Assembly: GCA_942492875.1 (NCBI GenBank)
Contig: OW818642.1
Coordinates: 2,478,606-2,542,605 of the forward strand
Length of the DNA stretch: 64,000 bases
DNA from: an uncultured Desulfuromonadaceae bacterium
GTDB lineage: Bacteria; Desulfobacterota; Desulfuromonadia; Geobacterales; Pseudopelobacteraceae
Direction: 5' to 3'
In this document: positions 1-64,000 of the stretch, one piece after another
Position numbering within the stretch: position 1 is the first letter of the stretch
Layout of the letters: each line of letters starts with the position of its first letter
The notes under the pieces: model-generated
What the model was told of the DNA's origin: nothing
The model's input: the letters and a program-made list of their open reading frames with translations, nothing else
Database searches by the model: none
Position numbers and translations under genes: made by a program

Positions 1-225
1 CTAAGAGTTTAATCATGGTCTTTTTCATTACATCAACATTTTCTCCAGATGTTTTGTGTGAGTACTCAAGAATTAGGAGTATATCTATGAAAGTAATAGA
101 ATAATTAATGATATTTTTATTTGCTATGTTTATAAAAATACGCTTATTCAGCCTGTTGATACTCACTCCTGAATCATTCTTATCTCCCTGTATAGTGGAC
201 CCCAAAATCCGGACAATAGTTTAAG

Positions 226-549
226 GTGGTAGCCTGCAATCAAAAGGGGCAGGCAATGAGCGAAAAAAAGCGTAAAAGTTTCACCAGTCAGCACAAGGCA
301 AAAGTAGCGCTTGACGCGATCCGAGGTACCAAGACGTTAAATGAGATCGCCCAAGAGTACACTGTCCATCCGACTCAGGTTGGCGAATGGAAGAGAGAGC
401 TGCTGGCGCAGGCTTCCAGTATTTTCGAAATCAAGCGAGGCCCCAAGCCTGATGACCCTTCCTCCAGCCCTGAGCGTCTTTACTCTGAGATCGGGCGGTT
501 GAAGATGGAACTGGACTGGCTTAAAAAAAAGTCCGGGATCGGCCAGTAG
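226..549 (+). CDS. IS3-family transposase OrfA (HTH DNA-binding part)
   Basis: 107 aa. The KRKSFTSQHKAKVALDAIRGTKTLNEIAQEYTVHPTQVGEWKRE HTH followed by a leucine-zipper-like LKMELDWLKKK is typical of IS3 OrfA. It ends just after the A AAA AAA G slippery site (523-530). Confidence 0.85.
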   Translation: MVACNQKGQAMSEKKRKSFTSQHKAKVALDAIRGTKTLNEIAQEYTVHPTQVGEWKRELLAQASSIFEIKRGPKPDDPSSSPERLYSEIGRLKMELDWLKKKSGIGQ

Positions 550-566
550 CAGACCGCAGGCACTGG

Positions 567-1472
567 GTGAGTCTGTTGGATCCCATGACGCTAACCCGAC
601 AATGCGCGTTAGCTGGTGTCGCTCGTTCCACCGTTTATTCCTCACATTTGGTCGCCGAGCCAAATGAACTAGAATTGTTGTTACTGGCGTTGATTGATGC
701 CGAATATACGCTCCATCCGTTCTATGGTAGTCGCAAAATGGTCGTACATCTGGGCAAAGCAGGCTATCCGGTCAACCGGAAGCGGGTTCAACGACTGATG
801 AGGATCCTGGGATTGGCTGGTATGGCACCAGGCCCTAATACCAGCCGGCCTCACCCTCAGCACAAGATCTATCCGTACCTGCTCAGAGGCGTGAACGTGA
901 CACGACCGAATCAGGTGTGGAGTACCGATATCACTTATATTCGCCTGCCACGAGGCTTTGCGTATCTGGCAGCCGTAATCGACTGGTACTCACGTAAAGT
1001 GTTGGCGTGGCGATTGTCAAACTCACTCGATAGCGAATTTTGCGTTGACTGCCTGGAACAGTCGCTTCGGTCATACGGCACACCGGAGATCTTTAATACA
1101 GACCAAGGGTGTCAGTTCACGAGCGATGCTTTTACCGGCGTCCTCAAGTTACACGACATCGCTATCAGCATGGATGGTCGCGGTCGGGCATTGGATAATA
1201 TCTTTGTCGAACGGCTCTGGCGAAGCGTCAAGCATGAGGATATATACCTGAAAGGGTATGTCAGCATGCCGGGATTACAACTGGGCTTGACAGAATATTT
1301 TGAGTTCTACAATACCGAAAGGCCCCATCAATCTTTGGGTAACCGAACACCGATTCAGGTCTACCAAACAGCCAGCGGCGGCGGAGCAAGAATCGTAGAC
1401 AAATTCAAAGAACGAAAAACGTTTTTAGAGGTAGAACCAAAATCAAAGGCAGAAGCTACCACCTTAAACTAG
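567..1472 (+). CDS. IS3-family transposase OrfB (DDE integrase core); expressed as OrfAB fusion by -1 frameshift at 523-530
   Basis: 301 aa with DDE motifs (WSTDITYI ... DQGCQFTS ... ERLWRSVKHE). Lies in the -1 frame relative to orfA. The upstream part of that frame is open back to a TAA just before the A8 run. Confidence 0.85.
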   Translation: MSLLDPMTLTRQCALAGVARSTVYSSHLVAEPNELELLLLALIDAEYTLHPFYGSRKMVVHLGKAGYPVNRKRVQRLMRILGLAGMAPGPNTSRPHPQHKIYPYLLRGVNVTRPNQVWSTDITYIRLPRGFAYLAAVIDWYSRKVLAWRLSNSLDSEFCVDCLEQSLRSYGTPEIFNTDQGCQFTSDAFTGVLKLHDIAISMDGRGRALDNIFVERLWRSVKHEDIYLKGYVSMPGLQLGLTEYFEFYNTERPHQSLGNRTPIQVYQTASGGGARIVDKFKERKTFLEVEPKSKAEATTLN

Positions 1473-1802
1473 ACGGATTATTGTCTTGACCAAAGGGTCC
1501 ACTAAACTGCACATAGTTAAGCTTGTATGTCTCACCAAAAAAATCCACTTTCTTTTCTTCAAATATTTTAGATGATATTTTAACAATTGCTTTTTTACTC
1601 TTATCATCATATTCGATGGTTTTTGCAACGGGTAGATTTGGTTCAATATAAATAATAGTATGTTCTGTGTTATCAAGTTCAAACCTTTGCTTATTTAATT
1701 GTAGCTGATCAATAAGTTTAGGAGCATTTTCGGTATTCACATCTCTGATCGTATCAATTGTTCCCTGTATGAATTTGTAACGCCTCAGTCGGAATTGGAC
1801 TT

Positions 1803-2540
1803 TCAGGCCGCTTGATCTAATGGTAAGTCAGCTTCCCCTGAAGGCCTGATTTCAGAATAAGCTTGCTGTCGTTTTTGTTTTCTCAGTTCTCTGGCTTCTT
1901 CAAGTTTTCTGTCACGCTCTTTGAATATTTCCAGGTCTCTGCCATTCAGTTTGTCGGCGGGTGCAACGTAGCCAATTGCGCTGTGCAGTCTGACGGTGTT
2001 GTAGTGTTCGATGTACTTTTCTACTATCCGGCGAGCATCGTCAAGGGAAAGCGGGACACCCGGACGGATGCACTCAGTCTTGATGGTCTTGTGAAATCGT
2101 TCCAGCTTACCGTTTGACTGCGGATAGAACGGAGAAGTCCGTACATGCGTCATTCCGGAGATACGAATGAATTCCTTGAAATCCTTGGCAATAAACTGCG
2201 GCCCGTTGTCGGAAATGATCCGTGGTCGTGCAGCAGGGTATTTCTCTTTGGCTCGCTGCAGAATGATTTCAATATCTGGTTCCGTCATCTGCTCTCTGAT
2301 CTCCCAATGGATAATGGAACGACTGCAACCATCCAGGAAGCTGCACAGGTAGTAGAAAGTGCCACGGATGTTGAGGTAAGAAACATCCACGTGCCAGTGG
2401 TCATGAGGTAGCAGCGGCTGTACGAAACCGGTGCCTTTGAGAGACGGCTTCTGATTCCATTTGTTAAGCAAGCCTGCTTTTGAAAGAACGCGCCAGGTGC
2501 TGGAAGGGCTGACAGCCACAACATCCTGATCCAGCATCAT
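1803..2540 (-). CDS. IS3-family transposase OrfB of IS-B (DDE core; N-terminal part encoded upstream in another frame, about 2540-2800)
   Basis: DDE motifs: HVDVSY, ISDNGPQF, NGKLERFH. The ORF begins mid-domain, consistent with programmed frameshift expression. Confidence 0.8.
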   Translation of the reverse strand: MMLDQDVVAVSPSSTWRVLSKAGLLNKWNQKPSLKGTGFVQPLLPHDHWHVDVSYLNIRGTFYYLCSFLDGCSRSIIHWEIREQMTEPDIEIILQRAKEKYPAARPRIISDNGPQFIAKDFKEFIRISGMTHVRTSPFYPQSNGKLERFHKTIKTECIRPGVPLSLDDARRIVEKYIEHYNTVRLHSAIGYVAPADKLNGRDLEIFKERDRKLEEARELRKQKRQQAYSEIRPSGEADLPLDQAA

Positions 2541-2809
2541 AAAGGTTAGCCGCCGGTAGCCCTCAAGCGGGTTGTCTATGGCGAATTTGATGATGGCTTC
2601 CCGTTCCCAGAATGCCAGCCAGAAGTCACGAGGAATCGGGGCGTTGTGCTCGTTAGCCTTACCGTACCGCTCGATCCAGCTGTAAAATTTGCTCTTTGAG
2701 ACATCCAGCCAGGATATGAAGTGTTTCAGCGGAATCTCCGCTTTGTCGCTCCATTCTTTGGTGTAATCGACAACGGCATCGCGAATGTCATGGGGAACCC
2801 AGCCGCCTG

Positions 2810-3118
2810 TTAAAGCTCCCCAAGTTCTTTTTTTAGCTTGATGTGCTCCTCCATCAATTCTGAGAGCACTTCATGCTTCCTGATTAACTTGGCTTCGAGT
2901 TGCTGGATTTTGACTTCCTCAACACGCTTTTGAGGTTTGTCTTCACGGGTAAATGCTGCGGCTCCATTCTCGAAAAACTGCTTTTGCCAGATGTAGAAAA
3001 TTGTTGGCTGAAGCTGATGTTTGTCACACAGATCTGAAACAGGTACGTGCTCGACCAGATGACGCCGTAAAATAGAAACTTTCTCTTCGGGGGTGTAATT
3101 GTGACGTTTCTTTCGCAT
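2810..3118 (-). CDS. IS3-family transposase OrfA of IS-B
   Basis: 102 aa with an HTH and a coiled coil (EEVKIQQLEAKLIRKHEVLSELMEEHIKLKKEL), typical of IS3 OrfA. Confidence 0.8.
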   Translation of the reverse strand: MRKKRHNYTPEEKVSILRRHLVEHVPVSDLCDKHQLQPTIFYIWQKQFFENGAAAFTREDKPQKRVEEVKIQQLEAKLIRKHEVLSELMEEHIKLKKELGEL

Positions 3119-3165
3119 GGACTTTCCTCCGTTCGTGATGGTTTATCACAAACGAACCAAAAGTC

Positions 3166-4503
3166 CTATTCACGCTGAGCCAATACAAATTCTCTCTTAT
3201 CCTTGTCATCTTTTCCTTCAGCTAAGGACATCAAATTGTGTTGCAGCTTAACAAAAGGATCCTTTTCCTTTTTGCCCGAACCAATTGCTAAAAATGGCTC
3301 TGTCACTTTTTTAGCTTTTAAGACACCGTTGTCGTAAATAAATCGGAGTTCACTATTTAACGGTGAAATTATGTCTTGAACCTGATCTTTGAATGCTTTA
3401 AAGGCAGGAGATTTGGCAATGAAATGGTTCCTTGTCACATCCAGGAATTTTTTCATGTTCTTATGAGAAATCTCTGCAAAGATCCAATTCCTTAAAGGAT
3501 CGTGAATAATATGTTTACCGCCTTGATATGTTAGGTAATCCGACTCCTTTACCAAGACGTTTTTATTCCTAATCCACAATCCAGTCTCTTTTTCAGTATC
3601 TGCTGATTGGAGGTCACGGTTGGAATGGAGAATGAAATAACCGAAGTCAGGTGTAGTGTCACATTTGAATAACCGCAGTTTTGTGTCAGTAGTAAATCGA
3701 GGAAAATATTTTTTTAGAGGTTTAATATCAGTTTCTCGGCCTACGCCGAAGAAATATTCTACTGTAGGAAATAATGATTTGTTGGAATATAAGTCGAATA
3801 TTTTATCTTTATCAGCAGGCACTATATTTTTAAAAAACTGATCATCTGGATTAGGTTCAAGCGGTATATATTTTCTCAAATTGTTTTCGAATTGCGGTGT
3901 AAGGATTTCCTCAATGTCTTCCTCATATACACCTTCGATAATGATTTCCGTAAATGAGTTATAATTTCCTATATGTTTCGAAATTGTTTTCTTACTTAAT
4001 ATACTTAACGAATCACGGATATTAATGTTATGACCAGATGTAAGTTTAAAGAGTTTCTCTATTAAACTTAGACTTTTTCCTTCAGTTTCTTCGCTAAACA
4101 AAGTGCTTGATTCGACTACTAGCTGGACTAAGCCTTTTAACCCTTTAGGTTTAGTTATAATGGTTACTTTTTTTCCTAATTTAAAAATAGACATTAGACC
4201 CAAGCCGAAGTGGGAATATGCATTCTCGTCGGCCCTAGATAAACCATAACCAATGCTAGTTAGAACTTCTCTAAACCGCCCCTCGCTAATACCATTGCCA
4301 TTATCGAACAAACTTAAGTATGGTACTTGCTGGCCTTTGACATCTTTATTGCCAAAAAATAAAATGCACTTGTCCGCATGATTGTCCAAAGAATTTGATA
4401 TGGCCTCTCTAATCTTCATTGAGGTTGAGGAGTATACCGAGTTAGCTACGGTGGATAATATCCCTGCTTTTACATCGATTTTGAGAGCACTAGGTTTAGT
4501 CAT
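3166..4503 (-). CDS. GHKL/Bergerat-fold ATPase (Hsp90/MutL/MORC-like N-terminal ATP-binding domain) with about 300-aa uncharacterised C-terminal region
   Basis: 445 aa. N-box-like EAISNSLDNHADK, G1 box DNGNGI, G2-like GLGLMS. Very AT-rich. Its start ATG overlaps the stop of the upstream rSAM gene (ATGACTAA at 4496-4503). Its last codon and stop fall inside the IS-B terminus, so the native C-terminus may extend about 13 codons into 1754-1790 (inference). Confidence 0.65.
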   Translation of the reverse strand: MTKPSALKIDVKAGILSTVANSVYSSTSMKIREAISNSLDNHADKCILFFGNKDVKGQQVPYLSLFDNGNGISEGRFREVLTSIGYGLSRADENAYSHFGLGLMSIFKLGKKVTIITKPKGLKGLVQLVVESSTLFSEETEGKSLSLIEKLFKLTSGHNINIRDSLSILSKKTISKHIGNYNSFTEIIIEGVYEEDIEEILTPQFENNLRKYIPLEPNPDDQFFKNIVPADKDKIFDLYSNKSLFPTVEYFFGVGRETDIKPLKKYFPRFTTDTKLRLFKCDTTPDFGYFILHSNRDLQSADTEKETGLWIRNKNVLVKESDYLTYQGGKHIIHDPLRNWIFAEISHKNMKKFLDVTRNHFIAKSPAFKAFKDQVQDIISPLNSELRFIYDNGVLKAKKVTEPFLAIGSGKKEKDPFVKLQHNLMSLAEGKDDKDKREFVLAQRE

Positions 4504-5414
4504 TCTTTACCTTCCTCTTCAAAGATTTATCGTATTCGTATATAGCATAAAGCTTACTTTCAAATTCCTTAAAAGTGGAACCATATATATCCAAAAATGA
4601 TGTTCTGCTTTTAGTTATCATTCCGCCACGATAGTAAAACAGCAAGCTAAGTTTTAGAGCTCTTAATAAATAGTTATTCCAATGTTCGTTTGGATAGGCT
4701 CTTTTATTATTGGTTGCTTCCCTGTAGCCCATTGGGAACACCAGTACACCTTCCTGATTTAGAAGATTTATTTTATAGAAAAACTCTTCAGGCGAGTCTT
4801 TAAAATTATATAATACATAACTAGAAATTTCTTTGTTTGTATACTTTTTTGCCAATCGTATGGCTTTTAATACATGCTTCTCGTTGGACAAATTATCAAA
4901 TGCAAATCTTATTGGATCTAGGTTTATTTTTGCTAGTAGTTCAGCCTTTTCTTTCGTATACAGCCGTGCATCAATCCCTTGGTTGAAATCTACCCGTTTT
5001 CCAATCTGAACCAGCTTGTCAACATCACTTTTTAAGTTTGGTGATGCCAGCCAGTTGTTATCCCAAAATGTAAGCAGGGGAAGGCTTGGCGAAACATCTT
5101 TTTCCCAATCGTTTTTCACAAAAAAATCCGGCTCCAGAGTTTTAACTGCACAAAATTTACATTTTCTGATGCAGCCTCTTGAAGTAAAACTTATGGAACT
5201 CTTTAATTTTCTATTGAAATTTACGGAATAATCCGGGGGATAATATTCAGCGTCATTTAGAAGCCCTACATGAGGTTGTATCCCTGTGGATTCGAAAATC
5301 TTTTCAGGCATCAGGGAAGCCGCAATTCCTCCAATCGAAATTTCTGAAGAAGGATATTTCCATTGATAATAGGAAGCCGTATAGTGGACCCCAAAATCCG
5401 GACAATAGTTTAAG

Positions 5415-5855
5415 GTGGTAGCCTGCAATCAAAAGGGGCAGGCAATGAGCGAAAAAAAGCGTAAAAGTTTCACCAGTCAGCACAAGGCAAAAGTAGCGCT
5501 TGACGCGATCCGAGGTACCAAGACGTTAAATGAGATCGCCCAAGAGTACACTGTCCATCCGACTCAGGTTGGCGAATGGAAGAGAGAGCTGCTGGCGCAG
5601 GCTTCCAGTATTTTCGAAATCAAGCGAGGCCCCAAGCCTGATGACCCTTCCTCCAGCCCTGAGCGTCTTTACTCTGAGATCGGGCGGTTGAAGATGGAAC
5701 TGGACTGGCTTAAAAAAAAGTCCGGATCGGCCATTAGCAGACCGCAGGCACTGGGTGAGTCTGTTGGATCCCATGACGCTAACCCGACAATGCGCGTTAG
5801 CTGGTGTCGCTCGTTCCACCGTTTATTCCTCACATTTGGTCGCCGAGCCAAATGA
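5415..5855 (+). CDS. IS-A copy 2 transposase OrfA with frameshifted, extended C-terminus
   Basis: Identical to orfA of copy 1 up to ...LKKKSG. It then reads through in an altered frame because of the 1-bp deletion. Confidence 0.7.
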   Translation: MVACNQKGQAMSEKKRKSFTSQHKAKVALDAIRGTKTLNEIAQEYTVHPTQVGEWKRELLAQASSIFEIKRGPKPDDPSSSPERLYSEIGRLKMELDWLKKKSGSAISRPQALGESVGSHDANPTMRVSWCRSFHRLFLTFGRRAK

Positions 5856-6660
5856 ACTAGAATTGTTGTTACTGGCGTTGATTGATGCCGAATATACGCT
5901 CCATCCGTTCTATGGTAGTCGCAAAATGGTCGTACATCTGGGCAAAGCAGGCTATCCGGTCAACCGGAAGCGGGTTCAACGACTGATGAGGATCCTGGGA
6001 TTGGCTGGTATGGCACCAGGCCCTAATACCAGCCGGCCTCACCCTCAGCACAAGATCTATCCGTACCTGCTCAGAGGCGTGAACGTGACACGACCGAATC
6101 AGGTGTGGAGTACCGATATCACTTATATTCGCCTGCCACGAGGCTTTGCGTATCTGGCAGCCGTAATCGACTGGTACTCACGTAAAGTGTTGGCGTGGCG
6201 ATTGTCAAACTCACTCGATAGCGAATTTTGCGTTGACTGCCTGGAACAGTCGCTTCGGTCATACGGCACACCGGAGATCTTTAATACAGACCAAGGGTGT
6301 CAGTTCACGAGCGATGCTTTTACCGGCGTCCTCAAGTTACACGACATCGCTATCAGCATGGATGGTCGCGGTCGGGCATTGGATAATATCTTTGTCGAAC
6401 GGCTCTGGCGAAGCGTCAAGCATGAGGATATATACCTGAAAGGGTATGTCAGCATGCCGGGATTACAACTGGGCTTGACAGAATATTTTGAGTTCTACAA
6501 TACCGAAAGGCCCCATCAATCTTTGGGTAACCGAACACCGATTCAGGTCTACCAAACAGCCAGCGGCGGCGGAGCAAGAATCGTAGACAAATTCAAAGAA
6601 CGAAAAACGTTTTTAGAGGTAGAACCAAAATCAAAGGCAGAAGCTACCACCTTAAACTAG
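5755..6660 (+). CDS. IS-A copy 2 transposase OrfB (DDE)
   Basis: Identical protein to 567..1472. Confidence 0.8.
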   Translation: MSLLDPMTLTRQCALAGVARSTVYSSHLVAEPNELELLLLALIDAEYTLHPFYGSRKMVVHLGKAGYPVNRKRVQRLMRILGLAGMAPGPNTSRPHPQHKIYPYLLRGVNVTRPNQVWSTDITYIRLPRGFAYLAAVIDWYSRKVLAWRLSNSLDSEFCVDCLEQSLRSYGTPEIFNTDQGCQFTSDAFTGVLKLHDIAISMDGRGRALDNIFVERLWRSVKHEDIYLKGYVSMPGLQLGLTEYFEFYNTERPHQSLGNRTPIQVYQTASGGGARIVDKFKERKTFLEVEPKSKAEATTLN

Positions 6661-6929
6661 ACGGATTATTGTCTTGACCAAAGGGTCCACTAAACCGTTT
6701 CAATGACCTTATCTAGATCCCAGGTGAATAAGGTGGTGATAAATATCTTATCTGGCTCTCTTAAGCCATCTGGATTGCCAATTCCAACCTGACTATATAT
6801 TTCACACCCACGATGTTTATCCTTAAGCATAGATGAAATCTTCATTAAGCCCAACGGAGGATATACTGTCTTTGCAATTGGTTCTACCAACAAAAATTGT
6901 TTTGAGCTTTCATACATTACATACATCTC

Positions 6930-7193
6930 CTATTCTTTATCACTTAGTACATTAGGCCATTTTCTAACAATTCGCAGCACTTCCTGATCGTCTAATAGAT
7001 TTAGCATATTCATAAAGGCAGCGATTGCTAATGGAGCTTTCCCCGATCGCTCATATTCAATGTATGTTCTGTGCTTGACGCCAATCCGCGCCGCCATTTC
7101 CTTTTGAGATATCCGACACGCCTCTCTTGCCGCAATCAAATGATGAGCTTCACAAACTAAGCTACTGAAATTATAGGATTTATCTTTTTGCAT
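6930..7193 (-). CDS. XRE-family helix-turn-helix transcriptional regulator
   Basis: 87 aa with an HTH (ISQKEMAARIGVKHRTYIEYERSGK). AT-rich. Its stop codon lies 4 bp before the rSAM start codon, so it is translationally coupled and the first gene of the operon. Confidence 0.6.
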   Translation of the reverse strand: MQKDKSYNFSSLVCEAHHLIAAREACRISQKEMAARIGVKHRTYIEYERSGKAPLAIAAFMNMLNLLDDQEVLRIVRKWPNVLSDKE

Positions 7194-7207
7194 CGGGCTA
7201 TATTAGA

Positions 7208-7300
7208 TTGATTTTATTTGCATTACAATAAAAAAGATATTTTTTGATTTTATTTGTATTAAATATACATTTTTATGCATATTTTAAGCTTAAATATGCA
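7208..7300. promoter_or_regulatory. Candidate operator/promoter region of the XRE–rSAM–ATPase operon: two 18-bp direct repeats plus a near-palindrome
   Basis: TTGATTTTATTTGCATTA (7208-7225) and TTGATTTTATTTGTATTA (7244-7261) match 17/18, with starts 36 bp apart. Near-palindrome TGCATATTT(T)AAGCTTAAATATGCA at 7276-7300. All lie in the AT-rich leader 15-110 bp upstream of the XRE start. Confidence 0.4.
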
Positions 7301-7799
7301 AGAATTTACCGCCAGTCAATTTGGGTTTTTTACTGTCTGTGTCCACTATGTATGGCGCCTGTACGATTTTGGGATTGGGATGAAGGGCGTTATGGAGAAG
7401 GCAAACAAGGGTTCTGCCATGGCAGCAGCTGGATTAACCTGAGAGTAGAAAGACTGCAGGGCTGTTGGAGCCGGGTAAGAGATGAGGGGGGAACGAGGTC
7501 ATGGCAACTGTTGATGTTGCTGGATCAGTTCGCCATGCGTGACAATGGAAAGTTCGCAAATAATCGCTGTACTCATTCCCAGTTTATGCACCCTTTTTGA
7601 ACTCTGGGCAATATTATGCTTCCTCAATAACGCGGGTAGCCAACTAAATCACGTCAAATTCCTGTCCTCCGTGCCGTTTTATGCTTCTTTTGGTTACCAG
7701 CTTATGGTTCAAGACACAAAATATTGTGCGTGCGGGGCTGGATATTTCTGGTATATTCGAAAAATAGAAATTATGGGATCAGCACGGGAGGACACAGGG

Positions 7800-10307
7800 A
7801 TGGTTCAAAAAAAGAAACGCACAATAATTAACTCACCGGGTTTGACGGAGTTGCCGCCACTGTCGCTGGACGCATCCGGCCTGGTCCACGATTACCGGCG
7901 GTATTTCACCTATACCCTCGGCCAGAATAAATACTGCCATTCGGTCAAATATTTTTACAAGGCTCTGGCGCTGACGGTTCGCGACCGGTTGATGGAACGA
8001 TGGAAGATGACCCGTTACACGTACGTCGAGTCAGGATGCAAGCATGGTTATTATCTGTCGCTTGAATTTCTGATGGGGCGGGCTCTCGGTAATGCCATGC
8101 TGAATATCGGCATAACCGATGCCGCTACAGAGGCGATGGGGCAGCTCGGCATCAAGCTGGAAGAGCTGGCCGAGGCCGAGGTTGATGCCGGTTTGGGCAA
8201 CGGCGGACTCGGGCGTTTGGCGGCCTGCTTTCTCGACAGTTGTGCCACCCTGCAGTTGCCGGTTATGGGGTATGGTCTTCGCTATGAATACGGCATGTTT
8301 CGCCAGCGGATCGTGGATGGGCGGCAGATTGAGGAGCCTGACCACTGGTTGCTGGACGGTAACCCCTGGGAACAGGAGCGCCCGGAATATACCCAGCGCG
8401 TCCGTTTCGGCGGCCGCTGTGAACACTTTACTACCGAGAGTGGCGGGTCGCGTGTCCGCTGGGTCGACAGCCGGGATGTGCTGGCGGTCCCCTACGATAT
8501 TCCGATCCCCGGGTATCGTAATGGCACCGTCAACACGCTGCGCCTCTGGAAAGCGGCTGCCACCGATGTCTTTGATCTCGGTGAATTCAATGCCGGCGAC
8601 TATGCCGAATCGGTCGCCACCAAGAATGAAGCCGAAAATATCACGATGGTGCTTTACCCGAACGATGCCAGCGAAAACGGTAAAGTCCTCCGTTTGCGCC
8701 AGCAGTATTTTCTCGCCTCCGCCAGTCTGCAGGACGTTGTTGAACGCTGGGTAATGGTGCGCAAGGGGGACTTCAGTAAATTTGCAGTCAGTAACTGTTT
8801 TCAGCTGAACGACACCCATCCAAGCTGTGCCGTGCCCGAGCTGATGCGGATTCTGATAGACGAACAGGGGATGGGGTGGGATCAGGCCTGGGGGATTACC
8901 TGTCAGACGATGGCGTATACCAATCATACCCTGCTTCCGGAAGCACTGGAAAAATGGCCTTTACCGCTTTTTGGCCAACTTCTGCCCCGTATTCTGGAGA
9001 TAATTCTGGAGATCAACGCCCGCTTCATCTTCGAGGTTTCCGGCCGCTGGCCAGGTGATAACGAGCGGATCAGGCGCATGTCCATCATTGAGGAGGGTGC
9101 GGTTCCCCAGGTGCGGATGGCGTATCTGGCGATAGTCGGGAGTTTTTCCGTCAACGGTGTCGCTGCGCTGCACTCTCAACTCCTTACCCAGGGGCTGTTC
9201 CGCGATTTTTATGAACTCTGGCCGGCCAAGTTCAACAACAAGACCAACGGTGTGACGCCGCGCCGCTGGATCGCCAACAGCAACCCCGGATTAAGTCGAA
9301 TGGTGAGCGAAAAGATCGGCGAGGGGTGGGTGGGCGACCTGCAGCAGATCAACAGGATTGCCGCTCTTGCGGATGATCCGCAGTTCCGGCAGCAGTGGCA
9401 TGATGTCAAGCAGGGGAACAAGGAGCGTCTTGCGGCTCTTGTGCAGGCCCAGTGTGATGTTGCATTCAAGCCTGAGGCTCTTTTCGATGTCCAGGTCAAG
9501 AGGATCCATGAGTATAAGAGGCAGCTCCTCAACATACTGCACGTCATCCACCTGTATGATCGTATCAAGCGCGGCGATACTGCCGGTTGGACCGATCGCT
9601 GCGTGCTGATCGGCGGGAAGGCTGCGCCCGGGTATGTCATGGCCAAGCTGATCATCAAGCTGGTCAACAATGTGGCGCAGGTGATAAATGCCGATCCGAT
9701 GGTCGGGGACAGGCTCAAGGTGGCATTTCTCCCCAATTACAGCGTGACCGCCATGGAGGTTATCTGTCCCGGCACCGACCTGTCTGAGCAGTTGTCAACG
9801 GCCGGCAAGGAAGCTTCAGGGACCGGTAACATGAAGTTCATGATGAATGGCGCGGTGACCATCGGCACCCTGGATGGTGCCAATATCGAGATCCGTGAGG
9901 AGGTTGGCGACGACAATTTCTTCATGTTCGGCCTGACGAGCGAAGAGGTCGATGAACTGCGTCAGCGCTACGATCCGCAGGGGACCATCAACCACGACGA
10001 CGATTTGCAGCGGGTTATGAACCTCCTCCGCTGCGGTCACTTCAGCCTGTTTGAGGGGGGGCTCTTCAATCCGATCATCGACGCGATCTGCTCGCCTCAT
10101 GATCCCTGGATGGTTGCTGCAGACTTCCGCAGCTTCATTGATGCTCAGCAGCGGGTCTCGGTGGCGTATCAGGATCGGGAGCGCTGGGTCCGCATGAGCA
10201 TCATGAACACCGCTTGCAGCGGCAAGTTCTCCACCGATCGTACGATCAGCGAATACAACGAGGATATCTGGCACCTGAAGGCAACATCGATCTGTGATGG
10301 GGAATAA
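7800..10307 (+). CDS. glgP: Glycogen/alpha-glucan phosphorylase
   Basis: Contains the PLP-lysine signature EASGTGNMKFMMNG and the conserved GT35 core. The likely start is the ATG at 7800 after GGGAGG. The track ORF from 7539 adds an implausible hydrophobic extension. Confidence 0.9.
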   Translation: MVQKKKRTIINSPGLTELPPLSLDASGLVHDYRRYFTYTLGQNKYCHSVKYFYKALALTVRDRLMERWKMTRYTYVESGCKHGYYLSLEFLMGRALGNAMLNIGITDAATEAMGQLGIKLEELAEAEVDAGLGNGGLGRLAACFLDSCATLQLPVMGYGLRYEYGMFRQRIVDGRQIEEPDHWLLDGNPWEQERPEYTQRVRFGGRCEHFTTESGGSRVRWVDSRDVLAVPYDIPIPGYRNGTVNTLRLWKAAATDVFDLGEFNAGDYAESVATKNEAENITMVLYPNDASENGKVLRLRQQYFLASASLQDVVERWVMVRKGDFSKFAVSNCFQLNDTHPSCAVPELMRILIDEQGMGWDQAWGITCQTMAYTNHTLLPEALEKWPLPLFGQLLPRILEIILEINARFIFEVSGRWPGDNERIRRMSIIEEGAVPQVRMAYLAIVGSFSVNGVAALHSQLLTQGLFRDFYELWPAKFNNKTNGVTPRRWIANSNPGLSRMVSEKIGEGWVGDLQQINRIAALADDPQFRQQWHDVKQGNKERLAALVQAQCDVAFKPEALFDVQVKRIHEYKRQLLNILHVIHLYDRIKRGDTAGWTDRCVLIGGKAAPGYVMAKLIIKLVNNVAQVINADPMVGDRLKVAFLPNYSVTAMEVICPGTDLSEQLSTAGKEASGTGNMKFMMNGAVTIGTLDGANIEIREEVGDDNFFMFGLTSEEVDELRQRYDPQGTINHDDDLQRVMNLLRCGHFSLFEGGLFNPIIDAICSPHDPWMVAADFRSFIDAQQRVSVAYQDRERWVRMSIMNTACSGKFSTDRTISEYNEDIWHLKATSICDGE

Positions 10308-10337
10308 AGGTCTCTTTGCCGCTGCCGGACGTGTTGG

Positions 10338-13016
10338 TTGAGTATGGACGTTATTACTACTCATACGAATGCTGATTTTGACTGTCTGGGCGCCATGACG
10401 GCGGCACTGCGTCTCTACCCCGGTGCGCAGCTCTCGTTTCCGGGCTCGCAGGAGAAGGGGGTGCGTGATTTCGCCCGGCGCTATCCGGACTACCTGCCGC
10501 AATTCACCCGTGCCAAAGATATCAATCTGGAAGCAATCACGCGCCTGATCATTGTTGATTGCCAGCAGGGCACCCGCATTGGCCGCTTCGCCGAGATCCT
10601 GGGTCGCCCCTCCCTGGAAATTCACATCTACGACCACCACCCGGTGGCGGACGAAAGCATCACCGCGACAGGAGGAGTGGTCGTTGCCTGCGGCTCGGCC
10701 TCGACTATTCTGGCCGCCAGGCTGATGGAGAAGGGTGTTTCACTGAGCGAAGAAGAGGCTACCATGGTCATGCTCGGGATTCACGAGGATACGGGGCGCC
10801 TGCTGTTTGCGTCGACAACGCCGGAGGATTACCGGGTCGCAGGTTGGCTGTTGGCGCAGGGAGCCCGGCTCACTATTGTTAACGATGCGCTGACGCCGGA
10901 GTTGACCAAGGCGCAGATGGGGCTCCTGAAACAGCTGCTGACCACGCTCAAGACCAGTTCGGTGAATGGGGTTGCCATATCTGTTGCATACGCCTCCTGC
11001 GATCATTATATCGGCGATATCGCTTCGCTGGCTCACCTGATGCGCGATATGGAAAACATGGACGCGCTCTTTTTGGCGGTAGCCATGGAAGGCCACGTTT
11101 ACCTGGTGGGGCGCAGCCACATTCCTGAAATAGATGCCGGTGAAATCATGAAGGGTTTTCAGGGGGGCGGCCACGCCACCGCCGCTTCGGCGGTCGTGCA
11201 TAACCGGTCGCTGAAGCTTGTGCTGGAGCAACTTGACCGATTGCTGCAGCTCTCCGTCAAGGGAGAGGCGACAGCAGGGAGCATCATGTCTGCGCCGGTC
11301 AAGACCATGCCAGATTCGGTCAGCATTTCCGGGGCCAGGGAGCTTCTTACCCGTTACAATTGCAATGCCATGCCGGTCGTGGTCGGAGAAACAATGGTCG
11401 GGGTTATCTCGCGCAAAACGGTCGAGAAGGCGCTCCATCACGGGCTTGGCGACTTGCCGGTAACGGACTTCATGCATACCGACTACCTTTCCGCAACTCC
11501 TGATACCCCCATTGCCGATATCCAGTCTTACATGGTGACCGGTAATCGCCGTTTCGTACCGGTTTTCAAGGGGACGCTCCTTGCGGGAGCGGTGACGCGG
11601 ACAGATCTGATGCGTCATATCTACGGAGCGCGTCATGGGCGGGGGGGCGTGCTCTATGATCTCGATTCGCTGGAAATCCCGACCCGGACCCGCTCGGTCG
11701 CAGGGCTGATGGGCAAACGGCTTGCGGCAGAGGTTCGTGAAACCTTGCACAGGCTGGGCGAGGTCGGTGATGGATTGGGTCTTTCCGTCTACGTTGTCGG
11801 CGGTTTTGTGCGTGACCTGCTGTTGGGTGCGGATAACCTGGATATCGATGTAACCATTGAAGGTGACGGCGTTTTCTTCGCAGAATGTTTTGCCGAACGC
11901 TATGGCGGCAGGGTGCGCAGCCACAAAAAATTCGGTACGGCGGTGCTTGTCCTGCCGGACGACAGCAAGATCGATGTGGCCAGCACCCGTCTGGAGTATT
12001 ACGAATCCCCCGGCGCCCTGCCGACGGTTGAACGCTCATCACTCCGCCATGACCTGTACCGGCGTGATTTTACGATCAACACGCTGGCAATCTGCATCAA
12101 CGGTGACCGCTTCGGTCATTTGACCGACTATTTCGGTGGCCAGCAGGACCTTCAGGAACGGGTTGTCAGGGTGATGCATAATCTGTCGTTTGTAGAGGAT
12201 CCGACTCGTGTGTTCCGGGCGATCCGCTTTGAACAGCGCCTCGGTTTCCATATTGCACCGCATACCGAAAACCTGATACGGAGTGCCGTGAGGATGCACC
12301 TCCTCGACAAGTTGGGGGGGGAGCGCCTGCAGAGTGAACTTGTGCAGATCCTGTGTGAAAAGGATCCGTCAGCGGCCATCGGGCGCATGTCTTCTTTCGG
12401 GCTCCTGCCGTTTATTCATCCCGCGCTCAAGCTGGTGCCTGCCACTAAGCGGGTGCTGGAGGAAGCGAGGGAGGTCATGGCCTGGTTCCGGCTGCTCTAT
12501 CTGGAGGATCGTTGTGAGCCATGGCAGGTGTATTTTATGGCATTATGCGACGGATTGAAGCCCGACGAGTTCAGGGATGCCTGCGGGCGCCTGGCAGTTC
12601 CGGGGCGTCTTGCCGTACGTCTCTGCAGTCAGCGCCATCTGGTTTTTGCAACAATGAAGGCGGTCAAGCGCCGTTTGAAGCAGGCAGCCGAAATACGTAA
12701 CAGCCAGCTGTTTGTCTGGTTCGGCGATTTCACGCTGGAGGTGTTGTTGTATCTGGCGGCAAGGGCCAGTAGCGAAGAGGTCAGGCGCTTTGTGTCGCTC
12801 TACCTTGCCCGGCTGCGCACCGTTGTCCCGCTGCTGGGGGGGGATGATCTGCGTGGGCTCGGTCTGGAGCCCGGCCCCCTGGTGGGACAGGTCAAGGAGC
12901 GTTTGCTGCAGGCGCGTCTTGATGGCGAAGTGAGCAGTCGCGAGGAGGAGGAGGCTCTGGTGCGTTCCCTGGTTTTAGTGCGTTCAAGCCGAGGTAATGC
13001 CAGCAAAACCGGGTAG
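10338..13016 (+). CDS. Multidomain tRNA nucleotidyltransferase/poly(A) polymerase family enzyme with N-terminal DHH-DHHA1 phosphoesterase and tandem CBS domains
   Basis: N-terminus has a DHH motif (IYDHHP) and a DHHA1-like GGGH. The middle has a CBS pair. The C-terminus has the class-II nucleotidyltransferase head (VYVVGGFVRDLLLG...DIDV) and RxxRF..Q.F.I motifs. Confidence 0.7.
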   Translation: MSMDVITTHTNADFDCLGAMTAALRLYPGAQLSFPGSQEKGVRDFARRYPDYLPQFTRAKDINLEAITRLIIVDCQQGTRIGRFAEILGRPSLEIHIYDHHPVADESITATGGVVVACGSASTILAARLMEKGVSLSEEEATMVMLGIHEDTGRLLFASTTPEDYRVAGWLLAQGARLTIVNDALTPELTKAQMGLLKQLLTTLKTSSVNGVAISVAYASCDHYIGDIASLAHLMRDMENMDALFLAVAMEGHVYLVGRSHIPEIDAGEIMKGFQGGGHATAASAVVHNRSLKLVLEQLDRLLQLSVKGEATAGSIMSAPVKTMPDSVSISGARELLTRYNCNAMPVVVGETMVGVISRKTVEKALHHGLGDLPVTDFMHTDYLSATPDTPIADIQSYMVTGNRRFVPVFKGTLLAGAVTRTDLMRHIYGARHGRGGVLYDLDSLEIPTRTRSVAGLMGKRLAAEVRETLHRLGEVGDGLGLSVYVVGGFVRDLLLGADNLDIDVTIEGDGVFFAECFAERYGGRVRSHKKFGTAVLVLPDDSKIDVASTRLEYYESPGALPTVERSSLRHDLYRRDFTINTLAICINGDRFGHLTDYFGGQQDLQERVVRVMHNLSFVEDPTRVFRAIRFEQRLGFHIAPHTENLIRSAVRMHLLDKLGGERLQSELVQILCEKDPSAAIGRMSSFGLLPFIHPALKLVPATKRVLEEAREVMAWFRLLYLEDRCEPWQVYFMALCDGLKPDEFRDACGRLAVPGRLAVRLCSQRHLVFATMKAVKRRLKQAAEIRNSQLFVWFGDFTLEVLLYLAARASSEEVRRFVSLYLARLRTVVPLLGGDDLRGLGLEPGPLVGQVKERLLQARLDGEVSSREEEEALVRSLVLVRSSRGNASKTG

Positions 13017-13100
13017 TTATTGAAAACTGACTTGACTGGATGGGCTTTGACGTGTTATCTCCATAAAAGTAAAATTCACTGGGTTTGATGAGGGAACAGA

Positions 13101-13493
13101 ATGAAACAGTTTAAAAAACTTGTCGCGGTCATGACGCTGGTTGCTCTGCTATCAACAGCTTCTTCGGTATTTGCTGCAGATAATATGCTTGAGGAAGTGT
13201 TTACCGATGCCTTTTACGGCGCCGCCATCGGCGGGCTCGTTGGCGGTGCTCTCATGATTTTTAAATCGCACCCGTCTGATCATTTCAATTATATAGCGTA
13301 CGGAGCGGCAACCGGCGTTCTGGCAGGTACTGCATTCGGCGTGGCCAAGTCAGCTCGCGCATTTGCTGAAGTCGAAAACGGCCGCGTACGGGTTGCTCTT
13401 CCGACCATCACCCCCGAACTTTTGATTACGCCCGGCTCAGGGCGTACCACCGTTGCCTGGAAAGCCGATCTGATTCGCGGCACGTTCAACTAG
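13101..13493 (+). CDS. Small exported protein with glycine-zipper motif
   Basis: Signal peptide (LVALLSTASSVFA). The GAAIGGLVGGAL and AYGAATGVLAG motifs are glycine-zipper-like. Confidence 0.5.
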   Translation: MKQFKKLVAVMTLVALLSTASSVFAADNMLEEVFTDAFYGAAIGGLVGGALMIFKSHPSDHFNYIAYGAATGVLAGTAFGVAKSARAFAEVENGRVRVALPTITPELLITPGSGRTTVAWKADLIRGTFN

Positions 13494-13524
13494 TTTCCCA
13501 AAAAACAGGAACATCTGTTCAGAA

Positions 13525-13555
13525 CCCGCCGGATGAATCCAGCGGGTTTTTTTTA
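13525..13555 (+). terminator. Rho-independent terminator
   Basis: Stem CCCGCCGG/CCAGCGGG followed by T9. Confidence 0.6.
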
Positions 13556-13620
13556 TGTGCCACCGGCCGTTTGAAATTTGCTATAACGTGCCACAACATA
13601 TCCATACTTGAGGAGAGAAA

Positions 13621-13935
13621 ATGTCAGAGTTCAAAAATGTCACCGTTGTCAAAAAGGCCAATATCTATTTTGGCGGTCAGGTCGTCAGTCATACGGTTCT
13701 GTTTGCTGATGGCACCAAAAAGACTCTGGGGGTCATGCAGGCGGGAGAGTATGAATTTTCCACCGCTGCCGCTGAAATCATGGAGATTCTGTCGGGGGAG
13801 CTTGAGTGGCAGCTGAAGGGCGGGTCTGATTGGCAAAAGGTCGTTGGCGGTGAGGCGTTTGATGTGCCGGCCAATGCCGTCTTTCTGCTGAAAGTGCCGG
13901 TCGTCACCGATTACTGCTGCTCCTACATCGGCTGA
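13621..13935 (+). CDS. ppnP: Pyrimidine/purine nucleoside phosphorylase PpnP (DUF1255, YaiE-like cupin)
   Basis: 104 aa. The pattern VGVMQAGEYEFSTAAAEIMEILSGELEW resembles E. coli YaiE. Preceded by a GAGGAG RBS. Confidence 0.55.
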   Translation: MSEFKNVTVVKKANIYFGGQVVSHTVLFADGTKKTLGVMQAGEYEFSTAAAEIMEILSGELEWQLKGGSDWQKVVGGEAFDVPANAVFLLKVPVVTDYCCSYIG

Positions 13936-13948
13936 ACCTGCCATTACC

Positions 13949-14878
13949 GTGGCCACTATTTCTGACCATCCTGTTGTCGGCCGCTTTGCCCCTTCCCCGA
14001 CCGGTGCGCTGCATACCGGTTCACTGGTGGCGGCGGTGGGGAGTTATCTCATGGCGAAGCAGGGGGGCGGCCGTTGGCTGCTCCGTCTGGATGATCTGGA
14101 TGCGCCGCGTCAGGTGCCCGGAATGGCGGATGATATCCTGCGGACACTGGAGTCGTTCGGTCTGTTCTGGGATGGGGAGGTCGCCTTTCAGAGCAGACAC
14201 CTGAACGACTATCAGCATTTCTTTGAGCTGCTGCTGCAGGAGGGGAGTGTCTATCCCTGCTGCTGTTCGCGCAAGGAGATCGCCAGGAGCGCCTCGGCGC
14301 CGCACCCGGGTGAAGATGGCATACCATATCCCGGTACCTGTCGGAGGGGAGTGACGGCTGGTTCGCTCATACGCTCCTGGAGGGTCAGGGTGCCGGAGGG
14401 GGAGGTCTGCTTTTCTGATCTGCGCAAGGGTTCTTTGTGTCAGAAGCTCTCATGCGTCTCGGGTGATTTCGTCGTCAGGCGCGGCGACGGGGAGTTCGCC
14501 TATCAGCTGGCGGTTGTTGTCGATGATTACCTGGCTGGTGTAAACCAGGTGGTGCGCGGGGAGGATCTGCTCGGCTCAACGGCACGCCAGATACACCTGC
14601 AGAGCCTTCTCGGTTTTCCGCAGCCGGAATATTGCCACCTGCCGCTGGTGACCGGACCGGATGGTTTGAAGCTGAGCAAGCGTGACCACCTTGTTTCATC
14701 TCAACGTGGCAATGTGGCCGGGAGGGAGCGGACCCTGCTTTTTGCGGTACTTCGCTTTCTCGGTCAGAACCCACCCGCGGAGCTTGCCGAATGCTCCTGC
14801 AGCGCCATTCTGGAGTGGGGTGTCACTCATTTCAGCCGGCTTCATCTGCCCGCCAGTGGCGGTGTGCTTGAAATATGA
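13949..14878 (+). CDS. gluQ: tRNA glutamyl-Q(34) synthetase (GluQRS)
   Basis: N-terminal RFAPSPTGALHTGS class-I HIGH-like motif. Truncated GluRS catalytic core, with a cysteine cluster and FAYQLAVVVDD. Confidence 0.75.
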   Translation: MATISDHPVVGRFAPSPTGALHTGSLVAAVGSYLMAKQGGGRWLLRLDDLDAPRQVPGMADDILRTLESFGLFWDGEVAFQSRHLNDYQHFFELLLQEGSVYPCCCSRKEIARSASAPHPGEDGIPYPGTCRRGVTAGSLIRSWRVRVPEGEVCFSDLRKGSLCQKLSCVSGDFVVRRGDGEFAYQLAVVVDDYLAGVNQVVRGEDLLGSTARQIHLQSLLGFPQPEYCHLPLVTGPDGLKLSKRDHLVSSQRGNVAGRERTLLFAVLRFLGQNPPAELAECSCSAILEWGVTHFSRLHLPASGGVLEI

Positions 14879-15154
14879 CCGGGGCTCATCTTAGCTGTTA
14901 TCATTTCGACCAGAGAAAACACGCAAAACACCCTTGCCTTGTCCCTGCTTTCGTGCCGGCAGGTATGACCTGAAGAATCATTCCGTCTTTGCACGCGAAG
15001 AGCCGCTTTCAATCCCTCTGATATCGCGTGCATCCTCCACCAATTTCCCAGTTTACACCTTGATTCTACGATAGTTGCATGGTATTTGTATCTACCGTAC
15101 CAGCCAGACACCGATGTGGATTTACACATACATAAAAGCACCCGAGGGGGGAAC

Positions 15155-16132
15155 ATGGAAAAGCTGAAGGTTCATTACCGTGAATTAGGGTTGTCAAACA
15201 CGAGGGAGATGTTTAGCAAGGCAATGGCCGGTAAGTATGCCATTCCTGCCTACAATTTCAACAACCTCGAGCAGCTTCAGGCGATCATAACCGCCTGTGT
15301 TGAAACCAACTCTCCGGTTATTATCCAGGTCTCCAAGGGTGCCCGTAGCTACGCAAACGAAACCATGCTTCGCTGTATGGCGATGGGAGCCGTGCAAATG
15401 GCGCGTGAGGCTGGATCCAATATCCCGATCTGTCTGCACCTTGATCACGGCGACAGTTTTGAGCTGTGCAAATCCTGTGTCGACAGCGGCTTCTCCTCCG
15501 TCATGATCGACGGCTCGCATCTGCCGTTTGAAGAGAATGTGGCACTTGCCAAAAAAGTCGTTGATTACGCCCATCAGTTTGATGTTACGGTGGAGGCCGA
15601 GTTAGGTGTCCTGGCCGGCATTGAGGATGAGGTTTCCGCTGAACACTCCACCTATACGAAGCCGGAAGAGGTTGAAGAGTTTGTGAAGAAGACCGGGGTT
15701 GATTCACTGGCGATCTCTATCGGAACCAGTCATGGTGCCTACAAATTCAAGGCAGGACAGCCGGTTCCGCCACTCCGTTTCGATATTCTGGATGAATGCG
15801 AAAAACGGATTCCCGGTTTTCCGATCGTACTTCATGGTGCCTCGTCGGTGGTTCAGGAGTATGTTGCACTGATCAACCAGTATGGCGGAAATCTTGAAGG
15901 GGCTGTCGGCATTCCCGAGGAACAGTTACGTCAGGCGGCAGCGAGCGCTGTCTGCAAGATCAATATCGATTCTGACGGCAGGCTGGCCGTTACCGCAAAA
16001 ATCCGTGAATATTTCGCCAAAGACCCGAAAGAGTTTGATCCACGTAAATATCTTGGTGCCGCGCGCAACGAGCTGGTCAAGCTGGTGAAGCATAAGAACG
16101 AGGCGGTTCTCGGTTCGGCCGGGAAGGCCTGA
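15155..16132 (+). CDS. fba: Class II fructose-1,6-bisphosphate aldolase
   Basis: Motifs VIIQVS, HLDHG, SVMIDGS, GTSHGAYKF, HGAS. Start at the ATG at 15155 after GAGGGGGG. Confidence 0.85.
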   Translation: MEKLKVHYRELGLSNTREMFSKAMAGKYAIPAYNFNNLEQLQAIITACVETNSPVIIQVSKGARSYANETMLRCMAMGAVQMAREAGSNIPICLHLDHGDSFELCKSCVDSGFSSVMIDGSHLPFEENVALAKKVVDYAHQFDVTVEAELGVLAGIEDEVSAEHSTYTKPEEVEEFVKKTGVDSLAISIGTSHGAYKFKAGQPVPPLRFDILDECEKRIPGFPIVLHGASSVVQEYVALINQYGGNLEGAVGIPEEQLRQAAASAVCKINIDSDGRLAVTAKIREYFAKDPKEFDPRKYLGAARNELVKLVKHKNEAVLGSAGKA

Positions 16133-16167
16133 TAGCCACAGCAGCGTGTTATCTCAGGAGGTTGCAA

Positions 16168-16542
16168 ATGAGTACCCGCAAATTTTCTCGCGTACAATTT
16201 AACGTCGGGGCTACGGTCAGGATCGGCGATCGACAGTTCCACGGCGCAGTCGAAAACCTCAGCATGACCGGGATGTTTCTGGTAACCAACGAACAGCTTG
16301 AAGAGGGTGATACGGCCGATATCACGATCGCATTGACGGGAACACTCCCGGAAATAGCGGTGAACTTTACCGGCGTTGTTACCCGTCTGACCGAGGATGG
16401 GGTCGGGTTCACATTTGAAAAGATGGACCTTGATTCGTACACGCATCTAAAGAATATCATCGCCTATAATATTGATGATGCAGAAAAAGTTATGGAAGAG
16501 ATCGGGCATTCCATTGATGAAAAATTTGCTACAGATAAATAA
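16168..16542 (+). CDS. PilZ-domain protein
   Basis: RKFSRV (RxxxR) plus ENLSMTGMFL (D/NxSxxG) c-di-GMP-binding motifs. An AGGAGG RBS sits 6 nt upstream. Confidence 0.6.
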   Translation: MSTRKFSRVQFNVGATVRIGDRQFHGAVENLSMTGMFLVTNEQLEEGDTADITIALTGTLPEIAVNFTGVVTRLTEDGVGFTFEKMDLDSYTHLKNIIAYNIDDAEKVMEEIGHSIDEKFATDK

Positions 16543-16571
16543 AGACCGGTCACGGGATTGAGGAAGCCATT

Positions 16572-18548
16572 ATGAAAAGCCGTTCAAAGCTCTTTTCTGC
16601 CGGCGGGTTTCTGCTTGGCGTTTTTGCACCTGTTGGCTGGGTGGTGATCAGGCTGCTTTTATATTATGATGCCGGACTCGGTCTGTTCGAGCAGATTATT
16701 AATGACATTGTAAAAGACGGCGAGCAATTTGCGACTTACACCTATATGGGGGGCGGTACCGCTGTCGTTCTTGCCGTCCTTGGCTACATGATCGGTAAAA
16801 ACGGTGATGAGCTGCATAAACGCGCAGTAGAGCTTGACATCCTTCATACGGAAGTCGGCGAACAGAAAGAGATCTTCGAAAATCGCTACAAGGTTCTGGA
16901 CAGGAATATCAAGAACTTTCACCATATCAGCAGCAAGATCCAGAAATCGCTCAATCTTGATGAAGTCCTGCTGTTATGCGCCGAGGGACTGCACGATATC
17001 CTTGGCTACGAGCGGGTCAATATCCTGATGGCTGAAGACGGCAAGCGGCTCCGCTTCTTCGCCTCGATCGGCACGGAGGGTTTTGATTCGGCCGATGTCG
17101 TCATGCCGATAGATGCCAGTATCGGTGTTATTGCAAAGTGCTTTAATGACCGTAAAGTGTATCTGATTGATGATATCTCGCGCTATCCTGAAGATTACCA
17201 TCTGCAACCGCCGCACAACGGCCTGACCCCACTCCGTTCCAAAAGTTTCATCCTCTGTCCGATCGTCGTAAAGAACTCCACTATCGGTGTTTTCGGTATC
17301 GACAACAAAAACAGCCACCGCGCCCTCAATGATTCAGACGTTGATACCATCATGCTTTTTGCCGATCAGGTGGCATCAGCGATCACCCGTATCAATCTGC
17401 TGACATCAATTGACACCCTGACGTCAGAGATGGAGAGCTCCTTTCGTTTCCTGCTCGGCAGCCGCGACCAGTATTCAAGGAATGTGGGCAACCTGCGTGA
17501 CGGTGTTGATTCCGTCGCCGACGGCACCTCCATAATCGCGGCGGCATCCGAAGGGGTAATGGCCTCGATTGACGAAACCAGTTCTGCGGTCAACGAGATC
17601 TCGGTTGCCATCGAGCAGGTCACCAGAAATCTTGATCACCTGGCTGGGGTCGTCCACCAGTCGGCATCCGCCATGGAACAGATCCATAGCACCATCGGCA
17701 ATGTTGAACAGAATGCGGCCATTTCCCACGAGGTTTCGCATCAGGTAAAAGAGCGTGCCGAAGAGAGCCGGATCGTCGTGTCCGAGACGATAACCGCTCT
17801 TGACGAAATCAAACACTCGGTTGGTCTCTCCTTTGACGCCATCCAGCGGCTTGCCGAGAACAGCACCCGCATCGAGAATATCGTCAGCGTTATTAACGAC
17901 ATTACAAAGCGGACCAACCTGCTGGCGCTCAACGCCTCCATCATTGCTGCGCAGGCCGGTGAGTACGGCAAGAGTTTTGGTGTCGTCGCCGATGAAATCC
18001 GCAATCTGTCACTCCAGACCGGTCATTCAACCGGAGAAATAACCTCGATTATCGAAGAGATCATGAGCGAGTCAAAAACGGCCGCCAATAACATCAGGAC
18101 GAGCAGGGACCTCGTGCAGCGCGGTGTTGAGCTGGGGCATACCACCGGGGAATCACTCAAGGCAATTTTTGACAGTTCTGACTGCTCGCTTGAAATGACC
18201 AAACAGATCAAACAGGCGACGCAGGAACAGGTTATCAGCGTGCAGCTGGTGGCGCGCTCCATGGAGGAGATAAGCTCCATGACGACCCAGATATTCGCGG
18301 GATCGACTGATCAGTCAAAAGCAACCAAGAGCATCGCCCGCTCGATAGAAACTATCAGGGATATGACGCATGAAATGGTTAACTCCACATCGCGTCAGGT
18401 TGATGATGGCAAGTTGATCCGTCGCAATGTGGAATCGGTCAGCAGCATGGTTACCGAAATGTTTGACAATATGGAGATGCGCAGGGCGCAGAGCGCAGAA
18501 GTGGTCAAAGAGCTGGAGCAGATGAAAAACCTGACCTGCCCGATTTAA
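16572..18548 (+). CDS. Methyl-accepting chemotaxis protein with N-terminal TM and GAF-like domains
   Basis: Highly conserved MCP signalling-domain core (TNLLALNASIIAAQAGEYGKSFGVVADEIRNLS). N-terminal hydrophobic helices. Confidence 0.85.
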   Translation: MKSRSKLFSAGGFLLGVFAPVGWVVIRLLLYYDAGLGLFEQIINDIVKDGEQFATYTYMGGGTAVVLAVLGYMIGKNGDELHKRAVELDILHTEVGEQKEIFENRYKVLDRNIKNFHHISSKIQKSLNLDEVLLLCAEGLHDILGYERVNILMAEDGKRLRFFASIGTEGFDSADVVMPIDASIGVIAKCFNDRKVYLIDDISRYPEDYHLQPPHNGLTPLRSKSFILCPIVVKNSTIGVFGIDNKNSHRALNDSDVDTIMLFADQVASAITRINLLTSIDTLTSEMESSFRFLLGSRDQYSRNVGNLRDGVDSVADGTSIIAAASEGVMASIDETSSAVNEISVAIEQVTRNLDHLAGVVHQSASAMEQIHSTIGNVEQNAAISHEVSHQVKERAEESRIVVSETITALDEIKHSVGLSFDAIQRLAENSTRIENIVSVINDITKRTNLLALNASIIAAQAGEYGKSFGVVADEIRNLSLQTGHSTGEITSIIEEIMSESKTAANNIRTSRDLVQRGVELGHTTGESLKAIFDSSDCSLEMTKQIKQATQEQVISVQLVARSMEEISSMTTQIFAGSTDQSKATKSIARSIETIRDMTHEMVNSTSRQVDDGKLIRRNVESVSSMVTEMFDNMEMRRAQSAEVVKELEQMKNLTCPI

Positions 18549-18763
18549 GTCTGTTGGGAAGACCCTGCTGAAAAATAAATATATAGATTTAAATATTCGG
18601 ATCTGATATTTTGTCCATCTGCCTTGACGGCTACCCGTGTACGGGAGTTGATCTGGAAGTCGGCAGTCAGTACAGTACATACCGCACGGATTCGGAAGCG
18701 AACCGGGACGGAGGGGACACCCCCTGCAGATTGGCAGCAGCAAGTGCCGATCTGACCGTTCAC

Positions 18764-18790
18764 GACGCGCCCTCCGGCGCGTTTTTTTTT
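18764..18790 (+). terminator. Rho-independent terminator, about 215 nt downstream of the MCP gene
   Basis: Stem ACGCGCC/GGCGCGT with loop CTCC, followed by T9. Confidence 0.6.
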
Positions 18791-18876
18791 GTTTATGGCA
18801 GGTTGGATCACTTTCTGCTTTTTAGCGGAAATGATTCTAATCTTCTTATCCTGTGTATAGTGTGTCAGGGAGTTAC

Positions 18877-19677
18877 ATGAGAAAGAAAACGACAATACCC
18901 GATATCCTGAAGATGAAGCAGAACGGTCAGCGGATTACGGTCCTGACGGCGTATGATTTTCCCTTTGCGCGTCTTGTTGATGACGGAGGGGTCGATATAA
19001 TTCTCGTTGGCGATTCGGCCGGGGTCGTGGTGGCCGGCCACGATACGACCCTGCCGGTTACCATGGATGAGATGCTGTACCATACACGGGCGGTCGTGCG
19101 CGCCGACCCCAAGGCCCTCGTGGTGGCCGATATGCCGTTTATGTCGTACCAGACCGGCATCGAGGATGCGTGCCGGAATTGCGGCCGTATGATCAAGGAG
19201 GGTGGGGCGCAAGCGGTCAAGATTGAGGGGGGAAGCAACATGGCCCATGTCATCCGTGCCGTCTCTTCCATCGATATCCCGGTCATGGCTCACATCGGTT
19301 TAACGCCGCAGTCGGTTCACCGCATGGGTGGCTACCGGGTGCAGGGGAGAAACGATCAGGCCGAGCGGATCATGGATGATGCCTTTGCCGTGCAGCACGC
19401 CGGCGCTTTTGCCGTCACGCTGGAGGGGATACCGGCAGCACTTGCGGCAGAGATCAGCGCCGAATTGACCATTCCGACCATCGGCATCGGTGCCGGGCCG
19501 TCCTGCGATGGCCAGGTTCTGGTGATCCACGACATTCTCGGGCTGTGTGAAAAATATTCACCCAAGTTTGTCAAGCGCTACGCCGATCTGGCGCCGATCA
19601 TCTCGGCTGCTGTGTCGCAGTATGTTGCCGAGGTCCGTAGCGGTGAATTTCCGACTGAAGAACATTCCTTTTCCTGA
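18877..19677 (+). CDS. panB: 3-methyl-2-oxobutanoate hydroxymethyltransferase
   Basis: Conserved [20 protein letters not shown] motifs. Confidence 0.9.
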
Positions 19678-19684
19678 GGGCACA

Positions 19685-20536
19685 ATGAAGATAATCAACA
19701 GTATTGTACATATGCAGGCGCTCGCAATAGCACCGGAACGGCAAGGGAGGCGCATAGCCTTCGTACCGACCATGGGCTATCTGCATGAGGGGCACATTTC
19801 CCTGCTGCGGGAAGGGCGCAAGCGTGGCGATGTCCTGGTGCTCTCGATTTTTGTCAATCCGATCCAGTTCGGCCAGAACGAAGATCTGGACAGCTACCCC
19901 AAAAACTGGGAACGTGACTTCAAGATCGCCGATGAGTGTGGCGTTGACATCGTCTTCATTCCGACCGCCGAGGAGATGTACCCGGACGGTTTTCAGACCG
20001 GCGTGACGGTGCGGGATATTGCTACGCCGCTCTGCGGTGCGAGTCGGCCGGGACATTTTGACGGCGTGGCGACGGTTGTCACAAAATTGTTCAATATTGT
20101 CCGTCCTGATGTGGCGCTCTTCGGCTGCAAGGATTATCAGCAGCTGGCCGTTATCCGTCGTATGACCGCCGATCTGAATGTGCCGGTCGAGATTGTCGGC
20201 ATGCCGATTGTCCGCGAGACCGACGGGCTGGCGATGAGTTCGCGTAACTCCTATCTGTCCCCGGCCGAGCGCCAGAGTGCGCTCTGCCTGTCCCGTGCCA
20301 TCAAGCTGGCGCGTGAGCTGTTTGCCGACGGAGAGCGCTCCGTTGACGTGCTGGCGAGAGAAACGCGAGCTGTTGTTGAACAGGAGTCTGCCGCAACGAT
20401 TGAGTATGTTGAGTTGAGGGATGGCACGACGCTGCATGAGCAGGAAGTCGCCGACCGCAGTACGCTGCTGGCTTTGGCAGTGAAAATAGGACAAACCAGA
20501 CTGATCGATAATACCGTACTTGGAGAGGAGTTATAA
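19685..20536 (+). CDS. panC: Pantoate–beta-alanine ligase
   Basis: [14 protein letters not shown] motif. Start at the ATG at 19685, 8 nt after the panB stop. Confidence 0.9.
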
Positions 20537-20538
20537 CC

Positions 20539-20934
20539 ATGCAGAGAATCATGTTGAAGAGCAAAATCCACCGCGCCACTGTTACCGGCGCTGACCTGCA
20601 CTATGAGGGGAGCGTTACCATCGATCGTGATCTGATGGATGCCGCAGACATTGTTTCCTACGAAAAGGTCGCGGTCTGGAATGTTACCAACGGCAGCCGC
20701 CTGGAAACCTACGCCATTGAAGGGGAGCGCGGTTCCGGTGTTATCTGTCTGAACGGTGCTGCGGCGCGGCTGGTCGCACCACGGGATCTGGTGATTATCG
20801 CCAGTTTTGTTAACATGGAAAATGCCGAAGCGATAAAATATGAGCCGAAGCTTGTGTTTGTGGACGAAGAGAACCGTATGCTGCCGACCCGCAAGGAAGA
20901 TGCCGGGCAGGCAAAGCTGAAGTGCGTGCATTAG
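20539..20934 (+). CDS. panD: Aspartate 1-decarboxylase (pyruvoyl-dependent)
   Basis: [12 protein letters not shown]...GSVTID with the Gly-Ser self-cleavage site. Confidence 0.9.
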
Positions 20935-21025
20935 CAGGCTGGAAACTGTTTTCTGCATACCTGACAGGGTGCATCTTCCCTGAAACAGTTATCCGGTTTG
21001 CAGTGGCTGACAATTGGATGTAAAA

Positions 21026-21060
21026 GAAGAGGCTAAAAACTGCCGGTTTTTAGCCTCTTC
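21026..21060. terminator. Bidirectional rho-independent terminator between convergent panD and the ankyrin gene
   Basis: 15-bp stem GAAGAGGCTAAAAAC/GTTTTTAGCCTCTTC with a 5-nt loop. U-tracts on both strands. Confidence 0.7.
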
Positions 21061-21082
21061 ACTATTCCAGGCGGCAGCCGGA

Positions 21083-21529
21083 TCAGGCCCTGCCAACTTT
21101 TGCCCGTTCTGACTTCTTCAGCAGTGCTGTTGCCAGCGGATGGCAATTGTTCTCGGCATACCGGCAGGCGGTATTACCAGCGGGCGACTTAAACGACGGG
21201 TCAGCGCCTCCATCAAGCAGAGCCTGTACTGTCAGATTGCAACCGTAAATTGCAGCCAGCATCAGCGGCGTGTGCCCTTCACGGTCACAGGCATCGACCT
21301 CGGCCCCCTTTTCAATAAGCATCCTGACAATCTCGGTATGTCCATTCGCTGAAGCATAATGGAGCGCAGTTTTGCCCTTGTCGCTGCCGGCACCAACGTC
21401 AGCGCCACGCAGCAGCAGGTCCTGGACGAAATCCTTGAGCCCCTCTTTGGAAGCGCTAATCAGTGGGGTGTGGCCATGACGATCTTTTGCATTCACGCTT
21501 TCCATATCTGACTCCTCCCGTTGGTACAT
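21083..21529 (-). CDS. Ankyrin-repeat protein
   Basis: Three to four ANK repeats (G-TPL--A---GH---V--LL--GA). Start is uncertain (M at 21529 or 21505). Confidence 0.7.
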   Translation of the reverse strand: MYQREESDMESVNAKDRHGHTPLISASKEGLKDFVQDLLLRGADVGAGSDKGKTALHYASANGHTEIVRMLIEKGAEVDACDREGHTPLMLAAIYGCNLTVQALLDGGADPSFKSPAGNTACRYAENNCHPLATALLKKSERAKVGRA

Positions 21530-21740
21530 GATCGGGCTCTCTGTGCCCGTATTAAGCACTGGCTTCAACGTCAGGGTGATTGCTCGCTGTTTAAAATAAC
21601 ACTGTTTCTCATATACCATAGATTCAGGATGGGCGTCACTTGCTATTTGGGTACAGGCACAAAAATGCTCTGCAAAAATTAAGCACTTGAATCTAAAGGG
21701 TTAGAAACACTATAATGCCCGCTCCAAGGAGAGCGTATCC

Positions 21741-22349
21741 ATGAATGTATTCCAGGCTGATTTTATAAAGAGTGCCGCTAAGCCGAAAGACTATCCGCCC
21801 CCGGGGCTGCCAGAGGTAGCATTTGTCGGGCGTTCCAATGTCGGCAAATCGTCGCTGATCAACGTGCTGGCCGGTCGCAAGGGGCTGGTGCGAACCAGCT
21901 CAACCCCTGGCCGGACCCAGCTGATAAATTTCTTTGACATCAACAGCATCCTGACCCTGGTGGACCTCCCCGGCTACGGGTATGCCAAGGCGCCACCGGC
22001 GCTGCGCAAGCAGTGGGGGCCGATGATTGAATCCTATCTTTCAATCCGTGAGTCTTTGAAGGCGGTCGTACTGATTCTCGACATCCGCCGGGTGCCCTCA
22101 GACGGCGATCTGCAGATGCTGCGCTGGCTGGAGCTATACAATATCCCGCCGATTCTGGTTGTGACCAAGTGCGACAAGCTGTCGAAAAACGAGCAGGCCA
22201 AGCAGAAGGCGATTATTGCCGCTGCAATCAAGCGTGACAAGAGCATGATGCTCCCCTTCTCGGCACTGTCAAAAGAGGGGCGCGACGCCATCTGGAACGA
22301 GATCGGCACCGTGCTGGGAGTCGATCTGAAGCCGGAAGTCAAGCCATGA
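21741..22349 (+). CDS. engB: Ribosome biogenesis GTP-binding protein YihA/EngB
   Basis: [12 protein letters not shown] (G1), DLPGYG (G3), TKCDK (G4). Confidence 0.85.
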
Positions 22350-23152
22350 AAGATACCTCAGCAACCACCTGTCAGGCGCCGATGCCGGACATGCAAAAGC
22401 GTCCCGACACCCGCCGCATTCCGATTGCCAAGGTCGGTGTCAAGGATATCACCTACCCGATCGTGGTCATGGACAAGAACCGTACCCTGCAGCATACGGT
22501 CGCCAGGATCAATATGTACGTTGATCTGCCTCACCACTTCAAGGGTACCCACATGAGTCGTTTTGTGGAAATCCTCAACAAATACCGCGAACAGATCGCC
22601 CTTGACAAGCTCGAGACAATTCTTGACGAGATGAAAGCAAAGCTCGGCTCGGAAAGCGCCCATCTCGAGATCCAGTTCCCTTATTTTATCGACAAGGCCG
22701 CACCGGTTTCAGGGGCCAAGAGTCTGATGGAATACACCTGCGAGTTCAGCGCCTCCATGACAGACAACCTGGATTTTGTGCTCGGCATAAAGGTGCCGCT
22801 CACCTCGCTCTGCCCCTGCAGTCGTGAATTGTCCCGTTTCGGTGCCCACAACCAGCGCAGCATCATGACCGTGCGGGTGCGCTACCGGGATTTTATCTGG
22901 ATCGAGGATCTTGTCGAGTTGATCGAGCAGTGCGGCTCCAGTCCGCTCTATTCGCTGCTCAAGCGGGCCGACGAAAAGTTTGTCACCGAGCAGGCCTACG
23001 AAAACCCGCGTTTTGTCGAGGATATGGTGCGTGAAGCCCATTCCCGCCTGGCGGCGCTTGATAATATCACCTGGTTTTCGGTCGAGGCGGAGAATTTCGA
23101 ATCAATCCACAACCATTCAGCGTATGCCGCCGTGGAGCTGGATCGGCGATGA
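22346..23152 (+). CDS. folE2: GTP cyclohydrolase FolE2/MptA family
   Basis: Family-typical N-terminal region and CPCS metal-site motif. 4-bp overlap with engB. Confidence 0.65.
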
Positions 23153-23781
23153 AAAAAGGGCTGATTGTCTTCGCCCGCGAACCGCTCCGCGGAGAGGTGA
23201 AAACCCGTCTGGCGGCAGCGGTTGGTGATCAGGTCGCTGCAGATTTGTATGAATCCATGCTGCAGGATGTGCTGAAAACCGCCCGACAGCTGACCGATAT
23301 AGAGACCGTTGTTTTCTGGGACTGCGAAAAAGAATCGCTACCGGTCCTTTCGGAAAAGTATAGCTGCAACTCCCGTTGTCAGATTGCCGGCAACCTGGGA
23401 CAGCGCATGCAGGCGGCGTTTGAAGAGATGTTTGCTGACGGCTGCGAACTCTGCTGCATTATCGGCAGCGATGCCCCTGACCTGCCGCTACCGTATATTC
23501 AGGAATCGTATCAACTTCTGGCAGCGATGCAGATTGATGTTGTGTTTGGACCGAGCCTTGATGGCGGCTATTATCTCCTCGGGTTACGCCAGTTGCGGCC
23601 GCAGCTTTTTGTGAACATACCCTGGAGCACGGCTGATGTGCTTGAGCAGAGTCTGGCTGCGGCGCAGGGTTTGGAGCTGGAAACAGCGCTACTCCCCGAA
23701 TGGCAGGACATCGATACAATTGAAGATCTGCAGGCGTTTCAGGAAAGAACGCGCTTGTCGGCAGCAATGGAAACCACATGA
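23149..23781 (+). CDS. DUF2064/MobA-like nucleotidyltransferase-fold protein
   Basis: N-terminal LIVFAREP...GEVKTRL pattern, typical of the TIGR04282-like family. 4-bp overlap with the upstream gene. Confidence 0.45.
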   Translation: MKKGLIVFAREPLRGEVKTRLAAAVGDQVAADLYESMLQDVLKTARQLTDIETVVFWDCEKESLPVLSEKYSCNSRCQIAGNLGQRMQAAFEEMFADGCELCCIIGSDAPDLPLPYIQESYQLLAAMQIDVVFGPSLDGGYYLLGLRQLRPQLFVNIPWSTADVLEQSLAAAQGLELETALLPEWQDIDTIEDLQAFQERTRLSAAMETT

Positions 23782-24542
23782 AACCAATCGTTATCATCGC
23801 TGCAGTGAAGCAGGAGGTCGAGCTGCTGGAAAAGGCGCTTGAACATTCCGGCAGGGTAAAATCAGGCGGTTTTGAGTATGTCGAGGGGACGGTCGGCAAT
23901 CTGCGGGTCGTTGTCTGCGCCGGTGGGATCGGAAAGGTCAATGCGGCGGCTGCGACTGCCGTCATGATTGATCGCTATCAGCCGCAACTCGTGGTCAACA
24001 CCGGGTGTGCCGGTGCGTACGTCGGCAGCGGCCTTGTCGTCGGCAACCTTGTCGTGGCAAGCGAGGAGGTTCTGGCTGATGACGGCGTGGTCGTTGCGGA
24101 GGGGTGGAAAGATCTGTCTTTTATGAAACTCCCCACTGTCGAGCAGGGCGGATTGACCTGTTATAACGTGTTGCCGCTTTCACGGCACGCCGCGGAAAAG
24201 GCGATGCGGCTGGCTGATTATTACGGCGTTTTTCTGATGCGCGGCCGCTCGGCAACGGTATCAACCTGTAGCGGCACTAGCCAGCACGGTGCCGAGCTGC
24301 TGTGGCGCTGGAATGCCTTGATTGAAAATATGGAAGGGGGGGCGGTGGCACAGGTCTGTCTGCGCTGCGCCGTTGACTGCCTTGAAATTCGCGGGATCAG
24401 CAATCTTGTGGAAGAGCGGGATCTTAAAAAGTGGGATATACCGCGAGCCGTTGAAGCTGCCCAGCGTTTTGTTTTGAAATATCTTGAGGAGATGGACCGA
24501 CCGGATTCTGTGCCGGCCAGGAAAGCGACCCCTGAATTATAG
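23778..24542 (+). CDS. PNP_UDP_1-family nucleosidase, futalosine hydrolase (MqnB)-like
   Basis: MTA/SAH-nucleosidase fold motifs (IVIIAAVKQE, VVCAGGIGKVNAAAAT, ENMEGGAVAQ). 4-bp overlap with the upstream gene. Confidence 0.55.
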   Translation: MKPIVIIAAVKQEVELLEKALEHSGRVKSGGFEYVEGTVGNLRVVVCAGGIGKVNAAAATAVMIDRYQPQLVVNTGCAGAYVGSGLVVGNLVVASEEVLADDGVVVAEGWKDLSFMKLPTVEQGGLTCYNVLPLSRHAAEKAMRLADYYGVFLMRGRSATVSTCSGTSQHGAELLWRWNALIENMEGGAVAQVCLRCAVDCLEIRGISNLVEERDLKKWDIPRAVEAAQRFVLKYLEEMDRPDSVPARKATPEL

Positions 24543-24544
24543 TA

Positions 24545-25227
24545 TCAGCGTGAGCCGAAGATCGCCGTACCGACCCGCACCAGTGTCGCACCCTCCTGGA
24601 TAGCCGTTTCAAAATCCCCTGACATCCCCATGGAAAGCTCCTTCATCTCTACGCCGGCAATCTGCAGCTCTGAGATAGTTTCCGCCAGGCGCCGGAGCTC
24701 GGTAAAATATGGCCGCGCAGCATCCGGATCATCGAAAAAGGGGGGCATCGTCATCAGCCCCTTGACGTTGATGTTCGGCAGCAGAGCGCACTCCCGCACC
24801 AGCTGGATAGCCCCCGCCTCGGTCGTTCCGGACTTGGTGGCTTCACCGGAGATGTTTACCTGAATCAGCACCTCGCAGATCTTCCCGAGTCGTCCCCACT
24901 GCCGATCGATCTCCTGTGCCAGTGAAATGCGGTCAACCGAATGGATCAGCGCCACCCGGCCGGCGATGTACTTGACCTTGTTGCTCTGCAGGTGGCCGAT
25001 GAAGTGCCACTGGACGTCTTCATGTATCTCCGCCAGCTTGGGCACCAGTTCCTGGATGTAATTCTCTCCAAAAAACCTCTGGCCAGCCTGAAAAGCGGCA
25101 ATGATATCTTCTGCCGGACGGGTCTTTGACACCGCAACCAGGCGGACGGTCGCAGGGTCCCGCTCTGCTGCTTCCGCTGCTGCCCGGATGCGCGCGTTGA
25201 TCAGAGCGATGTTGGCGGAGATGGTCA

Positions 25228-25228
<1 letters not shown>
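24545..25228 (-). CDS. yggS: YggS-family pyridoxal phosphate homeostasis protein
   Basis: VSKTRP lysine motif. Alanine-racemase-like TIM barrel pattern. Confidence 0.85.
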
Positions 25229-25801
<573 letters not shown>

Positions 25802-25818
<17 letters not shown>

Positions 25819-26107
25819 CACCTTTCCGGGCCGCGGCAACGCTTCTTATCCGTGCTTCACGCTCTTCAAGCGCTTTATGCTCGGCCTCCATCTCCTGCCA
25901 ATGCTTTGTCCAGTTGGTCTTGCGGATGTGGTGAAGTATGAACACGCCGGGAATAATGACGCAGCCCCAGAAAATGCTCATAGTCATGCTGTTGACTATG
26001 CCGTAGGTTAGTACGGCGATACCCATTACCAACAGTAAAGCTTCCATGGACAGAATACGTCCTATTAGTGAAGCCTTCTGGATCTCGTTTTGCGGGTCAT
26101 GCGTCAT
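25802..26107 (-). CDS. Small two-TM membrane protein
   Basis: Two hydrophobic helices. Sits between glcD-like and maf, with overlapping stop/starts. Confidence 0.45.
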
Positions 26108-27497
26108 CTGTTTTCTCCTCCCAGGGAAACATTTTGCCTGGATTCAATATGTTGTTGGGGTCGAGAGCCGCCTTGATCGACTTCATGGCGGCAATCTGGT
26201 GCGGTGACAATTCCAGCTCTATATAGGGCGCCTTGGAGAGACCGACCCCATGCTCACCCGACATGGTGCCGTTCAGATCCAGTGCAGCCTGGAAAACATC
26301 GCGGATGGCCAGATGCGCCTTTTCGTCCATGCCGGGCACTGCTTTGTCCACCATGATATTGACATGGATATTACCGTCACCGGCATGACCAAAGTTGACG
26401 ATAGGAATATCGTATTTAGCCTGAATCTTCTCGATGGTGCGGATAATGTCGGGAACTTTGCTGCGTGGCACGACAACATCCTCGTTGTACTTGGTGGGGT
26501 TGATATCACGCAAAGATGGCGACACTAAACGTCGCACCCGCCAGAGCTCCTCCGATTCGGCAGCATCCCTGGCGGCGCGGAACTGTACGAGTCCCAGTGG
26601 TTTGATGAGTTCATGAATGTGCGCCGCCTGTTTCTCGATCAGGTCACGGTCGCCGTCCACTTCGATCAGCAGCACCGCGCGTCCCTCCGGCGGCACACCG
26701 AGGCTGAAGCGTTTTTCCACACACTGCAGGGTGGCGTAGTCCATGAATTCGAGCGTGGTCGGAATGATCTTGTTGCCGATTATGGTTGAGACCGCCTTGG
26801 CGGCGCCGTCAATCGAATCGAAGATAGTCAGCATCGTCTTCTTTGCATCAGGAAACGGCAGGATTTTGAAGATGATCTTGGTAATGACACCCAGCGTACC
26901 CTCGCTGCCGCAGAGTAATCTGGTCATGTCGTAGCCGACCACGGCCTTGTAGGTTTCGCCGCCGGTGCGGATGATCTCGCCGGTTGGCAGTACGATTTCC
27001 AGACCCATGACGAAGTCGCGGGTGACGCCGTACTTAACACAGCGTGGGCCGCCGGCGTTTTCTGCGACATTGCCCCCCAGGGTTGAAAATTTGAGTGAGG
27101 CGGGATCGGGCGGATAGAAGAAGCCGAGTTTTTCAACTGCCAGCTGGAACTGTTCAGTCACAACACCAGGCTCAACTTCGGCGATCAGGTTTTCGGTGTC
27201 GATGCGCAGGATACGGTTCATGCGGGTAGTCACCAGCACGACTCCGCCCCCTTTCGGAAGGGCGCCGCCGGTAAAGCCGCTGCCGGCACCGCGCGGGAAC
27301 ACCGGGAATCCGGCGCGGTTCGCCAGTTTCAGAACCGCCGAGACCTCTTCGGCGTTTGCCGGATGGACAACCGCGTCAGGCAGGAACTCCATCTGGGTGG
27401 CATCATAGCCGTAGCAGATCATATCGTGTTTGGCAGTTGCTATATTGTCAGGACCTACAATTGACGTCAGTTCATTGATCAGTTGTGCTTCAAGCAT
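26097..27497 (-). CDS. FAD-linked oxidase (GlcD/D-lactate dehydrogenase family)
   Basis: FAD-binding PCMH domain (RGAGSGFTGGA) and C-terminal FAD-oxidase domain (HAGDGNIH). Confidence 0.75.
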   Translation of the reverse strand: MLEAQLINELTSIVGPDNIATAKHDMICYGYDATQMEFLPDAVVHPANAEEVSAVLKLANRAGFPVFPRGAGSGFTGGALPKGGGVVLVTTRMNRILRIDTENLIAEVEPGVVTEQFQLAVEKLGFFYPPDPASLKFSTLGGNVAENAGGPRCVKYGVTRDFVMGLEIVLPTGEIIRTGGETYKAVVGYDMTRLLCGSEGTLGVITKIIFKILPFPDAKKTMLTIFDSIDGAAKAVSTIIGNKIIPTTLEFMDYATLQCVEKRFSLGVPPEGRAVLLIEVDGDRDLIEKQAAHIHELIKPLGLVQFRAARDAAESEELWRVRRLVSPSLRDINPTKYNEDVVVPRSKVPDIIRTIEKIQAKYDIPIVNFGHAGDGNIHVNIMVDKAVPGMDEKAHLAIRDVFQAALDLNGTMSGEHGVGLSKAPYIELELSPHQIAAMKSIKAALDPNNILNPGKMFPWEEKTDDA

Positions 27498-27656
27498 GGG
27501 CGATCCTTTCGATAATATTAAGCAAGCCAGAATACATGATATAGCGTCAAATCTGCAAGGCAGTTTTGCTCCGTGACAAAATCTCTGTTGCCAGCGGGAG
27601 TGAAACCATTTATCCTTGCCGCCATGCAGATAAAACGGATCAGGAGGTTACTCAGG

Positions 27657-28097
27657 ATGAAGCGTTTCAGTAAAATTGTAGCATCAGCTCTCATGGCAGC
27701 TTTGCTTGCCGTCCCCACCTTTGCCGCACAAGATGCGAAGAAGGTTGCTGCAAAGACGGTTACCACCGCTTCCGGCCTCAAATACATTGACGTTGTTGTC
27801 GGCAAGGGAGCATCTCCTGCCGCCGGTAAACAGGTTAAGGTGCACTACACCGGCACCCTGGAAAACGGCAAGAAATTCGATAGCTCCGTTGACCGTAACG
27901 AGCCGTTCTCGTTTGTGATCGGCGTCGGCCAGGTTATTCCGGGGTGGGATGAGGGGGTTATGACGATGAAAGTCGGCGGCAAGCGCAAGCTGATCATCCC
28001 TGCCAAACTTGGCTACGGCACACGCGGAGCCGGTGGAGTCATCCCGCCGAATGCCACCCTCCTGTTTGATGTGGAACTGCTCGCCGTCGCAAAGTAG
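27657..28097 (+). CDS. FKBP-type peptidyl-prolyl cis-trans isomerase, exported
   Basis: Signal peptide. FKBP motifs [45 protein letters not shown]. Confidence 0.85.
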
Positions 28098-28121
28098 TTT
28101 GTCCCAATACTGTTCACCGGA

Positions 28122-28148
28122 CAGCCCGCCTGCGCGGGCTGTTTTTTT
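28122..28148 (+). terminator. Rho-independent terminator
   Basis: AGCCCGC-CTGC-GCGGGCT followed by T7. Confidence 0.7.
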
Positions 28149-28169
28149 CTGTTGTACCGGAGTTATTGA

Positions 28170-28649
28170 ATGACAAATCTGATTTCTGCTGAAGGTCTCA
28201 AAAAACTGTGTGACGAGTATGACTACCTCTGGAAAGTGGAACGCCCCAAAGTTGTACGGGGTGTTGCCGACGCGGCAGCGGAGGGGGATCGATCGGAGAA
28301 TGCAGAATACATTTACGGTAAAAAAAGACTGCGCGAGATTGACAGCAAGCTGAAGCATCTTACCCTGCGTCTAAAAGTGTTGAAAGTAGCATCGGTGCCG
28401 ATGAATCCGAAGCAGATTACGTTTGGGTGTTGGGTTACCTACGAAGAGGAATCGGGAGATACGCGCTGTTACCAATTGGTCGGCCCTGACGAGATTGATG
28501 TCAGCATCGGCAGGATCAGTATCGATTCACCCGTGGGGCAGGCGCTGCTGCACAAAAAGGTTGATGACGAAATAATCGTCCGTAAACCGAGTGGTGATAT
28601 GACAGTGTATATCACCGGGGTCAGTTCGACACGCCCTCTAACAGCCTGA
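28170..28649 (+). CDS. greA: Transcription elongation factor GreA/GreB family
   Basis: N-terminal coiled coil carrying the acidic DRSENAEY tip. C-terminal FKBP-like domain. Confidence 0.8.
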   Translation: MTNLISAEGLKKLCDEYDYLWKVERPKVVRGVADAAAEGDRSENAEYIYGKKRLREIDSKLKHLTLRLKVLKVASVPMNPKQITFGCWVTYEEESGDTRCYQLVGPDEIDVSIGRISIDSPVGQALLHKKVDDEIIVRKPSGDMTVYITGVSSTRPLTA

Positions 28650-29079
28650 TCCGGTCCTTCAGCTCTTTTTCCCGTTGCCAGCGTGCCGAGACGTCGCGGA
28701 TGATGGCAGCGACACCCAGCATCACCCCTGAATCATCCTTTACCATCACCATGGAAAACTCGGTGGAAATGCGCGTGCCATCTTTGCGCAGCGCCGGTGC
28801 CGAGAGAAGATCGGCGCTGTAGCGACTGCTGCCGCTCTCCATGACGCGACCATAGCCGTCCCAATGTCTCCCGCGCAGATTTTCCGGGATGATCAGATCA
28901 AGCGATTGACCGAGCGCTTCTCCGGCACTGAAGCCGAACATCCGCTCCGCCCCGCTGTTCCAAAGGCGGATGATCCCCTCCCGATCGGCAAACATGACCG
29001 CATCGCTGCTGGTATTAACGATGTAACCGGCAAGCCACTCCTCTGTCGGTGTACCCTGCATGATGTCTCTCCCTCTCAT
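28621..29079 (-). CDS. PAS-domain protein
   Basis: Single PAS fold (DAVMFADREGIIRLWNSGAERMFG). 29-bp convergent overlap with greA. Confidence 0.6.
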   Translation of the reverse strand: MRGRDIMQGTPTEEWLAGYIVNTSSDAVMFADREGIIRLWNSGAERMFGFSAGEALGQSLDLIIPENLRGRHWDGYGRVMESGSSRYSADLLSAPALRKDGTRISTEFSMVMVKDDSGVMLGVAAIIRDVSARWQREKELKDRIRLLEGVSN

Positions 29080-29089
29080 AAACGTGAGC

Positions 29090-29656
29090 TTATTCCTGTT
29101 CGTAGCCGACTACTACCGCTTCGTACTTTGCGCTGAAATCAGCCGCTGTCCGGGCTTCTGCCGCGGCATACCCGGCGATGATGTCATCTCTCATGGTATC
29201 AGGAATAACCCGCTCCGCAAGGGGGTAAAGGACCTCATCCTCTTTTGAGATGTGTTCCCGCAACAGTGCTGCATATGCCAGGGCGTTGGTGGCGATGGTC
29301 TGCTCCTTGCCGGTCTGGCCGTCCAGTGCTTCTAAGGCGGCCATCTCCATTGCCTTGACAAAAGCGCGCCCCTGGTCATGCTCCATCAGCATCGCTGCGA
29401 CCGGGCTATGCTCACGCGGCATGCCGTTTTTTACGAGTGCCTCGAAGAGTACATCTTCCTCCTTGGCATGGTGGAAGCTGTCGGCGTAGTTGCGGATGAA
29501 ATCGACGCCATCAAGATAAAACTGCCAGTTGGAATAGGTGCCGTCGGTGGTCCGTGGCGCGTTACGCTCAATCAGGGTGATCATCCGCAGGATCAGGCGA
29601 TGCTCGTTAACCAGCGCTTGGGTAATATCCTTCTTTTGGGTGCATTGATTGTTCAT
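29090..29656 (-). CDS. Hemerythrin-like metal-binding domain protein
   Basis: HHE-type His/Glu pattern (H..EE, H.K.E, EH). Start at M36 of the track ORF, with a GGAGGA RBS. Confidence 0.6.
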   Translation of the reverse strand: MNNQCTQKKDITQALVNEHRLILRMITLIERNAPRTTDGTYSNWQFYLDGVDFIRNYADSFHHAKEEDVLFEALVKNGMPREHSPVAAMLMEHDQGRAFVKAMEMAALEALDGQTGKEQTIATNALAYAALLREHISKEDEVLYPLAERVIPDTMRDDIIAGYAAAEARTAADFSAKYEAVVVGYEQE

Positions 29657-30111
29657 CAGTTCCTCCGTTCTCCGTCGATGCCGATAACGATGCTCTCCAA
29701 TGGGATGTCCATGCCGCTTTTCTGCAGCGCCTCCCGGACCATGATGTCCATGCCGCGGCAACAGGGCACTTCCATGATGGCCACGGTAATGCTTTTGATT
29801 GCGTTGGCACTGAAGATGTGGGCCAGTTTGTCCACATATGCGCTGGTGTCATCCAATTTGGGACAGGCGACCGCCAGTGCCTTTCCCTTGAGCAGTTCCT
29901 GGTGCATGCTCCCCATGGCAAAAGCCACGCAGTCGGCACAGATAAGGATATCCGCGTTCTGGAAATAGGGGGCGTTTGGCGGCACCAGATGGAGTTGTAC
30001 CGGCCACTGCCGGAGTTCCGATGGTGCTTTGCCCTGTGTCGTGTCTGTTGTTTCCGGTCGTTCAATTACTCTGGCCATGCTGCCGGAGCAGCCGCATCCA
30101 AGATTTCCCAT
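29656..30111 (-). CDS. Cys-rich putative metal-binding/redox protein (CGGC-domain-like)
   Basis: Cysteine pairs (CGC, CADC, CPKLDD, VPCCRG). Co-operonic with the hemerythrin and the small redox protein. Confidence 0.35.
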   Translation of the reverse strand: MGNLGCGCSGSMARVIERPETTDTTQGKAPSELRQWPVQLHLVPPNAPYFQNADILICADCVAFAMGSMHQELLKGKALAVACPKLDDTSAYVDKLAHIFSANAIKSITVAIMEVPCCRGMDIMVREALQKSGMDIPLESIVIGIDGERRN

Positions 30112-30113
30112 GA

Positions 30114-30335
30114 TTATTCTCCTTTTAGAGTCACGTGTTCGTTTATTTCCTGTTCTATTTTCGCTTCGTCATCTTTGCTTAGGCCATGGATCGAGACGAC
30201 GTCTTTCAGCAGGCAGATGCCGACCTTGCAGGTGGTGCAACCGATGTCGAACCTCCCCAGAATCTCACCTATCTCCGGATAGCTCTGCATGACATCCTGA
30301 ATTGCTCTGTCGCCAAGATTGTTTTTAAATTCCAT
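30114..30335 (-). CDS. Small redox-disulfide protein (DUF1858-like)
   Basis: 73 aa with a CTTCKVGIC motif. Confidence 0.4.
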   Translation of the reverse strand: MEFKNNLGDRAIQDVMQSYPEIGEILGRFDIGCTTCKVGICLLKDVVSIHGLSKDDEAKIEQEINEHVTLKGE

Positions 30336-30745
30336 CTCTGCACCTCCTTGCTTGTGATGTTTCCACCATAACGAAGTTGGCTCATTATTTTGATGATCTG
30401 GGTCAAGAATTGAGAGTCTCTCTGAAATGGTTGGTAATTATGTTTATGCCGACAATGAGAAGTTCCTTCTTAATTAAAATTTAAAATAATGGCAAAAGCG
30501 GGTAAAATCTGCTATGGCAGACATGCTGGCTCACTACGTTCCGCTATGCCAACGTGGTAGTTTGGCTCGTTCAGGGAACAACGTGGTGTTAACAATACGA
30601 CTTGATACATTCTGTACGGGTACCTGCATGGTCTCTGTGTGGTCTGTTTGGCGGTGACTGCCGCCACGGTGTTCCGGAATGGCGATATATTTTTAATCGT
30701 TTGTACATATCACAGTGAAATATGACAGCACCCAAGGAGGAACAC

Positions 30746-33256
30746 ATGAACGATCCCGCAGCTCTGTTTATCTGGATTGGCAACCATTATTACTACCTTT
30801 TTGCCTTCGCCATTCTCGTCGTTCTTATCTGGAACTCGGTGGTTATTGTCAGCGGCAACGAGATAGCCCTGATTGAACGGCGCTGGTTCGGCAGCAAGAT
30901 GCCTCAGGGGCGCGTTGTGGCGTTGGGGAACGAGGTCGGCATCCAGGCGCGCACCCTGGGGCCCGGCCTGCACTTCTTGATTCCGTTCATCTACAAGGCC
31001 ACCAAGAGCGTCTTCACCGAGATTCTGGAAAATGAAATCGGCCTGATAGAGTCGGTGGACGGCTCATCGATCCCCTCCGGGCGGATCTTTGCCGCGGTCG
31101 TGGCAGGGCACAACTCCTTCCAGGACGGTGAAGCTTTCATCAAGAACGGCGGCCAGAAGGGGCCGCAGATCGATGTGCTCCCTCCGGGCAAGTACCGTAT
31201 CAACCCCTACCTGTTCAAGCTGACCATGGGGAGCGTCACCGAGATCAAGGACTTTGAGATCGGCATCGTCGAGTCGGTTGACGGCGTTGCTATCGCGGAA
31301 GGCAAGATCTTTGCCCAGGCGGTGGAGGGGCACTCCTCGTTCCAGAACGGTGAAGCATTCATCACCAACGGCGGCCAGAAGGGGCCGCAGATCGAGATCA
31401 TCCCCCCCGGTAACTATCGCATCAACCCCTACCTGTTCAAGGTGACCAAAAGTTCGGCCACCAAGATCGGTGACGGCGAGATCGGCCTGGTCGAATCGGC
31501 CGACGGCGCGGCGATTCCGGCGGGACGCATCTTTGCCACGGTGGTGCCCGGTCATAACGCCTTCCAGTCGGGCCAGGATTTCATCAGGAACGGCGGCCAG
31601 AAAGGGCCGCAGACCGAGATCCTGCCGCCCGGTGTCTACCGTATCCACCCGAACCTGTTCAAGATCACCAAGGCTGCCGCCGTGATCATCGCCAAGGGTG
31701 AAGTCGGCATGGTCACCGCCCAGGACGGTGGGGCGATCCCCATGGGGCGGCTGCTGGCCCAGAGCGTGACGGGCCACTCCAATTACGAGAACGGCGAGGC
31801 CTTCCTGAAAAACGGCGGGCAGAAGGGGCCGCAGATTGACGTGCTGCTCCCCGGCACCTATCGTATCAACCTGAATCTGTTCCAGGTGCAGATTGCCCCC
31901 GCTGTGATCATCGAAGCCAACAAAATCGGTCTGGTTACCGCGCTGGACGGCATTCCGCTTCCAGAGCGGGAATACGTGGCTTCCCCGATCACCGGCCATA
32001 ACGATTACCAGGATGGTTCCGCCTTCCTCACCAAACAGGGGCAGCGCGGTCCGCAGTTGGATGTGCTGCGGCCCGGTACCTATTACATCAACCCGTTCAT
32101 GTTCAGTGTGGCCGTTGATGACGTTGCGGTCATCGAGCGCGGCCAGGTCGGGGTTATCGTCTCGAACGTGGGCGACGATCCGACGGCAGAGATGAAGAAG
32201 CGTCTCGGCTCGACCCAGGCCGGGGCCTCGGCGGAAGAGGGCAAGGAAAAGTACGTCGTACCCAAGGGATTTCGTGGCATCCAGGAGGAGGTGGCCGGCC
32301 CGGGGCGCTATTACCTCAACCGGCGGGCGTTCATGTGCTACATCATTGACACCACCAACATCACCATCGATTGGGACGACCAGGAAGACACCCGCTTCGA
32401 CCAGTTGACGGTCATCTCCAAGGACGGTTTCCCGATCCAGGTCGCCGTCAAGGTCGTTATACGCGTCCGCCCGGACCAGGCTCCCTATATGGTGGCCAAA
32501 GTTGGCTCCATCGATAACCTGATCCAGCACGTCATCCACCCGATGATTGACTCCTCCTTCCGCAACCAGGCTTCTACCGCTTCGGCCATGAACTTCTTGC
32601 AGAGTCGTTCGGAAGAGCAGACCAAGGCCGAAACCCGCGCCCGCGTCGATCTGGAAAAATATCATGTTGAGTGTGTGTCGGTGCTGATCTGTCAGATAAA
32701 ACTCCCTGAGGATCTGATGCAGACCCAGACGAAGCGGATAATCGCCGAGCAGCAGCAGGAGATGTACAAGATGGAGCAAAGATCACAGGCCGAGCGCACC
32801 GAGATGGAGAAGATGCGCGCCACGGCCGACCAGCAGCCGACTCTGGTTGCCTCGGAGATCGCCGTGAAGGTAGCGACTCAGAAGAAGACTGAGATGATCA
32901 CACTGGCCGAAGGTAATGCTGAATCAAAGGCGCTTGAGGGGATCGGTGAAGGGAAACGGCTCAAGGCCATCGGCGACGGTGAGGCATCAAAGATTGCGGC
33001 AATAGGTGAAGCAACCGCCCAGGCTTACAACAAGCAGCAGGAGGCCATCGGTGAAGAGGCGATCAAGCAGATCAAGATCGTGGAGCTGATTGCCGCCGCC
33101 ATCCAGAATGGCAATATTAAGATCGTGCCGGATGTGTTGGTGACTGGAGGCGGGACGGCTGGTGACGGGTTGATGGGGCAGTTGTCGCGGTTGTTGCCGG
33201 GAGTGGATTTGAATGGGTTGATACGGAAATCAGGAGATCAGGCGGAGAAACAGTAA
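30746..33256 (+). CDS. SPFH/flotillin-family membrane protein with five tandem 74-aa repeats of the N-terminal SPFH segment
   Basis: N-terminal TM. SPFH start motif GPGLHFLIPF. C-terminal flotillin-like coiled coil and EA-rich region. Start at the ATG at 30746, after AAGGAGG. Confidence 0.7.
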   Translation: MNDPAALFIWIGNHYYYLFAFAILVVLIWNSVVIVSGNEIALIERRWFGSKMPQGRVVALGNEVGIQARTLGPGLHFLIPFIYKATKSVFTEILENEIGLIESVDGSSIPSGRIFAAVVAGHNSFQDGEAFIKNGGQKGPQIDVLPPGKYRINPYLFKLTMGSVTEIKDFEIGIVESVDGVAIAEGKIFAQAVEGHSSFQNGEAFITNGGQKGPQIEIIPPGNYRINPYLFKVTKSSATKIGDGEIGLVESADGAAIPAGRIFATVVPGHNAFQSGQDFIRNGGQKGPQTEILPPGVYRIHPNLFKITKAAAVIIAKGEVGMVTAQDGGAIPMGRLLAQSVTGHSNYENGEAFLKNGGQKGPQIDVLLPGTYRINLNLFQVQIAPAVIIEANKIGLVTALDGIPLPEREYVASPITGHNDYQDGSAFLTKQGQRGPQLDVLRPGTYYINPFMFSVAVDDVAVIERGQVGVIVSNVGDDPTAEMKKRLGSTQAGASAEEGKEKYVVPKGFRGIQEEVAGPGRYYLNRRAFMCYIIDTTNITIDWDDQEDTRFDQLTVISKDGFPIQVAVKVVIRVRPDQAPYMVAKVGSIDNLIQHVIHPMIDSSFRNQASTASAMNFLQSRSEEQTKAETRARVDLEKYHVECVSVLICQIKLPEDLMQTQTKRIIAEQQQEMYKMEQRSQAERTEMEKMRATADQQPTLVASEIAVKVATQKKTEMITLAEGNAESKALEGIGEGKRLKAIGDGEASKIAAIGEATAQAYNKQQEAIGEEAIKQIKIVELIAAAIQNGNIKIVPDVLVTGGGTAGDGLMGQLSRLLPGVDLNGLIRKSGDQAEKQ
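31034..32143 (+). repeat. Five in-frame tandem 222-bp (74-aa) repeats inside the flotillin-like gene
   Basis: Consensus E-IG-VES-DG-AIP-GRIFA-VV-GHN-FQ-GEAF--NGGQKGPQ---LPPG-YRINP-LFK-T. About 50-60% aa identity between units, so the duplications are ancient and diverged. Degenerate half-units flank the array. Confidence 0.8.
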
Positions 33257-33366
33257 AACCTGTCTCACGCACTCCAGCGGCTTTTGGGTTACAGCCAGTG
33301 GAGGCGGTTTGACGATGCGGTCAAGCGGGCTATGATATCCTGTCAGCAATCCGGTAATAATCCCAA

Positions 33367-33475
33367 CTACCATTTTGCCGGCGCCGGCAAAATGGTAGTA
33401 GTAGGTATTCAAAAAAGAAATGTCCAACTTGCGGCTCGACCAGGCCGCCCGGAAAGGCTGGGCGGCCTGGTCGAG
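33367..33475. repeat. 32-bp perfect palindrome (33367-33398) plus hairpin with 16-bp perfect stem (33435-33475)
   Basis: CTACCATTTTGCCGGC|GCCGGCAAAATGGTAG. Then CTCGACCAGGCCGCCC-ggaaaggct-GGGCGGCCTGGTCGAG. Confidence 0.8.
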
Positions 33476-33558
33476 TCTTATGACGTTGGATGAAAAATGA
33501 TTTGACTTGAAACACTCGCCAGCGTACGATTTAACGTACGAATCGGAGGTGGCTTAAA

Positions 33559-33801
33559 ATGACAACGCTATCAGCAACAGAAGCGAGAAAATCCCTTTAT
33601 AACCTTGTCGATGATGTCGCTTTATCACATGACCCGATTCAGATTGTTGGCAAACGGCATTCAGCAGTTCTCATCTCAGAAGACGATTGGCGTGCTATTC
33701 AGGAAACATTGTATCTCACTTCAATTCCCGGCATGCGGGAATCCATCAAGAAAGGTCTCAAAACCCCGGTATCCGAGTGTAGTGAGGAGCTTGCATGGTA
33801 A
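33559..33801 (+). CDS. yefM: Type II antitoxin, Phd/YefM family
   Basis: MTTLSATEARKSLYNLVDDV...VLISEDDWRAIQETLYL. 7-bp overlap with the toxin gene. Confidence 0.75.
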   Translation: MTTLSATEARKSLYNLVDDVALSHDPIQIVGKRHSAVLISEDDWRAIQETLYLTSIPGMRESIKKGLKTPVSECSEELAW

Positions 33802-34061
33802 ACTGGCAACTTGTTTTTACCAGGCAAGCGCAAAAAGATGCAAAAAAGATCGCACACTCCGGGTTAAAGTCACAGGCCGAACAATTACTGGAAATTATCA
33901 AAGAAAATCCCTTCAAAAATCCCCCACCATATGAAAAACTTGTAGGCGATCTGGCAGGTGCTTATTCCCGTAGAATCAACATTCAGCATCGACTGGTTTA
34001 TGAGGTTTTGGACAATGTAAAGACTATAAAGATTATCCGAATGTGGACGCATTACGAATAG
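33795..34061 (+). CDS. yoeB: Type II toxin, YoeB/Txe (RelE superfamily)
   Basis: ...AYSRRINIQHRLVYEV...IIRMWTHYE is characteristic of YoeB. Confidence 0.75.
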   Translation: MVNWQLVFTRQAQKDAKKIAHSGLKSQAEQLLEIIKENPFKNPPPYEKLVGDLAGAYSRRINIQHRLVYEVLDNVKTIKIIRMWTHYE

Positions 34062-34129
34062 CCAAAGCTGATCAGCCGTTTGTCGCTATGTAGAAAGCCA
34101 TGCCCGTAAAAATTCGACAGGAGAACACC

Positions 34130-34342
34130 ATGAACATAACGTATATTTTACGTCAATCAGATAGCCTTGTTTTTAATACCGATAGTGAAACAATTGCCTT
34201 TACGGCCAGGAGATTAGCGGATGTAAAACGCAGGGCATTTCGTAAGCAGTATCATGAAGATTCCAATCTACGGCTTGAGGATGAGAACGGTAATGTTCTC
34301 AGCATCAAGCGCAGCGGTTTCAAATGGGAAGATAAGCTATAA
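34130..34342 (+). CDS. Hypothetical small protein in AT-rich islet
   Basis: ORF only; no recognisable motif. Confidence 0.25.
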   Translation: MNITYILRQSDSLVFNTDSETIAFTARRLADVKRRAFRKQYHEDSNLRLEDENGNVLSIKRSGFKWEDKL

Positions 34343-34382
34343 TGCCGGAAAGGTCAGTACTTAAAAGTTTGCAGGGGGCAGA

Positions 34383-35756
34383 GTGAAAAATAAAAAACCC
34401 CCCGAAAAGAGTGGTTCTGTGGTCATCACCCGACAGGAGCACGGGATCTCCCGCAAGCTCATGAGCCCGAACGCTCTTCGCGTTCTCTATCGGCTGAAGG
34501 ATAACGGCTATGTCGCGTATCTCGTTGGCGGCTGTGTGCGCGACCTCCTGCTCGGACGAGAACCGAAGGATTTTGACGTTGTGACCAACGCCACGCCCGG
34601 TGAGGTGAAGCGGATGTTCCGCAACTGCCGTCTTGTCGGCCGACGCTTCCGTCTTGCACACCTCCACTTCCACGAAGAGCTCATCGAGGTGGCAACCTTT
34701 CGCTCCCAGGCAGCTGATGAGCCGAAGCCCGAGGTAGAAGAGAAGCGCGGGAGGGAGAACCGGCAGCGGCAACTAAAGAATGACGATGGGATGATCCTGC
34801 GGGATAATGTCTACGGCACCCCCGAAGAAGACGCTCTGCGCCGCGACTTTACCGTCAATGCGCTTGCCTACGATATCGCCGATTTTTCGATCATCGACTT
34901 TGCCGGCGGCATCGCCGACCTGAACGCCGGCATCATCCGCACTATCGGCGATCCGGCGGTCCGTTTTCGGGAAGATCCGGTGCGGATGCTGCGGGCGGTG
35001 CGCTTTGCCGCCAAGCTCGGCTTCACGATGGAAGAAGAGACACGTAAGGCGCTGGTATCTGCCGCCGGCACCATCGTCAGCGCCTCGCCGCCGCGCCTCT
35101 ATGAAGAGATGCTCAAAATCCTGCTCTCAGGAGAAGGGGCGAAGTGCTGCGACCTCCTCCGTCAGACCGGTCTCTTTGCGGCGCTTTTTCCCTTTTTCTC
35201 CGCCTGGCTCGACGCCGAAAGTGAAGGTTTCCCCCACACCCGTTTTGGAGCGATGCTCACCTCCGTTGATTCCATTGTTCAGCAGGGGGGCACGGTCTCA
35301 CCGCCGCTCCTCCTGGCACTGCTTTTCGGCGAGTACCTCGATGAGAAGGCGGCAAACTTCCGCGCCAAGGGTGCGCCGTGGCAGCAGAGTGTTGACGCCG
35401 CGACAGCGGAGTTCTTGGGAGAAGTCTGCCCGTTCGTACAGATAGCGAACCGTGTCGGGCTTGCGCTCCGCGAGATTATTGCCCAACAGGTGCGCCTGAA
35501 TCTGATCCCCGGCCGCAAGCCCCAGGCGTTTATCGCCCGCAAGGATTTCGGCGACATCATCGAATACTGCCGGATCACCCGTGGTGACAGGAAGGACGTT
35601 GCCGGGCGGCTCGAATGGTGGCTGGCTCAGGCAGCAGAGCAGGAGCCGCTGCCGCTGTCCAAACGCAGCGAAGAGGCTGGGGCTCAGCCGGTGAAGAAAA
35701 AACGCCGGCGGCGGCGAAAGCCGCAAGGTGTGCATCAGCCTAAAAAAAGCAGTTAA
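34383..35756 (+). CDS. pcnB: Poly(A) polymerase I
   Basis: YLVGGCVRDLLLGREPKDFDVVTNATP head motif, RLAHLHF, RDFTVNAL. Basic C-terminal tail. Confidence 0.8.
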   Translation: MKNKKPPEKSGSVVITRQEHGISRKLMSPNALRVLYRLKDNGYVAYLVGGCVRDLLLGREPKDFDVVTNATPGEVKRMFRNCRLVGRRFRLAHLHFHEELIEVATFRSQAADEPKPEVEEKRGRENRQRQLKNDDGMILRDNVYGTPEEDALRRDFTVNALAYDIADFSIIDFAGGIADLNAGIIRTIGDPAVRFREDPVRMLRAVRFAAKLGFTMEEETRKALVSAAGTIVSASPPRLYEEMLKILLSGEGAKCCDLLRQTGLFAALFPFFSAWLDAESEGFPHTRFGAMLTSVDSIVQQGGTVSPPLLLALLFGEYLDEKAANFRAKGAPWQQSVDAATAEFLGEVCPFVQIANRVGLALREIIAQQVRLNLIPGRKPQAFIARKDFGDIIEYCRITRGDRKDVAGRLEWWLAQAAEQEPLPLSKRSEEAGAQPVKKKRRRRRKPQGVHQPKKSS

Positions 35757-35955
35757 CCGCCGATGAACGCCGATATACGCAGAGAAATCAAAGACTTAAA
35801 CAAAATAAGCGGTTAACCAATATGGTGACTAACTTTTTTGATGTAATTCTAGGTTTTATCGGCGTGCATCCGCTTTTTTCGGCGGTTAACTGCCGTTTCC
35901 AGGATCAGACAACCTGATGGAATAAAACTGTCTGGTGCATGAGCTGATGGAGATG

Positions 35956-37245
35956 CTACGTGAGGTGGGGAATTCCCTGCAGGCTGCGTAGCAGCTCAAG
36001 TTGCTTGCTGATAATATCTGGTACTATATGCCCGGCACGCTCAAGCAACGGCGCGACGGCTCCCTCCGGCTCGATGCGTGGATAAACCTGGTCACTCAGT
36101 TCGTGAATCAGCCGCATGGTGCGGAAGGCGTCAAACCAGCCGTGGAAAGACGTCATTAATTTTGTGCTCTCGCGGTTGTTTTTCCTCAGATTATCCCACG
36201 AATCCCTGAATCCTGACTGCTCCAGAAACCGGTGCAAAACCGGTGAAATAAGCCCGGCACCATTCAGTAATTCTACTGCATCCGCTGTGGAATTATTCAT
36301 TACGTACGCCAACCAATCCCCCACTATTGTAAAAACAACCGGCTGATAGAAGAGCAGGCGCTGCTCCCCGTCCTCCAGCATGTCGCCCACGGAGCGACCG
36401 GTGCCGAAGGGAACTCTGGTCGATGAACGGGGGGAGGGGTGAACGATCGTTCCTTCCAGCGGCACGACGCTGGAAGTTTTGTGAACCTGTTGCAGAAAAT
36501 AGAAATCCTCTCCGGCCAGACGGCGGTTCATCCCGCCTGAGGCGACATAGGCGGATGCCCGGCAGGCCATGGCGCTCCCCACGGTGTGAAAGGCGTAGGG
36601 TGAGCCAGCCAGCTCAAGCCCCAGCACGTAGATCCGCAGGAACAGTTCGTAGCGGTCAATGGCGGACTGTCCCACCTCGTTGGCTGCCGGGCGGTGGCGA
36701 TAGGGGATGCTTGCGCCGCCTGCTGTCGTGTCGGCAAAATGGCTGGAAATGGCGTGAAGATAGTCCGGCTGCACCACGGTGTCCGCATCGAGGCAGATCA
36801 GGAGCGGATCGACATCACGGTAATCAAGAAGCGGGAGCGCCAGGTCGAGGCCGATTTTGCGTGCCAGACCGACCCCCTGTTTGGGGGGGAGTTCTGCCCC
36901 GGGTGTGGCGGCATCGATCCAGCACAGATTGTTCAGCCCGTACTGTTGTTTCCAGAGCGGCAGCATCTGCAGCGTTTTGTGGTTGTCGGCTGTCTCCGCA
37001 CTTGATGCGTCGGCGCGCTGATTGACGACGATCAGGATTAAAAAACGGTCAAGCAGATCGGCAGGATTGTGGGAAAGCGACTCCAGTGTCTGCGGAAGAT
37101 TGGCGGCTTCGGCCAGCGAGGGGATGACGACCGCGCCGGAAAAGGAGCGGTGGGGGGCGTCGTTGATGCTCCATGGTTTGCCTGCCGCTCGTTTATTCAG
37201 ATAGGTGGCTATATTTATGGGGAGGTAGGTATCAGACATAGTCAC
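35956..37245 (-). CDS. Glycosyltransferase family 2-like protein
   Basis: GT-A fold pattern (VVIPSLAEA..., DAD, GEDFYF). Confidence 0.5.
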   Translation of the reverse strand: MTMSDTYLPINIATYLNKRAAGKPWSINDAPHRSFSGAVVIPSLAEAANLPQTLESLSHNPADLLDRFLILIVVNQRADASSAETADNHKTLQMLPLWKQQYGLNNLCWIDAATPGAELPPKQGVGLARKIGLDLALPLLDYRDVDPLLICLDADTVVQPDYLHAISSHFADTTAGGASIPYRHRPAANEVGQSAIDRYELFLRIYVLGLELAGSPYAFHTVGSAMACRASAYVASGGMNRRLAGEDFYFLQQVHKTSSVVPLEGTIVHPSPRSSTRVPFGTGRSVGDMLEDGEQRLLFYQPVVFTIVGDWLAYVMNNSTADAVELLNGAGLISPVLHRFLEQSGFRDSWDNLRKNNRESTKLMTSFHGWFDAFRTMRLIHELSDQVYPRIEPEGAVAPLLERAGHIVPDIISKQLELLRSLQGIPHLT

Positions 37246-37283
37246 GTATCAAGCAAGGCATCACTCACGAGTTTTACCCAAGA

Positions 37284-37889
37284 TCATTCTGTTCCCCACC
37301 GTTTATAAAGATCGTTTTCAATCCCCAGTTGATCGAGCACCTTCCCGACAACAAAATCAACCAGATCCAGCACCGATTCCGGTCTGCCGTAGAAAGCCGG
37401 CATCGCCGGTATGATGCGCGCTCCGGAGCGGGAAAGCTTCAGCATGTTCTCGAGATGGATATCGGAGAGCGGCGTTTCGCGGGGAACCAGCAGCAGCGGT
37501 CGGCGCTCCTTGAGCATGACATCGGCGCTCCGTTCGATCAGGTTGCCGGAAATGCCGCAGGCGATGCGCGCCAGACTCCCCATACTACAGGGGCAGACCA
37601 CCATTGCGTCCGGGGCGGACGAGCCGCTGGCGGCACCGCAGAACAGATCATCCGGATGCACGAGCCTGATGCCGGAATCTATTTCCAGATGAGCATACAG
37701 CCGCTGCAGCGCTTTATCCAGATCTCCGCCGAGATCGAGACCGGTCTCTTCAAGGCAGACGGCTGTGCCGCTGCAGCTGGCACAAAAAGTCACCTGAAAG
37801 TCATTCAGGCAGAGCTGTTCCGCCAGCCGCAGTCCGTACATTGAACCTGATGCGCCGGTCAGGGCGATGAAGATGTGTTTTTGCGCCAT
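37284..37889 (-). CDS. ubiX: Flavin prenyltransferase UbiX
   Basis: IALTGASGSMYGLRL...CPCSMGSLARIACG flavoprotein motifs. Confidence 0.85.
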   Translation of the reverse strand: MAQKHIFIALTGASGSMYGLRLAEQLCLNDFQVTFCASCSGTAVCLEETGLDLGGDLDKALQRLYAHLEIDSGIRLVHPDDLFCGAASGSSAPDAMVVCPCSMGSLARIACGISGNLIERSADVMLKERRPLLLVPRETPLSDIHLENMLKLSRSGARIIPAMPAFYGRPESVLDLVDFVVGKVLDQLGIENDLYKRWGTE

Positions 37890-37892
37890 TAG

Positions 37893-38768
37893 TTACCTCG
37901 CGAGGATATCAGCAGCCGTAAAGAGCACGATGGCAATGCTGATATAGCCGTTCATGTTGAAAAACGCCGCATCGAGCTTGTCCAGATTTCCGTCTTTCAG
38001 CAGCCAGTGCTCATACAGCAGCATGGCCGTCGTCACCACGATGCCGCCGAGAAAGATCGGCCCGAGACCCATGAGGTTGTACAGGGTGAAAAGCAGCGCG
38101 ATCATAATCAGGTGGAAAACACGGGCGGCCCAGAGTGACCCCTTTACCCCGAGCAGCACCGGAATCGAGTGCAGTCCTGCCGCGCGGTCAAAGTCAAGAT
38201 CCTGAAGCGCATAGAGGATGTCAAACCCGGCAACCCAGAACAGTACGACACCGCCGAGAACCAGCGCCGGTGCGTCAATTGTACCGCGAATCGCTACCCA
38301 GGCGCCGATAGGAGCCGCCGCCAGGCAGATGCCGAGCACGACGTGAGCCAGGGAGGTGAAGCGTTTGCAGTAGGAGTAGAGCAGCAGGAAGGCCAGGGCT
38401 ATTGGCGAAAGCGTGAGGCAGAGCGGATTGAGCATATATGCCGAGAACAGCAGCAGTGCGGTTGACGCGATAATAAAGATGAAGGTCAGCCCCTTGCCGA
38501 TCAGTCCGGCAGGGATGGCTCTGACGGCGGTACGGGGATTACGGGCGTCTATTTCGGCGTCGATGAGGCGGTTCATCGCCATGGCTGCCGTGCGTGCGCC
38601 GACCATGGCCAGGATAATCCAGGCGGTCTGGCGGAGGGAGGGGAATCCTCCTGCGGCCAGCAGTGCGCCGGTGAATGCGAACGGCAGCGCAAAGATCGTG
38701 TGAGTGAACTTGATCATCTCCAGGAAGATGCCGATCTTTGCGAATGTCTTTGTAGTGGTGGTGGTCAC
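37893..38768 (-). CDS. UbiA-family prenyltransferase (MqnP/4-hydroxybenzoate polyprenyltransferase-like)
   Basis: Nine predicted TM helices. Asp-rich NRLIDAEIDARNPR motif. 4-bp overlaps with its neighbours. Confidence 0.7.
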   Translation of the reverse strand: MTTTTTKTFAKIGIFLEMIKFTHTIFALPFAFTGALLAAGGFPSLRQTAWIILAMVGARTAAMAMNRLIDAEIDARNPRTAVRAIPAGLIGKGLTFIFIIASTALLLFSAYMLNPLCLTLSPIALAFLLLYSYCKRFTSLAHVVLGICLAAAPIGAWVAIRGTIDAPALVLGGVVLFWVAGFDILYALQDLDFDRAAGLHSIPVLLGVKGSLWAARVFHLIMIALLFTLYNLMGLGPIFLGGIVVTTAMLLYEHWLLKDGNLDKLDAAFFNMNGYISIAIVLFTAADILAR

Positions 38769-40165
38769 GGTAAATCGTACTCCTTCCAGCGCCCTGCGAC
38801 GAGGGCCGCTGTTTCGTCAGAAACGTGTACCGCCGGTCGCGGCATACGGCTGCCGGTTGCGTCGATGGCAATCCGGCTGGTGGTTTCATCATGAATAATG
38901 TCGCTGTTGCTGTCGGTGACGTTGATGCCTCTCCAGGCTGCATGGGAGAGCGTGAGCGGTTCTGTATCGGCGCCGACAAACAGCAGCAGTCGTGCCGACC
39001 TGAACCAGGGCAGATCCCACAATTGAGCGGAAACGTTCCGTACCATGCCGGGGTGAGGGTTTTCAAGGGAAATGATCGCGCTTTGGTGGAAAACCCACTC
39101 TGCCGGGAAGTGGATATCGTTTATTCCCGGTACTAACCGTCGCAAAAATGCGAGAAGCAGCCGCTCCCAGGCTAAAGCCATCCAGCAGTCCTCCATCGGC
39201 GGCGGTCCGACAACGGTCGCCGGGATGACGGTGTCAGGGCGGTGGCTGATTGCCGTGACCCTCAGCAAGGCAGCCTGAGCGGCGGGGGAGTAAAATCCGG
39301 TGTGGTTGCCGAACGGCCCCTCGACTACGCTCTCGCCCGGTTCGACATACCCTTCGATGACGACCTCCGCACCGAGCGGAACCTGCAACGGGATACTCCG
39401 GCAGGGGGCTGTGGCAAGCGGCGTTCCGCGCAGAAACCCGGCAAAGGTCATCTCGTCGAGATCACCAGGGAGCGGGAACATGGCGCTGAACAGGATTGCC
39501 GGATCCCCGCCGAGGACAATGGCGACCGGCATTTTTTTGCCCGCCAGGCGGTACTGCTCGGCGTGCCGCGCTCCGCCACTGCCGGCTTTCCACTGGATCG
39601 CAACGTCACGTTCACTCCGCAGCTGAATCCGGTACATCCCGCAATTCTGCGTGGTGCCCTCCGGATCGCACGTAAAAACCTGCGGCAGGGTGATGTAGCG
39701 TAGGTGGCCGCTGGCCTCGCCATCGCCCGGCCAGCTCTGCAGAAAAGGGAAACGTGCAAGATTCGGGGGATTCATTCCGACCAGTGCTGGGTCCGCTTTC
39801 GTGTCAGCATGGGGGGCAAAGCGGCTGAATTCGGGCAGAGCGGCAATCTGGCGGTCGAGTGTCTTGATATCAGGCTCAGCTATCCGGTCGAGCAGTGCGC
39901 TTAATCTAACCGTCAGCTCGTCCAGGTCAGCCACACCGAGCGCGCGGCTGACCCGTTGCCGTGACCCGAACAGGTTGGTTGCCACGGGAAAGTTGCTTCC
40001 TGTCGGCTGCTCAAAGAGCAGCGCTCTGCCGCCGTCCTGCTGTTTGCAGACCCGGTCGGTTATGGCGGCGATCTCCAGGAGGGGATCGACTTCAGCAGTG
40101 ATACGGCTTAGCTCGTGGTCAGCTTCGAGGATGGCGATGAATTGGTGGAGATCGTTGGCAGACAT
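38765..40165 (-). CDS. ubiD: UbiD-family (prFMN-dependent) decarboxylase
   Basis: UbiD-family pattern across the full length (about 466 aa). Confidence 0.75.
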   Translation of the reverse strand: MSANDLHQFIAILEADHELSRITAEVDPLLEIAAITDRVCKQQDGGRALLFEQPTGSNFPVATNLFGSRQRVSRALGVADLDELTVRLSALLDRIAEPDIKTLDRQIAALPEFSRFAPHADTKADPALVGMNPPNLARFPFLQSWPGDGEASGHLRYITLPQVFTCDPEGTTQNCGMYRIQLRSERDVAIQWKAGSGGARHAEQYRLAGKKMPVAIVLGGDPAILFSAMFPLPGDLDEMTFAGFLRGTPLATAPCRSIPLQVPLGAEVVIEGYVEPGESVVEGPFGNHTGFYSPAAQAALLRVTAISHRPDTVIPATVVGPPPMEDCWMALAWERLLLAFLRRLVPGINDIHFPAEWVFHQSAIISLENPHPGMVRNVSAQLWDLPWFRSARLLLFVGADTEPLTLSHAAWRGINVTDSNSDIIHDETTSRIAIDATGSRMPRPAVHVSDETAALVAGRWKEYDLP

Positions 40166-40273
40166 GGGGGAACTATATCAGCTTTCAGGCGTTTTTGCAG
40201 GCTTAATCAGCGGCGGGGGTGTGGCTTTCCGGGGCGGAAGGACAACGCTTCCTTGGCAGGCAGCCGGCGGCAG

Positions 40274-41800
40274 TTACCCTGCTGCCTGCCAGAAGCCGTG
40301 ATAGCTGAAGGGGCAGTGGTGGCGCAGATGCACCCGTGCCAGCGGCCCCTCCTCAAGCCGCTGCGCATCCAACACGGCCAGAAAGCTGGTGCCTGTCCGG
40401 CTGTCGAGGCATTCGCTGAGCAGCCACCCCTCATCGCTCGTACCATGCGGTTTTGGTACGAAAACAGGCTCGCTGCAGAAGACCTGATTGCCAAAATCAT
40501 AGCGGTTAAACCCGCCCCCCAGAGTGTCGAAACGGGCCAGGGCATTCCAGAAAAAGCTCCCTGCATGTGCCTCGCACATATAGGCGTAGCGGTACGGCCC
40601 GCAGAGACGGCGCTCGTCGATGCGCGGCCACTCGTAACTCCCACTCGCGAGGATTTCGCTGCTGACCTTTTTCTCGTTCACATCGATACGATAGCGCCGC
40701 AGCACTCCGGGATAGGCATGCTCCCCGCTGCGCCCCTGCATGACCGCCGAGATGACCGGATCGTTGCCGATGAAATGGTCCGGGTTGTCGTAACCGATAA
40801 AATCGGCCGTAATCTTTCCCCCCTCGTCGAAGGCATTGATTGAATGCCACATGAAGCAGGCCGGGGCCTCCAACTGGATGGGGTGCGCTACCGGATCGCG
40901 CGGTATCACCAGCAACAGGTTGCCTTTTTCCGGGCGCCAGCGCATGGAGTCGGAAATGCTGCGCACGCCGAGCAGGGCTGGCCAGAAGTCGATCTCCGCC
41001 GGCTGCAGGCTAATGATCAGGTAGTTGGTAGAGACGAACCAGTCGTGGAGGTAGACGAAGCGGGGCAGGGGGATTGAGCGCCGCCAGGCGAGGGAGCCGT
41101 CGGCGCGGAAGACCGTCAGCTGCAACAGTGGGGTAGCTCCGTAACGGACCCCGAAGTGCAGCCACTCGCCGTTACGGGGATCGATCTTGGAGTGGGCCGC
41201 GTAGATCGTTTCTTCGCGCGGTACCCCCAAGGTGGTCTCACCCACGGTCGCCAGGGTGTCCGGATCCAGCTCGTAGGGGAAGGAAGATTCGTCAAAGGCG
41301 TAGAGCCGGCCGTTGACCAGGTAGACTGTAATGCCGGCCTGGCTCTTGATCCCGTTGGTGATCCAGAAATTGGGCCACCAGCCGCCGGGTGCCTGACTGC
41401 TCCAGGAGGGATGGATGTACCGTCCGGCAGCTGATTCGGAGAGGTATTTCTCCGTACGGACGAAGCGGGTGCGGTAGTGAACCCTGCTCCCCTGAAAGCG
41501 GAAATGCTGGATCATGCCGTCGCCGTCCAGGATAGTGCGCTTGCGCAGCCCCCCGCGATCGAACAGGCCAGGGCCGTTACGGTAGAGAGAGCCGTGCAGC
41601 CCTTCCGGCAGGCTCCCTTCGATCCGGCATTCATAATCCTGCTCCTGGGGGAGGGATTCAGCCAGGGCGTGATAGGGGAGCCGCGCCAGGTTGGACAGAA
41701 TCCTGTCGTCGAGTTTTACGTGAGGGCTGGTGGCGCAGCCTGGGGTCATCAGGCTTGTGCCTGTCAGGGCCAACATTTTCAAAAAATCACGTCGTTGCAA
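40274..41800 (-). CDS. Carotenoid cleavage oxygenase (RPE65/CCO) family protein with Tat signal peptide
   Basis: Twin-arginine motif QRRDFLKMLALTG. Conserved His ligands and CCO beta-propeller pattern. Confidence 0.7.
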   Translation of the reverse strand: MQRRDFLKMLALTGTSLMTPGCATSPHVKLDDRILSNLARLPYHALAESLPQEQDYECRIEGSLPEGLHGSLYRNGPGLFDRGGLRKRTILDGDGMIQHFRFQGSRVHYRTRFVRTEKYLSESAAGRYIHPSWSSQAPGGWWPNFWITNGIKSQAGITVYLVNGRLYAFDESSFPYELDPDTLATVGETTLGVPREETIYAAHSKIDPRNGEWLHFGVRYGATPLLQLTVFRADGSLAWRRSIPLPRFVYLHDWFVSTNYLIISLQPAEIDFWPALLGVRSISDSMRWRPEKGNLLLVIPRDPVAHPIQLEAPACFMWHSINAFDEGGKITADFIGYDNPDHFIGNDPVISAVMQGRSGEHAYPGVLRRYRIDVNEKKVSSEILASGSYEWPRIDERRLCGPYRYAYMCEAHAGSFFWNALARFDTLGGGFNRYDFGNQVFCSEPVFVPKPHGTSDEGWLLSECLDSRTGTSFLAVLDAQRLEEGPLARVHLRHHCPFSYHGFWQAAG

Positions 41801-42026
41801 GGCAGGCTCCTAAGCGTAGGTTGCGCTCGGTCTCATCATGCTCTTCAGTAAAGCCGATCGGATAGGCGTGATTCTGCGTGCAGTCGTTCAGCAGACCGCC
41901 GGAGCAGATGCGCTCCTTGTAGATGGTCAGGATGGAGAGTGAGGGGAGTTTGTCGCTGAGATGAAGTGCGGCCCCCAGGGGTGCGGGGCCGGTGCTGATG
42001 ATGATTTCATTGCGGGTGGATGTCAT
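41787..42026 (-). CDS. 79-aa ORF resembling the N-terminal FAD-binding segment of a geranylgeranyl-reductase-type flavoprotein; possible gene remnant
   Basis: IIISTGPAPLGAALHL and ICSGGLL are degenerate GxGxxG and CGGG motifs. Overlaps the CCO start by 14 nt. Confidence 0.25.
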   Translation of the reverse strand: MTSTRNEIIISTGPAPLGAALHLSDKLPSLSILTIYKERICSGGLLNDCTQNHAYPIGFTEEHDETERNLRLGACLATT

Positions 42027-42056
42027 GGGTGGACCTCCGGGAAAACCGTTCCGCTC

Positions 42057-43592
42057 TTAACCTCCGAAGCGGTTCCGGTAATACTCGCTCCCCCTCCGGC
42101 GCAGGATGGCCAGGCGATAGAGCTCGTCGTATTTATGGGCTGCCGCTTCCCAGGTAAAATGCTTCTGCATGCCGTTTTTACGCAGCGCGGCAAGCCCCTT
42201 GGGATTGTTGAAGAAGGTCCAGGCAGCCCAGCCGACCGTATCGAACAGTGCGGTGGCGCTGTGATTCCAGAACTTGAAGCCATCGCCGGTCATGACCGCT
42301 TCGTTGAAGTTCTCGACACTGTCGTCAAGGCCGCCGGTGGCACGGACGATCGGGGGGGTGCCGTAGGCGAGAGAATACATTTGGTTCAGTCCGCACGGTT
42401 CAAAGGCGGAGGGCATGACGAAAAAGTCGGCGCCAGCCTCAACCTTGTGGGCAAGAGCTTCGTTATAGCCGATATAGCAGGCAAATTTCTCAGGATAGAG
42501 CGCCGCAATGTCGCCGAAATAGAAATGGGCCCACGGTTCACCGTTGCCGACCACGACGAACTGGCAATCCATCTCCATGATGCGGTGAATCGCCTCGGCC
42601 AGAATGTCGGTCCCTTTCTGCTTGACCATGCGCGAGACGATCCCGAACAGCGGCACATCGTCCCGCAGCGGCAGTCCCATGGTTTCCTGGAGATCACGTT
42701 TGCAGGCGGCTTTCCCTTTTTTTGCGGTGCGCGCCGTATAGTTGGCGGCGATGAATGGGTCTGTCGCCGGATTCCACTCCTCGTAATCGACGCCGTTGAG
42801 GATGCCGCTCAGATCAGCCGCTCGCTCCTGGATAGTCCCTTCAAGTCCCCAGCCAAAAGCTGCGGTCTGAATCTCCCGGGAATACTCTTCGCTGACCGTG
42901 TTGAGCAGGGTCGCGTGATAGATGCCGCCTTTCAACAGATTGACCTGATCGTTCATCTCCAGCTCAAGATAGTTGAAATGCTTCCAGCCGACCCCGAGTA
43001 CGTCCATGAGGCCGGGATAAAAATTCCCCTGGTGCTGCATGTTGTGGAGGGTCAACAGCGAAGCGGCGTTACCGACATAGCGGTCGTGCAGGTAGGAGGT
43101 GTTGAGCAGCACCGGGATGACTCCGGTGTGCCAGTCGTGGGCGTGGATCACGTCCGGCGACCAGTCAAGCATTTTGCAGAGTTCAAGCGAGGCTTTTGAG
43201 AGGAAGACAAAGCGGTTGTCGTTGTCGAGGTACCCCTCGCCACCCTGCTGATAGAGGCCGGAGCGGCCGTAATAGGCTTCGTGCTCAAGGAAATAAACCG
43301 GCACGTCGCTCCCCGGAAGCCGCCCTTCCCAGACACCGCAGTACTGGTGGCCGATGATTCCCATCGGCACGACCAGTGTCCCCGGTAACAGCTTCAGGCC
43401 ATACTTCTCCGGCTTGATACTGTAGTAGCGTGGCAGCACAATCCGTACATCATGCCCCATGCGGGCCAGATATTTGGGCAGCGCGCCGACAACGTCGCCG
43501 AGACCACCCTCCTTGGCAAAGGGGGCGGTCTCGGATGCGGAGAACAGTATGGAGATCGGCTTGGCCGGTTTCTTCACGTGAGCTGCTGACAT
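42057..43592 (-). CDS. glgA: Glycogen synthase
   Basis: KEGGLGDVVGALP motif. GT5 full length. Confidence 0.9.
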   Translation of the reverse strand: MSAAHVKKPAKPISILFSASETAPFAKEGGLGDVVGALPKYLARMGHDVRIVLPRYYSIKPEKYGLKLLPGTLVVPMGIIGHQYCGVWEGRLPGSDVPVYFLEHEAYYGRSGLYQQGGEGYLDNDNRFVFLSKASLELCKMLDWSPDVIHAHDWHTGVIPVLLNTSYLHDRYVGNAASLLTLHNMQHQGNFYPGLMDVLGVGWKHFNYLELEMNDQVNLLKGGIYHATLLNTVSEEYSREIQTAAFGWGLEGTIQERAADLSGILNGVDYEEWNPATDPFIAANYTARTAKKGKAACKRDLQETMGLPLRDDVPLFGIVSRMVKQKGTDILAEAIHRIMEMDCQFVVVGNGEPWAHFYFGDIAALYPEKFACYIGYNEALAHKVEAGADFFVMPSAFEPCGLNQMYSLAYGTPPIVRATGGLDDSVENFNEAVMTGDGFKFWNHSATALFDTVGWAAWTFFNNPKGLAALRKNGMQKHFTWEAAAHKYDELYRLAILRRRGSEYYRNRFGG

Positions 43593-43593
43593 G

Positions 43594-44238
43594 TTATTTT
43601 GGTACGCTTTCCCAGTCCTTCAGGAATTTCTCGATACCGGCGTCGGTCAGCGGGTGTTTGGCAAGCTGGATCATGACCGAATAGGGGATGGTGGCGACAT
43701 CGGCGCCGATCATGGCCGAATCGAGGACGTGGATCGGATTGCGGATGCTGGCAACGATGATTTCGGCCATGTAGCCGTAGTTGTCAAAAATGGTGCGGAT
43801 CTCTTCGATGATTCCCATGCCGTTCTGTGAAATGTCGTCAAGCCGGCCGACAAAAGGAGAAACGTAGGTGGCGCCGGCCTTGGCTGCGAGCAGCGCCTGC
43901 ATTGAGGTGAAGATCAGCGTTACGTTGGTTTTGATCCCTTTTTCGGTGAGAGCCTTGCAGGCCTTGAGTCCTTCCGGTGTCATCGGCAATTTGACGACGA
44001 TGTTCTTGTGAATTTTGGCAAGTTCCTTGCCTTCCTTGATCATCCCCGGGGCATCCAGCGCGATGACTTCGGCAGAGATAGGGCCGTCAACGATGGAGAC
44101 GATCTCCTTGATGACGTCCTTGAACTTACGTCCCGATTTGGCAATCAGTGACGGGTTGGTGGTGACGCCGTCTACCAGGCCGAGTGCGTGTGCTTCGCGA
44201 ATTTCTTTTACATCTGCTGTGTCGATAAAAAATTTCAT
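43594..44238 (-). CDS. Fructose-6-phosphate aldolase/short-form transaldolase
   Basis: [18 protein letters not shown] motifs. 214 aa. Confidence 0.8.
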
Positions 44239-44514
44239 CTATTCCTCCGGATTTGATGGTGAACTATGGTCAAGTTGTTCGCGGTATTTTTCAAGGCAGT
44301 TCATGGAGCAAAAATAGTGGCGCTGGCCGTCATGTCTGCCGATGACCGCCGTTTCCTCGGTAACATATACGCCGCAGACCGGGTCGCGGTAGGTGTCTAC
44401 GCCTTGGTCACGGTCATTGGGGTACTTTGCCAGCGGTTTTCCGGCAGCGGTTAACGAGATAATAATGCGGTAGCCGATATACAGTAGCAGGCCAATAATG
44501 AGGAATCTGATCAC
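44239..44514 (-). CDS. Membrane-anchored YHS/TRASH-domain protein
   Basis: N-terminal TM. PVCGVYV...YFCSMNC metal-binding motif. Confidence 0.45.
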   Translation of the reverse strand: MIRFLIIGLLLYIGYRIIISLTAAGKPLAKYPNDRDQGVDTYRDPVCGVYVTEETAVIGRHDGQRHYFCSMNCLEKYREQLDHSSPSNPEE

Positions 44515-44528
44515 ACCTGCTCTCCCGG

Positions 44529-45017
44529 TTATATCTTTACAACGGTCTCGTCGGATTTCAGCGAGCCGAGTAGTTCGTGAATTGTCTTCCCGGTCAGGGG
44601 GAGCAGCAGATCCGGTGCTATTTCGCAGAGCGGTTGCAGGACGAAGCGGCGTTCCGTCAGCCGCGGGTGTGGTATCACCAGGTCAGCTTCGCTAATGACG
44701 CTGTCGCCATACAGCAACAGGTCGAGATCCATTCTGCGGGGCCCTTGATGGATCGTTCTGACGCGACCGAAACATTCATCTTCGATCCGCAGAAGGTGTG
44801 TCAGCAGGGAGTGGGCGTCAAGACGTGTCGAGAGTCTGAGTACCGCGTTGTAGAACGAGTCCTGCTCAACGTTGCCGACCGGAGATGTCTCGTAAAATGA
44901 TGAGAGCGCAGTCACTTTACTACCCGGCAGCCTGCCTACTTCGGCGACGGCCCGCAGCAGGTTGAGTTCACGGTCTCCCATGTTGGAGCCGAGTGCTATG
45001 TAGGCTTCGATTTCCAC
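44529..45017 (-). CDS. folK: 2-amino-4-hydroxy-6-hydroxymethyldihydropteridine diphosphokinase
   Basis: AYIALGSNMGD...RMDLDLL...PHP motifs. Confidence 0.85.
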   Translation of the reverse strand: MEIEAYIALGSNMGDRELNLLRAVAEVGRLPGSKVTALSSFYETSPVGNVEQDSFYNAVLRLSTRLDAHSLLTHLLRIEDECFGRVRTIHQGPRRMDLDLLLYGDSVISEADLVIPHPRLTERRFVLQPLCEIAPDLLLPLTGKTIHELLGSLKSDETVVKI

Positions 45018-45305
45018 CCGGTGATTAAAGCATAACGGCTCCGGTGCGTCAACCGTAACCCCCCGTTTTTTCCAAAAAACACCCTGGCAACTAGGAGGGG
45101 AAGTTACCAGGGCAAATGAGGATTCGTGGGAATCCTCGCAAGATTATCTCTCATTTAAATATACCAGCACCACCGTATGATGGCAAGCGTATAAGTTGTA
45201 ACTGGCCGGTATCTAAGGGAAAACAATAATAACGAGAGCAATGGGAACGGTCACGCAGCTAATAGATAGCCGGGTTGTCTCGTCACTCTGCGTGCCACTC
45301 CGAGT

Positions 45306-46193
45306 CTAACGCGGGGGGAGTGATGCGGCCAGCCCCTCAGACAGATCGGCATAGCGAAGTTTTACGTCCAGTCGCTCCAGCATGCGGCTGTTGTCGATGA
45401 TTCGCGACTGGCTGACATACGACAGCATCAGTGGTGACATAACCTTGTGAGCTTCAGCCATGGTCACCTGCGGCTGGCGCGGGAAGCCGAGGATATCGGC
45501 GCAGGCGTTGAAATATGCTGTCATACTCGACGGGTGTCCGTCGCTGATATTGAAGATGTCGCCGGCCATCCCCTTTTCCGCCGCCGCAATAGTGACGGTT
45601 GTCAGGTCGTCGGCATGGATGCGGTTGCTCGGGCCGGACTCGTCCTCGTTCAGAAGCGGCTGCCCCTGGCTGATCTGCATCAGCGGCAGGCGTCCCGGGC
45701 CATAGATGCCGCTCACCCGCAAAATCACCACAGGGACAGCGTGGGCAGCACCATATTCTTTAAAGGCGGACTCGGCATCGAGACGGCGTTTGCCCATGGC
45801 AGAATCGGGCGAGGTCGGAGACTCTTCCGTTATGGCATCGCCACCGCTCCCGCTGTAAACGGAGGTGGCACTCATGTAGACGATCTTCAGCGGTTTCCCG
45901 CTCTCCGCTATGCTGGCGATAAAGTTTCTGGCCCGGCTGTCAGTGATCCCCCCCCCGGGAGGCGGTGCGAGGTAGAAAAGAACGCTGTCCGTCAGATTCA
46001 GTTCCGGAATAGTCGTTGGATCATCGAGGGTGGCGATAACGGTTGTACAGCCGGCGGATTCGAGTCGTGATCCGTTTTCCGGAGACCTGACGAGGCAGGT
46101 AACGTCGCTTCCAGATTCCAGATATGCCCGCGCTATCCTTTCGCCGATGTAACCACACCCTGCGATAAACACCTTCTGCATGATATTCTCCAT
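45306..46193 (-). CDS. NAD-dependent epimerase/dehydratase (SDR) family protein
   Basis: N-terminal Rossmann fold (FIAGCGYIGERIA). YxxxK-type region. Confidence 0.65.
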   Translation of the reverse strand: MENIMQKVFIAGCGYIGERIARAYLESGSDVTCLVRSPENGSRLESAGCTTVIATLDDPTTIPELNLTDSVLFYLAPPPGGGITDSRARNFIASIAESGKPLKIVYMSATSVYSGSGGDAITEESPTSPDSAMGKRRLDAESAFKEYGAAHAVPVVILRVSGIYGPGRLPLMQISQGQPLLNEDESGPSNRIHADDLTTVTIAAAEKGMAGDIFNISDGHPSSMTAYFNACADILGFPRQPQVTMAEAHKVMSPLMLSYVSQSRIIDNSRMLERLDVKLRYADLSEGLAASLPPR

Positions 46194-46200
46194 ACTACAA

Positions 46201-46467
46201 TTAGGAAAGAAGTGACTTTACGATCGGTGCCATTGCTCCGGTTTCAGCTGTAATTATCGCCTTGCGCTCATCGGCCGTCATAAGCTGTTTGAGGTGTTTC
46301 TTGGCACCCTTTTTACTTCCGGCTATTGTTTCCGCCATCTTGCAGAGAATCCCGATCGGTACCCCGTTACGGAACCCCTGCACCAGTTTTTCTATTTCGT
46401 CGCTGCGCTGTTTATCAGTCCAGGTTTTGAACAGTGACGCGCCCAGGTCGTTGTTGTCGTTCAGCAT
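46201..46467 (-). CDS. Hypothetical small protein
   Basis: ORF only. Confidence 0.3.
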   Translation of the reverse strand: MLNDNNDLGASLFKTWTDKQRSDEIEKLVQGFRNGVPIGILCKMAETIAGSKKGAKKHLKQLMTADERKAIITAETGAMAPIVKSLLS

Positions 46468-46548
46468 ATCATCACTCCGATGGATAAATTTAAAAGCCCC
46501 GCAGATTCCTCTGCGGGGCCGGATTGTAACATTACTTACAACAGGAAA

Positions 46549-50124
<3,576 letters not shown>

Positions 50125-50219
50125 GTACTGCCTCCTCGTTTTTTTGGTACGTTAACCTATCTGGTTGTGTGCAAATGTTCTGTTTTTATAACAGTGTCAG
50201 CTTTGAGAATATGATGCTG

Positions 50220-50825
50220 TTATAATTCGTTTCTACCCTGAAGCGCCCACTGTACCGTAGCCGCATCGACAAATTCAATATCGCTCCCGAGCGGGATGCC
50301 GTGTGCCAGACGGCTTATCTTGACTCCGGCCGGTTTAAGCATTCTCGTCAGGTAGAGCGCCGTTGCTTCGCCCTCTACGGTGAAGTTGGTGGCAATTACC
50401 ACTTCATTGACCTGTCCGGCTCCGATGCGCTCTACAAGCTCCGTGATCCTCAGGTTGGCCGGGCCGATGCCGGACAGTGGCGAGATGGCTCCTTCCAGGA
50501 CATGGTACACGCCCTGGTAGGCGTTGCTCCGTTCCAGGGCCATCAGATCCTGTGAGTTCTCAACGACGCAGATGATGCTGGAATCCCGGTTGCCTGAGCA
50601 GATGGCGCAGGGATCATTCTCCGTAATGGCAAAACAGGTCGAACAGGGGCGAACCCGGTCTCTGACCTCACAAAGAGACTCTGACAATGCTGTCAGGTTG
50701 CGCGGAGATTTGAGAAGATGGAATGCGAGACGGAGCGCGGTCCGCTCACCGACCCCGGGCAACTTCTTCAATTCTCCTACCAATCGCATGAGTGATGATG
50801 ATTTTGTTAACATAAATTCCGGCAC
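50220..50825 (-). CDS. recR: Recombination protein RecR
   Basis: C4 zinc finger (CSTCFAITENDPCAIC). Toprim domain. Confidence 0.9.
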   Translation of the reverse strand: MPEFMLTKSSSLMRLVGELKKLPGVGERTALRLAFHLLKSPRNLTALSESLCEVRDRVRPCSTCFAITENDPCAICSGNRDSSIICVVENSQDLMALERSNAYQGVYHVLEGAISPLSGIGPANLRITELVERIGAGQVNEVVIATNFTVEGEATALYLTRMLKPAGVKISRLAHGIPLGSDIEFVDAATVQWALQGRNEL

Positions 50826-51066
50826 AAATAAAACATTTTTTTAGTATTATAGCGTGGTTAAAAAAGAAGCTCCCCCGCACTGGACGGGTCAATGTGTGAC
50901 CTAAAACCACGGAGGAGCATTAAAAACAGGAATCTTTGGCTGCGACGATACATCAGATTATGGCACCGTATACACGTGTTACTATTAGTCGAACTAAAAC
51001 ATTTAGCTAAATCAAAGTACAGCCTCGTGATGATACGCTGGGTAAACTGGCAACTAGCTGATATAC

Positions 51067-51381
51067 CTAGAAAAGCCCCGGGATGCTCATGCCTCCGGTG
51101 ATTTTGGACATTTCATCGCCCATCTCGGCGTGAACTTTCTTTAAAGCCTCGTTCGCAGCAGTAATGACAAGGTCCTGAAGCATTTCTATATCATTCGGGT
51201 CAACAGCCTCTTTTTTTATTTCCAGTGAAATAATCTCGTTTTTACCGTTTACCTTTATCGTTACGGCTCCGCCGCCGGATGTTGCCACGGCAGTTTTCAG
51301 GCTGGCTTCCTCCTGCAGTTTAGACATCTTCTGCTGAATCATCTGAGCCTGCTTCATGATATTTGCTAATCCCTTTGACAT
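51067..51381 (-). CDS. ybaB: Nucleoid-associated protein YbaB/EbfC
   Basis: 104 aa with the characteristic MQ...MQQ N-terminus. Confidence 0.85.
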   Translation of the reverse strand: MSKGLANIMKQAQMIQQKMSKLQEEASLKTAVATSGGGAVTIKVNGKNEIISLEIKKEAVDPNDIEMLQDLVITAANEALKKVHAEMGDEMSKITGGMSIPGLF

Positions 51382-51432
51382 TTTTTCCCCCTCAACTTTT
51401 CTTTTATATTGCTTCAGTAACGTCAGGTTCCG

Positions 51433-53136
51433 CTAGAATTCCCGCACGTCGGATATGCTGCAGCCAAATACGCGTTCCGCTTCTTTGATCACCGGATGGT
51501 TTATGGCTTCCTGTTTCAGCTCTTTCAGATGCTGCTCGGTGTCACTCTTTTTTTTTTCTGCCAATGACAGTGGCGCGTCAGCAAAGCCGCTTTCAATGGA
51601 TTTTACCCGGATGACGCTGTTACCTCCGGAAAAGCTGCAAGCCAGAGCCTGCACATCGGCGATAAACTCATCGTCCTGGGCGGCGGTCAGGTAGTAGCTG
51701 CCGGCGGGAAAGCCGATTTCAATCAAGCCGCTCTCCTGCTTGAGCGGGCTGCCATGCTCAAGTACTGACCCCAACTGGCGGTCCTTGCCGTTTACGAAAG
51801 CCACAAAGCGGCCCCAATCACCCTGCCCTCCGCTCGCGCCGGTGGCGGCAGCGGGTGCAGCAGCCGGTGACGGGATTGATTGGGGTGGTGGGGGCGGGGT
51901 CGTGCTGCGCGGCTCCGTATGCTGCGGCAGCGGCGCGGGGGTGGCTCTGGTTGTGTCCCAGGGGAGCACCGGCGTGTGAACCGCCGCAGTTTCAAGTGAC
52001 TTGATCTTTTCAATCAGCTCCTGGATGGGCACCAGCGGCGCCAGGAGGGTGGCTTTCAGGAGCGCCATCTCGACAATCAGGCGGGGAAAGCTGGCGTATG
52101 CCAACTCTGTTTCCGCTTTTATCAGCAGCGTCAAGCGGCGCTGAATATCCAATGCGCTGACGTGGAGTGACTGTTTCTGCAGCTCTTCAAGCTCAGCCGC
52201 CGCCAGATCAAGGATCTCTTCCGGCTTCTTGACCGAGCGGATGACCAGCAGATTGCGAAAATGCTCGATCAGCTCCTGACAGAACTGGCGCATATTGTAT
52301 CCGACCAGGTCAACCTGCTTGATTCCCGCAAGTGCACCCTGGGTATCGCCGCTAAAGACCGCCGCCGAAATGTCCGCCAGCAGTCGCCGGTCGATGGTTC
52401 CGAGCAGAGTCGCGACATCTTCATCTTTAACGCTGTTTCCGCAGAATGCCAGCACCTGATCGAACGCGGTCAGCGAATCGCGCATGCTGCCGTCACCTTT
52501 GCGGGCAATCAGCGCCAGCGAAGCATCGGAGACCGTCACTGCCTCTTTTTCGGCAATTTCACGCAGCCGGGCAATGATCTTCGGGAGGGTGACCCTTTTA
52601 AAGTCAAAGCGCTGGCAGCGCGACAGGATCGTTACCGGCAGCTTGTGCGGTTCAGTCGTGGCAAAGATGAATTTGACATGCTCGGGCGGTTCTTCGAGCG
52701 TCTTCAGCAACGCGTTGAATGCATTGGTGGACAGCATGTGGACTTCGTCGATAATGATGATGCGGTAGCGGCTGTGTGAGGGGAGGTATTTGATGTTGTC
52801 GCGCAGGTCGCGGACATCGTCGACACCGTTATTTGAGGCGCCGTCGATCTCGAAAACGTCGGTTGAGGTGCCTTTGGTTATCTCGATGCACTGCGGGCAG
52901 ACGTTGCACGGTTCGTGGGTGACCCCTACTTCGCAGTTGAGGGTCTTGGCCATGATGCGGGCGGTACTGGTCTTGCCGACGCCACGGGCTCCGGTAAAGA
53001 GAAAGGCGTGGGCAACCCGACCTGAATCGATCGCATTCTGCAGGGTACGGCTGACATGTTCCTGGCCTGCCAGTTCGGAGAAGTTTTGGGGGCGATATTT
53101 CCTTGCCAGGACTTCATAGTGCGTGCCGTTGGACAA
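51433..53136 (-). CDS. dnaX: DNA polymerase III subunits gamma/tau
   Basis: AAA+ Walker A GARGVGKT. Zinc module CxxC. Pro-rich linker. Confidence 0.9.
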   Translation of the reverse strand: MSNGTHYEVLARKYRPQNFSELAGQEHVSRTLQNAIDSGRVAHAFLFTGARGVGKTSTARIMAKTLNCEVGVTHEPCNVCPQCIEITKGTSTDVFEIDGASNNGVDDVRDLRDNIKYLPSHSRYRIIIIDEVHMLSTNAFNALLKTLEEPPEHVKFIFATTEPHKLPVTILSRCQRFDFKRVTLPKIIARLREIAEKEAVTVSDASLALIARKGDGSMRDSLTAFDQVLAFCGNSVKDEDVATLLGTIDRRLLADISAAVFSGDTQGALAGIKQVDLVGYNMRQFCQELIEHFRNLLVIRSVKKPEEILDLAAAELEELQKQSLHVSALDIQRRLTLLIKAETELAYASFPRLIVEMALLKATLLAPLVPIQELIEKIKSLETAAVHTPVLPWDTTRATPAPLPQHTEPRSTTPPPPPQSIPSPAAAPAAATGASGGQGDWGRFVAFVNGKDRQLGSVLEHGSPLKQESGLIEIGFPAGSYYLTAAQDDEFIADVQALACSFSGGNSVIRVKSIESGFADAPLSLAEKKKSDTEQHLKELKQEAINHPVIKEAERVFGCSISDVREF

Positions 53137-53237
53137 GAGATCTAACCTCGCAGGTGGTCTGATTCGCCACGCAACGAAGCGGGGGATCAGCGGTTGGTTC
53201 AGGGGGATGTGAAAGGGAAAAGAGTTTGCAGACGCAG

Positions 53238-53343
53238 ATGATAGCCGGGTTTACCCGCGGCACACAGCAGGAGCCGCTGCCGTTGCTTCCTTCCGGACCT
53301 GGCGGAGTTCACGGCGTGCCGTTGCGCGAGGCCCGGCTATCAT
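53238..53343 (-). ncRNA. ffs: Signal recognition particle RNA (small 4.5S type)
   Basis: Minus strand contains the conserved domain IV sequence CAGGUCCGGAAGGAAGCA. It is closed by the helix AUAGCCGGG...CCCGGCUAU. Sits immediately upstream of dnaX as in many bacteria. Ends approximate to ±5 nt. Confidence 0.7.
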
Positions 53344-53496
53344 CTTCGCCTGCAAACCGGACGGCTTCGCCAAAAGCCCATCTGCTGCGTTACGCTCAAC
53401 CCACGTCACTGCGGCGTACCTGAAAGCACGCCTCATTCCTCGGGTTTCGCAAGCCTTGCATATGAACTTTTTGCTGTACCGCAAAATCAAAAAAAA

Positions 53497-53587
53497 TGGC
53501 GGAGAGAGAGGGATTCGAACCCTCGGTACGCTATTAACGTACACACGCTTTCCAGGCGTGCTCCTTCAACCGCTCGGACATCTCTCC
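53497..53587 (-). tRNA. tRNA-Ser (anticodon GGA) with encoded CCA
   Basis: Minus strand folds as a cloverleaf: acceptor GGAGAGA/UCUCUCC, anticodon stem CACGC/GCGUG with loop CUGGAAA, long variable arm, T-arm GAGGGUUCGAAUCCCUC, then GCCA. Confidence 0.9.
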
Positions 53588-53698
53588 ACAAAATTGAACA
53601 GTACATATATTATATCAATTACCATTTGTCCAGCATTTCATATTATGCTTTGAAATAAATACTGGGAAATTGTACAGTCCGTGCAGGAGAACCGCCCC

Positions 53699-54442
53699 AT
53701 GAAGATTGCCGTCATAACTGCCATGCCGGAGGAGTTCAACGCCGTATCCCGCTGTCTGGGGGCTGGCACCGCCATGCGGCTGGCCGGCCTCAAAGCTTTC
53801 AGCTGCCATGCCGGCGGGCACGATCTTTTGCTGCTCTTGTCCGGTATGGGGTTTGATAATGCTGCCCGGGCCGCAGAGGCGGCCATTCGGGAGTGGCGGC
53901 CCAACCTGCTCGTCTCTGCCGGTTTTTGTGGCGGGATAGCACCGGAGCTTAAGGTTGGAGATGTTGTGGTGGCGAAGCAAATGGTGATTGTAACCGGTAA
54001 CGGACCTGAGGAGGTGCCGGTGCTTTTTGCAGCAGCCGGGCAGAACTTTGTGGCGCGTGAGAGCGGCATGCGCGTATGTGGAGGATTGTTTGCCAGTACA
54101 CCGGTCATCATGTCAAAAAAACGGCTGGCCGGAATGCTGCCGGCCGGAAGTACCAATCCGGTGGTCGAGATGGAGAGTGCGGCGGTTGCCATTATCGCCG
54201 TTGAAAACAGTATTCCGTTACTGGCAATCCGGGCGGTCAGCGATTCTGCTGATGAGGAACTCGGCTTCTCGCTGGAGGAGTTTTGTGACGCGGGGTTACG
54301 CCGCATCAGCATACACAAGGTGCTGCTGACTGTTTTGCGGAAACCCCGTATAATCCCGCAGCTTGTGCGCCTCTCCCGCAACAGCCGCGTCGCTGCAAGC
54401 AGTCTGACGGCGGCGTTGTCCCGCCTATTTCCCACCCTTTAA
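53699..54442 (+). CDS. PNP_UDP_1-family nucleosidase (MTA/SAH nucleosidase/HpnG-like), second paralog in window
   Basis: MKIAVITAMPEEF, ...SAGFCGG, ...VVEMESAAV motifs. Start at the internal ATG at 53699. Confidence 0.55.
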   Translation: MKIAVITAMPEEFNAVSRCLGAGTAMRLAGLKAFSCHAGGHDLLLLLSGMGFDNAARAAEAAIREWRPNLLVSAGFCGGIAPELKVGDVVVAKQMVIVTGNGPEEVPVLFAAAGQNFVARESGMRVCGGLFASTPVIMSKKRLAGMLPAGSTNPVVEMESAAVAIIAVENSIPLLAIRAVSDSADEELGFSLEEFCDAGLRRISIHKVLLTVLRKPRIIPQLVRLSRNSRVAASSLTAALSRLFPTL

Positions 54443-55294
54443 AATACGTCCCGCCGGGGACCAGGGATAATCGCGCAGATGTTCCCCCAGCTGCTCTTTC
54501 GTATAAGCATTAACCCGCCTCAACGACAGCGTCACCACGATCAGAAACGGCAGCGTGTACATCAGTATGCCGCAAAACGCCATGAAGCGCTCGCCGATGA
54601 TCAGCGTCATGGCGATATTGAAGATCAACACAGACAGATACAACAGCGGGCCTATGAGGGAGTGGAAGGGAAGGGTGACAAGGCCGGACGCCGTTTCGTC
54701 GAGGCGCCGGGCATCGATCAGCTGAAACGCCGCAATGAGGCAAAAGCTGGTCAGCAGCCACCCCGCATAATTGGAAAGCGGCACACCGAAGTGGAGTCCC
54801 GCTTCGCGGTAGCCATAAATCTGCCCCAAAAACCAGCGATGCCCCTGCAGTGCCACCGGGTCGATCACGATATCGAGGAAGGTTTGCAGGAATGAGCCTA
54901 AAATCAGCGCTGCAAATGAACGCCGGATGCGGCGGGTCTCCAGCGTCACAACATTCCAGCGCCACGCTCGGAGCGGCGAGATGATGAAAAGTGCGGTGGA
55001 GTAGCTGCAATAAGAGAGAAAAACATAGGAGAGCGAGTCGAAGAACGGCACCCCGGCAATCCAGAGTTCGCGACAGCTGGTGGTGTCGATGTAATAGTAC
55101 CAGCCATAGGGAAAGCCGGTGTTGATGGAGAGCCACTCCGAGCCGAAGGCGATGGTGTAGCCGACCAGTGTGAAGGTCATGGTTCTCTTCCACCCGACGT
55201 GTGGCACACAGACGAGCAGGAATGCTCCGAAGAAAGCGAATACATACGGGCGCATCGTAACGGTGCCGATGGCTATGTCGAGGAGATGGGGCAT
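54425..55294 (-). CDS. Polytopic membrane protein, DUF422/carotenoid-biosynthesis-protein-like family
   Basis: About 8 TM helices. Convergent 18-bp overlap with the nucleosidase gene. Confidence 0.4.
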   Translation of the reverse strand: MPHLLDIAIGTVTMRPYVFAFFGAFLLVCVPHVGWKRTMTFTLVGYTIAFGSEWLSINTGFPYGWYYYIDTTSCRELWIAGVPFFDSLSYVFLSYCSYSTALFIISPLRAWRWNVVTLETRRIRRSFAALILGSFLQTFLDIVIDPVALQGHRWFLGQIYGYREAGLHFGVPLSNYAGWLLTSFCLIAAFQLIDARRLDETASGLVTLPFHSLIGPLLYLSVLIFNIAMTLIIGERFMAFCGILMYTLPFLIVVTLSLRRVNAYTKEQLGEHLRDYPWSPAGRILKGGK

Positions 55295-55335
55295 TTGTAT
55301 CAGTTCCGTGTTATGGCATGAGCTTGCACTTAGGT

Positions 55336-58300
55336 TTACCTGACAAGCCAGAACTGCCCCTGAGGGGTGCGGGCTATCCTGATACGTCCGGTGGAATCAA
55401 CCATGACAATTTCCGTCACGGAAGATTTTTCCTCATGCTTGAGGTTTTCAGCGAAGATGTGACCGGTAATAGACAACTCATACGAGACCAGATAGCCGGC
55501 GTTGAGGCCGTTCTGTTCGATGCGTACATTGCCCATCTTCAGTTGAATCTGATCGAACACGGAAAACATGTTACGGAAGTAATCCTGAACATCAGCCAGG
55601 GTCGTACCGTCACCTGCCGACCAGTCGTCGTCGAGGCACCCCATCAGTCCGGAGTCGTTTTTTGCTTCATAGGCTTCGCTGAATTTCTGATAAAAAGAGT
55701 GGATTTGCAGCTTGTCGTTCAGGATGTTTCTGACTTCAACGTCTTCGGGAGAAAGCTGCCCCAACGCCTCAATATCGCGATTGACAGACGCCCCTCCATT
55801 CTTGGCAAGCTCTTCCAGATGCTCTTTCCACTCCTGCTCGTTAGTGGTGATGAAAAACCGCGCTGCGCTTTTCATGGCGCTTAGTTCGTCTTTGAGCGCC
55901 AGCATAACCCGGTTTGCTCCTGAAGCGGCCAGGTCGAGCGCCCTGTCAAGATCCTTCTCCAGTGCGCTCATCTTATCGAGGCGGCGAATTGCCGTTGTCT
56001 CATCACGGGCAGTTTTGAAGCGCTCCTGAAAAGTTTTCCTCTGAGCAGTGATCTCTCCGGCGAACAGCGTGAGATCCTTTTTCGCCTTGTTTTCCGCCGC
56101 TCCCCAGATGCTGAGCATCTTCGAAAAGCGCTTATACCCCTCCAGTGTAGCGGGACCAACAGCAGGGCCGCCTTCACGATAATAAATCCCCTTGCCGTAG
56201 GACTGGACCAACTTCTGCAGTGATTCAATGCGGTGCCCATTTTCTTTCCAGGCCTTTTGCAATGCTGAATAAATCTTCGTGCCGTCGGATGATCCTGTGT
56301 CGTCCGGCGTAATAAGCCAGACGCCATCTTTTTGCATGAACGCCTGAGTTGCCCGAGCCGACTCCACTGCCTCGTCGCCTGTGTAGGTGAAATTCTGCAG
56401 TCCCTTTGCCGCCAGGGCACTGCGGTCGATAATAGCCAGAGCCAGCTCATCCATATCGGCATACCACTGGAGGGTAGAGGCTGCATCCTGTATTGCTGCA
56501 AGGGACGTGTTGTAATTCTGTACAACATAGGACCGGTTGAGCGCCGCACTGTGGTCAAGAATTTCAGGAGCCATAAAGAGCGGTTCAGCTTTAATGCTGT
56601 TGAACTTCCCTGTCAAAAAGAGGGTGACTGCAGCATCGCCGCTTTCAAAACAGTGAAAAGTCGCAATGCTGCCGCACCAGTTGTTGCCGGCAATCTGTTC
56701 CGCTCCGAGGCGGGCAACAAGCGTGCTGTCTGCCGGCCTGATTTTTTCGGAAAACATTTTTCTAAATGCATCCAGAATAGCCCGTGCTGCAACGGCTCGA
56801 TCGGCAAAGAACGTTTTTTCCTGCCCCAGCATAGTTCCAGCCAGAGAGGCATCCTGTTGTGCTTTTTTTCCCGCTTTTTTCATGTCCTGGTAGGCTTTTA
56901 GATAAAACCCAGGCCGGGCGTCGTAAAATGTGCCATTTTCCTTCAGCTCGCTGATGACGGTAAGATACGTTCCGGCCTCGCTTCCGAACAGGTTGGCGTA
57001 GGCCAGCGCCATGAACTCCTTATCCCCCGGACGGGAAAAATATATATTGGCGGTGCTCAGTTGAGCTCCGATGCTCTCTTCGAGTGATTTAGCCATCTGC
57101 TTTGACTCGGCATTAAAACCCTTGATCCTGTCGCTGAGGCTCTGCATGGCGCTGCGGGCGGCGCTGCGCGCCAGCTCCAGACGGGTCTCAGCCTCCAGAC
57201 GCATTGCGGCTATTTTGGCATCAAAAAGAGCTTTCCGGGCCTTCGTATATGACTGGCTTCCCTCACTGAAAACCAGCAGGTTGCCAGGCAGCTCAATGAG
57301 GGAACCGCTTTCACCGTTCGCCAAAGCCGCCGCACGAATAGCGCTCCGATATTCATCCGCAAAAGCATTCTCCTCAAACTCAATCAGTGACTGGTCATAT
57401 CCCTTGGATGGTGACTCGTTATATTCCTTCAGAGCAATTTCCAGGTGTTGCAAGGCCGGTTCCATAACGATCGGCTGAAAGGTTCGCTGTGTCTGCCCCC
57501 TGGCAATTTCTTCGCTTTGCTCCTTTGCCTCTTTCCCCATTTGCTCGGCGGCGTCCTTTTTATGCGCAAGAACCGTCCCCTTAAACTGATTGAAAACCTT
57601 CAGCCCCTCGGCTGCCTGGATAGCGGCCGCTGCAGTCAGGGCGCTCACCTGGCTTTCGGCGAGTTTTTTATCACTCTCTGCCTGATCGACGAGGTTCATG
57701 ACCTCCTGCTGGGCAATCCTTTCCGTGCGATGCTTCGCCATCAGTGAGCTGCGCATGGCTATAATCTGATCGGCGATGGCCTGTTTCATTTTCTCTTCGC
57801 CCGCATCGGTTCCTGTTCCGGCCCACATGCCGCTGTAATCGACCAGTTCCCAATCGGTGTCGATCTTGGCCCGGATGGCCGATGGGGACTTGTCTATCAC
57901 CCACTCGCCGAAACCCTGGGGATTGCCCTGAATATCGGGGAAGATAGTATTGACCTTGCCGGCCAGGGCTGTGTCAAAGGCATATGCCATGACATATTCA
58001 CCCAGACTGATAACTGCCCCCTGGGCAAGGCGAAAGGTTCCCCAGCCGGGTACCAAAGCTCCAAGTACTTCATCGGCCACCGAACCGCCCAGTGACCGCA
58101 GGCCCGCTTCGGCCCCTCCGCTGTTCCAGGCCTGATAGGTTGACCAGCCGATTTCCGCCGATTTGATGCTTCCGTCCAGTATTTTCATGCTTACGCCAAG
58201 ATGCACGTCGATGTCGGCCTTGACACCCGGCCACAGCGTACTCAGGCTTTTATCTTCAATCAGCATCTTGCCGACAAGGAGGGGAGCCTGTTGCTGCAGC

Positions 58301-58626
58301 AGCCCGAGGCGGATCTGTTTTGCGGCAAACGCCTTGGTCGCCGCCAGCAGTGCCGTTTTGGTCCGGTCTACCACCTCCGCCTGTACCTTGCCTTCCACGT
58401 TTTCAAGGATGAAGTTCATCTTCTGTTCGTTTGTGGTCAGTCTTTGGTACGCGGGGTCGATGCGGAAAACCACATCATAGGCGGCAATCAGGGTTGCCGC
58501 CGCCTTCCCTTCAGGCGTCTGATCAAAAGCAATTTTCTCGGCGGCGCAAGAAATTTGCACCGTCGAGAAAACCAGAAACAGGGTAACCATGGTCAACGCA
58601 ATGGTCCGGAAAGTAACTCTATTCAT
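55336..58626 (-). CDS. Large secreted coiled-coil protein (1096 aa) with about 110-aa C-terminal domain shared with the 62176..>64000 product
   Basis: Signal peptide (LVFSTVQISCAAE). Mostly alpha-helical and Ala/Lys/Glu-rich. C-terminus DDDWSAGDGTTLADVQDYFRNMF...NLKHEEKSSVTEIV...GQFWLVR. Confidence 0.5.
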   Translation of the reverse strand: MNRVTFRTIALTMVTLFLVFSTVQISCAAEKIAFDQTPEGKAAATLIAAYDVVFRIDPAYQRLTTNEQKMNFILENVEGKVQAEVVDRTKTALLAATKAFAAKQIRLGLLQQQAPLLVGKMLIEDKSLSTLWPGVKADIDVHLGVSMKILDGSIKSAEIGWSTYQAWNSGGAEAGLRSLGGSVADEVLGALVPGWGTFRLAQGAVISLGEYVMAYAFDTALAGKVNTIFPDIQGNPQGFGEWVIDKSPSAIRAKIDTDWELVDYSGMWAGTGTDAGEEKMKQAIADQIIAMRSSLMAKHRTERIAQQEVMNLVDQAESDKKLAESQVSALTAAAAIQAAEGLKVFNQFKGTVLAHKKDAAEQMGKEAKEQSEEIARGQTQRTFQPIVMEPALQHLEIALKEYNESPSKGYDQSLIEFEENAFADEYRSAIRAAALANGESGSLIELPGNLLVFSEGSQSYTKARKALFDAKIAAMRLEAETRLELARSAARSAMQSLSDRIKGFNAESKQMAKSLEESIGAQLSTANIYFSRPGDKEFMALAYANLFGSEAGTYLTVISELKENGTFYDARPGFYLKAYQDMKKAGKKAQQDASLAGTMLGQEKTFFADRAVAARAILDAFRKMFSEKIRPADSTLVARLGAEQIAGNNWCGSIATFHCFESGDAAVTLFLTGKFNSIKAEPLFMAPEILDHSAALNRSYVVQNYNTSLAAIQDAASTLQWYADMDELALAIIDRSALAAKGLQNFTYTGDEAVESARATQAFMQKDGVWLITPDDTGSSDGTKIYSALQKAWKENGHRIESLQKLVQSYGKGIYYREGGPAVGPATLEGYKRFSKMLSIWGAAENKAKKDLTLFAGEITAQRKTFQERFKTARDETTAIRRLDKMSALEKDLDRALDLAASGANRVMLALKDELSAMKSAARFFITTNEQEWKEHLEELAKNGGASVNRDIEALGQLSPEDVEVRNILNDKLQIHSFYQKFSEAYEAKNDSGLMGCLDDDWSAGDGTTLADVQDYFRNMFSVFDQIQLKMGNVRIEQNGLNAGYLVSYELSITGHIFAENLKHEEKSSVTEIVMVDSTGRIRIARTPQGQFWLVR

Positions 58627-58661
58627 TGGTGTCCTTCCTTCTAAAGAAGGTTATGGCAGTA

Positions 58662-59933
58662 TCAGAAGCTGCGTGACCCATTCGGCTGGTACTTGTACTC
58701 GAAGACATTATTTGCCGGACCTTGCTCACCGATATATTTGATGAGGGCGTAGGTGTTGTTGGGTAATTTGACGGCAAACACCGCACCTTCAGTTGAGAAA
58801 TGAACGTTCTGGCCCCAGCCACTGTCCGGTATGGTTATATTGGAAAAAGAAGAGCCCATGTAACTCAGCAAGACTGCACCGTTACCCCAGATCAGATTAC
58901 TTTCTTTGTAAATTTCCGATGCAGCAATCAGTGTTGTTGGTATGTCTTGAGTGAAATTGAATCCATCTGCGCTGGTGCAGGGAGGAGTGCATGTGTTTGT
59001 CAGCGTAAAACTTCCTGTAACCAGATCACTATCCCCGTTGGTAATCGAATCTACCGGAGCAACCAGAACAGTGCCATTGGAGCTGATCTGAATTACGGCA
59101 CTGTTTTCAGCCGAATTGACCGTGCCGGTTGCGACTTCCGATGCGTCTGACAGGCCGAAGATCAGCGGGTTCTTCATACTGAATACCAGTGGCCCCTTTT
59201 CGCCAAGAGTGAAAACAAACTCACTGACCCCTTTGTCGCGCAGTGTTTGACCGCTTCTCGTTGAAGTCAGCTTGCGGCTGAAGGAAAAGGACGCATAAAT
59301 TTTCCCGGTGGCGGCGGTGACGTTGTTGATTGTGTAGGTAATGTCGATATTTTCGAAGGCGCTGAAGTCTCTTCTGATTGCACGGTCCAGCACCGACGGA
59401 TCGCCGGCGAAATCCTCACCCACCAAAGCCATGAAGCGCATCGGATCTTCTGCCCGGTAGGCGGCAATCATCTCATTCACTGCCTGGCGGACCAGTGCAG
59501 CGATATTCTGATCGCTGATCGCTATTTCCTTGCGGGTGGCATCGACTTCATTTGATTTTCCGGTGGTGTCGATGATTTTGACGAACAGCACGTATGTTTT
59601 TCCCGCTTCCGGACGGAAGCTGTATTCAAAACTGCCATCGGAACTTTTGCGGGCTTTTTCCCAACTTTCCTTGTTGTTGTTGCTGACCTGCACCGAGCCG
59701 ACCGCCGAGGAGCTGGTGGCCGCTTTGCCGCGCAGCACAATCTGACCGTTTTCCAGCGTCTCACGGTAGACCGTGACCTTGTCTCCCAGTTCATCGTAGG
59801 AAACGCCGTTCAGGTACAAGTATTTGGTTGATATCTCGTTTTCAGACTGGCCGAAGATCCACCATTTGGCCTGGCTGGTGGCCGGTAGCAGGGCCAAAAG
59901 TGTGATGACAATAAAATAACGCAACAGATTCAT
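58662..59933 (-). CDS. Secreted protein with NTF2-like (SnoaL/DUF4440-like) domain and C-terminal beta-rich domain
   Basis: Signal peptide MNLLRYFIVITLLALLPATSQA. The central segment MRFMALVGEDFAGD...RRDFSAFENIDITYTINNV...PLIFGL is homologous to the downstream lipoprotein. The start is the M at 59933, not the track M at 60026. Confidence 0.5.
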   Translation of the reverse strand: MNLLRYFIVITLLALLPATSQAKWWIFGQSENEISTKYLYLNGVSYDELGDKVTVYRETLENGQIVLRGKAATSSSAVGSVQVSNNNKESWEKARKSSDGSFEYSFRPEAGKTYVLFVKIIDTTGKSNEVDATRKEIAISDQNIAALVRQAVNEMIAAYRAEDPMRFMALVGEDFAGDPSVLDRAIRRDFSAFENIDITYTINNVTAATGKIYASFSFSRKLTSTRSGQTLRDKGVSEFVFTLGEKGPLVFSMKNPLIFGLSDASEVATGTVNSAENSAVIQISSNGTVLVAPVDSITNGDSDLVTGSFTLTNTCTPPCTSADGFNFTQDIPTTLIAASEIYKESNLIWGNGAVLLSYMGSSFSNITIPDSGWGQNVHFSTEGAVFAVKLPNNTYALIKYIGEQGPANNVFEYKYQPNGSRSF

Positions 59934-59958
59934 AAAAATCTCCTTGAATTGAATTGAT

Positions 59959-60441
59959 TCAATGTAGTCCAAACAGCCGTGGGCCGCGCTGACTGTACAG
60001 TTTATAGACACCATCCTCCAGTACAAAAACTAGAGAGGTCTCTTTTGTTTCGCTCTTGGTTTTACTGGTCTTGATGTCGGTCCAGCCGCGGGTGAAGGTG
60101 ATGGCAATAAATGCTTTGTTGCCCGTGCTGTCAAGGGTGATGTTGTTGACCGTATAGCGGAGCGACAGGTTGTGGTAGACACTGAAGTCCCGCTGGATTG
60201 AGGTGTTGAGGATACCCGCTTCACCGGTATAGTTGCCGCTTGTCAGTTCTGTGAACTGACGGCTGTTTTTTGTTTCGTAGGCGGAAATGAGTTGGTCAAG
60301 GGACTGCCTTATCTGGGTATGCCGTGCCATGGTGATGGCTGAAGACGATTCTCCGGCACCGCCGGTTGTTACTCCGGCGCAGGCGGTGAGTGTGGTGCAT
60401 GGAAGCAGTAAAAGTAATCCGGCTATGACAAGTCTGCGCAT
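59959..60441 (-). CDS. Lipoprotein with NTF2-like domain
   Basis: Signal peptide with lipobox LTAC. RQFTELTSGNYTGE...QRDFSVYHNLSLRYTVNNI...PRLFGL. Confidence 0.5.
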   Translation of the reverse strand: MRRLVIAGLLLLLPCTTLTACAGVTTGGAGESSSAITMARHTQIRQSLDQLISAYETKNSRQFTELTSGNYTGEAGILNTSIQRDFSVYHNLSLRYTVNNITLDSTGNKAFIAITFTRGWTDIKTSKTKSETKETSLVFVLEDGVYKLYSQRGPRLFGLH

Positions 60442-60494
60442 GTATCCCCCTGTAGAATGTGTGTTAATGACGGAATTTCAGGTGACAGCTGTTT

Positions 60495-62102
60495 TCAGAA
60501 CTGTACGCTGACGCCGCCGGTGATGCTGTTTTCCTGGAAGTCCTGGCTGCCACCGGCAACGTTGGGTTTGTAGCTGAAGTCGTTGATTGACGCCTTGGCG
60601 TAAACCATTCCCTGTAGTTTGATCAGCATTTCGGGTCGCCAGAAAATGTTCATATTGGCAAAGGTCTTGGTGGTATCGGTACCGGCCTCTTTTACGAGGC
60701 GGTTTTCGCCAACCTTGAAGGTTGATGTGACCTTGACAGCAGGGATGTCCACACCGAGGCCGACGGAATATTCATAAATCTGGTCGGTTGCCTGTGGTGC
60801 CGCTAATTCTTCATTGCTGGTCCAACCACCAAGATTGACGCCCGGTTTCAGGACGAACATGCCAACGGTATGCCGACTGGAGAGGGCGGTGTTATAGGTG
60901 TATTCCTGCGCCCTGCGGCTGCTCTTGGTGTCGTAAAGTATGATGCCGAAGTTGGTGTCACTGTCTAAAACACCGAAACGATCACGGTAGCTTGTATTGA
61001 TGAACTGATCAAGGGTATCGACGGTTTGGCTGCGGGTACGGTCGAGCTTGTAGCTGATGTCGGCTACGGCATACTGGCGCTTGAAGGGCCGCTTGATGGA
61101 GACACTGATCTCCGGTTTGTAATGGTCTGTCGTGTCACCCAACTGGCCGTCAAGGTTGTTACGGTACCAGAGCATGGCGCTGGTAATAGACAGATTCTTC
61201 GTATACTTGTAGCGCCATTTGGCTTTGGCTTTTTCCCGGTCAGGAGTTGCCGAGCCGACCATTGTCTTGAAGCCGGGAGCAACCCGTTCGTATTCGAGTG
61301 TTACCCTGCTGGGGCCGCCGTCACCGGTGACGAGGAGTTTGTGCGCGTTGCCGCTGAATTCGGTAGAGGTGCCGCTTTGGGCTGAAGTATCGCCATCTGC
61401 CCAGGAAGATTCACCCTGCACGGTGAGGCCGGGGATAGGGCGGTATTCCCAGTCAACGGTGTAGGCCTGTTCATCCACCAAGTCGCCACCCATTACCCGG
61501 ACGTGGTCTGTTGTCTTGACGCCGCTGAAACCGAGCCAGAAGTCGGAGCCGATGTTCTGCTTGATTTTCGCTCCGCTAACATGGCGCTCCACGGCGTCTA
61601 CACCCCAGAAATTATCCCAGCGGCTATAGGCAATTCCGTACAATGTCGACAGGGACGTGCCGTAGTTACCGTCGCGCTGATATTTGTAGGAACCGCCCTT
61701 GACAGCGGTGTTGAGTGCATATTGGGAAAATGATTCAAAGGTGTCGCCGACGGTCAGAGTGTGGGTCTTGTTCGTCATCCGTCCCTGCAGGTTGGTCAGC
61801 GAAGAGCTTTTCTGGTCGTTGCGCGGGTCGCTGGTCGCCTTGGCTCCCACGTTCCAGTTGTAGTCAAATTCGCCCAACCGGCCGTTGCCAAAGAGGTTCA
61901 GGATTTCCAGATACCGTCCGCCTTCGGTAAGTGATGATTGGCTGCCCGCACCAGGGCCGGTAACATCGTTGAAGGTAAGGGAAAAATCGTTGGAACCGTG
62001 GATTTCGTGCTCGGCCGCCCGGGAGGCCGCAGGCGCCAGAGTTGCGACCGCTATCAGTGCTGATAACAGCTGCAACCGCCTGCTTCTTCTCAATTGATAC
62101 AT
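60495..62102 (-). CDS. Outer-membrane beta-barrel protein
   Basis: Signal peptide (LAPAASRAAE). Alternating amphipathic beta-strands rich in Y/T/G. C-terminal ...GGVSVQF with terminal Phe. Confidence 0.55.
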   Translation of the reverse strand: MYQLRRSRRLQLLSALIAVATLAPAASRAAEHEIHGSNDFSLTFNDVTGPGAGSQSSLTEGGRYLEILNLFGNGRLGEFDYNWNVGAKATSDPRNDQKSSSLTNLQGRMTNKTHTLTVGDTFESFSQYALNTAVKGGSYKYQRDGNYGTSLSTLYGIAYSRWDNFWGVDAVERHVSGAKIKQNIGSDFWLGFSGVKTTDHVRVMGGDLVDEQAYTVDWEYRPIPGLTVQGESSWADGDTSAQSGTSTEFSGNAHKLLVTGDGGPSRVTLEYERVAPGFKTMVGSATPDREKAKAKWRYKYTKNLSITSAMLWYRNNLDGQLGDTTDHYKPEISVSIKRPFKRQYAVADISYKLDRTRSQTVDTLDQFINTSYRDRFGVLDSDTNFGIILYDTKSSRRAQEYTYNTALSSRHTVGMFVLKPGVNLGGWTSNEELAAPQATDQIYEYSVGLGVDIPAVKVTSTFKVGENRLVKEAGTDTTKTFANMNIFWRPEMLIKLQGMVYAKASINDFSYKPNVAGGSQDFQENSITGGVSVQF

Positions 62103-62175
62103 GGCATCTCTCCTTTTTTTCGAGTTGTTACTTTTAAGGGGTGATTGAAACTTTATAATAAATTATGGTTTGCCG

Positions 62176-64000
62176 TCATTGTACATACCAGAAACGCCCG
62201 TTAATGGTGCGGCTGATACGCGGTTTGCTGCGGTTGTCGAGAGACACCTCCTCGTTGACGCTGGATTTTTCCTCATGTTTCAGATTATGGCGGAAGTTAC
62301 GACCGGTGATAGTTACATCGTAGGAAACTCTGTACGCCGATCCGTTCCACGAGTGGTTCAAATTTGACATCTGGTAGGTGATCTGATCAAACACCGTGAA
62401 GCTGTTGCGCAGATACCCTTGCAGGTCTGCCAGCGTCGTGCCGTCGCCGGATTCCCAGTCATCGCCGATCATCGCCATGACCGCCGACTCGTTGCGGGAT
62501 TCGTAGGCTTCCTTGAACTGATCGTAAAATGTCCGTGCAAGACGTTCATCGAACGCGGTTGGCGGGGGAGCTGATGGCTTGCTGGCCCATTGTCGAATAA
62601 AGAAAAACCGCTGTTTATACTCGGGTTCCATCCGCGTAAAAAAATCCTGCTGGCTTGGAGACAGCTTCGGATCAGTGGCTGCCGAGGCAAGAAAGCTCAT
62701 GATGGCTGATTCTTTGGCTGCTGCCTGTTTATAAAGCTCTCTGACGACAGGATCGTGCATGTTCCTGTCGTAGGCGGCTTTAGCATCAAATTCGAGGGAC
62801 GACAGGTTGCCGACTACGTCGCTGAATTGTTCCATCATCTTCTCAAAATAGACTTCTGCGTTTTTCCATTGGCGGAAAGCCATCAGCTTCTTTTCAAAGA
62901 CGGCCACCACTCCGAGAATACTGGACCGGGTTTGATCTTCCCAGCAGTTAGCCGCGACCTCCCGAAGAAAATCCAACCCTTTATCGGAATAATTGGCAAG
63001 ATCGATTGTTACATTATTCACTGGTTGACTGCGCTGGGGGATGGATAATAACCCAAGGGAATCTCCCCTGACCGCCTTTTCCATATTTCGTTCAAATAAA
63101 ATGTCGGCTTTACCAACTTTTTCCAGTTCAAGTTTTATGCTATCGAAATAATCCTTGGTAATGATGCGGCACTCGCCCTGTCGTTCGATAAAGGTATAAT
63201 GTTCAGGGGCCGACATGCGGACCAGGCCGGTACGGTCGGCAATATACCTGTTCACGAAGTCCTGGAGCCCCAGGTTGTAATTCTGATCCATCCAGGTGAG
63301 GCGATTCTCGGCGAGCGAGCGGTCAAGTTGTTGCCGTGCCGAGCGAATATCGCTTGCCGACATGAAAACCCGTTGTCCTGCCAGGGCGCTGCATTTGCCC
63401 GCTTTGTAAGCTGCCGCTACCTCGGGACGAAGCACAAAGGAGCCATTCATCCCGTTAATACTGACATCCGGGTAGTGAGTCACAAATTCTCTCAACACCG
63501 GACCAAGTTGTCCGAGAATGGCCCGCAATTGGTGGAGATAGGCCAGATCGTTTTCCATATTGGCCAGATCGGTTTGGTAGATTTGCTGCGCCGACCGTGC
63601 CGATCCCTTGAGCGCCTCCCCTTTGCTCAGTAGTTCCCGGAGCTTTTGTACGAAAGGTCTTTGCTTCTCCTTCAGGTTTTTTACCCGATATTCCATGAGC
63701 CGTTGGTTTGAACTCCACGAGCTTTCTGCCAGTACTGTTTCAAGCTCCAGCACCTTTTCTTCAAGAATGGCAATGTCCCCTTTTCTCGCTGCCAAGCTCT
63801 CAACCTGGGCAACCATGCCATCAATACCGCTGATCAGAGATGACAGGGGAGCTGTCCTCCCGCAAAAGGGTGTATGCGCCGCTTCCTCGCTTATTCTTTG
63901 GCTTAACGACTGCAGATAAGATCCATGTCGCCCGGTAAATGAGCCAACATCATCGCCGGGCGTAAAGGTTCCCTGAGGAAACTTCAGCCGGCCAAGCCCC
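62176..64000 (-). CDS. Large coiled-coil protein, 5'-partial (continues beyond window end), with the shared C-terminal domain
   Basis: The frame is open for 61 codons upstream of the track start at 63816 through to position 63999, so the gene is truncated by the window. C-terminus GDDWESGDGTTLADLQGYLRNSF...NLKHEEKSSVNEEV...GRFWYVQ parallels the 1096-aa protein. Confidence 0.5.
   Translation of the reverse strand, partial: GLGRLKFPQGTFTPGDDVGSFTGRHGSYLQSLSQRISEEAAHTPFCGRTAPLSSLISGIDGMVAQVESLAARKGDIAILEEKVLELETVLAESSWSSNQRLMEYRVKNLKEKQRPFVQKLRELLSKGEALKGSARSAQQIYQTDLANMENDLAYLHQLRAILGQLGPVLREFVTHYPDVSINGMNGSFVLRPEVAAAYKAGKCSALAGQRVFMSASDIRSARQQLDRSLAENRLTWMDQNYNLGLQDFVNRYIADRTGLVRMSAPEHYTFIERQGECRIITKDYFDSIKLELEKVGKADILFERNMEKAVRGDSLGLLSIPQRSQPVNNVTIDLANYSDKGLDFLREVAANCWEDQTRSSILGVVAVFEKKLMAFRQWKNAEVYFEKMMEQFSDVVGNLSSLEFDAKAAYDRNMHDPVVRELYKQAAAKESAIMSFLASAATDPKLSPSQQDFFTRMEPEYKQRFFFIRQWASKPSAPPPTAFDERLARTFYDQFKEAYESRNESAVMAMIGDDWESGDGTTLADLQGYLRNSFTVFDQITYQMSNLNHSWNGSAYRVSYDVTITGRNFRHNLKHEEKSSVNEEVSLDNRSKPRISRTINGRFWYVQ

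What the first reader, a model, noticed from the sequence alone, without database searches (positions are those of the whole stretch)
4496..6926. Radical SAM gene precisely bisected by an IS copy and reconstructable in frame across the 3-bp target duplication
IS-A copy 2 (5380-6694) is flanked by CCG at 5377-5379 and 6695-6697. The 78-aa minus-strand ORF 6690..6926 (B12-binding-like N-terminus, VEPIAKTVYPPLGLMKISS) and the ORF 4496..5428 (CxxxCxxC radical SAM core) are the two halves of one gene. After excising the IS plus one CCG, the reading frame is continuous (...DKVIET-ASYYQWKYPSS...), giving about 370 aa. The first 16 residues of the 4496..5428 track ORF and the last residues of the 6690..6926 ORF are encoded by IS terminal sequence, so they are chimeric. 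This is a natural knockout of the first enzymatic gene of the island operon. It suggests the module was deleterious, or was silenced after acquisition.
Basis: seen in the sequence. Interest (0 to 1): 0.6.

Follow-up and report, generated by a model that had tools for sequence, protein, structure and literature searches.

The report
Insertion sequence splits a radical SAM gene
A mobile DNA element has cleanly cut a radical SAM enzyme gene in two, and an almost identical uncut copy found in another sample proves it; this is an ordinary gene knockout, though the operon it disables looks like an undescribed relative of a known anti-phage system.

Summary
A 1315-bp IS3-family element (5380-6694) sits between two CCG copies (5377-5379, 6695-6697). 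A second copy (191-1506) is flanked by CTG/CTG, which fixes the element's ends. Removing the IS and one CCG gives a 370-codon ORF that aligns without gaps to 360-375-aa homologs across the junction. An uninterrupted allele on an ENA metagenome contig is 97.8% identical in DNA. It has the same length and is continuous through the site: 24 synonymous differences and 1 non-synonymous, the latter in the codon next to the duplication (A78 here, V78 there). The protein has an N-terminal Rossmann (B12-binding-like) domain and a CxxxCxxC radical SAM barrel. Cobalamin binding is not shown.

The next gene, a GHKL ATPase, is itself cut by two more IS elements. The IS copy in the rSAM gene can no longer make its transposase. 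The sister allele's ATPase is cut independently by an IS4-family element.

In close homologs the gene always sits with a GHKL ATPase and a class III cyclase, often next to a PycTM or TIR effector. That makes it a Pycsar-like module, and I found no description of it. The finding itself is ordinary.

The parts
6930..7193 (-). XRE-type HTH gene (87 aa), first gene of the operon; its stop lies 3 nt before the rSAM start codon
   Evidence: Pfam HTH_3, E 1.5e-6, above the gathering score. Intact and 97.7% identical in L006.
6695..6926 (-). 5' fragment of the rSAM gene: codons 1-77, including one copy of the CCG target duplication (6695-6697). ORF 6690..6926 adds V78 and a TAG stop using IS bases.
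   Evidence: It aligns to residues 1-77 of full-length homologs.
5380..6694 (+). IS-A copy 2, IS3 family, 1315 bp, with terminal inverted repeats T(A/T)TAGTGGACCC. A 1-bp deletion three codons after the A8G slippery site (5712-5720) stops the OrfA-OrfB fusion transposase at 97 aa.
   Evidence: Ends fixed by comparison with copy 1. rve, HTH_21 and HTH_Tnp_1 domains. Frameshift simulation gives 405 aa for copy 1 and 97 aa for copy 2.
5377..5379 (.). Left copy of the 3-bp target-site duplication (CCG)
4496..5379 (-). 3' fragment of the rSAM gene: codons 78-370 and the stop, carrying C146-x3-C150-x2-C153. ORF 4496..5428 begins with 16 residues encoded by the IS.
   Evidence: The three Cys are invariant in 56 homologs.
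3193..4503 (-). GHKL (HATPase_c_3) ATPase gene, fragment 1 (codons 1-437); its start overlaps the rSAM stop by 8 nt
   Evidence: Pfam HATPase_c_3, E 5.9e-10. tblastn to 608-626-aa homologs. Alignment.
1771..3192 (-). IS-B, a second and different IS3-family element (1422 bp). It looks intact: orfA, an A7G slippery site ending at 2834, and orfB. Its flanks are AGA/ATA, so there is no perfect duplication.
   Evidence: Inverted repeats 1771-1814 / 3149-3192. Frames. rve and HTH_Tnp_1 domains.
1507..1770 (-). ATPase gene fragment 2 (about 88 codons), lying between IS-B and IS-A copy 1
   Evidence: tblastn to L005 ATPase residues 445-564. In-frame join and alignment.
191..1506 (+). IS-A copy 1 (1316 bp), flanked by a CTG duplication (188-190 / 1507-1509). 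It can encode a 405-aa OrfAB by a -1 frameshift.
1..190 (-). ATPase gene fragment 3 (63 codons), running off the left edge of the window. The expected cyclase gene would lie beyond the window.
   Evidence: tblastn to homolog residues 538-600. The reconstructed 587+ aa protein is collinear with homologs.

Best explanation
**What it is.** An IS3-family insertion sequence (IS-A) transposed into codon 77/78 of a 370-codon radical SAM gene and duplicated the 3-bp target CCG. The insertion falls inside a helix of the N-terminal Rossmann (B12-binding-like) domain. The 5' fragment ends after 78 aa at a stop supplied by the IS. The 3' fragment, which holds the CxxxCxxC cluster site, has no native start codon. 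The IS lies in the opposite orientation to the gene and should also be polar on downstream genes. This much is shown.

**The operon.** The gene is the second gene, and first enzyme, of a low-GC operon acquired horizontally: XRE-HTH, then rSAM, then a GHKL ATPase, and by homology a class III cyclase-TPR with or without a PycTM or TIR effector. The host is a Geobacteraceae/Desulfuromonadaceae-like bacterium. Two more IS elements cut the ATPase gene, so the module is dead several times over.

**Timing.** The insertion is recent. The two IS-A copies differ by 2 changes in 1316 bp. The gene shows omega of about 0.01 against an intact sister allele.

**Inferred.** In intact form the module is a Pycsar-like cyclic-nucleotide anti-phage system in which the rSAM enzyme and the ATPase are obligatory partners of the cyclase. 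Repeated loss to IS elements most likely reflects relaxed selection, or selection against a costly island, after transfer.
For: - **IS ends and duplications:** CCG and CTG.
- **In-frame 370-aa join:**
- **Gap-free alignment across the junction:**
- **Homolog count:** 5589 homologs; the full-length hits among the best 120 listed cover 95-100% of the query.
- **Empty-site allele L006:** 97.8% identical, 24 synonymous and 1 non-synonymous difference; dS 0.113, dN 0.0011.
- **Fold:** AF2 model with pLDDT 91.9. Top PDB matches are AprD4, MiaB and TokK.
- **ATPase cut in three:**
- **IS-A copy 2 cannot make OrfAB:**
- **Island composition:** 30-40% GC against 55-59% in the flanking chromosome.
- **Conserved trio:** all 12 loci in my ORF scan whose rSAM is at least 49% identical to the query (L001-L005, L007-L012, L089) have the cyclase adjacent; 11 also show the ATPase, and the twelfth (L008) ends inside the cyclase gene.
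- **Cyclase domain:** Guanylate_cyc above the gathering score.
- **Effectors:** PycTM adjacent in L003, L004, L010 and L012; a Pycsar-type TIR in L005.
- **Independent hit:** an ISGme2-like IS4 element cuts the ATPase of the sister allele.
- **Host taxon:**
Against: - The cyclase and effector genes of this particular locus lie beyond the window edge and were not seen.
- No PADLOC model matches the rSAM, ATPase or cyclase. The defence role therefore rests on gene neighbourhood alone.
- IS-B has no perfect target duplication (AGA/ATA), so its history may include a rearrangement.
- The intact allele differs at the base right after the duplication (T versus C). Either the ancestral target carried a SNP or a mutation arose with or after insertion.
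- Selection against the module cannot be separated from neutral decay or from an AT-rich target preference of the IS elements.
Confidence: 0.93

Rival explanations
1. The IS pile-up is neutral. IS-A, IS-B and the ISGme2-like element simply prefer, or are only tolerated in, AT-rich horizontally acquired DNA. The module was neither harmful nor selected against.
For: The island is 30-40% GC in a 55-59% GC chromosome. All IS copies I found in the first 7.7 kb of the window lie in island DNA. IS-A transposase clusters with 111 near-identical sequences, mostly on IS-length metagenome contigs, so it is abundant and active.
Against: An omega of 0.01 shows strong constraint until shortly before disruption. 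Two lineages lost the operon through different IS at different sites, which also fits selection for loss. Only two target sites are known for IS-A (CTG, CCG), too few to define a preference.
Confidence: 0.45
2. The two ORFs are naturally separate genes, a small B12-like domain protein and an rSAM core protein, that merely flank an IS.
For: Both fragments appear as ORFs, and an NCBI-derived gene call lists 78-aa and 271-aa products.
Against: All full-length homologs are single 360-390-aa proteins aligned without a gap across the junction. The Pfam B12-binding match spans residues 21-109, across the join. The L006 allele is one continuous gene. The fragment ends are IS-encoded.
Confidence: 0.01
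3. The interruption is an assembly artefact: an IS copy wrongly placed in a repeat-collapsed assembly.
For: IS elements often cause misassemblies. The source record could not be retrieved for inspection.
Against: There is a perfect 3-bp duplication at both copies. The two copies differ by a 1-bp deletion and a substitution, so they are distinct loci. The source is a 3.7-Mb single contig.
Confidence: 0.02
4. The insertion is a reversible switch, a form of phase variation that turns a costly defence operon off and on by precise excision.
For: IS-mediated on/off switching of surface and defence loci is known in other bacteria (general knowledge, not tested here).
Against: The resident IS copy cannot make its OrfAB transposase. 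Two further IS interrupt the next gene, so excising this copy would not restore the operon.
Confidence: 0.02

Closest known systems
IS3-family insertion sequences (IS3/IS150-type elements with 3-bp duplications)
   Same: Length of 1.3 kb. OrfA (HTH) and OrfB (rve/DDE) in a -1 frame relation, with an A-rich slippery heptamer. Imperfect terminal inverted repeats. A 3-bp target duplication at both copies. The nearest DNA matches in plasmids are annotated as IS3 family or ISPpu29-like.
   Different: The termini read TATAG.../...CTAAA rather than the usual TG...CA; the TG sits 5-6 bases in. The copy in the rSAM gene has a 1-bp deletion that blocks OrfAB synthesis.
Radical SAM enzymes with an N-terminal Rossmann / B12-binding-like domain (AprD4, MiaB, TokK)
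   Same: The AF2 model matches them in Foldseek (TM score by query 0.56-0.64, probability 1.0). The CxxxCxxC motif is invariant. There are weak Pfam B12-binding and Radical_SAM hits.
   Different: Sequence identity is only 9-14%. A profile search of PDB sequences found nothing. The protein is shorter (about 365 aa), with no conserved N-terminal cysteines for an auxiliary cluster. Cobalamin binding is unknown.
PHROG 9298, 'radical SAM domain protein' of phages
   Same: The reconstructed protein matches the profile at E 8e-53 over residues 13-322. At least 544 relatives were found in IMG/VR viral contigs.
   Different: Phage members are mostly shorter (median about 300 aa). In the 10 viral loci sampled they sit in replication or other mixed phage contexts, not with an ATPase and cyclase. 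Their function is also unknown.
[quoted passage not shown]
   Same: Homologous loci hold a class III nucleotidyl cyclase next to PycTM or Pycsar-type TIR effectors. Pycsar is defined as a cyclase plus a cyclic-pyrimidine receptor effector (PMC11224242 abstract).
   Different: There are two extra conserved genes, the rSAM and a GHKL ATPase. The cyclase has a C-terminal TPR-like region and matches no PADLOC model at E <= 0.01. The nucleotide product is unknown. In this window the cyclase and effector are not visible.
Ophion (rSAM + PHP + PRTase anti-jumbo-phage system)
   Same: It is a defence operon built around a radical SAM enzyme (bioRxiv 10.1101/2025.09.30.679545).
   Different: The partner genes differ (PHP phosphatase and phosphoribosyl transferase), and there is no cyclase or GHKL ATPase. 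No evidence links the two rSAM families.

Membership tests
IS3 family insertion sequence | DDE/rve transposase domain in OrfB | tested here: met
   Pfam rve E 8.3e-27, rve_3 2.4e-16, HTH_21 8e-13.
IS3 family insertion sequence | OrfA and OrfB overlap in a -1 frame relation, with an A-rich slippery site that yields an OrfAB fusion | tested here: met
   Copy 1: a slip at the A8G site gives 405 aa. Copy 2 (the one in the rSAM gene) fails after 97 aa because of a 1-bp deletion.
IS3 family insertion sequence | Short (3-5 bp) direct target duplication | tested here: met
   CCG/CCG and CTG/CTG.
IS3 family insertion sequence | Terminal inverted repeats ending 5'-TG...CA-3' | tested here: inconclusive
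   Inverted repeats T(A/T)TAGTGGACCC are present (11 of 12 bases), but the outermost bases are TA.../...AA; TG/CA lie 5-6 bases inside.
Radical SAM superfamily | CxxxCxxC motif for the [4Fe-4S] cluster | tested here: met
   C146, C150 and C153 are invariant in 17 and in 56 sequences.
Radical SAM superfamily | Partial TIM-barrel fold of the rSAM core | tested here: met
   AF2 pLDDT 91.9. Foldseek matches AprD4, MiaB, TokK, BlsE, SuiB and HemN at probability 1.0.
Radical SAM superfamily | Pfam PF04055 above the gathering score | tested here: not met
   20.7 bits against a cut-off of 29.5. This is a divergent subfamily.
Cobalamin-dependent (class B) radical SAM enzymes | N-terminal cobalamin-binding Rossmann domain | tested here: inconclusive
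   Pfam B12-binding scores 20.2 bits against a cut-off of 32.1. The fold resembles TokK, but also AprD4 and MiaB.
Cobalamin-dependent (class B) radical SAM enzymes | Actual cobalamin binding or methyl transfer | not testable with these tools
   Requires biochemistry.
Pycsar | PycC-type cyclase in the operon | tested here: inconclusive
   The gene is not visible in the window because the operon runs off the left edge. In homologous loci a Guanylate_cyc domain scores above the gathering score, but no PADLOC model matched at E <= 0.01.
Pycsar | Adjacent cyclic-nucleotide-activated effector (PycTM or PycTIR) | tested here: inconclusive
   PycTM is adjacent in L003, L004, L010 and L012, and a CAP12/Pycsar TIR in L005. 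No effector was recognised in L001 or L007. None is visible in the window.
Pycsar | Two-gene architecture (cyclase + effector) making cCMP or cUMP | tested here: not met
   The conserved core is three genes: rSAM, GHKL ATPase and cyclase. The nucleotide product is not testable here.

The most novel reading that the evidence does not exclude
The interrupted gene is the lead enzyme of an undescribed family of cyclic-nucleotide immune systems. The family combines a phrog_9298-type radical SAM enzyme, an Hsp90/MORC-like GHKL ATPase and a class III cyclase-TPR, with PycTM or TIR effectors. The rSAM enzyme would either modify the signal or a phage or host nucleic acid, or generate the trigger. Phages carry shorter homologs of the same rSAM, possibly as counter-measures. 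Independent IS inactivation in two Geobacter-like lineages would then reflect the cost of keeping such a system.
Probability: 0.4. Interest if true: 0.65.

Novelty: new member of a known kind. Interest (0 to 1): 0.33.

Why it matters
As an IS knockout this is routine, and its main practical use is for annotation. The 78-aa, 271-aa, 310-aa and 445-aa ORFs are pseudogene fragments and should be merged.

Its wider value is as a pointer. The broken operon belongs to a widespread gene trio (rSAM, GHKL ATPase, cyclase) found in bacteria, archaea and at least one viral contig. The trio sits beside Pycsar-type effectors, has no PADLOC model and was not described in the literature I could search. The near-identical intact rSAM allele gives a ready template for reconstruction and phage-challenge tests. 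Independent IS hits in two lineages give a testable hint that the system is costly.

Tried and rejected
- **Source record.** Look-ups with P0001, the 445-aa ORF and the HTH found no gene on record. The DNA left of the window, where the cyclase should be, could not be read.
- **More empty sites.** A pattern scan of JGI metagenomes with ATTGAAACGGYTTCCTATTA gave one unrelated chance match.
- **Promoters.** The scan of 4400-7800 found fewer sites than in shuffled sequence, so nothing can be said about an IS-borne outward promoter.
- **tRNA.** No tRNA gene lies near the island.
- **PADLOC.** No model matched the rSAM, ATPase or cyclase.
- **PDB sequence searches.** Nothing was found with the family profile, the cyclase or the ATPase.
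- **Literature.** Searches combining radical SAM with Pycsar, GHKL, HATPase, MORC or cyclase found no description of this gene trio. Two papers recalled by PMC id were not held.
- **Alternative IS boundary.** I considered placing the boundary after ACGGTTT, which would make the junction match the V78 allele. Copy 1 shares the same terminal TTT/ATA bases with its own CTG duplication, so I rejected this.
- **IS-B duplication.** No placement of the IS-B ends gives a perfect duplication.
Full report
**1. The observation**

The window holds two copies of one element, at 191-1506 and 5380-6694. A base-level alignment shows similarity starting at TATAGTGGACC and ending at GGTCCACTAAA in both copies. 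Copy 1 is flanked by CTG/CTG and copy 2 by CCG/CCG. The ends are therefore fixed by two independent insertions, each with a 3-bp target duplication.

Deleting 5380-6697 leaves 1113 nt, or 370 codons, reading ...DKVIETASYYQWKYPSS.... The TTG-initiated ORF 4496..5428 starts with 16 residues encoded by the IS. ORF 6690..6926 takes two bases of its last codon (V78) and its TAG stop from the IS terminus.

**2. Are the fragments one gene?**

- The joined protein finds 5589 homologs. Apart from the truncated self-match P0001, the best 120 are 357-418 aa, 58-70% identical, and cover 95-100% of the query.
- In a 17-sequence alignment no gap falls at the junction.
- Pfam gives a weak B12-binding match over residues 21-109, across the join, and a weak Radical_SAM match over 142-260. 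Both are below the gathering score.
- The decisive evidence is an empty site. The 90% cluster of the truncated product holds a 367-aa member, P0122, encoded on ENA contig ERZ27297438 k141_1994542 (L006).
- L006 matches window 7762..6692 and 5380..3715 as one continuous stretch. Its gene has the same 1113-nt length as the reconstruction. There are 25 nucleotide differences, of which 24 are synonymous. dS is 0.113, dN 0.0011 and omega 0.01.
- The single amino-acid difference (A78 here, V78 in L006) lies at the base right after the duplication: ACGG|CTTCC against ACGGTTTCC. I cannot tell whether this is an older SNP or a change linked to the insertion. The position is variable among homologs.

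**3. What the protein is**

An AlphaFold2 model of the 70%-identical homolog P0002, built with 56 sequences, has a mean pLDDT of 91.9. The insertion site corresponds to residue 81/82 of that model. This falls inside helix 72-88 of the N-terminal alpha/beta domain, so neither fragment keeps a complete domain.

Foldseek against the PDB ranks AprD4, MiaB and TokK first, followed by other rSAM barrels. Each of these is a radical SAM barrel preceded by an N-terminal Rossmann-like domain. C146, C150 and C153 are invariant, and there are no conserved N-terminal cysteines. 'B12-binding-like' is therefore a fair description of the fold, but cobalamin dependence is not established.

The family matches phrog_9298, 'radical SAM domain protein', at E 8e-53. 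It has at least 544 relatives in IMG/VR viral contigs, mostly shorter, in mixed replication and structural contexts.

**4. The surroundings change the picture**

The gene order on the minus strand is XRE-HTH (7193..6930), then rSAM, then a GHKL ATPase (HATPase_c_3) whose start overlaps the rSAM stop. Homologous ATPases are 608-626 aa, but the window ORF is 445 aa.

tblastn shows the rest of the ATPase gene at 1770..1483 and 193..2. The gene is cut by a second, different IS3-family element, IS-B. IS-B spans 1771-3192, has inverted repeats at 1771-1814 and 3149-3192, and looks intact with an A7G slippery site. The gene is cut again by IS-A copy 1. The three pieces join in frame into at least 587 aa that are collinear with homologs, and the gene runs off the left edge of the window. 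IS-B has no perfect duplication (AGA/ATA).

The native island segments are 30-40% GC, against 55-59% in the flanking chromosome.

IS-A copy 2 differs from copy 1 by one substitution and a 1-bp deletion three codons after the A8G slippery site. A simulated -1 frameshift gives a 405-aa OrfAB for copy 1 and a 97-aa product for copy 2. The copy in the rSAM gene therefore cannot make its own transposase.

**5. Independent loss in the sister lineage**

In L006 the rSAM and HTH genes are intact. The ATPase, however, diverges after codon 263 into sequence that is 84% identical to the end of the IS4-family element ISGme2 on the Geobacter metallireducens plasmid. The contig ends 135 bp later.

The phosphorylase gene on L006 is only 83% identical to the window's copy. 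On L006 it is separated from the island by about 7.8 kb of genes that are absent from the window. The island, in contrast, is 94-98% identical. So the island moved, or was exchanged, more recently than the hosts diverged.

Cluster mates of window proteins come from Geobacteraceae, Desulfuromonadaceae and Geomonas.

**6. What the operon is**

I checked the 12 loci in my ORF scan whose rSAM is at least 49% identical to the query (L001-L005, L007-L012, L089). All 12 have the class III cyclase gene next to it. Eleven also show the GHKL ATPase; the twelfth, L008, ends inside the cyclase gene. The cyclase is about 380 aa, scores above the Guanylate_cyc gathering score, and has a TPR-like C-terminus.

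PycTM effectors lie beside the trio in L003, L004, L010 and L012, with PADLOC E-values of 1e-16 to 1e-31. A CAP12/Pycsar-type TIR lies beside it in L005. More distant rSAM subfamilies sit next to Mrr_cat nucleases or other HATPase_c_3 proteins.

No PADLOC model matches the rSAM, ATPase or cyclase. The literature I could search does not describe this trio. Ophion is a different rSAM system, and a recent survey of immune cyclases does not mention rSAM or GHKL partners.

My inference is that the intact operon is a Pycsar-like cyclic-nucleotide defence module with two extra obligatory genes. This rests on gene neighbourhood only.

**7. Why it was lost**

Shown:
- Four independent IS insertions fall in two adjacent genes across two lineages.
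- Purifying selection was strong until recently.
- The two IS-A copies are near-identical.

Not resolved: whether loss was selected (cost or autoimmunity), was neutral, or reflects a preference of these IS for AT-rich DNA. I give roughly even odds to selection or relaxed selection against pure target bias.

**8. Verdict**

As a phenomenon it is an ordinary IS3-family insertion pseudogene. The more interesting by-product is the uncharacterised rSAM-GHKL-cyclase module that it disables.

Noticed in passing
window 1-4503: The GHKL ATPase gene downstream of the rSAM gene is split into three in-frame pieces (4503..3193, 1770..1507, 190..<1). The cuts are made by IS-B (1771-3192) and IS-A copy 1 (191-1506). 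The gene runs off the window edge.
   Followed up: yes
window 5712-5724 (compare 523-535): IS-A copy 2 lacks one G, three codons after the A8G slippery site. A -1 frameshift therefore gives a 97-aa product instead of the 405-aa OrfAB of copy 1. The copy inside the rSAM gene has no working transposase.
   Followed up: yes
L006 11881-12020: In the contig that carries the intact rSAM allele, the ATPase gene is cut after codon 263. The interrupting sequence is the end of an IS4-family ISGme2-like element, 84% identical to Geobacter metallireducens plasmid NC_007515. This is an independent IS hit on the same operon.
   Followed up: yes
window 1771-3192: IS-B has 44-bp imperfect inverted repeats but no perfect target duplication (flanks AGA/ATA). 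The ATPase has 5 extra residues relative to homologs at this junction. A small rearrangement or a later mutation is possible.
   Followed up: partly
L006 1298-9156 versus window 7763-7800: About 7.8 kb of genes lie between the phosphorylase gene and the island in L006 and are absent from the window: two TPM phosphatases, LemA, a MacB-type ABC transporter with its MFP partner, and an aminotransferase. The phosphorylase is 83% identical between the two, whereas the island is 94-98% identical.
   Followed up: partly
L089-L168 (IMG/VR viral contigs): The rSAM family (phrog_9298) is common in viral contigs, with at least 544 relatives. Most are shorter (about 275-320 aa), and in the 10 loci sampled they sit in varied phage contexts without the ATPase or cyclase. 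One viral contig (L089) carries the full rSAM-cyclase-ATPase trio.
   Followed up: partly
L013-L015: The rSAM subfamily at 44-47% identity sits next to Mrr_cat restriction-endonuclease-like genes and an unannotated protein of about 380 aa, instead of the ATPase and cyclase.
   Followed up: partly
window 30983-31870: Four tandem copies of a 222-nt unit (64-72% identical) lie inside the 844-aa ORF 30722..33256. Its cluster mates are annotated as SPFH/band-7 (HflC/YqiK-like) proteins.
   Followed up: no

Follow-up and report, generated by a model that had tools for sequence, protein, structure and literature searches.

A membrane-anchored bacterial SPFH protein with a tandem array of beta-domains predicted to resemble MVP repeats

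The plus strand of the window, the 64,000-nucleotide stretch of DNA that was analyzed as a whole, encodes an SPFH protein in an open reading frame that ends at 33256 and has two candidate ATG start codons, at 30722 and 30746. A strong Shine-Dalgarno sequence recognized by reading the DNA (AAGGAGG, 30734..30740, plus strand) lies 6 nt 5' of the second ATG, so the product is probably 836 amino acids long; the coding sequence, as drawn from the open reading frame list and from orthologs, is then 30746..33256 on the plus strand with the stop codon included. The sequence-only reading of this DNA had numbered residues from the 5' ATG at 30722 and placed a repeat array at aa 105-474. In the 836-aa protein the array is at aa 93-462, in a phase 4 residues off that of the earlier reading, a shift that is immaterial.

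On its 5' side the SPFH gene is separated from divergent hemerythrin and PAS genes by an AT-rich gap of about 400 bp, and on its 3' side are a YefM/YoeB pair and pcnB. Within the gap, a consensus scan gave one weak candidate for a sigma-70-like promoter, TTTAAA-17-TAAAAT (30480..30508, plus strand). The region 5' of the coding sequence showed no conservation in other genomes, and scanning the gene together with its flanking DNA against Rfam gave no match, leaving the gap without a known RNA element. The gene is single, with no paralog and no conserved neighbor: no conserved operon partner was identified, the most frequent flanking gene family being common to at most 7 of 81 loci. No conserved flanking DNA that might represent the boundary of a mobile element was found either; DNA similarity ended at the borders of the coding sequence.

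Comparison of the protein with itself gave 210 identities at an offset of 74 residues, 148 at 148 and 98 at 222, while the best offset in 500 shuffled sequences averaged 67.9 identities (sd 3.4, maximum 82). Five units, U1 to U5, fill aa 93-462 (nt 31022-32131), each of exactly 74 aa and with zero indels, which bears out the earlier description of five repeats in perfect register. All are on the plus strand: U1 (aa 93-166, 31022..31243), U2 (aa 167-240, 31244..31465) and U3 (aa 241-314, 31466..31687) were delimited by self-comparison and a unit HMM, and U4 (aa 315-388, 31688..31909) and U5 (aa 389-462, 31910..32131) by self-comparison and by a structural model in which both have a pLDDT above 94. 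Identity between the units was 36-66% in protein (mean about 51%) and 55-74% in DNA, so the earlier estimate of about 50-60% was roughly right. In the DNA, TRF detected only the three youngest units, U1-U3 (period 222, 2.7 copies, 75% matches, 31084-31671), among which U2 is a young paralog of U1 and U3. Each unit carries a conserved loop, GH..FQ.GEAF..NGGQKGPQ, and eight residues of the unit are invariant (G14, F39, G44, G47, P48, Q49, G56 and F65).

The array is flanked by two degenerate units, which the sequence-only reading had also noticed. The first, U0 (aa 36-92, 30851..31021, plus strand), contains the canonical SPFH motif GPGLHFLIPF, to which PGLHFKIPF of HflC aligns, and lacks the 17-aa conserved loop; in HHalign, aa 36-91 matched the unit profile with 88% probability (E 3e-6). 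The last, U6 (aa 463-536, 32132..32353, plus strand), has an insert of about 30 aa. It was matched by the unit HMM at aa 463-531 and by HHalign at aa 463-532 (87% probability, E 4e-6), and its strand pattern in the structural model is that of the other units. U6 provides the beta-part with which the SPFH domain proper begins. At the level of sequence, these comparisons showed that the protein contains seven homologous small domains, namely U0, five well-preserved units and U6. Because the unit profile matches U0 as well as U6, where the core truly begins, they likewise showed that the array arose, as had been proposed, by amplification of the small beta-domain that lies on the N-terminal side of the alpha/beta SPFH core.

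The alpha/beta core itself occupies aa 537-654 (32354..32707, plus strand). Pfam Band_7 (PF01145) matched aa 513-681 with 84.4 bits against a cut-off of 23.6, and this match and a hydrophobic anchor at aa 4-38 agree with the initial reading of the product as an SPFH protein that has a membrane segment at its N-terminus. The SPFH alpha/beta fold is followed by a long helix, CC1, as expected of the SPFH superfamily. Long helices were predicted by AlphaFold over aa 655-787. CC1 (aa 655-730, 32708..32935, plus strand), a predicted cage wall, was modeled as helices at aa 655-695 and 697-730, and a weak sequence match to HflC spans aa 607-704. The Ala/Glu-rich CC2 helices (aa 736-787) and a tail (aa 788-836) make up the remainder (32936..33253, plus strand), as judged from a low-confidence part of the AlphaFold model and from reading of the sequence. 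The tail has the pattern IKIVPD..GGG and would form a cap; we take it to resemble the C-terminus of YqiK and flotillins.

A search of 1.84 billion representative proteins with a profile made from 29 units matched 1,346 clusters (50% identity) at E ≤ 1e-3, 169 of them at E ≤ 1e-30. The repeat had been thought unusual, but with the unit present in 1,346 clusters it is not. It is common, yet it is not an annotated repeat: Pfam, NCBIfam and PADLOC gave nothing significant on the repeat region, and the unit is not covered by any model. The PADLOC models of anti-phage defense had no match at E ≤ 0.1 on either the whole protein or the repeat region, and a sequence search of the PDB with the unit profile returned matches at chance level only. 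Databases label the proteins of this family merely as "SPFH domain-containing".

Repeat number varied among homologs, as the earlier reading had suggested might be surveyed. Close relatives have 3, 4 or 5 units and the wider family 2-14. Among the best 150 of the 1,346 clusters, full units numbered between 2 and 13, most often 2, the longest protein having 1,802 aa, and every complete protein in these 150 had the same order of hydrophobic N-terminus, units and SPFH core. The 3-unit forms consist of units of the U1, U4 and U5 types. The U4 type was found across the 3-, 4- and 5-unit forms and the U5 type is universal in the family. U1-U3 are duplicates of one N-terminal unit type.

Relatives of the gene were found in 253 reference genomes, with intact five-unit orthologs at 61 of 81 reference loci. 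The five-unit form, 86-98% identical, was present in Geobacteraceae, Syntrophia, Verrucomicrobiota, Sericytochromatia, Ca. Electronema, Paludibacterium and others, the closest ortholog being that of Geobacteraceae GWC2_53_11 (98%). Identity of this order across several phyla requires horizontal transfer. More distant repeat-bearing relatives were encoded on 85 plasmids, in Rhizobium, Streptomyces, Clostridium and Ralstonia. One relative adjoins a PRTRC cassette on a conjugative Ralstonia plasmid, and further repeat-bearing relatives were seen in one megaphage and in Vibrio phages.

Across 60 five-unit orthologs, units at the same position in different species were 85-91% identical and different units 37-70%. 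This indicates that the array is old and position-specific, with neither homogenization nor recent slippage, and so the view that it is ancient and maintained held up. Orthologs were 77-90% identical in nucleotides and 86-98% in amino acids, which indicates strong purifying selection. The same data bear on whether the array could be an error of assembly or slippage, or a decaying pseudogene with recently duplicated segments. Nothing beyond the presence of tandem repeats speaks for such an origin, and the intact orthologs at 61 of 81 loci, the matches in 253 genomes, the purifying selection and the 55-74% DNA identity between units all speak against it, making an artifact exceedingly improbable.

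The anchor (aa 4-38, 30755..30859, plus strand) is an uncharged hydrophobic stretch that, from hydropathy and charges, is either a single span or a hairpin and not a signal peptide; AlphaFold placed helices at aa 4-31. It is flanked by no lysine or arginine before and three after, and its N-side lacks a basic n-region. Counts of K and R within 15 residues of the anchor in 211 proteins of the family had a mean of 0.45 for the N-side against 3.3 for the C-side, and 201 of the proteins had the larger number on the C-side. Some relatives have a STAND NTPase (STAND ATPase), a CHAT protease, a PP2C phosphatase or a VWA domain fused C-terminal of the coiled coil. The charge signature is thus that of a protein whose body is cytoplasmic, as in YqiK-type flotillins, and this location is favored both by the positive-inside rule in 201 of 211 proteins and by the STAND, CHAT and PP2C fusions, which need the cytoplasm.

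The sequence-only reading had suggested that the repeats might lengthen a periplasmic or membrane-proximal scaffold, and a periplasmic site is unlikely on these data. In that alternative, an N-in anchor like that of HflK/C would carry repeats that reach into the periplasm and serve as a periplasmic or envelope spacer, a ruler or scaffold between membranes. The best sequence-level match in the PDB was indeed the periplasmic HflK/C, VWA or RTX-type domains, often found outside the cell, occur in some relatives, and many-unit relatives have weak, sub-threshold matches to the CshA adhesin repeat. However, the charge distribution around the anchor, the missing signal-peptide n-region and the fusions after the coiled coil all argue against it, as does the HflC equivalog model TIGR01932, which scored 24 bits against a cut-off of 134.4. 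We consider a periplasmic spacer very unlikely. Two related candidates were rejected: an HflK/C-type protease regulator, on the score below cut-off, the cytoplasmic topology and an unpaired gene (no hflK-hflC pair was found), and an adhesin-like surface repeat, for which the CshA_repeat matches were sub-threshold with no single stretch that passed.

Structure prediction was performed for the whole protein and for part of it. The full-length AlphaFold model, built from a shallow alignment, had a pLDDT of 61, with confident strands and poor loops. A model of aa 315-700, covering U4 to U6, the SPFH core and the first part of CC1, took its place; made with an alignment of 81 diverse relatives, it reached a pLDDT of 94.6 and a pTM of 0.81. 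Every unit in this model folds as a small beta-domain whose conserved loop contains one short helix. Foldseek aligned 460-595 columns to the major vault protein (MVP), which forms the shell of eukaryotic vaults, and about 240 to other SPFH cages. MVP was the only other multi-domain match, and no other beta-repeat proteins were among the top matches. With the low-confidence full-length model the alignment lengthened, reaching 243 residues with 3gf5_A and 365 with full MVP. The units are thus predicted, from the confident model, to adopt a beta-fold of the MVP-repeat type and to superpose on the MVP R-repeats. They are further predicted to be arranged head to tail, ahead of an SPFH "shoulder" and a long helix; given the low confidence of the full-length model, the relative orientation of the seven domains is uncertain. 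Tandem beta-domains of the MVP-repeat fold directly before an SPFH shoulder, the architecture that characterizes MVP, are therefore present in the predicted structure. The sequence-only reading was aware of no SPFH protein built in this way, but eukaryotic MVP is such a protein, in which beta-repeats lead into an SPFH shoulder and then a coiled coil, and the predicted unit fold is MVP-like.

The likeness to MVP lies in the predicted repeat fold and in the order of beta-repeats, SPFH shoulder and coiled coil, whereas no sequence similarity between the two proteins was detectable. None of the Pfam Vault models (PF01505, PF17794-6) or MVP_shoulder (PF11978) matched the SPFH protein at E ≤ 1, and MVP scored about 0 bits with the unit HMM. 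Comparison by HHalign with 18 aligned tetrapod MVPs gave an E value of about 0.1, with a low-diversity profile (Neff 1.7) of limited sensitivity. The two proteins also differ in construction. The unit described here has 74 aa and an extra conserved loop, while MVP repeats have about 55 aa and no such loop, and the N-terminus is a membrane anchor here but forms the waist in MVP. MVP is a soluble, closed particle of two halves paired at the waist, whereas the SPFH protein is anchored. CC1 here is about 76 aa and the MVP cap helix about 155 aa, which implies fewer subunits here. Because the units derive, by HHalign, from the protein's own SPFH N-terminal segment, the amplification may be independent of that in MVP. 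The single N-terminal beta-domain of ordinary archaeal SPFH proteins was assigned to the ECOD MVP-repeat homology group in September 2026, and MVP was described as an ordinary SPFH architecture in which the repeat is multiplied (PMC13607799). Our result fits this view, with a comparable domain multiplied in a bacterial, membrane-anchored lineage from its own first segment.

Other SPFH proteins have one N-terminal beta-domain where this protein has seven. This was the case for YqiK/FloT (COG2268) and for the HflK/HflC, QmcA, stomatin, prohibitin and erlin cages. Bacterial cages of the HflK/HflC type also have dedicated partners (FtsH, NfeD/YbbJ), while no conserved partner gene was found here. 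The anchor, the cytoplasmic charge signature and the predicted helices fit a flotillin, though none of the flotillin-specific Pfam and NCBIfam models matched the protein. JGI labels for the orthologs are inconsistent, naming either YqiK or HflC.

The product of the gene appears to be a flotillin/YqiK-like SPFH protein, and we judge it rather probable that it builds a cage of the flotillin/YqiK type in which MVP-like domains add height to the wall, the membrane-bound counterpart of a half-vault. Every solved SPFH protein forms closed rings through contacts of the SPFH domain and CC1 (PMC12624060, PMC13100048). By analogy, the protomers would join side by side through SPFH and CC1 into a closed ring with the C-termini as a cap. 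A published regression of subunit number on CC1 length, y = 0.1782x + 10.22 (PMC12624060), would give about 24 subunits for a CC1 of about 76 aa, a rough figure (18-30) because the boundaries of CC1 fall in a low-confidence region. With the beta-domains stacked, the usual low dome would become a tall barrel rising from the cytoplasmic side of the inner membrane, a half-vault in which the membrane replaces the second half. The number of units would then set the height of the barrel and hence the volume enclosed above a fenced-off patch of membrane. As a self-sufficient gene with no conserved partner, it would most likely encode a compartmentalizing scaffold for membrane-associated clients, and the loop conserved across the units may serve in lateral contacts or in ligand binding. 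The VWA, STAND-ATPase, CHAT and PP2C fusions suggest that the wider family is used in signaling or conflict systems.

The beta-domains could instead be a rigid stalk or modules that bind a ligand (lipid, protein or nucleic acid) and form no cage wall. An ordinary SPFH ring or small oligomer would then be held off the membrane, or clients would be recruited through the conserved loop. The best-conserved feature of the unit is this loop, which is missing from MVP repeats and suggests a specific interaction surface; moreover, cage formation is argued by analogy only. However, the Gly- and Pro-rich invariant positions are equally expected of a purely structural turn, the closed rings of every solved SPFH protein favor a cage, and in MVP, the only solved protein with such a domain order, the repeats make lateral wall contacts. 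Taken jointly, these stalk and ligand-binding alternatives seem to us possible, though on the unlikely side.

Proteins comparable to this one have been described in prokaryotes. A few bacterial MVP-like proteins were reported (Daly 2013, PMC3762200; Sokolskyi 2019, bioRxiv 10.1101/872010), as were an Asgard MVP-like form with five repeats (PMC12962969) and compact archaeal proteins with repeat and SPFH domain (PMC13607799). These share with the present family one or more MVP-type repeats, a Band 7/SPFH domain and a helical tail. As far as their descriptions show, they were found through similarity to eukaryotic MVP, in sequence or as the best structural match, and an N-terminal anchor is unmentioned, which would set the anchored family apart. 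It also differs in having no Vault or MVP_shoulder match, in its 2-14 units and in being far more widespread, with 1,346 clusters. A literature search turned up no report of bacterial SPFH proteins that combine a membrane anchor with a variable MVP-like array. Recent papers on vaults and SPFH proteins call the MVP domains "unique to the vault" and treat the vault as an exception among membrane-anchored SPFH cages (PMC13100048, PMC12624060). An anchored bacterial family that is common and has a variable MVP-like stack would bridge the two, and units visibly derived from the first SPFH segment provide a concrete route for the evolution of vault-type walls.

It is conceivable, though we regard it as doubtful, that this bacterial family is the membrane-bound source of vault-type architecture or its closest surviving sister. 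The SPFH N-terminal beta-domain would in that case have been amplified first, giving tall cages on a membrane, and the eukaryotic/archaeal MVP lineage would later have dispensed with the anchor and paired two halves into a closed barrel. The VWA and STAND-NTPase fusions would foreshadow the vault partners PARP4 (VWA) and TEP1 (NACHT). The range of 2-14 units is a natural series for asking whether repeat number sets cage height, and members of the family occur in culturable Geomonas, Ralstonia, Rhizobium, Streptomyces clavuligerus and Clostridium.

The five-unit protein, the ortholog carrying all five full 74-aa units, was 86-89% identical between the Geobacteraceae and members of the Verrucomicrobiota, Sericytochromatia, Ca. 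Electronema, Syntrophia, and Paludibacterium (loci L005-L065 of the reference set). The DNA of these loci was 77-90% similar, and this similarity was restricted to the coding sequence. Such high protein identity across phyla, together with DNA similarity confined to the coding sequence, indicates horizontal transfer between phyla as a single gene, which has been kept under strong purifying selection.

In Geomonas sp. Red32 (locus L003, 1-4928), the ortholog is preceded on its own strand by genes for an M48 peptidase, a DUF5684 protein, and a rhomboid protease, as well as by a 131-aa ORF. An M48-like neighbor was found in only 7 of the 81 loci, and the link between the SPFH ortholog and membrane proteases is local to this genome and not conserved elsewhere. 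In the window, the SPFH gene (30746-33256) was directly followed by a YefM-type antitoxin (33559-33801) and a YoeB/ParE-type toxin (33795-34061), the ORFs of which overlap, then by an 80-aa orphan ORF that matched no protein family (34100-34342) and by pcnB. On its 5' side the non-coding gap was unusually long, approximately 400 bp (30340-30745), and the corresponding gap in a Nitrospirota/Dissulfurispiraceae genome was approximately 1 kb (L001, 4954-6001). The upstream gap had no match in Rfam and no sequence conservation between genomes.

A 571-aa antisense ORF (31064-32779, minus strand) lies wholly within the SPFH coding sequence, and overlapping ORFs like it reappeared in every orthologous locus. 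This recurrence is explained by conservation of the SPFH coding sequence itself, and the ORF was therefore rejected as a gene and considered a shadow ORF.

Repeat-bearing relatives were also encoded by phages and plasmids. Those in Ackermannviridae Vibrio phages, for example vB_VchM_Kuja (L086, 70008-71651), carried no annotation beyond 'putative membrane protein'. Another was found in the 642-kb uncultured megaphage LR756502.1 (343979-344716). The Ralstonia insidiosa plasmid pB1901 (L085), which is conjugative (MOBP/MPF_F), encoded a 691-aa family member (120446-122521) directly 3' of a PRTRC (ParB-related/ThiF-related) cassette.

Some members of the wider family had effector or signaling domains fused C-terminally, beyond the coiled coil: VWA (proteins P0121-P0123, P0128, P0169, P0222, and P0248), STAND NTPase (P0216, P0224, and P0230), CHAT (P0231), and PP2C (P0236). 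A VWA domain formed the C-terminal end of all of the giants with 11-14 units. Among the partners of the eukaryotic vault, PARP4 carries a VWA domain and TEP1 a NACHT domain, a curious parallel to these fusions.

Elsewhere in the window, an IS3-family element occurred twice within a low-GC block (1-8000), as almost identical copies in direct orientation (190-6690; DNA repeats 100% and 98% identical), each with a transposase ORF (567-1472 and 5755-6660). The DNA between the copies was 41-45% GC, compared with approximately 55% for the genome, and encoded an additional rve transposase and, on the minus strand, a HATPase_c_3 protein (3166-4503) and an ORF weakly matching radical-SAM proteins (4496-5428). 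This bracketed block looks like a composite-transposon island.

Follow-up and report, generated by a model that had tools for sequence, protein, structure and literature searches.

MtrB, a 26-strand barrel of the MtrCAB complex (PDB 6r2q), is a sheath around MtrA, and the 26-strand barrel of LptD has its lumen plugged by a small lipoprotein, LptE. Ushers such as FimD and PapC have 24 strands together with a plug and N- and C-terminal domains, and the substrates of the chaperone-usher pathway are Ig-fold pilins. In type IX, Slam/type XI, and autotransporter systems, diverse bodies with Sec signals share one extreme C-terminal domain, an Ig-like sandwich or a beta-barrel, and their genes adjoin that of a dedicated outer-membrane protein. 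Slam is a 14-strand DUF560 barrel with an N-terminal TPR domain, and its cargo carries a C-terminal 8-strand barrel. NTF2-like domains, whose superfamily includes SnoaL_2/3, DUF4440, NTF2_YvbJ, and the C-terminal domain of Csd6/Pgp2, pair in NTF2 homodimers and NXF1-NXT1 heterodimers, and their cones commonly bind small hydrophobic ligands.

Here, we analyze a cluster at the end of a 64,000-nucleotide stretch of DNA (the window) that encodes a very wide, predicted 26-strand barrel, an adaptor termed P, a lipoprotein, and two giant proteins, BIG-1 and BIG-2. The cluster is a real gene module without a named family that occurs in several phyla, and it is probably a new way to anchor or display large proteins at the cell envelope. 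The literature we searched contained no account of such a barrel/P/giant system, although absence there is not proof.

Results

Layout of the Locus

The initial annotation listed five ORFs on the minus strand, and all five were found where it had placed them. Read in the coding direction, the first is the 3' part of BIG-1 (62176 to 64000, with the frame open to the window edge), corresponding to residues 573-1180 of an exported protein of ~1180 aa; the fragment is 90% identical over 608 aa to those residues of the 1180-aa protein of locus L089, which has a signal peptide at its N-terminus. Next come the barrel (60495 to 62102), a 535-aa outer-membrane protein with a signal peptide and the terminus VQF, a 160-aa lipoprotein with a single NTF2-like domain that ends in GPRLFGLH (59959 to 60441), the 423-aa P with a signal peptide and three domains (58662 to 59933), and the 1096-aa BIG-2 (55336 to 58626), in which a signal peptide precedes a helix-rich body of no recognizable family and an NTF2-like domain at the C-terminus. 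Intergenic gaps from BIG-1 to BIG-2 are 73, 53, 25, and 35 nt. For P, the ATG start that yields 423 aa was chosen on homologue support, the mechanical ORF beginning at a TTG at 60026. The five genes do not make up the complete block, however: a relative with 92 to 94% DNA identity has six, encoding a 400-aa P paralogue, the 1180-aa giant, the barrel, the lipoprotein, the 423-aa P, and the 1096-aa giant. The locus beyond the window edge was read from such relatives. Promoter and terminator scans performed no better than on shuffled sequence.

All four complete window proteins have a basic n-region and a hydrophobic h-region at the N-terminus, in keeping with Sec export, and the lipobox LTAC of the lipoprotein fits the precursor pattern [LVI][ASTVI][GAS]C. 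Scans of the five proteins against Pfam, NCBIfam, PADLOC, and PHROGs returned nothing significant, nor did PDB sequence and profile searches, where designed NTF2 proteins were the only weak matches. No family in these resources covers any of the five, in support of the earlier remark that the C-terminal domain matched no named family.

Four NTF2-Like Domains of Two New Subfamilies

The C-terminal domains (CTDs) of BIG-1 (62179 to 62550, minus strand, ending in GRFWYVQ) and BIG-2 (55339 to 55716, minus strand, ending in GQFWLVR) had been called homologous, and they share 52% identity over 126 aa (E 3e-38). The related segment noted in P (59148 to 59504, minus strand) and the lipoprotein is 30% identical over 116 aa (E 3e-21). 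A link between these two domain types was detected by BLASTP (E 0.022 over 118 aa), against a Geobacter sulfurreducens YM18 homologue (E 3e-4), and by profile-profile comparison (probability 95.5%, E 1.4e-8). Judged from sequence, the similarities are far beyond chance, and the proposal that one domain is used four times in the cluster is borne out by the profile-profile homology. The predicted NTF2-like fold was likewise recovered, as an alpha+beta cone of ~110 to 130 aa with three helices on a curved antiparallel sheet.

Membership in SnoaL_2, SnoaL_3, DUF4440, Cds6_C, or NTF2_YvbJ was rejected, as the window domains score 12.7 to 15.5 bits, below the gathering threshold of every family (22 to 27); only P0275, an unrelated member, passed the SnoaL_3 threshold, and it did so with an additional domain. 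The window domains are two distinct new NTF2-like subfamilies with the tail motifs PLIFGLS, RLFGL-COOH, and GRFWYV-COOH. The CTD was carried by only 379 of 1.84 billion representative proteins, and in all 150 that were listed of these 379 it ended no more than 8 residues from the protein C-terminus.

Within the CTD, the conserved polar residues (Y, W, H103, E105, and D64) could form a ligand pocket instead of a docking surface. That the NTF2-like domains are enzymes of an isomerase, dehydratase, or hydrolase type, acting on an envelope lipid or glycan while the barrel merely localizes them, is quite improbable, since the CTD and the P/lipoprotein subfamilies conserve different residues, no member other than P0275 reaches an enzymatic Pfam threshold, and an enzyme is rarely found as the final 120 aa of a 1000-aa protein whose body is interchangeable.

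A Predicted 26-Strand Barrel without a Plug

In agreement with its earlier assignment as a beta-barrel outer-membrane protein, the AlphaFold2 model of the barrel has 26 strands by DSSP and a calculated C-alpha radius of ~23 to 24 Å. It starts right after the signal peptide and has no periplasmic domain. Because its loops are at most 15 aa long and it has no plug, we reason that its lumen must be filled by a partner protein. Conservation was highest at lumen-facing positions (0.72), followed by lipid-facing positions (0.62), loops (0.59), and turns (0.58), and one strand bears a basic ladder (R289/K291/K293/R297/K299) that faces the lumen.

Structural matches were led by MtrB, with the usher pores FimD and PapC next. 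Sequence identity to MtrB is 9%, no barrel member matches Pfam MtrB_PioB, and a Pfam scan of 21 barrel homologues gave no link to any outer-membrane protein family. Unlike MtrCAB, the cluster encodes no multihaem cytochromes, and the partners of the barrel are NTF2-domain proteins. A porin-cytochrome complex was rejected because no CXXCH motif occurs in any of the five window proteins and no cytochrome families were found among neighboring genes. The combination of a 26-strand barrel and a small lipoprotein recalls LptD-LptE, and we propose for the NTF2 domains a role equivalent to that of LptE; however, Pfam and NCBIfam scans detected neither an OstA jellyroll nor an LptD C-terminal match, and the lipoprotein is NTF2-like rather than of the LptE fold. 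The plug and terminal domains of ushers are all missing here, the putative substrates are helix-rich giants rather than pilins, and the cluster proteins have no Pfam match to the Usher or PapD families.

The Adaptor P and the Lipoprotein

The mature N-terminus of P is an invariant K-WWIFGQ (motif at 59847 to 59864), and WW[IVL]FG was present in 83 of 87 P proteins, 86 of which have a signal-peptide-like N-terminus. In the monomer model, the motif has a pLDDT below 50, as would be expected for a partner-binding peptide. An Ig-like domain (aa 34 to 140) is followed by the NTF2-like domain (aa 144 to 253), a conserved NPLIFGLSD, and a HmuY-like beta domain (aa 280 to 423). The last is variable: the upstream P paralogue has a different domain in its place, and one close relative lacks it. 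Sub-threshold matches to the HmuY Pfam family were found in 10 of 56 P members, and the window protein had none. Unlike the HmuY surface lipoproteins of Bacteroidota, P has no conserved haem-ligand residues, its conserved columns in this domain containing no His, Met, or Cys, and membership in the HmuY haemophores was rejected. Orthologues of the lipoprotein were present at only ~15 of 84 loci, some without the Cys; most lineages can do without it.

The barrel lining, with its balanced charges, could just as well suit a substrate that is conducted through it. A transport complex, in which the barrel is a ligand or polymer channel that P closes as a ligand-binding lid or plug, with the giants as accessories, would accommodate the highly conserved charged lumen with its basic ladder, the HmuY-like domain of P, the tendency of NTF2 cones to hold ligands, and the polar residues of the CTD. 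We consider it improbable. The barrel has no TonB box or plug, and the conserved nearby genes include none for ABC, periplasmic-binding, or polysaccharide-synthesis proteins; the lack of conserved His, Met, and Cys in P and of CXXCH motifs also counts against it, and it leaves the docking domain at the extreme C-terminus of every giant, as well as the exchange of giant bodies, without explanation.

Giant Proteins with Interchangeable Bodies

BIG-1 and BIG-2 had been described as dominated by coiled coil, a description that did not survive scoring: only 10 to 12% of their residues were heptad-like, partly within the NTF2 domain, by a crude home-made heptad score that flags 88 to 100% of tropomyosin and Lpp. 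They are high in helix-forming residues (Ala 13.5%), yet are not long canonical coiled coils, and the continuous heptads over most of the length that typify Lpp, the OmpM/SlpA stalk, and tropomyosin were not found. Coiled-coil fibers are not supported by the same score, and a fixed structural fiber is disfavored because the bodies are interchangeable and only the C-terminal module is common. The two giants are indeed paralogous over their last ~230 to 315 residues, but not over the rest of their length.

Giants range from 900 to 1400 aa, and 75 of 81 have a signal-peptide-like hydrophobic N-terminus. Their bodies fall into at least five classes, among which profile-profile comparison finds only the last ~125 to 240 aa in common, and Pfam scans of 8 and then 43 diverse giants identified no body domain except, among the 43, TPR repeats in one protein and the extra SnoaL_3 domain. 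Body replacement is evident even among close relatives. Against a relative with 86% DNA identity, the BIG-1 body is wholly replaced up to a breakpoint where the CTD starts, whereas P (88%), the barrel (87%), and the CTD (83%) are retained at the protein level; similarity of BIG-1 to the close relative L085 has a sharp onset at window position ~62510. In G. sulfurreducens YM18, the counterparts of the barrel, lipoprotein, and P are 60 to 70% identical to those of the window, whereas the giant is alike in the CTD only. A word-indexed homologue search with BIG-2 recovered just two near-identical proteins because its body is poorly conserved, and an iterative HMM on its N-terminal 450 aa converged on just two relatives; the giant family was therefore gathered via the CTD and synteny.

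These observations bear on a periplasmic tether or scaffold, a reading close to that of the initial annotation. In it, giants stay in the periplasm, suspended from the barrel/P complex via their NTF2 domains, and either connect the outer membrane with the cell wall or inner membrane or organize the periplasm. Such a role is possible but doubtful. With ~10% heptad-like sequence, the giants are not rod-like coiled coils, and Pfam scans found in them no domain for binding peptidoglycan and no SLH, OmpA-like, or transmembrane anchor. Complete body swaps between close relatives, and several body classes without detectable similarity beyond the C-terminal region, would also be unusual for a structural tether that had to fit conserved partners, and the rarity of the module (about 98 of 185,579 species genomes) argues against a general envelope requirement.

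Distribution and Synteny

About 80 related loci were found in Desulfobacterota, Nitrospirota, Elusimicrobiota, Omnitrophota, Lentisphaerota, and a few Gammaproteobacteria, with hosts including Geobacter/Desulfuromonadales, Syntrophorhabdus, Smithella, Desulfatiglans, Thermodesulfovibrio/Nitrospirae, Elusimicrobia, Omnitrophica, Victivallales, and Fluviicoccus. P was present at 71, and a giant at 64, of 79 loci with a barrel gene. At the 56 loci whose contig reaches at least 5.5 kb downstream, the order barrel, (lipoprotein), P occurred in 46 and barrel, P, giant in 38. Of 77 giant genes, 59 are directly preceded by P (47) or a TPR protein (12), with a median gap of 14.5 nt; the TPR protein, which lacks an NTF2 domain, is the partner of class-12 giants. 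The recurrence of barrel, adaptor, and giant in this order across phyla supports the initial annotation in treating the genes as a functional unit, although the conserved core is not the five-gene block but three genes: the barrel, the Ig-NTF2-beta adaptor, and the giant.

The genomic surroundings of the cluster vary from lineage to lineage, a pattern that suggests horizontal transfer and would suit chance neighbors or a mobile, phage, or defense element rather than a functional system. This is very improbable and strongly disfavored by the synteny statistics, as the same order recurs with very short gaps in at least five phyla, PADLOC and PHROGs gave no match, and no integrase or transposase adjoins the cluster. 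Other neighbors were rejected as parts of the system: those in Elusimicrobia (M23 peptidase, glutamine synthetase-like, PNPase, FtsK, and others) reflect housekeeping synteny, and the downstream Caroten_synth gene accompanies the cluster in close relatives only.

Discussion

We tentatively propose, as a possibility that falls short of probable, that P and the giants dock through their NTF2 domains on the barrel or inside it, and that the barrel anchors or displays variable proteins. With similar reserve, the cluster may be a dedicated outer-membrane complex of a kind not described before. The 26-strand barrel would be a membrane platform occupied by a partner, for which P, almost always encoded beside it, is the candidate. 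NTF2-like domains would act as common docking modules, either by pairing mutually or by sitting in the ~3-nm lumen of the barrel, or in both ways; P and, where present, the NTF2-only lipoprotein would seal the barrel or serve as its adaptors. Held at the outer membrane through their CTD, the giants would expose interchangeable, fast-turnover bodies, most likely on the cell surface.

Diverse bodies with Sec signals joined to one extreme C-terminal domain, encoded beside a dedicated outer-membrane protein, are also the logic of type IX, Slam, and autotransporter systems. Here, however, the CTD is an NTF2-like cone, the taxa differ, the barrel departs from Slam in its 26 strands and its lack of a periplasmic domain, and Pfam and NCBIfam scans revealed no T9SS, DUF560, or autotransporter families. 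An unrecognized secretion or display pathway, in which the plug-less barrel exports the variable giants, their NTF2 "cork" retains them, P is gatekeeper, and the bodies are cassettes exchanged between strains, seems rather unlikely. Docking and display must contend with the absence, among the nearby genes, of any for an energy source or inner-membrane component that would account for a route across the outer membrane, if there is one, with helix-rich proteins of ~1000 aa being atypical secretion cargo, with the TPR partner of class-12 giants having no NTF2 domain, and with the missing lipoprotein in most lineages.

If the docking model holds, the module would be a new family of outer-membrane machines that joins a giant barrel with NTF2 cones, both known folds, in a previously undescribed way. 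Several hundred "hypothetical" proteins, among them "dark" giants of 900 to 1400 aa, would gain a name and a role open to testing, and the few known C-terminal signals for targeting or anchoring would be joined by a new domain. A cultured strain, G. sulfurreducens YM18, has an orthologous four-gene version, making the model genetically testable if the strain is tractable. The hosts are environmentally important anaerobes (Geobacter, syntrophs, Thermodesulfovibrio, Elusimicrobia, and Omnitrophica), and a variable surface layer in electroactive or syntrophic communities may bear on cell-cell, cell-mineral, or phage contacts.

A six-gene locus encoding exported proteins

Five co-directional ORFs occupy window positions 55336 to 64000 on the minus strand, with intergenic spacing of 73, 53, 25, and 35 nt. 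The first encodes a giant exported protein and reaches the window edge as an open frame (62176 to beyond 64000; at least 607 aa visible). It is followed by a 535-aa protein with the C terminus VQF (60495 to 62102), a 160-aa lipoprotein with the lipobox LTAC (59959 to 60441), a 423-aa protein designated the adaptor P (58662 to 59933), and a second giant protein of 1096 aa (55336 to 58626). The start of P is ambiguous (59933 to 60026). The mechanical ORF begins at TTG 60026, has 454 aa, and overlaps the lipoprotein gene. A start farther upstream is also used in one database entry for P, of 450 aa; the ATG at 59933 is backed by homologues and the signal peptide.

The locus beyond the window edge was read from relatives, chiefly the metagenomic contig L089, whose DNA is 92 to 94% identical to the window over the entire cluster. 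There, the order is a DcuB transporter, a P paralogue (400 aa), a giant (1180 aa), the 535-aa protein, the lipoprotein (160 aa), P (423 aa), a giant (1096 aa), and a Caroten_synth membrane protein, and the partial giant of the window corresponds to residues 573 to 1180 of the 1180-aa protein. From this full arrangement, the locus has six genes, 4.5 of them inside the window. The Caroten_synth (PF04240) protein (289 aa, 54425 to 55294, minus strand) lies 41 nt after the 1096-aa gene and is still joined to the cluster in L085, L089, L090/L091, and L006, even with differing outer flanks. It is kept only with these close relatives and is not present in the other ~80 loci, and so is probably a passenger or accessory specific to this lineage.

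Elsewhere in the window, two directly oriented 301-aa ORFs on the plus strand (567 to 1472 and 5755 to 6660) are 100% identical and look like DDE transposases. The stretch between them is low in GC (window 1 to 8000; 41 to 45% against ~55% in the rest), an arrangement that resembles a composite transposon or an island acquired recently. At gathering score, Rfam returned a small SRP RNA and a tRNA upstream of dnaX (53240 to 53338 and 53500 to 53587, minus strand), an atoC RNA motif (45075 to 45165, minus strand), and a borderline pan motif (18625 to 18715, plus strand).

An NTF2-like domain is shared by four of the window proteins

As proposed in the initial annotation, the C-terminal domains (CTDs) of the two giants are homologous (last 126 aa 52% identical, E 3e-38) and P is related to the lipoprotein (116 aa, 30% identity, E 3e-21), the latter being essentially the domain on its own. 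These two domain types are themselves linked, by BLASTP (E 0.022 over 118 aa), by a between-type match to a Geobacter sulfurreducens YM18 homologue (E 3e-4), and by profile-profile comparison of alignments of 58 and 46 members (95.5% probability, E 1.4e-8). The suggested NTF2/SnoaL-like fold gained support from repeated sub-threshold matches to the NTF2 clan among the 58 CTD members, including Cds6_C (17/58), SnoaL_2 (11), SnoaL_3 (9), DUF4440 (8), and NTF2_YvbJ (7), with none of the domains reaching the threshold of a named NTF2 family. Membership is at the level of the fold, in the NTF2-like superfamily, below the cut-off of every named NTF2 family. An enzymatic role for these domains is conceivable, and we rate it as quite improbable. 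A metagenomic giant of 1720 aa (P0275) carries an extra SnoaL_3/DUF4440 domain above cut-off (46.9 bits) in tandem, directly before the CTD.

Giant proteins combine a conserved tail with interchangeable bodies

The giants had been described as coiled-coil paralogs. Although both are rich in helix-forming residues, a crude heptad score classed only 10 to 12% of either as heptad-like, compared with 88 to 100% of the controls tropomyosin and Lpp, and the proposed dominance of coiled coil does not hold. Paralogy held at profile level over the last ~226 to 315 residues, with no homology detected outside the C-terminal region.

The CTD is rare, being carried by only 379 of 1.84 billion representative proteins (347 at E ≤ 1e-10), mostly of 900 to 1400 aa, and it ends at most 8 residues from the C terminus in all 150 of the CTD matches listed. 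Profile-profile comparison of seven giant classes found three to be homologous along their length; in the remaining four, homology to these and to each other covers only the last ~120 to 240 aa. The family of the 1096-aa protein shares only the last ~120 to 315 aa with all seven. Signal peptide-like N termini were found in 75 of 81 giants. In the bodies of 8 plus 43 diverse giants, Pfam detected no domains besides TPR repeats in one and an extra SnoaL_3 in another.

The DNA of the syntenic relative L085 is ~86% identical from window position 62510 down to 53003, except for gaps of ~470 nt at the 3' end of the P gene (59053 to 58580) and ~130 nt at the tRNA locus, and protein identity is 88% for the upstream P, 87% for the 535-aa protein, and 83% for the CTD. 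Despite this, window positions 62511 to 64000, encoding the upstream giant's body, show no DNA or protein similarity to the 1306-aa protein of L085; hence, judged from these alignments, the body is replaced, with the breakpoint at the start of the CTD. Similarly, G. sulfurreducens YM18 proteins are 70% (535-aa protein), 70% (lipoprotein), and 60% (P) identical to those of the window, and its giant has the CTD alone in common with the window giants (52 to 61%).

The middle gene encodes a predicted 26-strand barrel lacking a plug

The initial proposal of an outer-membrane beta-barrel agrees with the AlphaFold2 model of the 535-aa protein (21-sequence alignment, pLDDT 85.5), which has 26 strands, starts immediately after the signal peptide, and has short periplasmic turns and no plug or additional domain; its outer loops do not exceed 15 residues. 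Pfam outer-membrane protein families matched none of the 21 barrel homologues. Conservation is higher at lumen-facing strand positions (0.72) than at lipid-facing positions (0.62), loops (0.59), or turns (0.58), and ~51 charged residues line the lumen, among them a basic ladder on strand 14 that is invariant. Given a C-alpha radius of ~23 to 24 Å by standard barrel geometry, the lumen would be ~3 nm wide by estimate, about as large as a single NTF2-like domain. Left open, a pore this wide would be harmful to the cell, and every known barrel of 24 to 26 strands has an occupant: LptE in LptD, MtrA in MtrB, and a plug domain in ushers. One reading of the barrel is a transport channel with P as its ligand-binding lid, which we consider unlikely.

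P was modeled on 56 sequences (pLDDT 86.8). After the signal peptide, a low-confidence segment bears the invariant mature N terminus AKWWIFGQ, a peptide that is probably unstructured, followed by an Ig-like sandwich (aa 34 to 140), an NTF2-like cone (aa 144 to 253) with a conserved NPLIFGLSD after it, and a C-terminal beta domain (aa 280 to 423) ending in YKYQPxGSRxF. The type of C-terminal domain in P correlates with the class of the neighboring giant. In L085 (12131 to 13105, against window 58580 to 59053), the P orthologue is called at 324 aa and lacks ~340 nt that encode its HmuY-like C-terminal domain, which thus appears dispensable or decaying there. The upstream P paralogue (400 to 402 aa), represented by P0183 upstream of the window in the window's own genome and by L085 4794 to 6002, retains the WWIFGQ motif and the Ig-like and NTF2 domains, and has in place of the HmuY-like domain one of ~100 aa that is fibronectin-III-like by eye and was not detected by Pfam.

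The barrel, P, and giant genes recur across phyla

Scanning one genome per species yielded 98 loci, and 80 of these were retained. They occur in Geobacteraceae and Desulfuromonadales, Syntrophorhabdus aromaticivorans, Smithella and Syntrophobacterales, Desulfatiglans, Desulfobacteraceae, Nitrospirae including Thermodesulfovibrio, many Elusimicrobia, Omnitrophica, Victivallales, and Fluviicoccus (Moraxellaceae). Across these phyla, the barrel is 41 to 55% identical. The recurrent core is barrel, P, and giant, in that order: the 79 barrel-bearing loci include P in 71 and a giant in 64, and where at least 5.5 kb follow the barrel, P is next in 46/56 and the whole triad is in order in 38/56. Directly 5' of the giant gene in 59/77 cases is P (47) or a TPR protein (12), with a median of 14.5 nt between the two genes. 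Many loci contain two or three P-giant pairs but a single barrel gene. An NTF2-only protein is present in about 15 loci, and its lipidation is not universal. The cluster is real and conserved across phyla, and its association by chance or via a mobile element is extremely improbable.

The TPR partner was found with one giant class only (~1050 to 1090 aa; L068 4022 to 5251 and 11 other loci, cluster c11), where this exported ~400-aa protein always takes the place of P, suggesting an alternative adaptor or chaperone. A divergent, upstream gene for a membrane-embedded LuxR/GerE regulator occurs in Desulfuromonadales, G. sulfurreducens YM18, and Thermodesulfovibrio, and is absent from the lineage of the window; remaining neighbors are lineage-specific housekeeping genes. 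The YM18 cluster, which has this divergent LuxR-type regulator, spans roughly 2,873,500 to 2,880,900 of AP017912. In Thermodesulfovibrio (L003/L004, 16581 to 21602), at least seven more co-directional genes without Pfam match follow the triad (174, 436, 241, 195, 187, 143, and 735 aa, the last running off the locus end) and may be extra lineage-specific parts.

Known systems and a model for the barrel complex

In agreement with the initial failure to name a family, the five window proteins had no meaningful match in Pfam, NCBIfam, PADLOC, PHROGs, or PDB sequences, every database name found for homologues was "hypothetical protein", and the cluster is unannotated in all databases examined. The system was not described in the literature searched, which is no proof of absence. 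MtrAB, LptDE, and usher pores also consist of a very large barrel and a protein that resides in it, and T9SS, T11SS, and T5SS likewise use a conserved C-terminal cargo domain. Searches for MtrB_PioB and cytochromes, OstA/LptD and LptE, Usher, plug, and PapD, the T9SS CTD, and DUF560 found none of these in the cluster. Lacking the defining families and features, it belongs to none of these systems.

By its predicted function and location, the cluster would encode a barrel complex of the outer membrane in which another protein resides or is anchored. P, with the optional lipoprotein, would seal the barrel or serve as an adaptor on it, and the giants would thereby be anchored at the outer membrane. 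Underlying this model are the plug-less 26-strand barrel with its conserved lumen, a P gene nearly always beside it, giants usually in 1:1 pairs with P, and rapid replacement of everything in the giants but the tail. Interchangeable bodies on a conserved C-terminal handle are the hallmark of cargo that is secreted or anchored (type IX CTD, Slam cargo, autotransporters, and S-layer anchoring domains), and the exchange of cassettes between strains is a typical trait of molecules exposed at the surface; both favor display of the giants on the cell surface. We tentatively prefer this composite model, in which NTF2-tailed giants are anchored via barrel and P and displayed outside, while holding it open to doubt. 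The giants could instead form a periplasmic tether or scaffold, a less probable arrangement given that they lack rod-like coiled coil and wall-binding or membrane-anchor domains, and that their bodies are swapped. That the system is a truly novel route of secretion and display is possible, if rather doubtful. An envelope specialist would be surprised to see a 26-strand barrel combined with proposed NTF2 docking domains and with giants whose bodies are cassette-like, and the orthologous four-gene version in cultured G. sulfurreducens YM18 offers a route to experimental tests.
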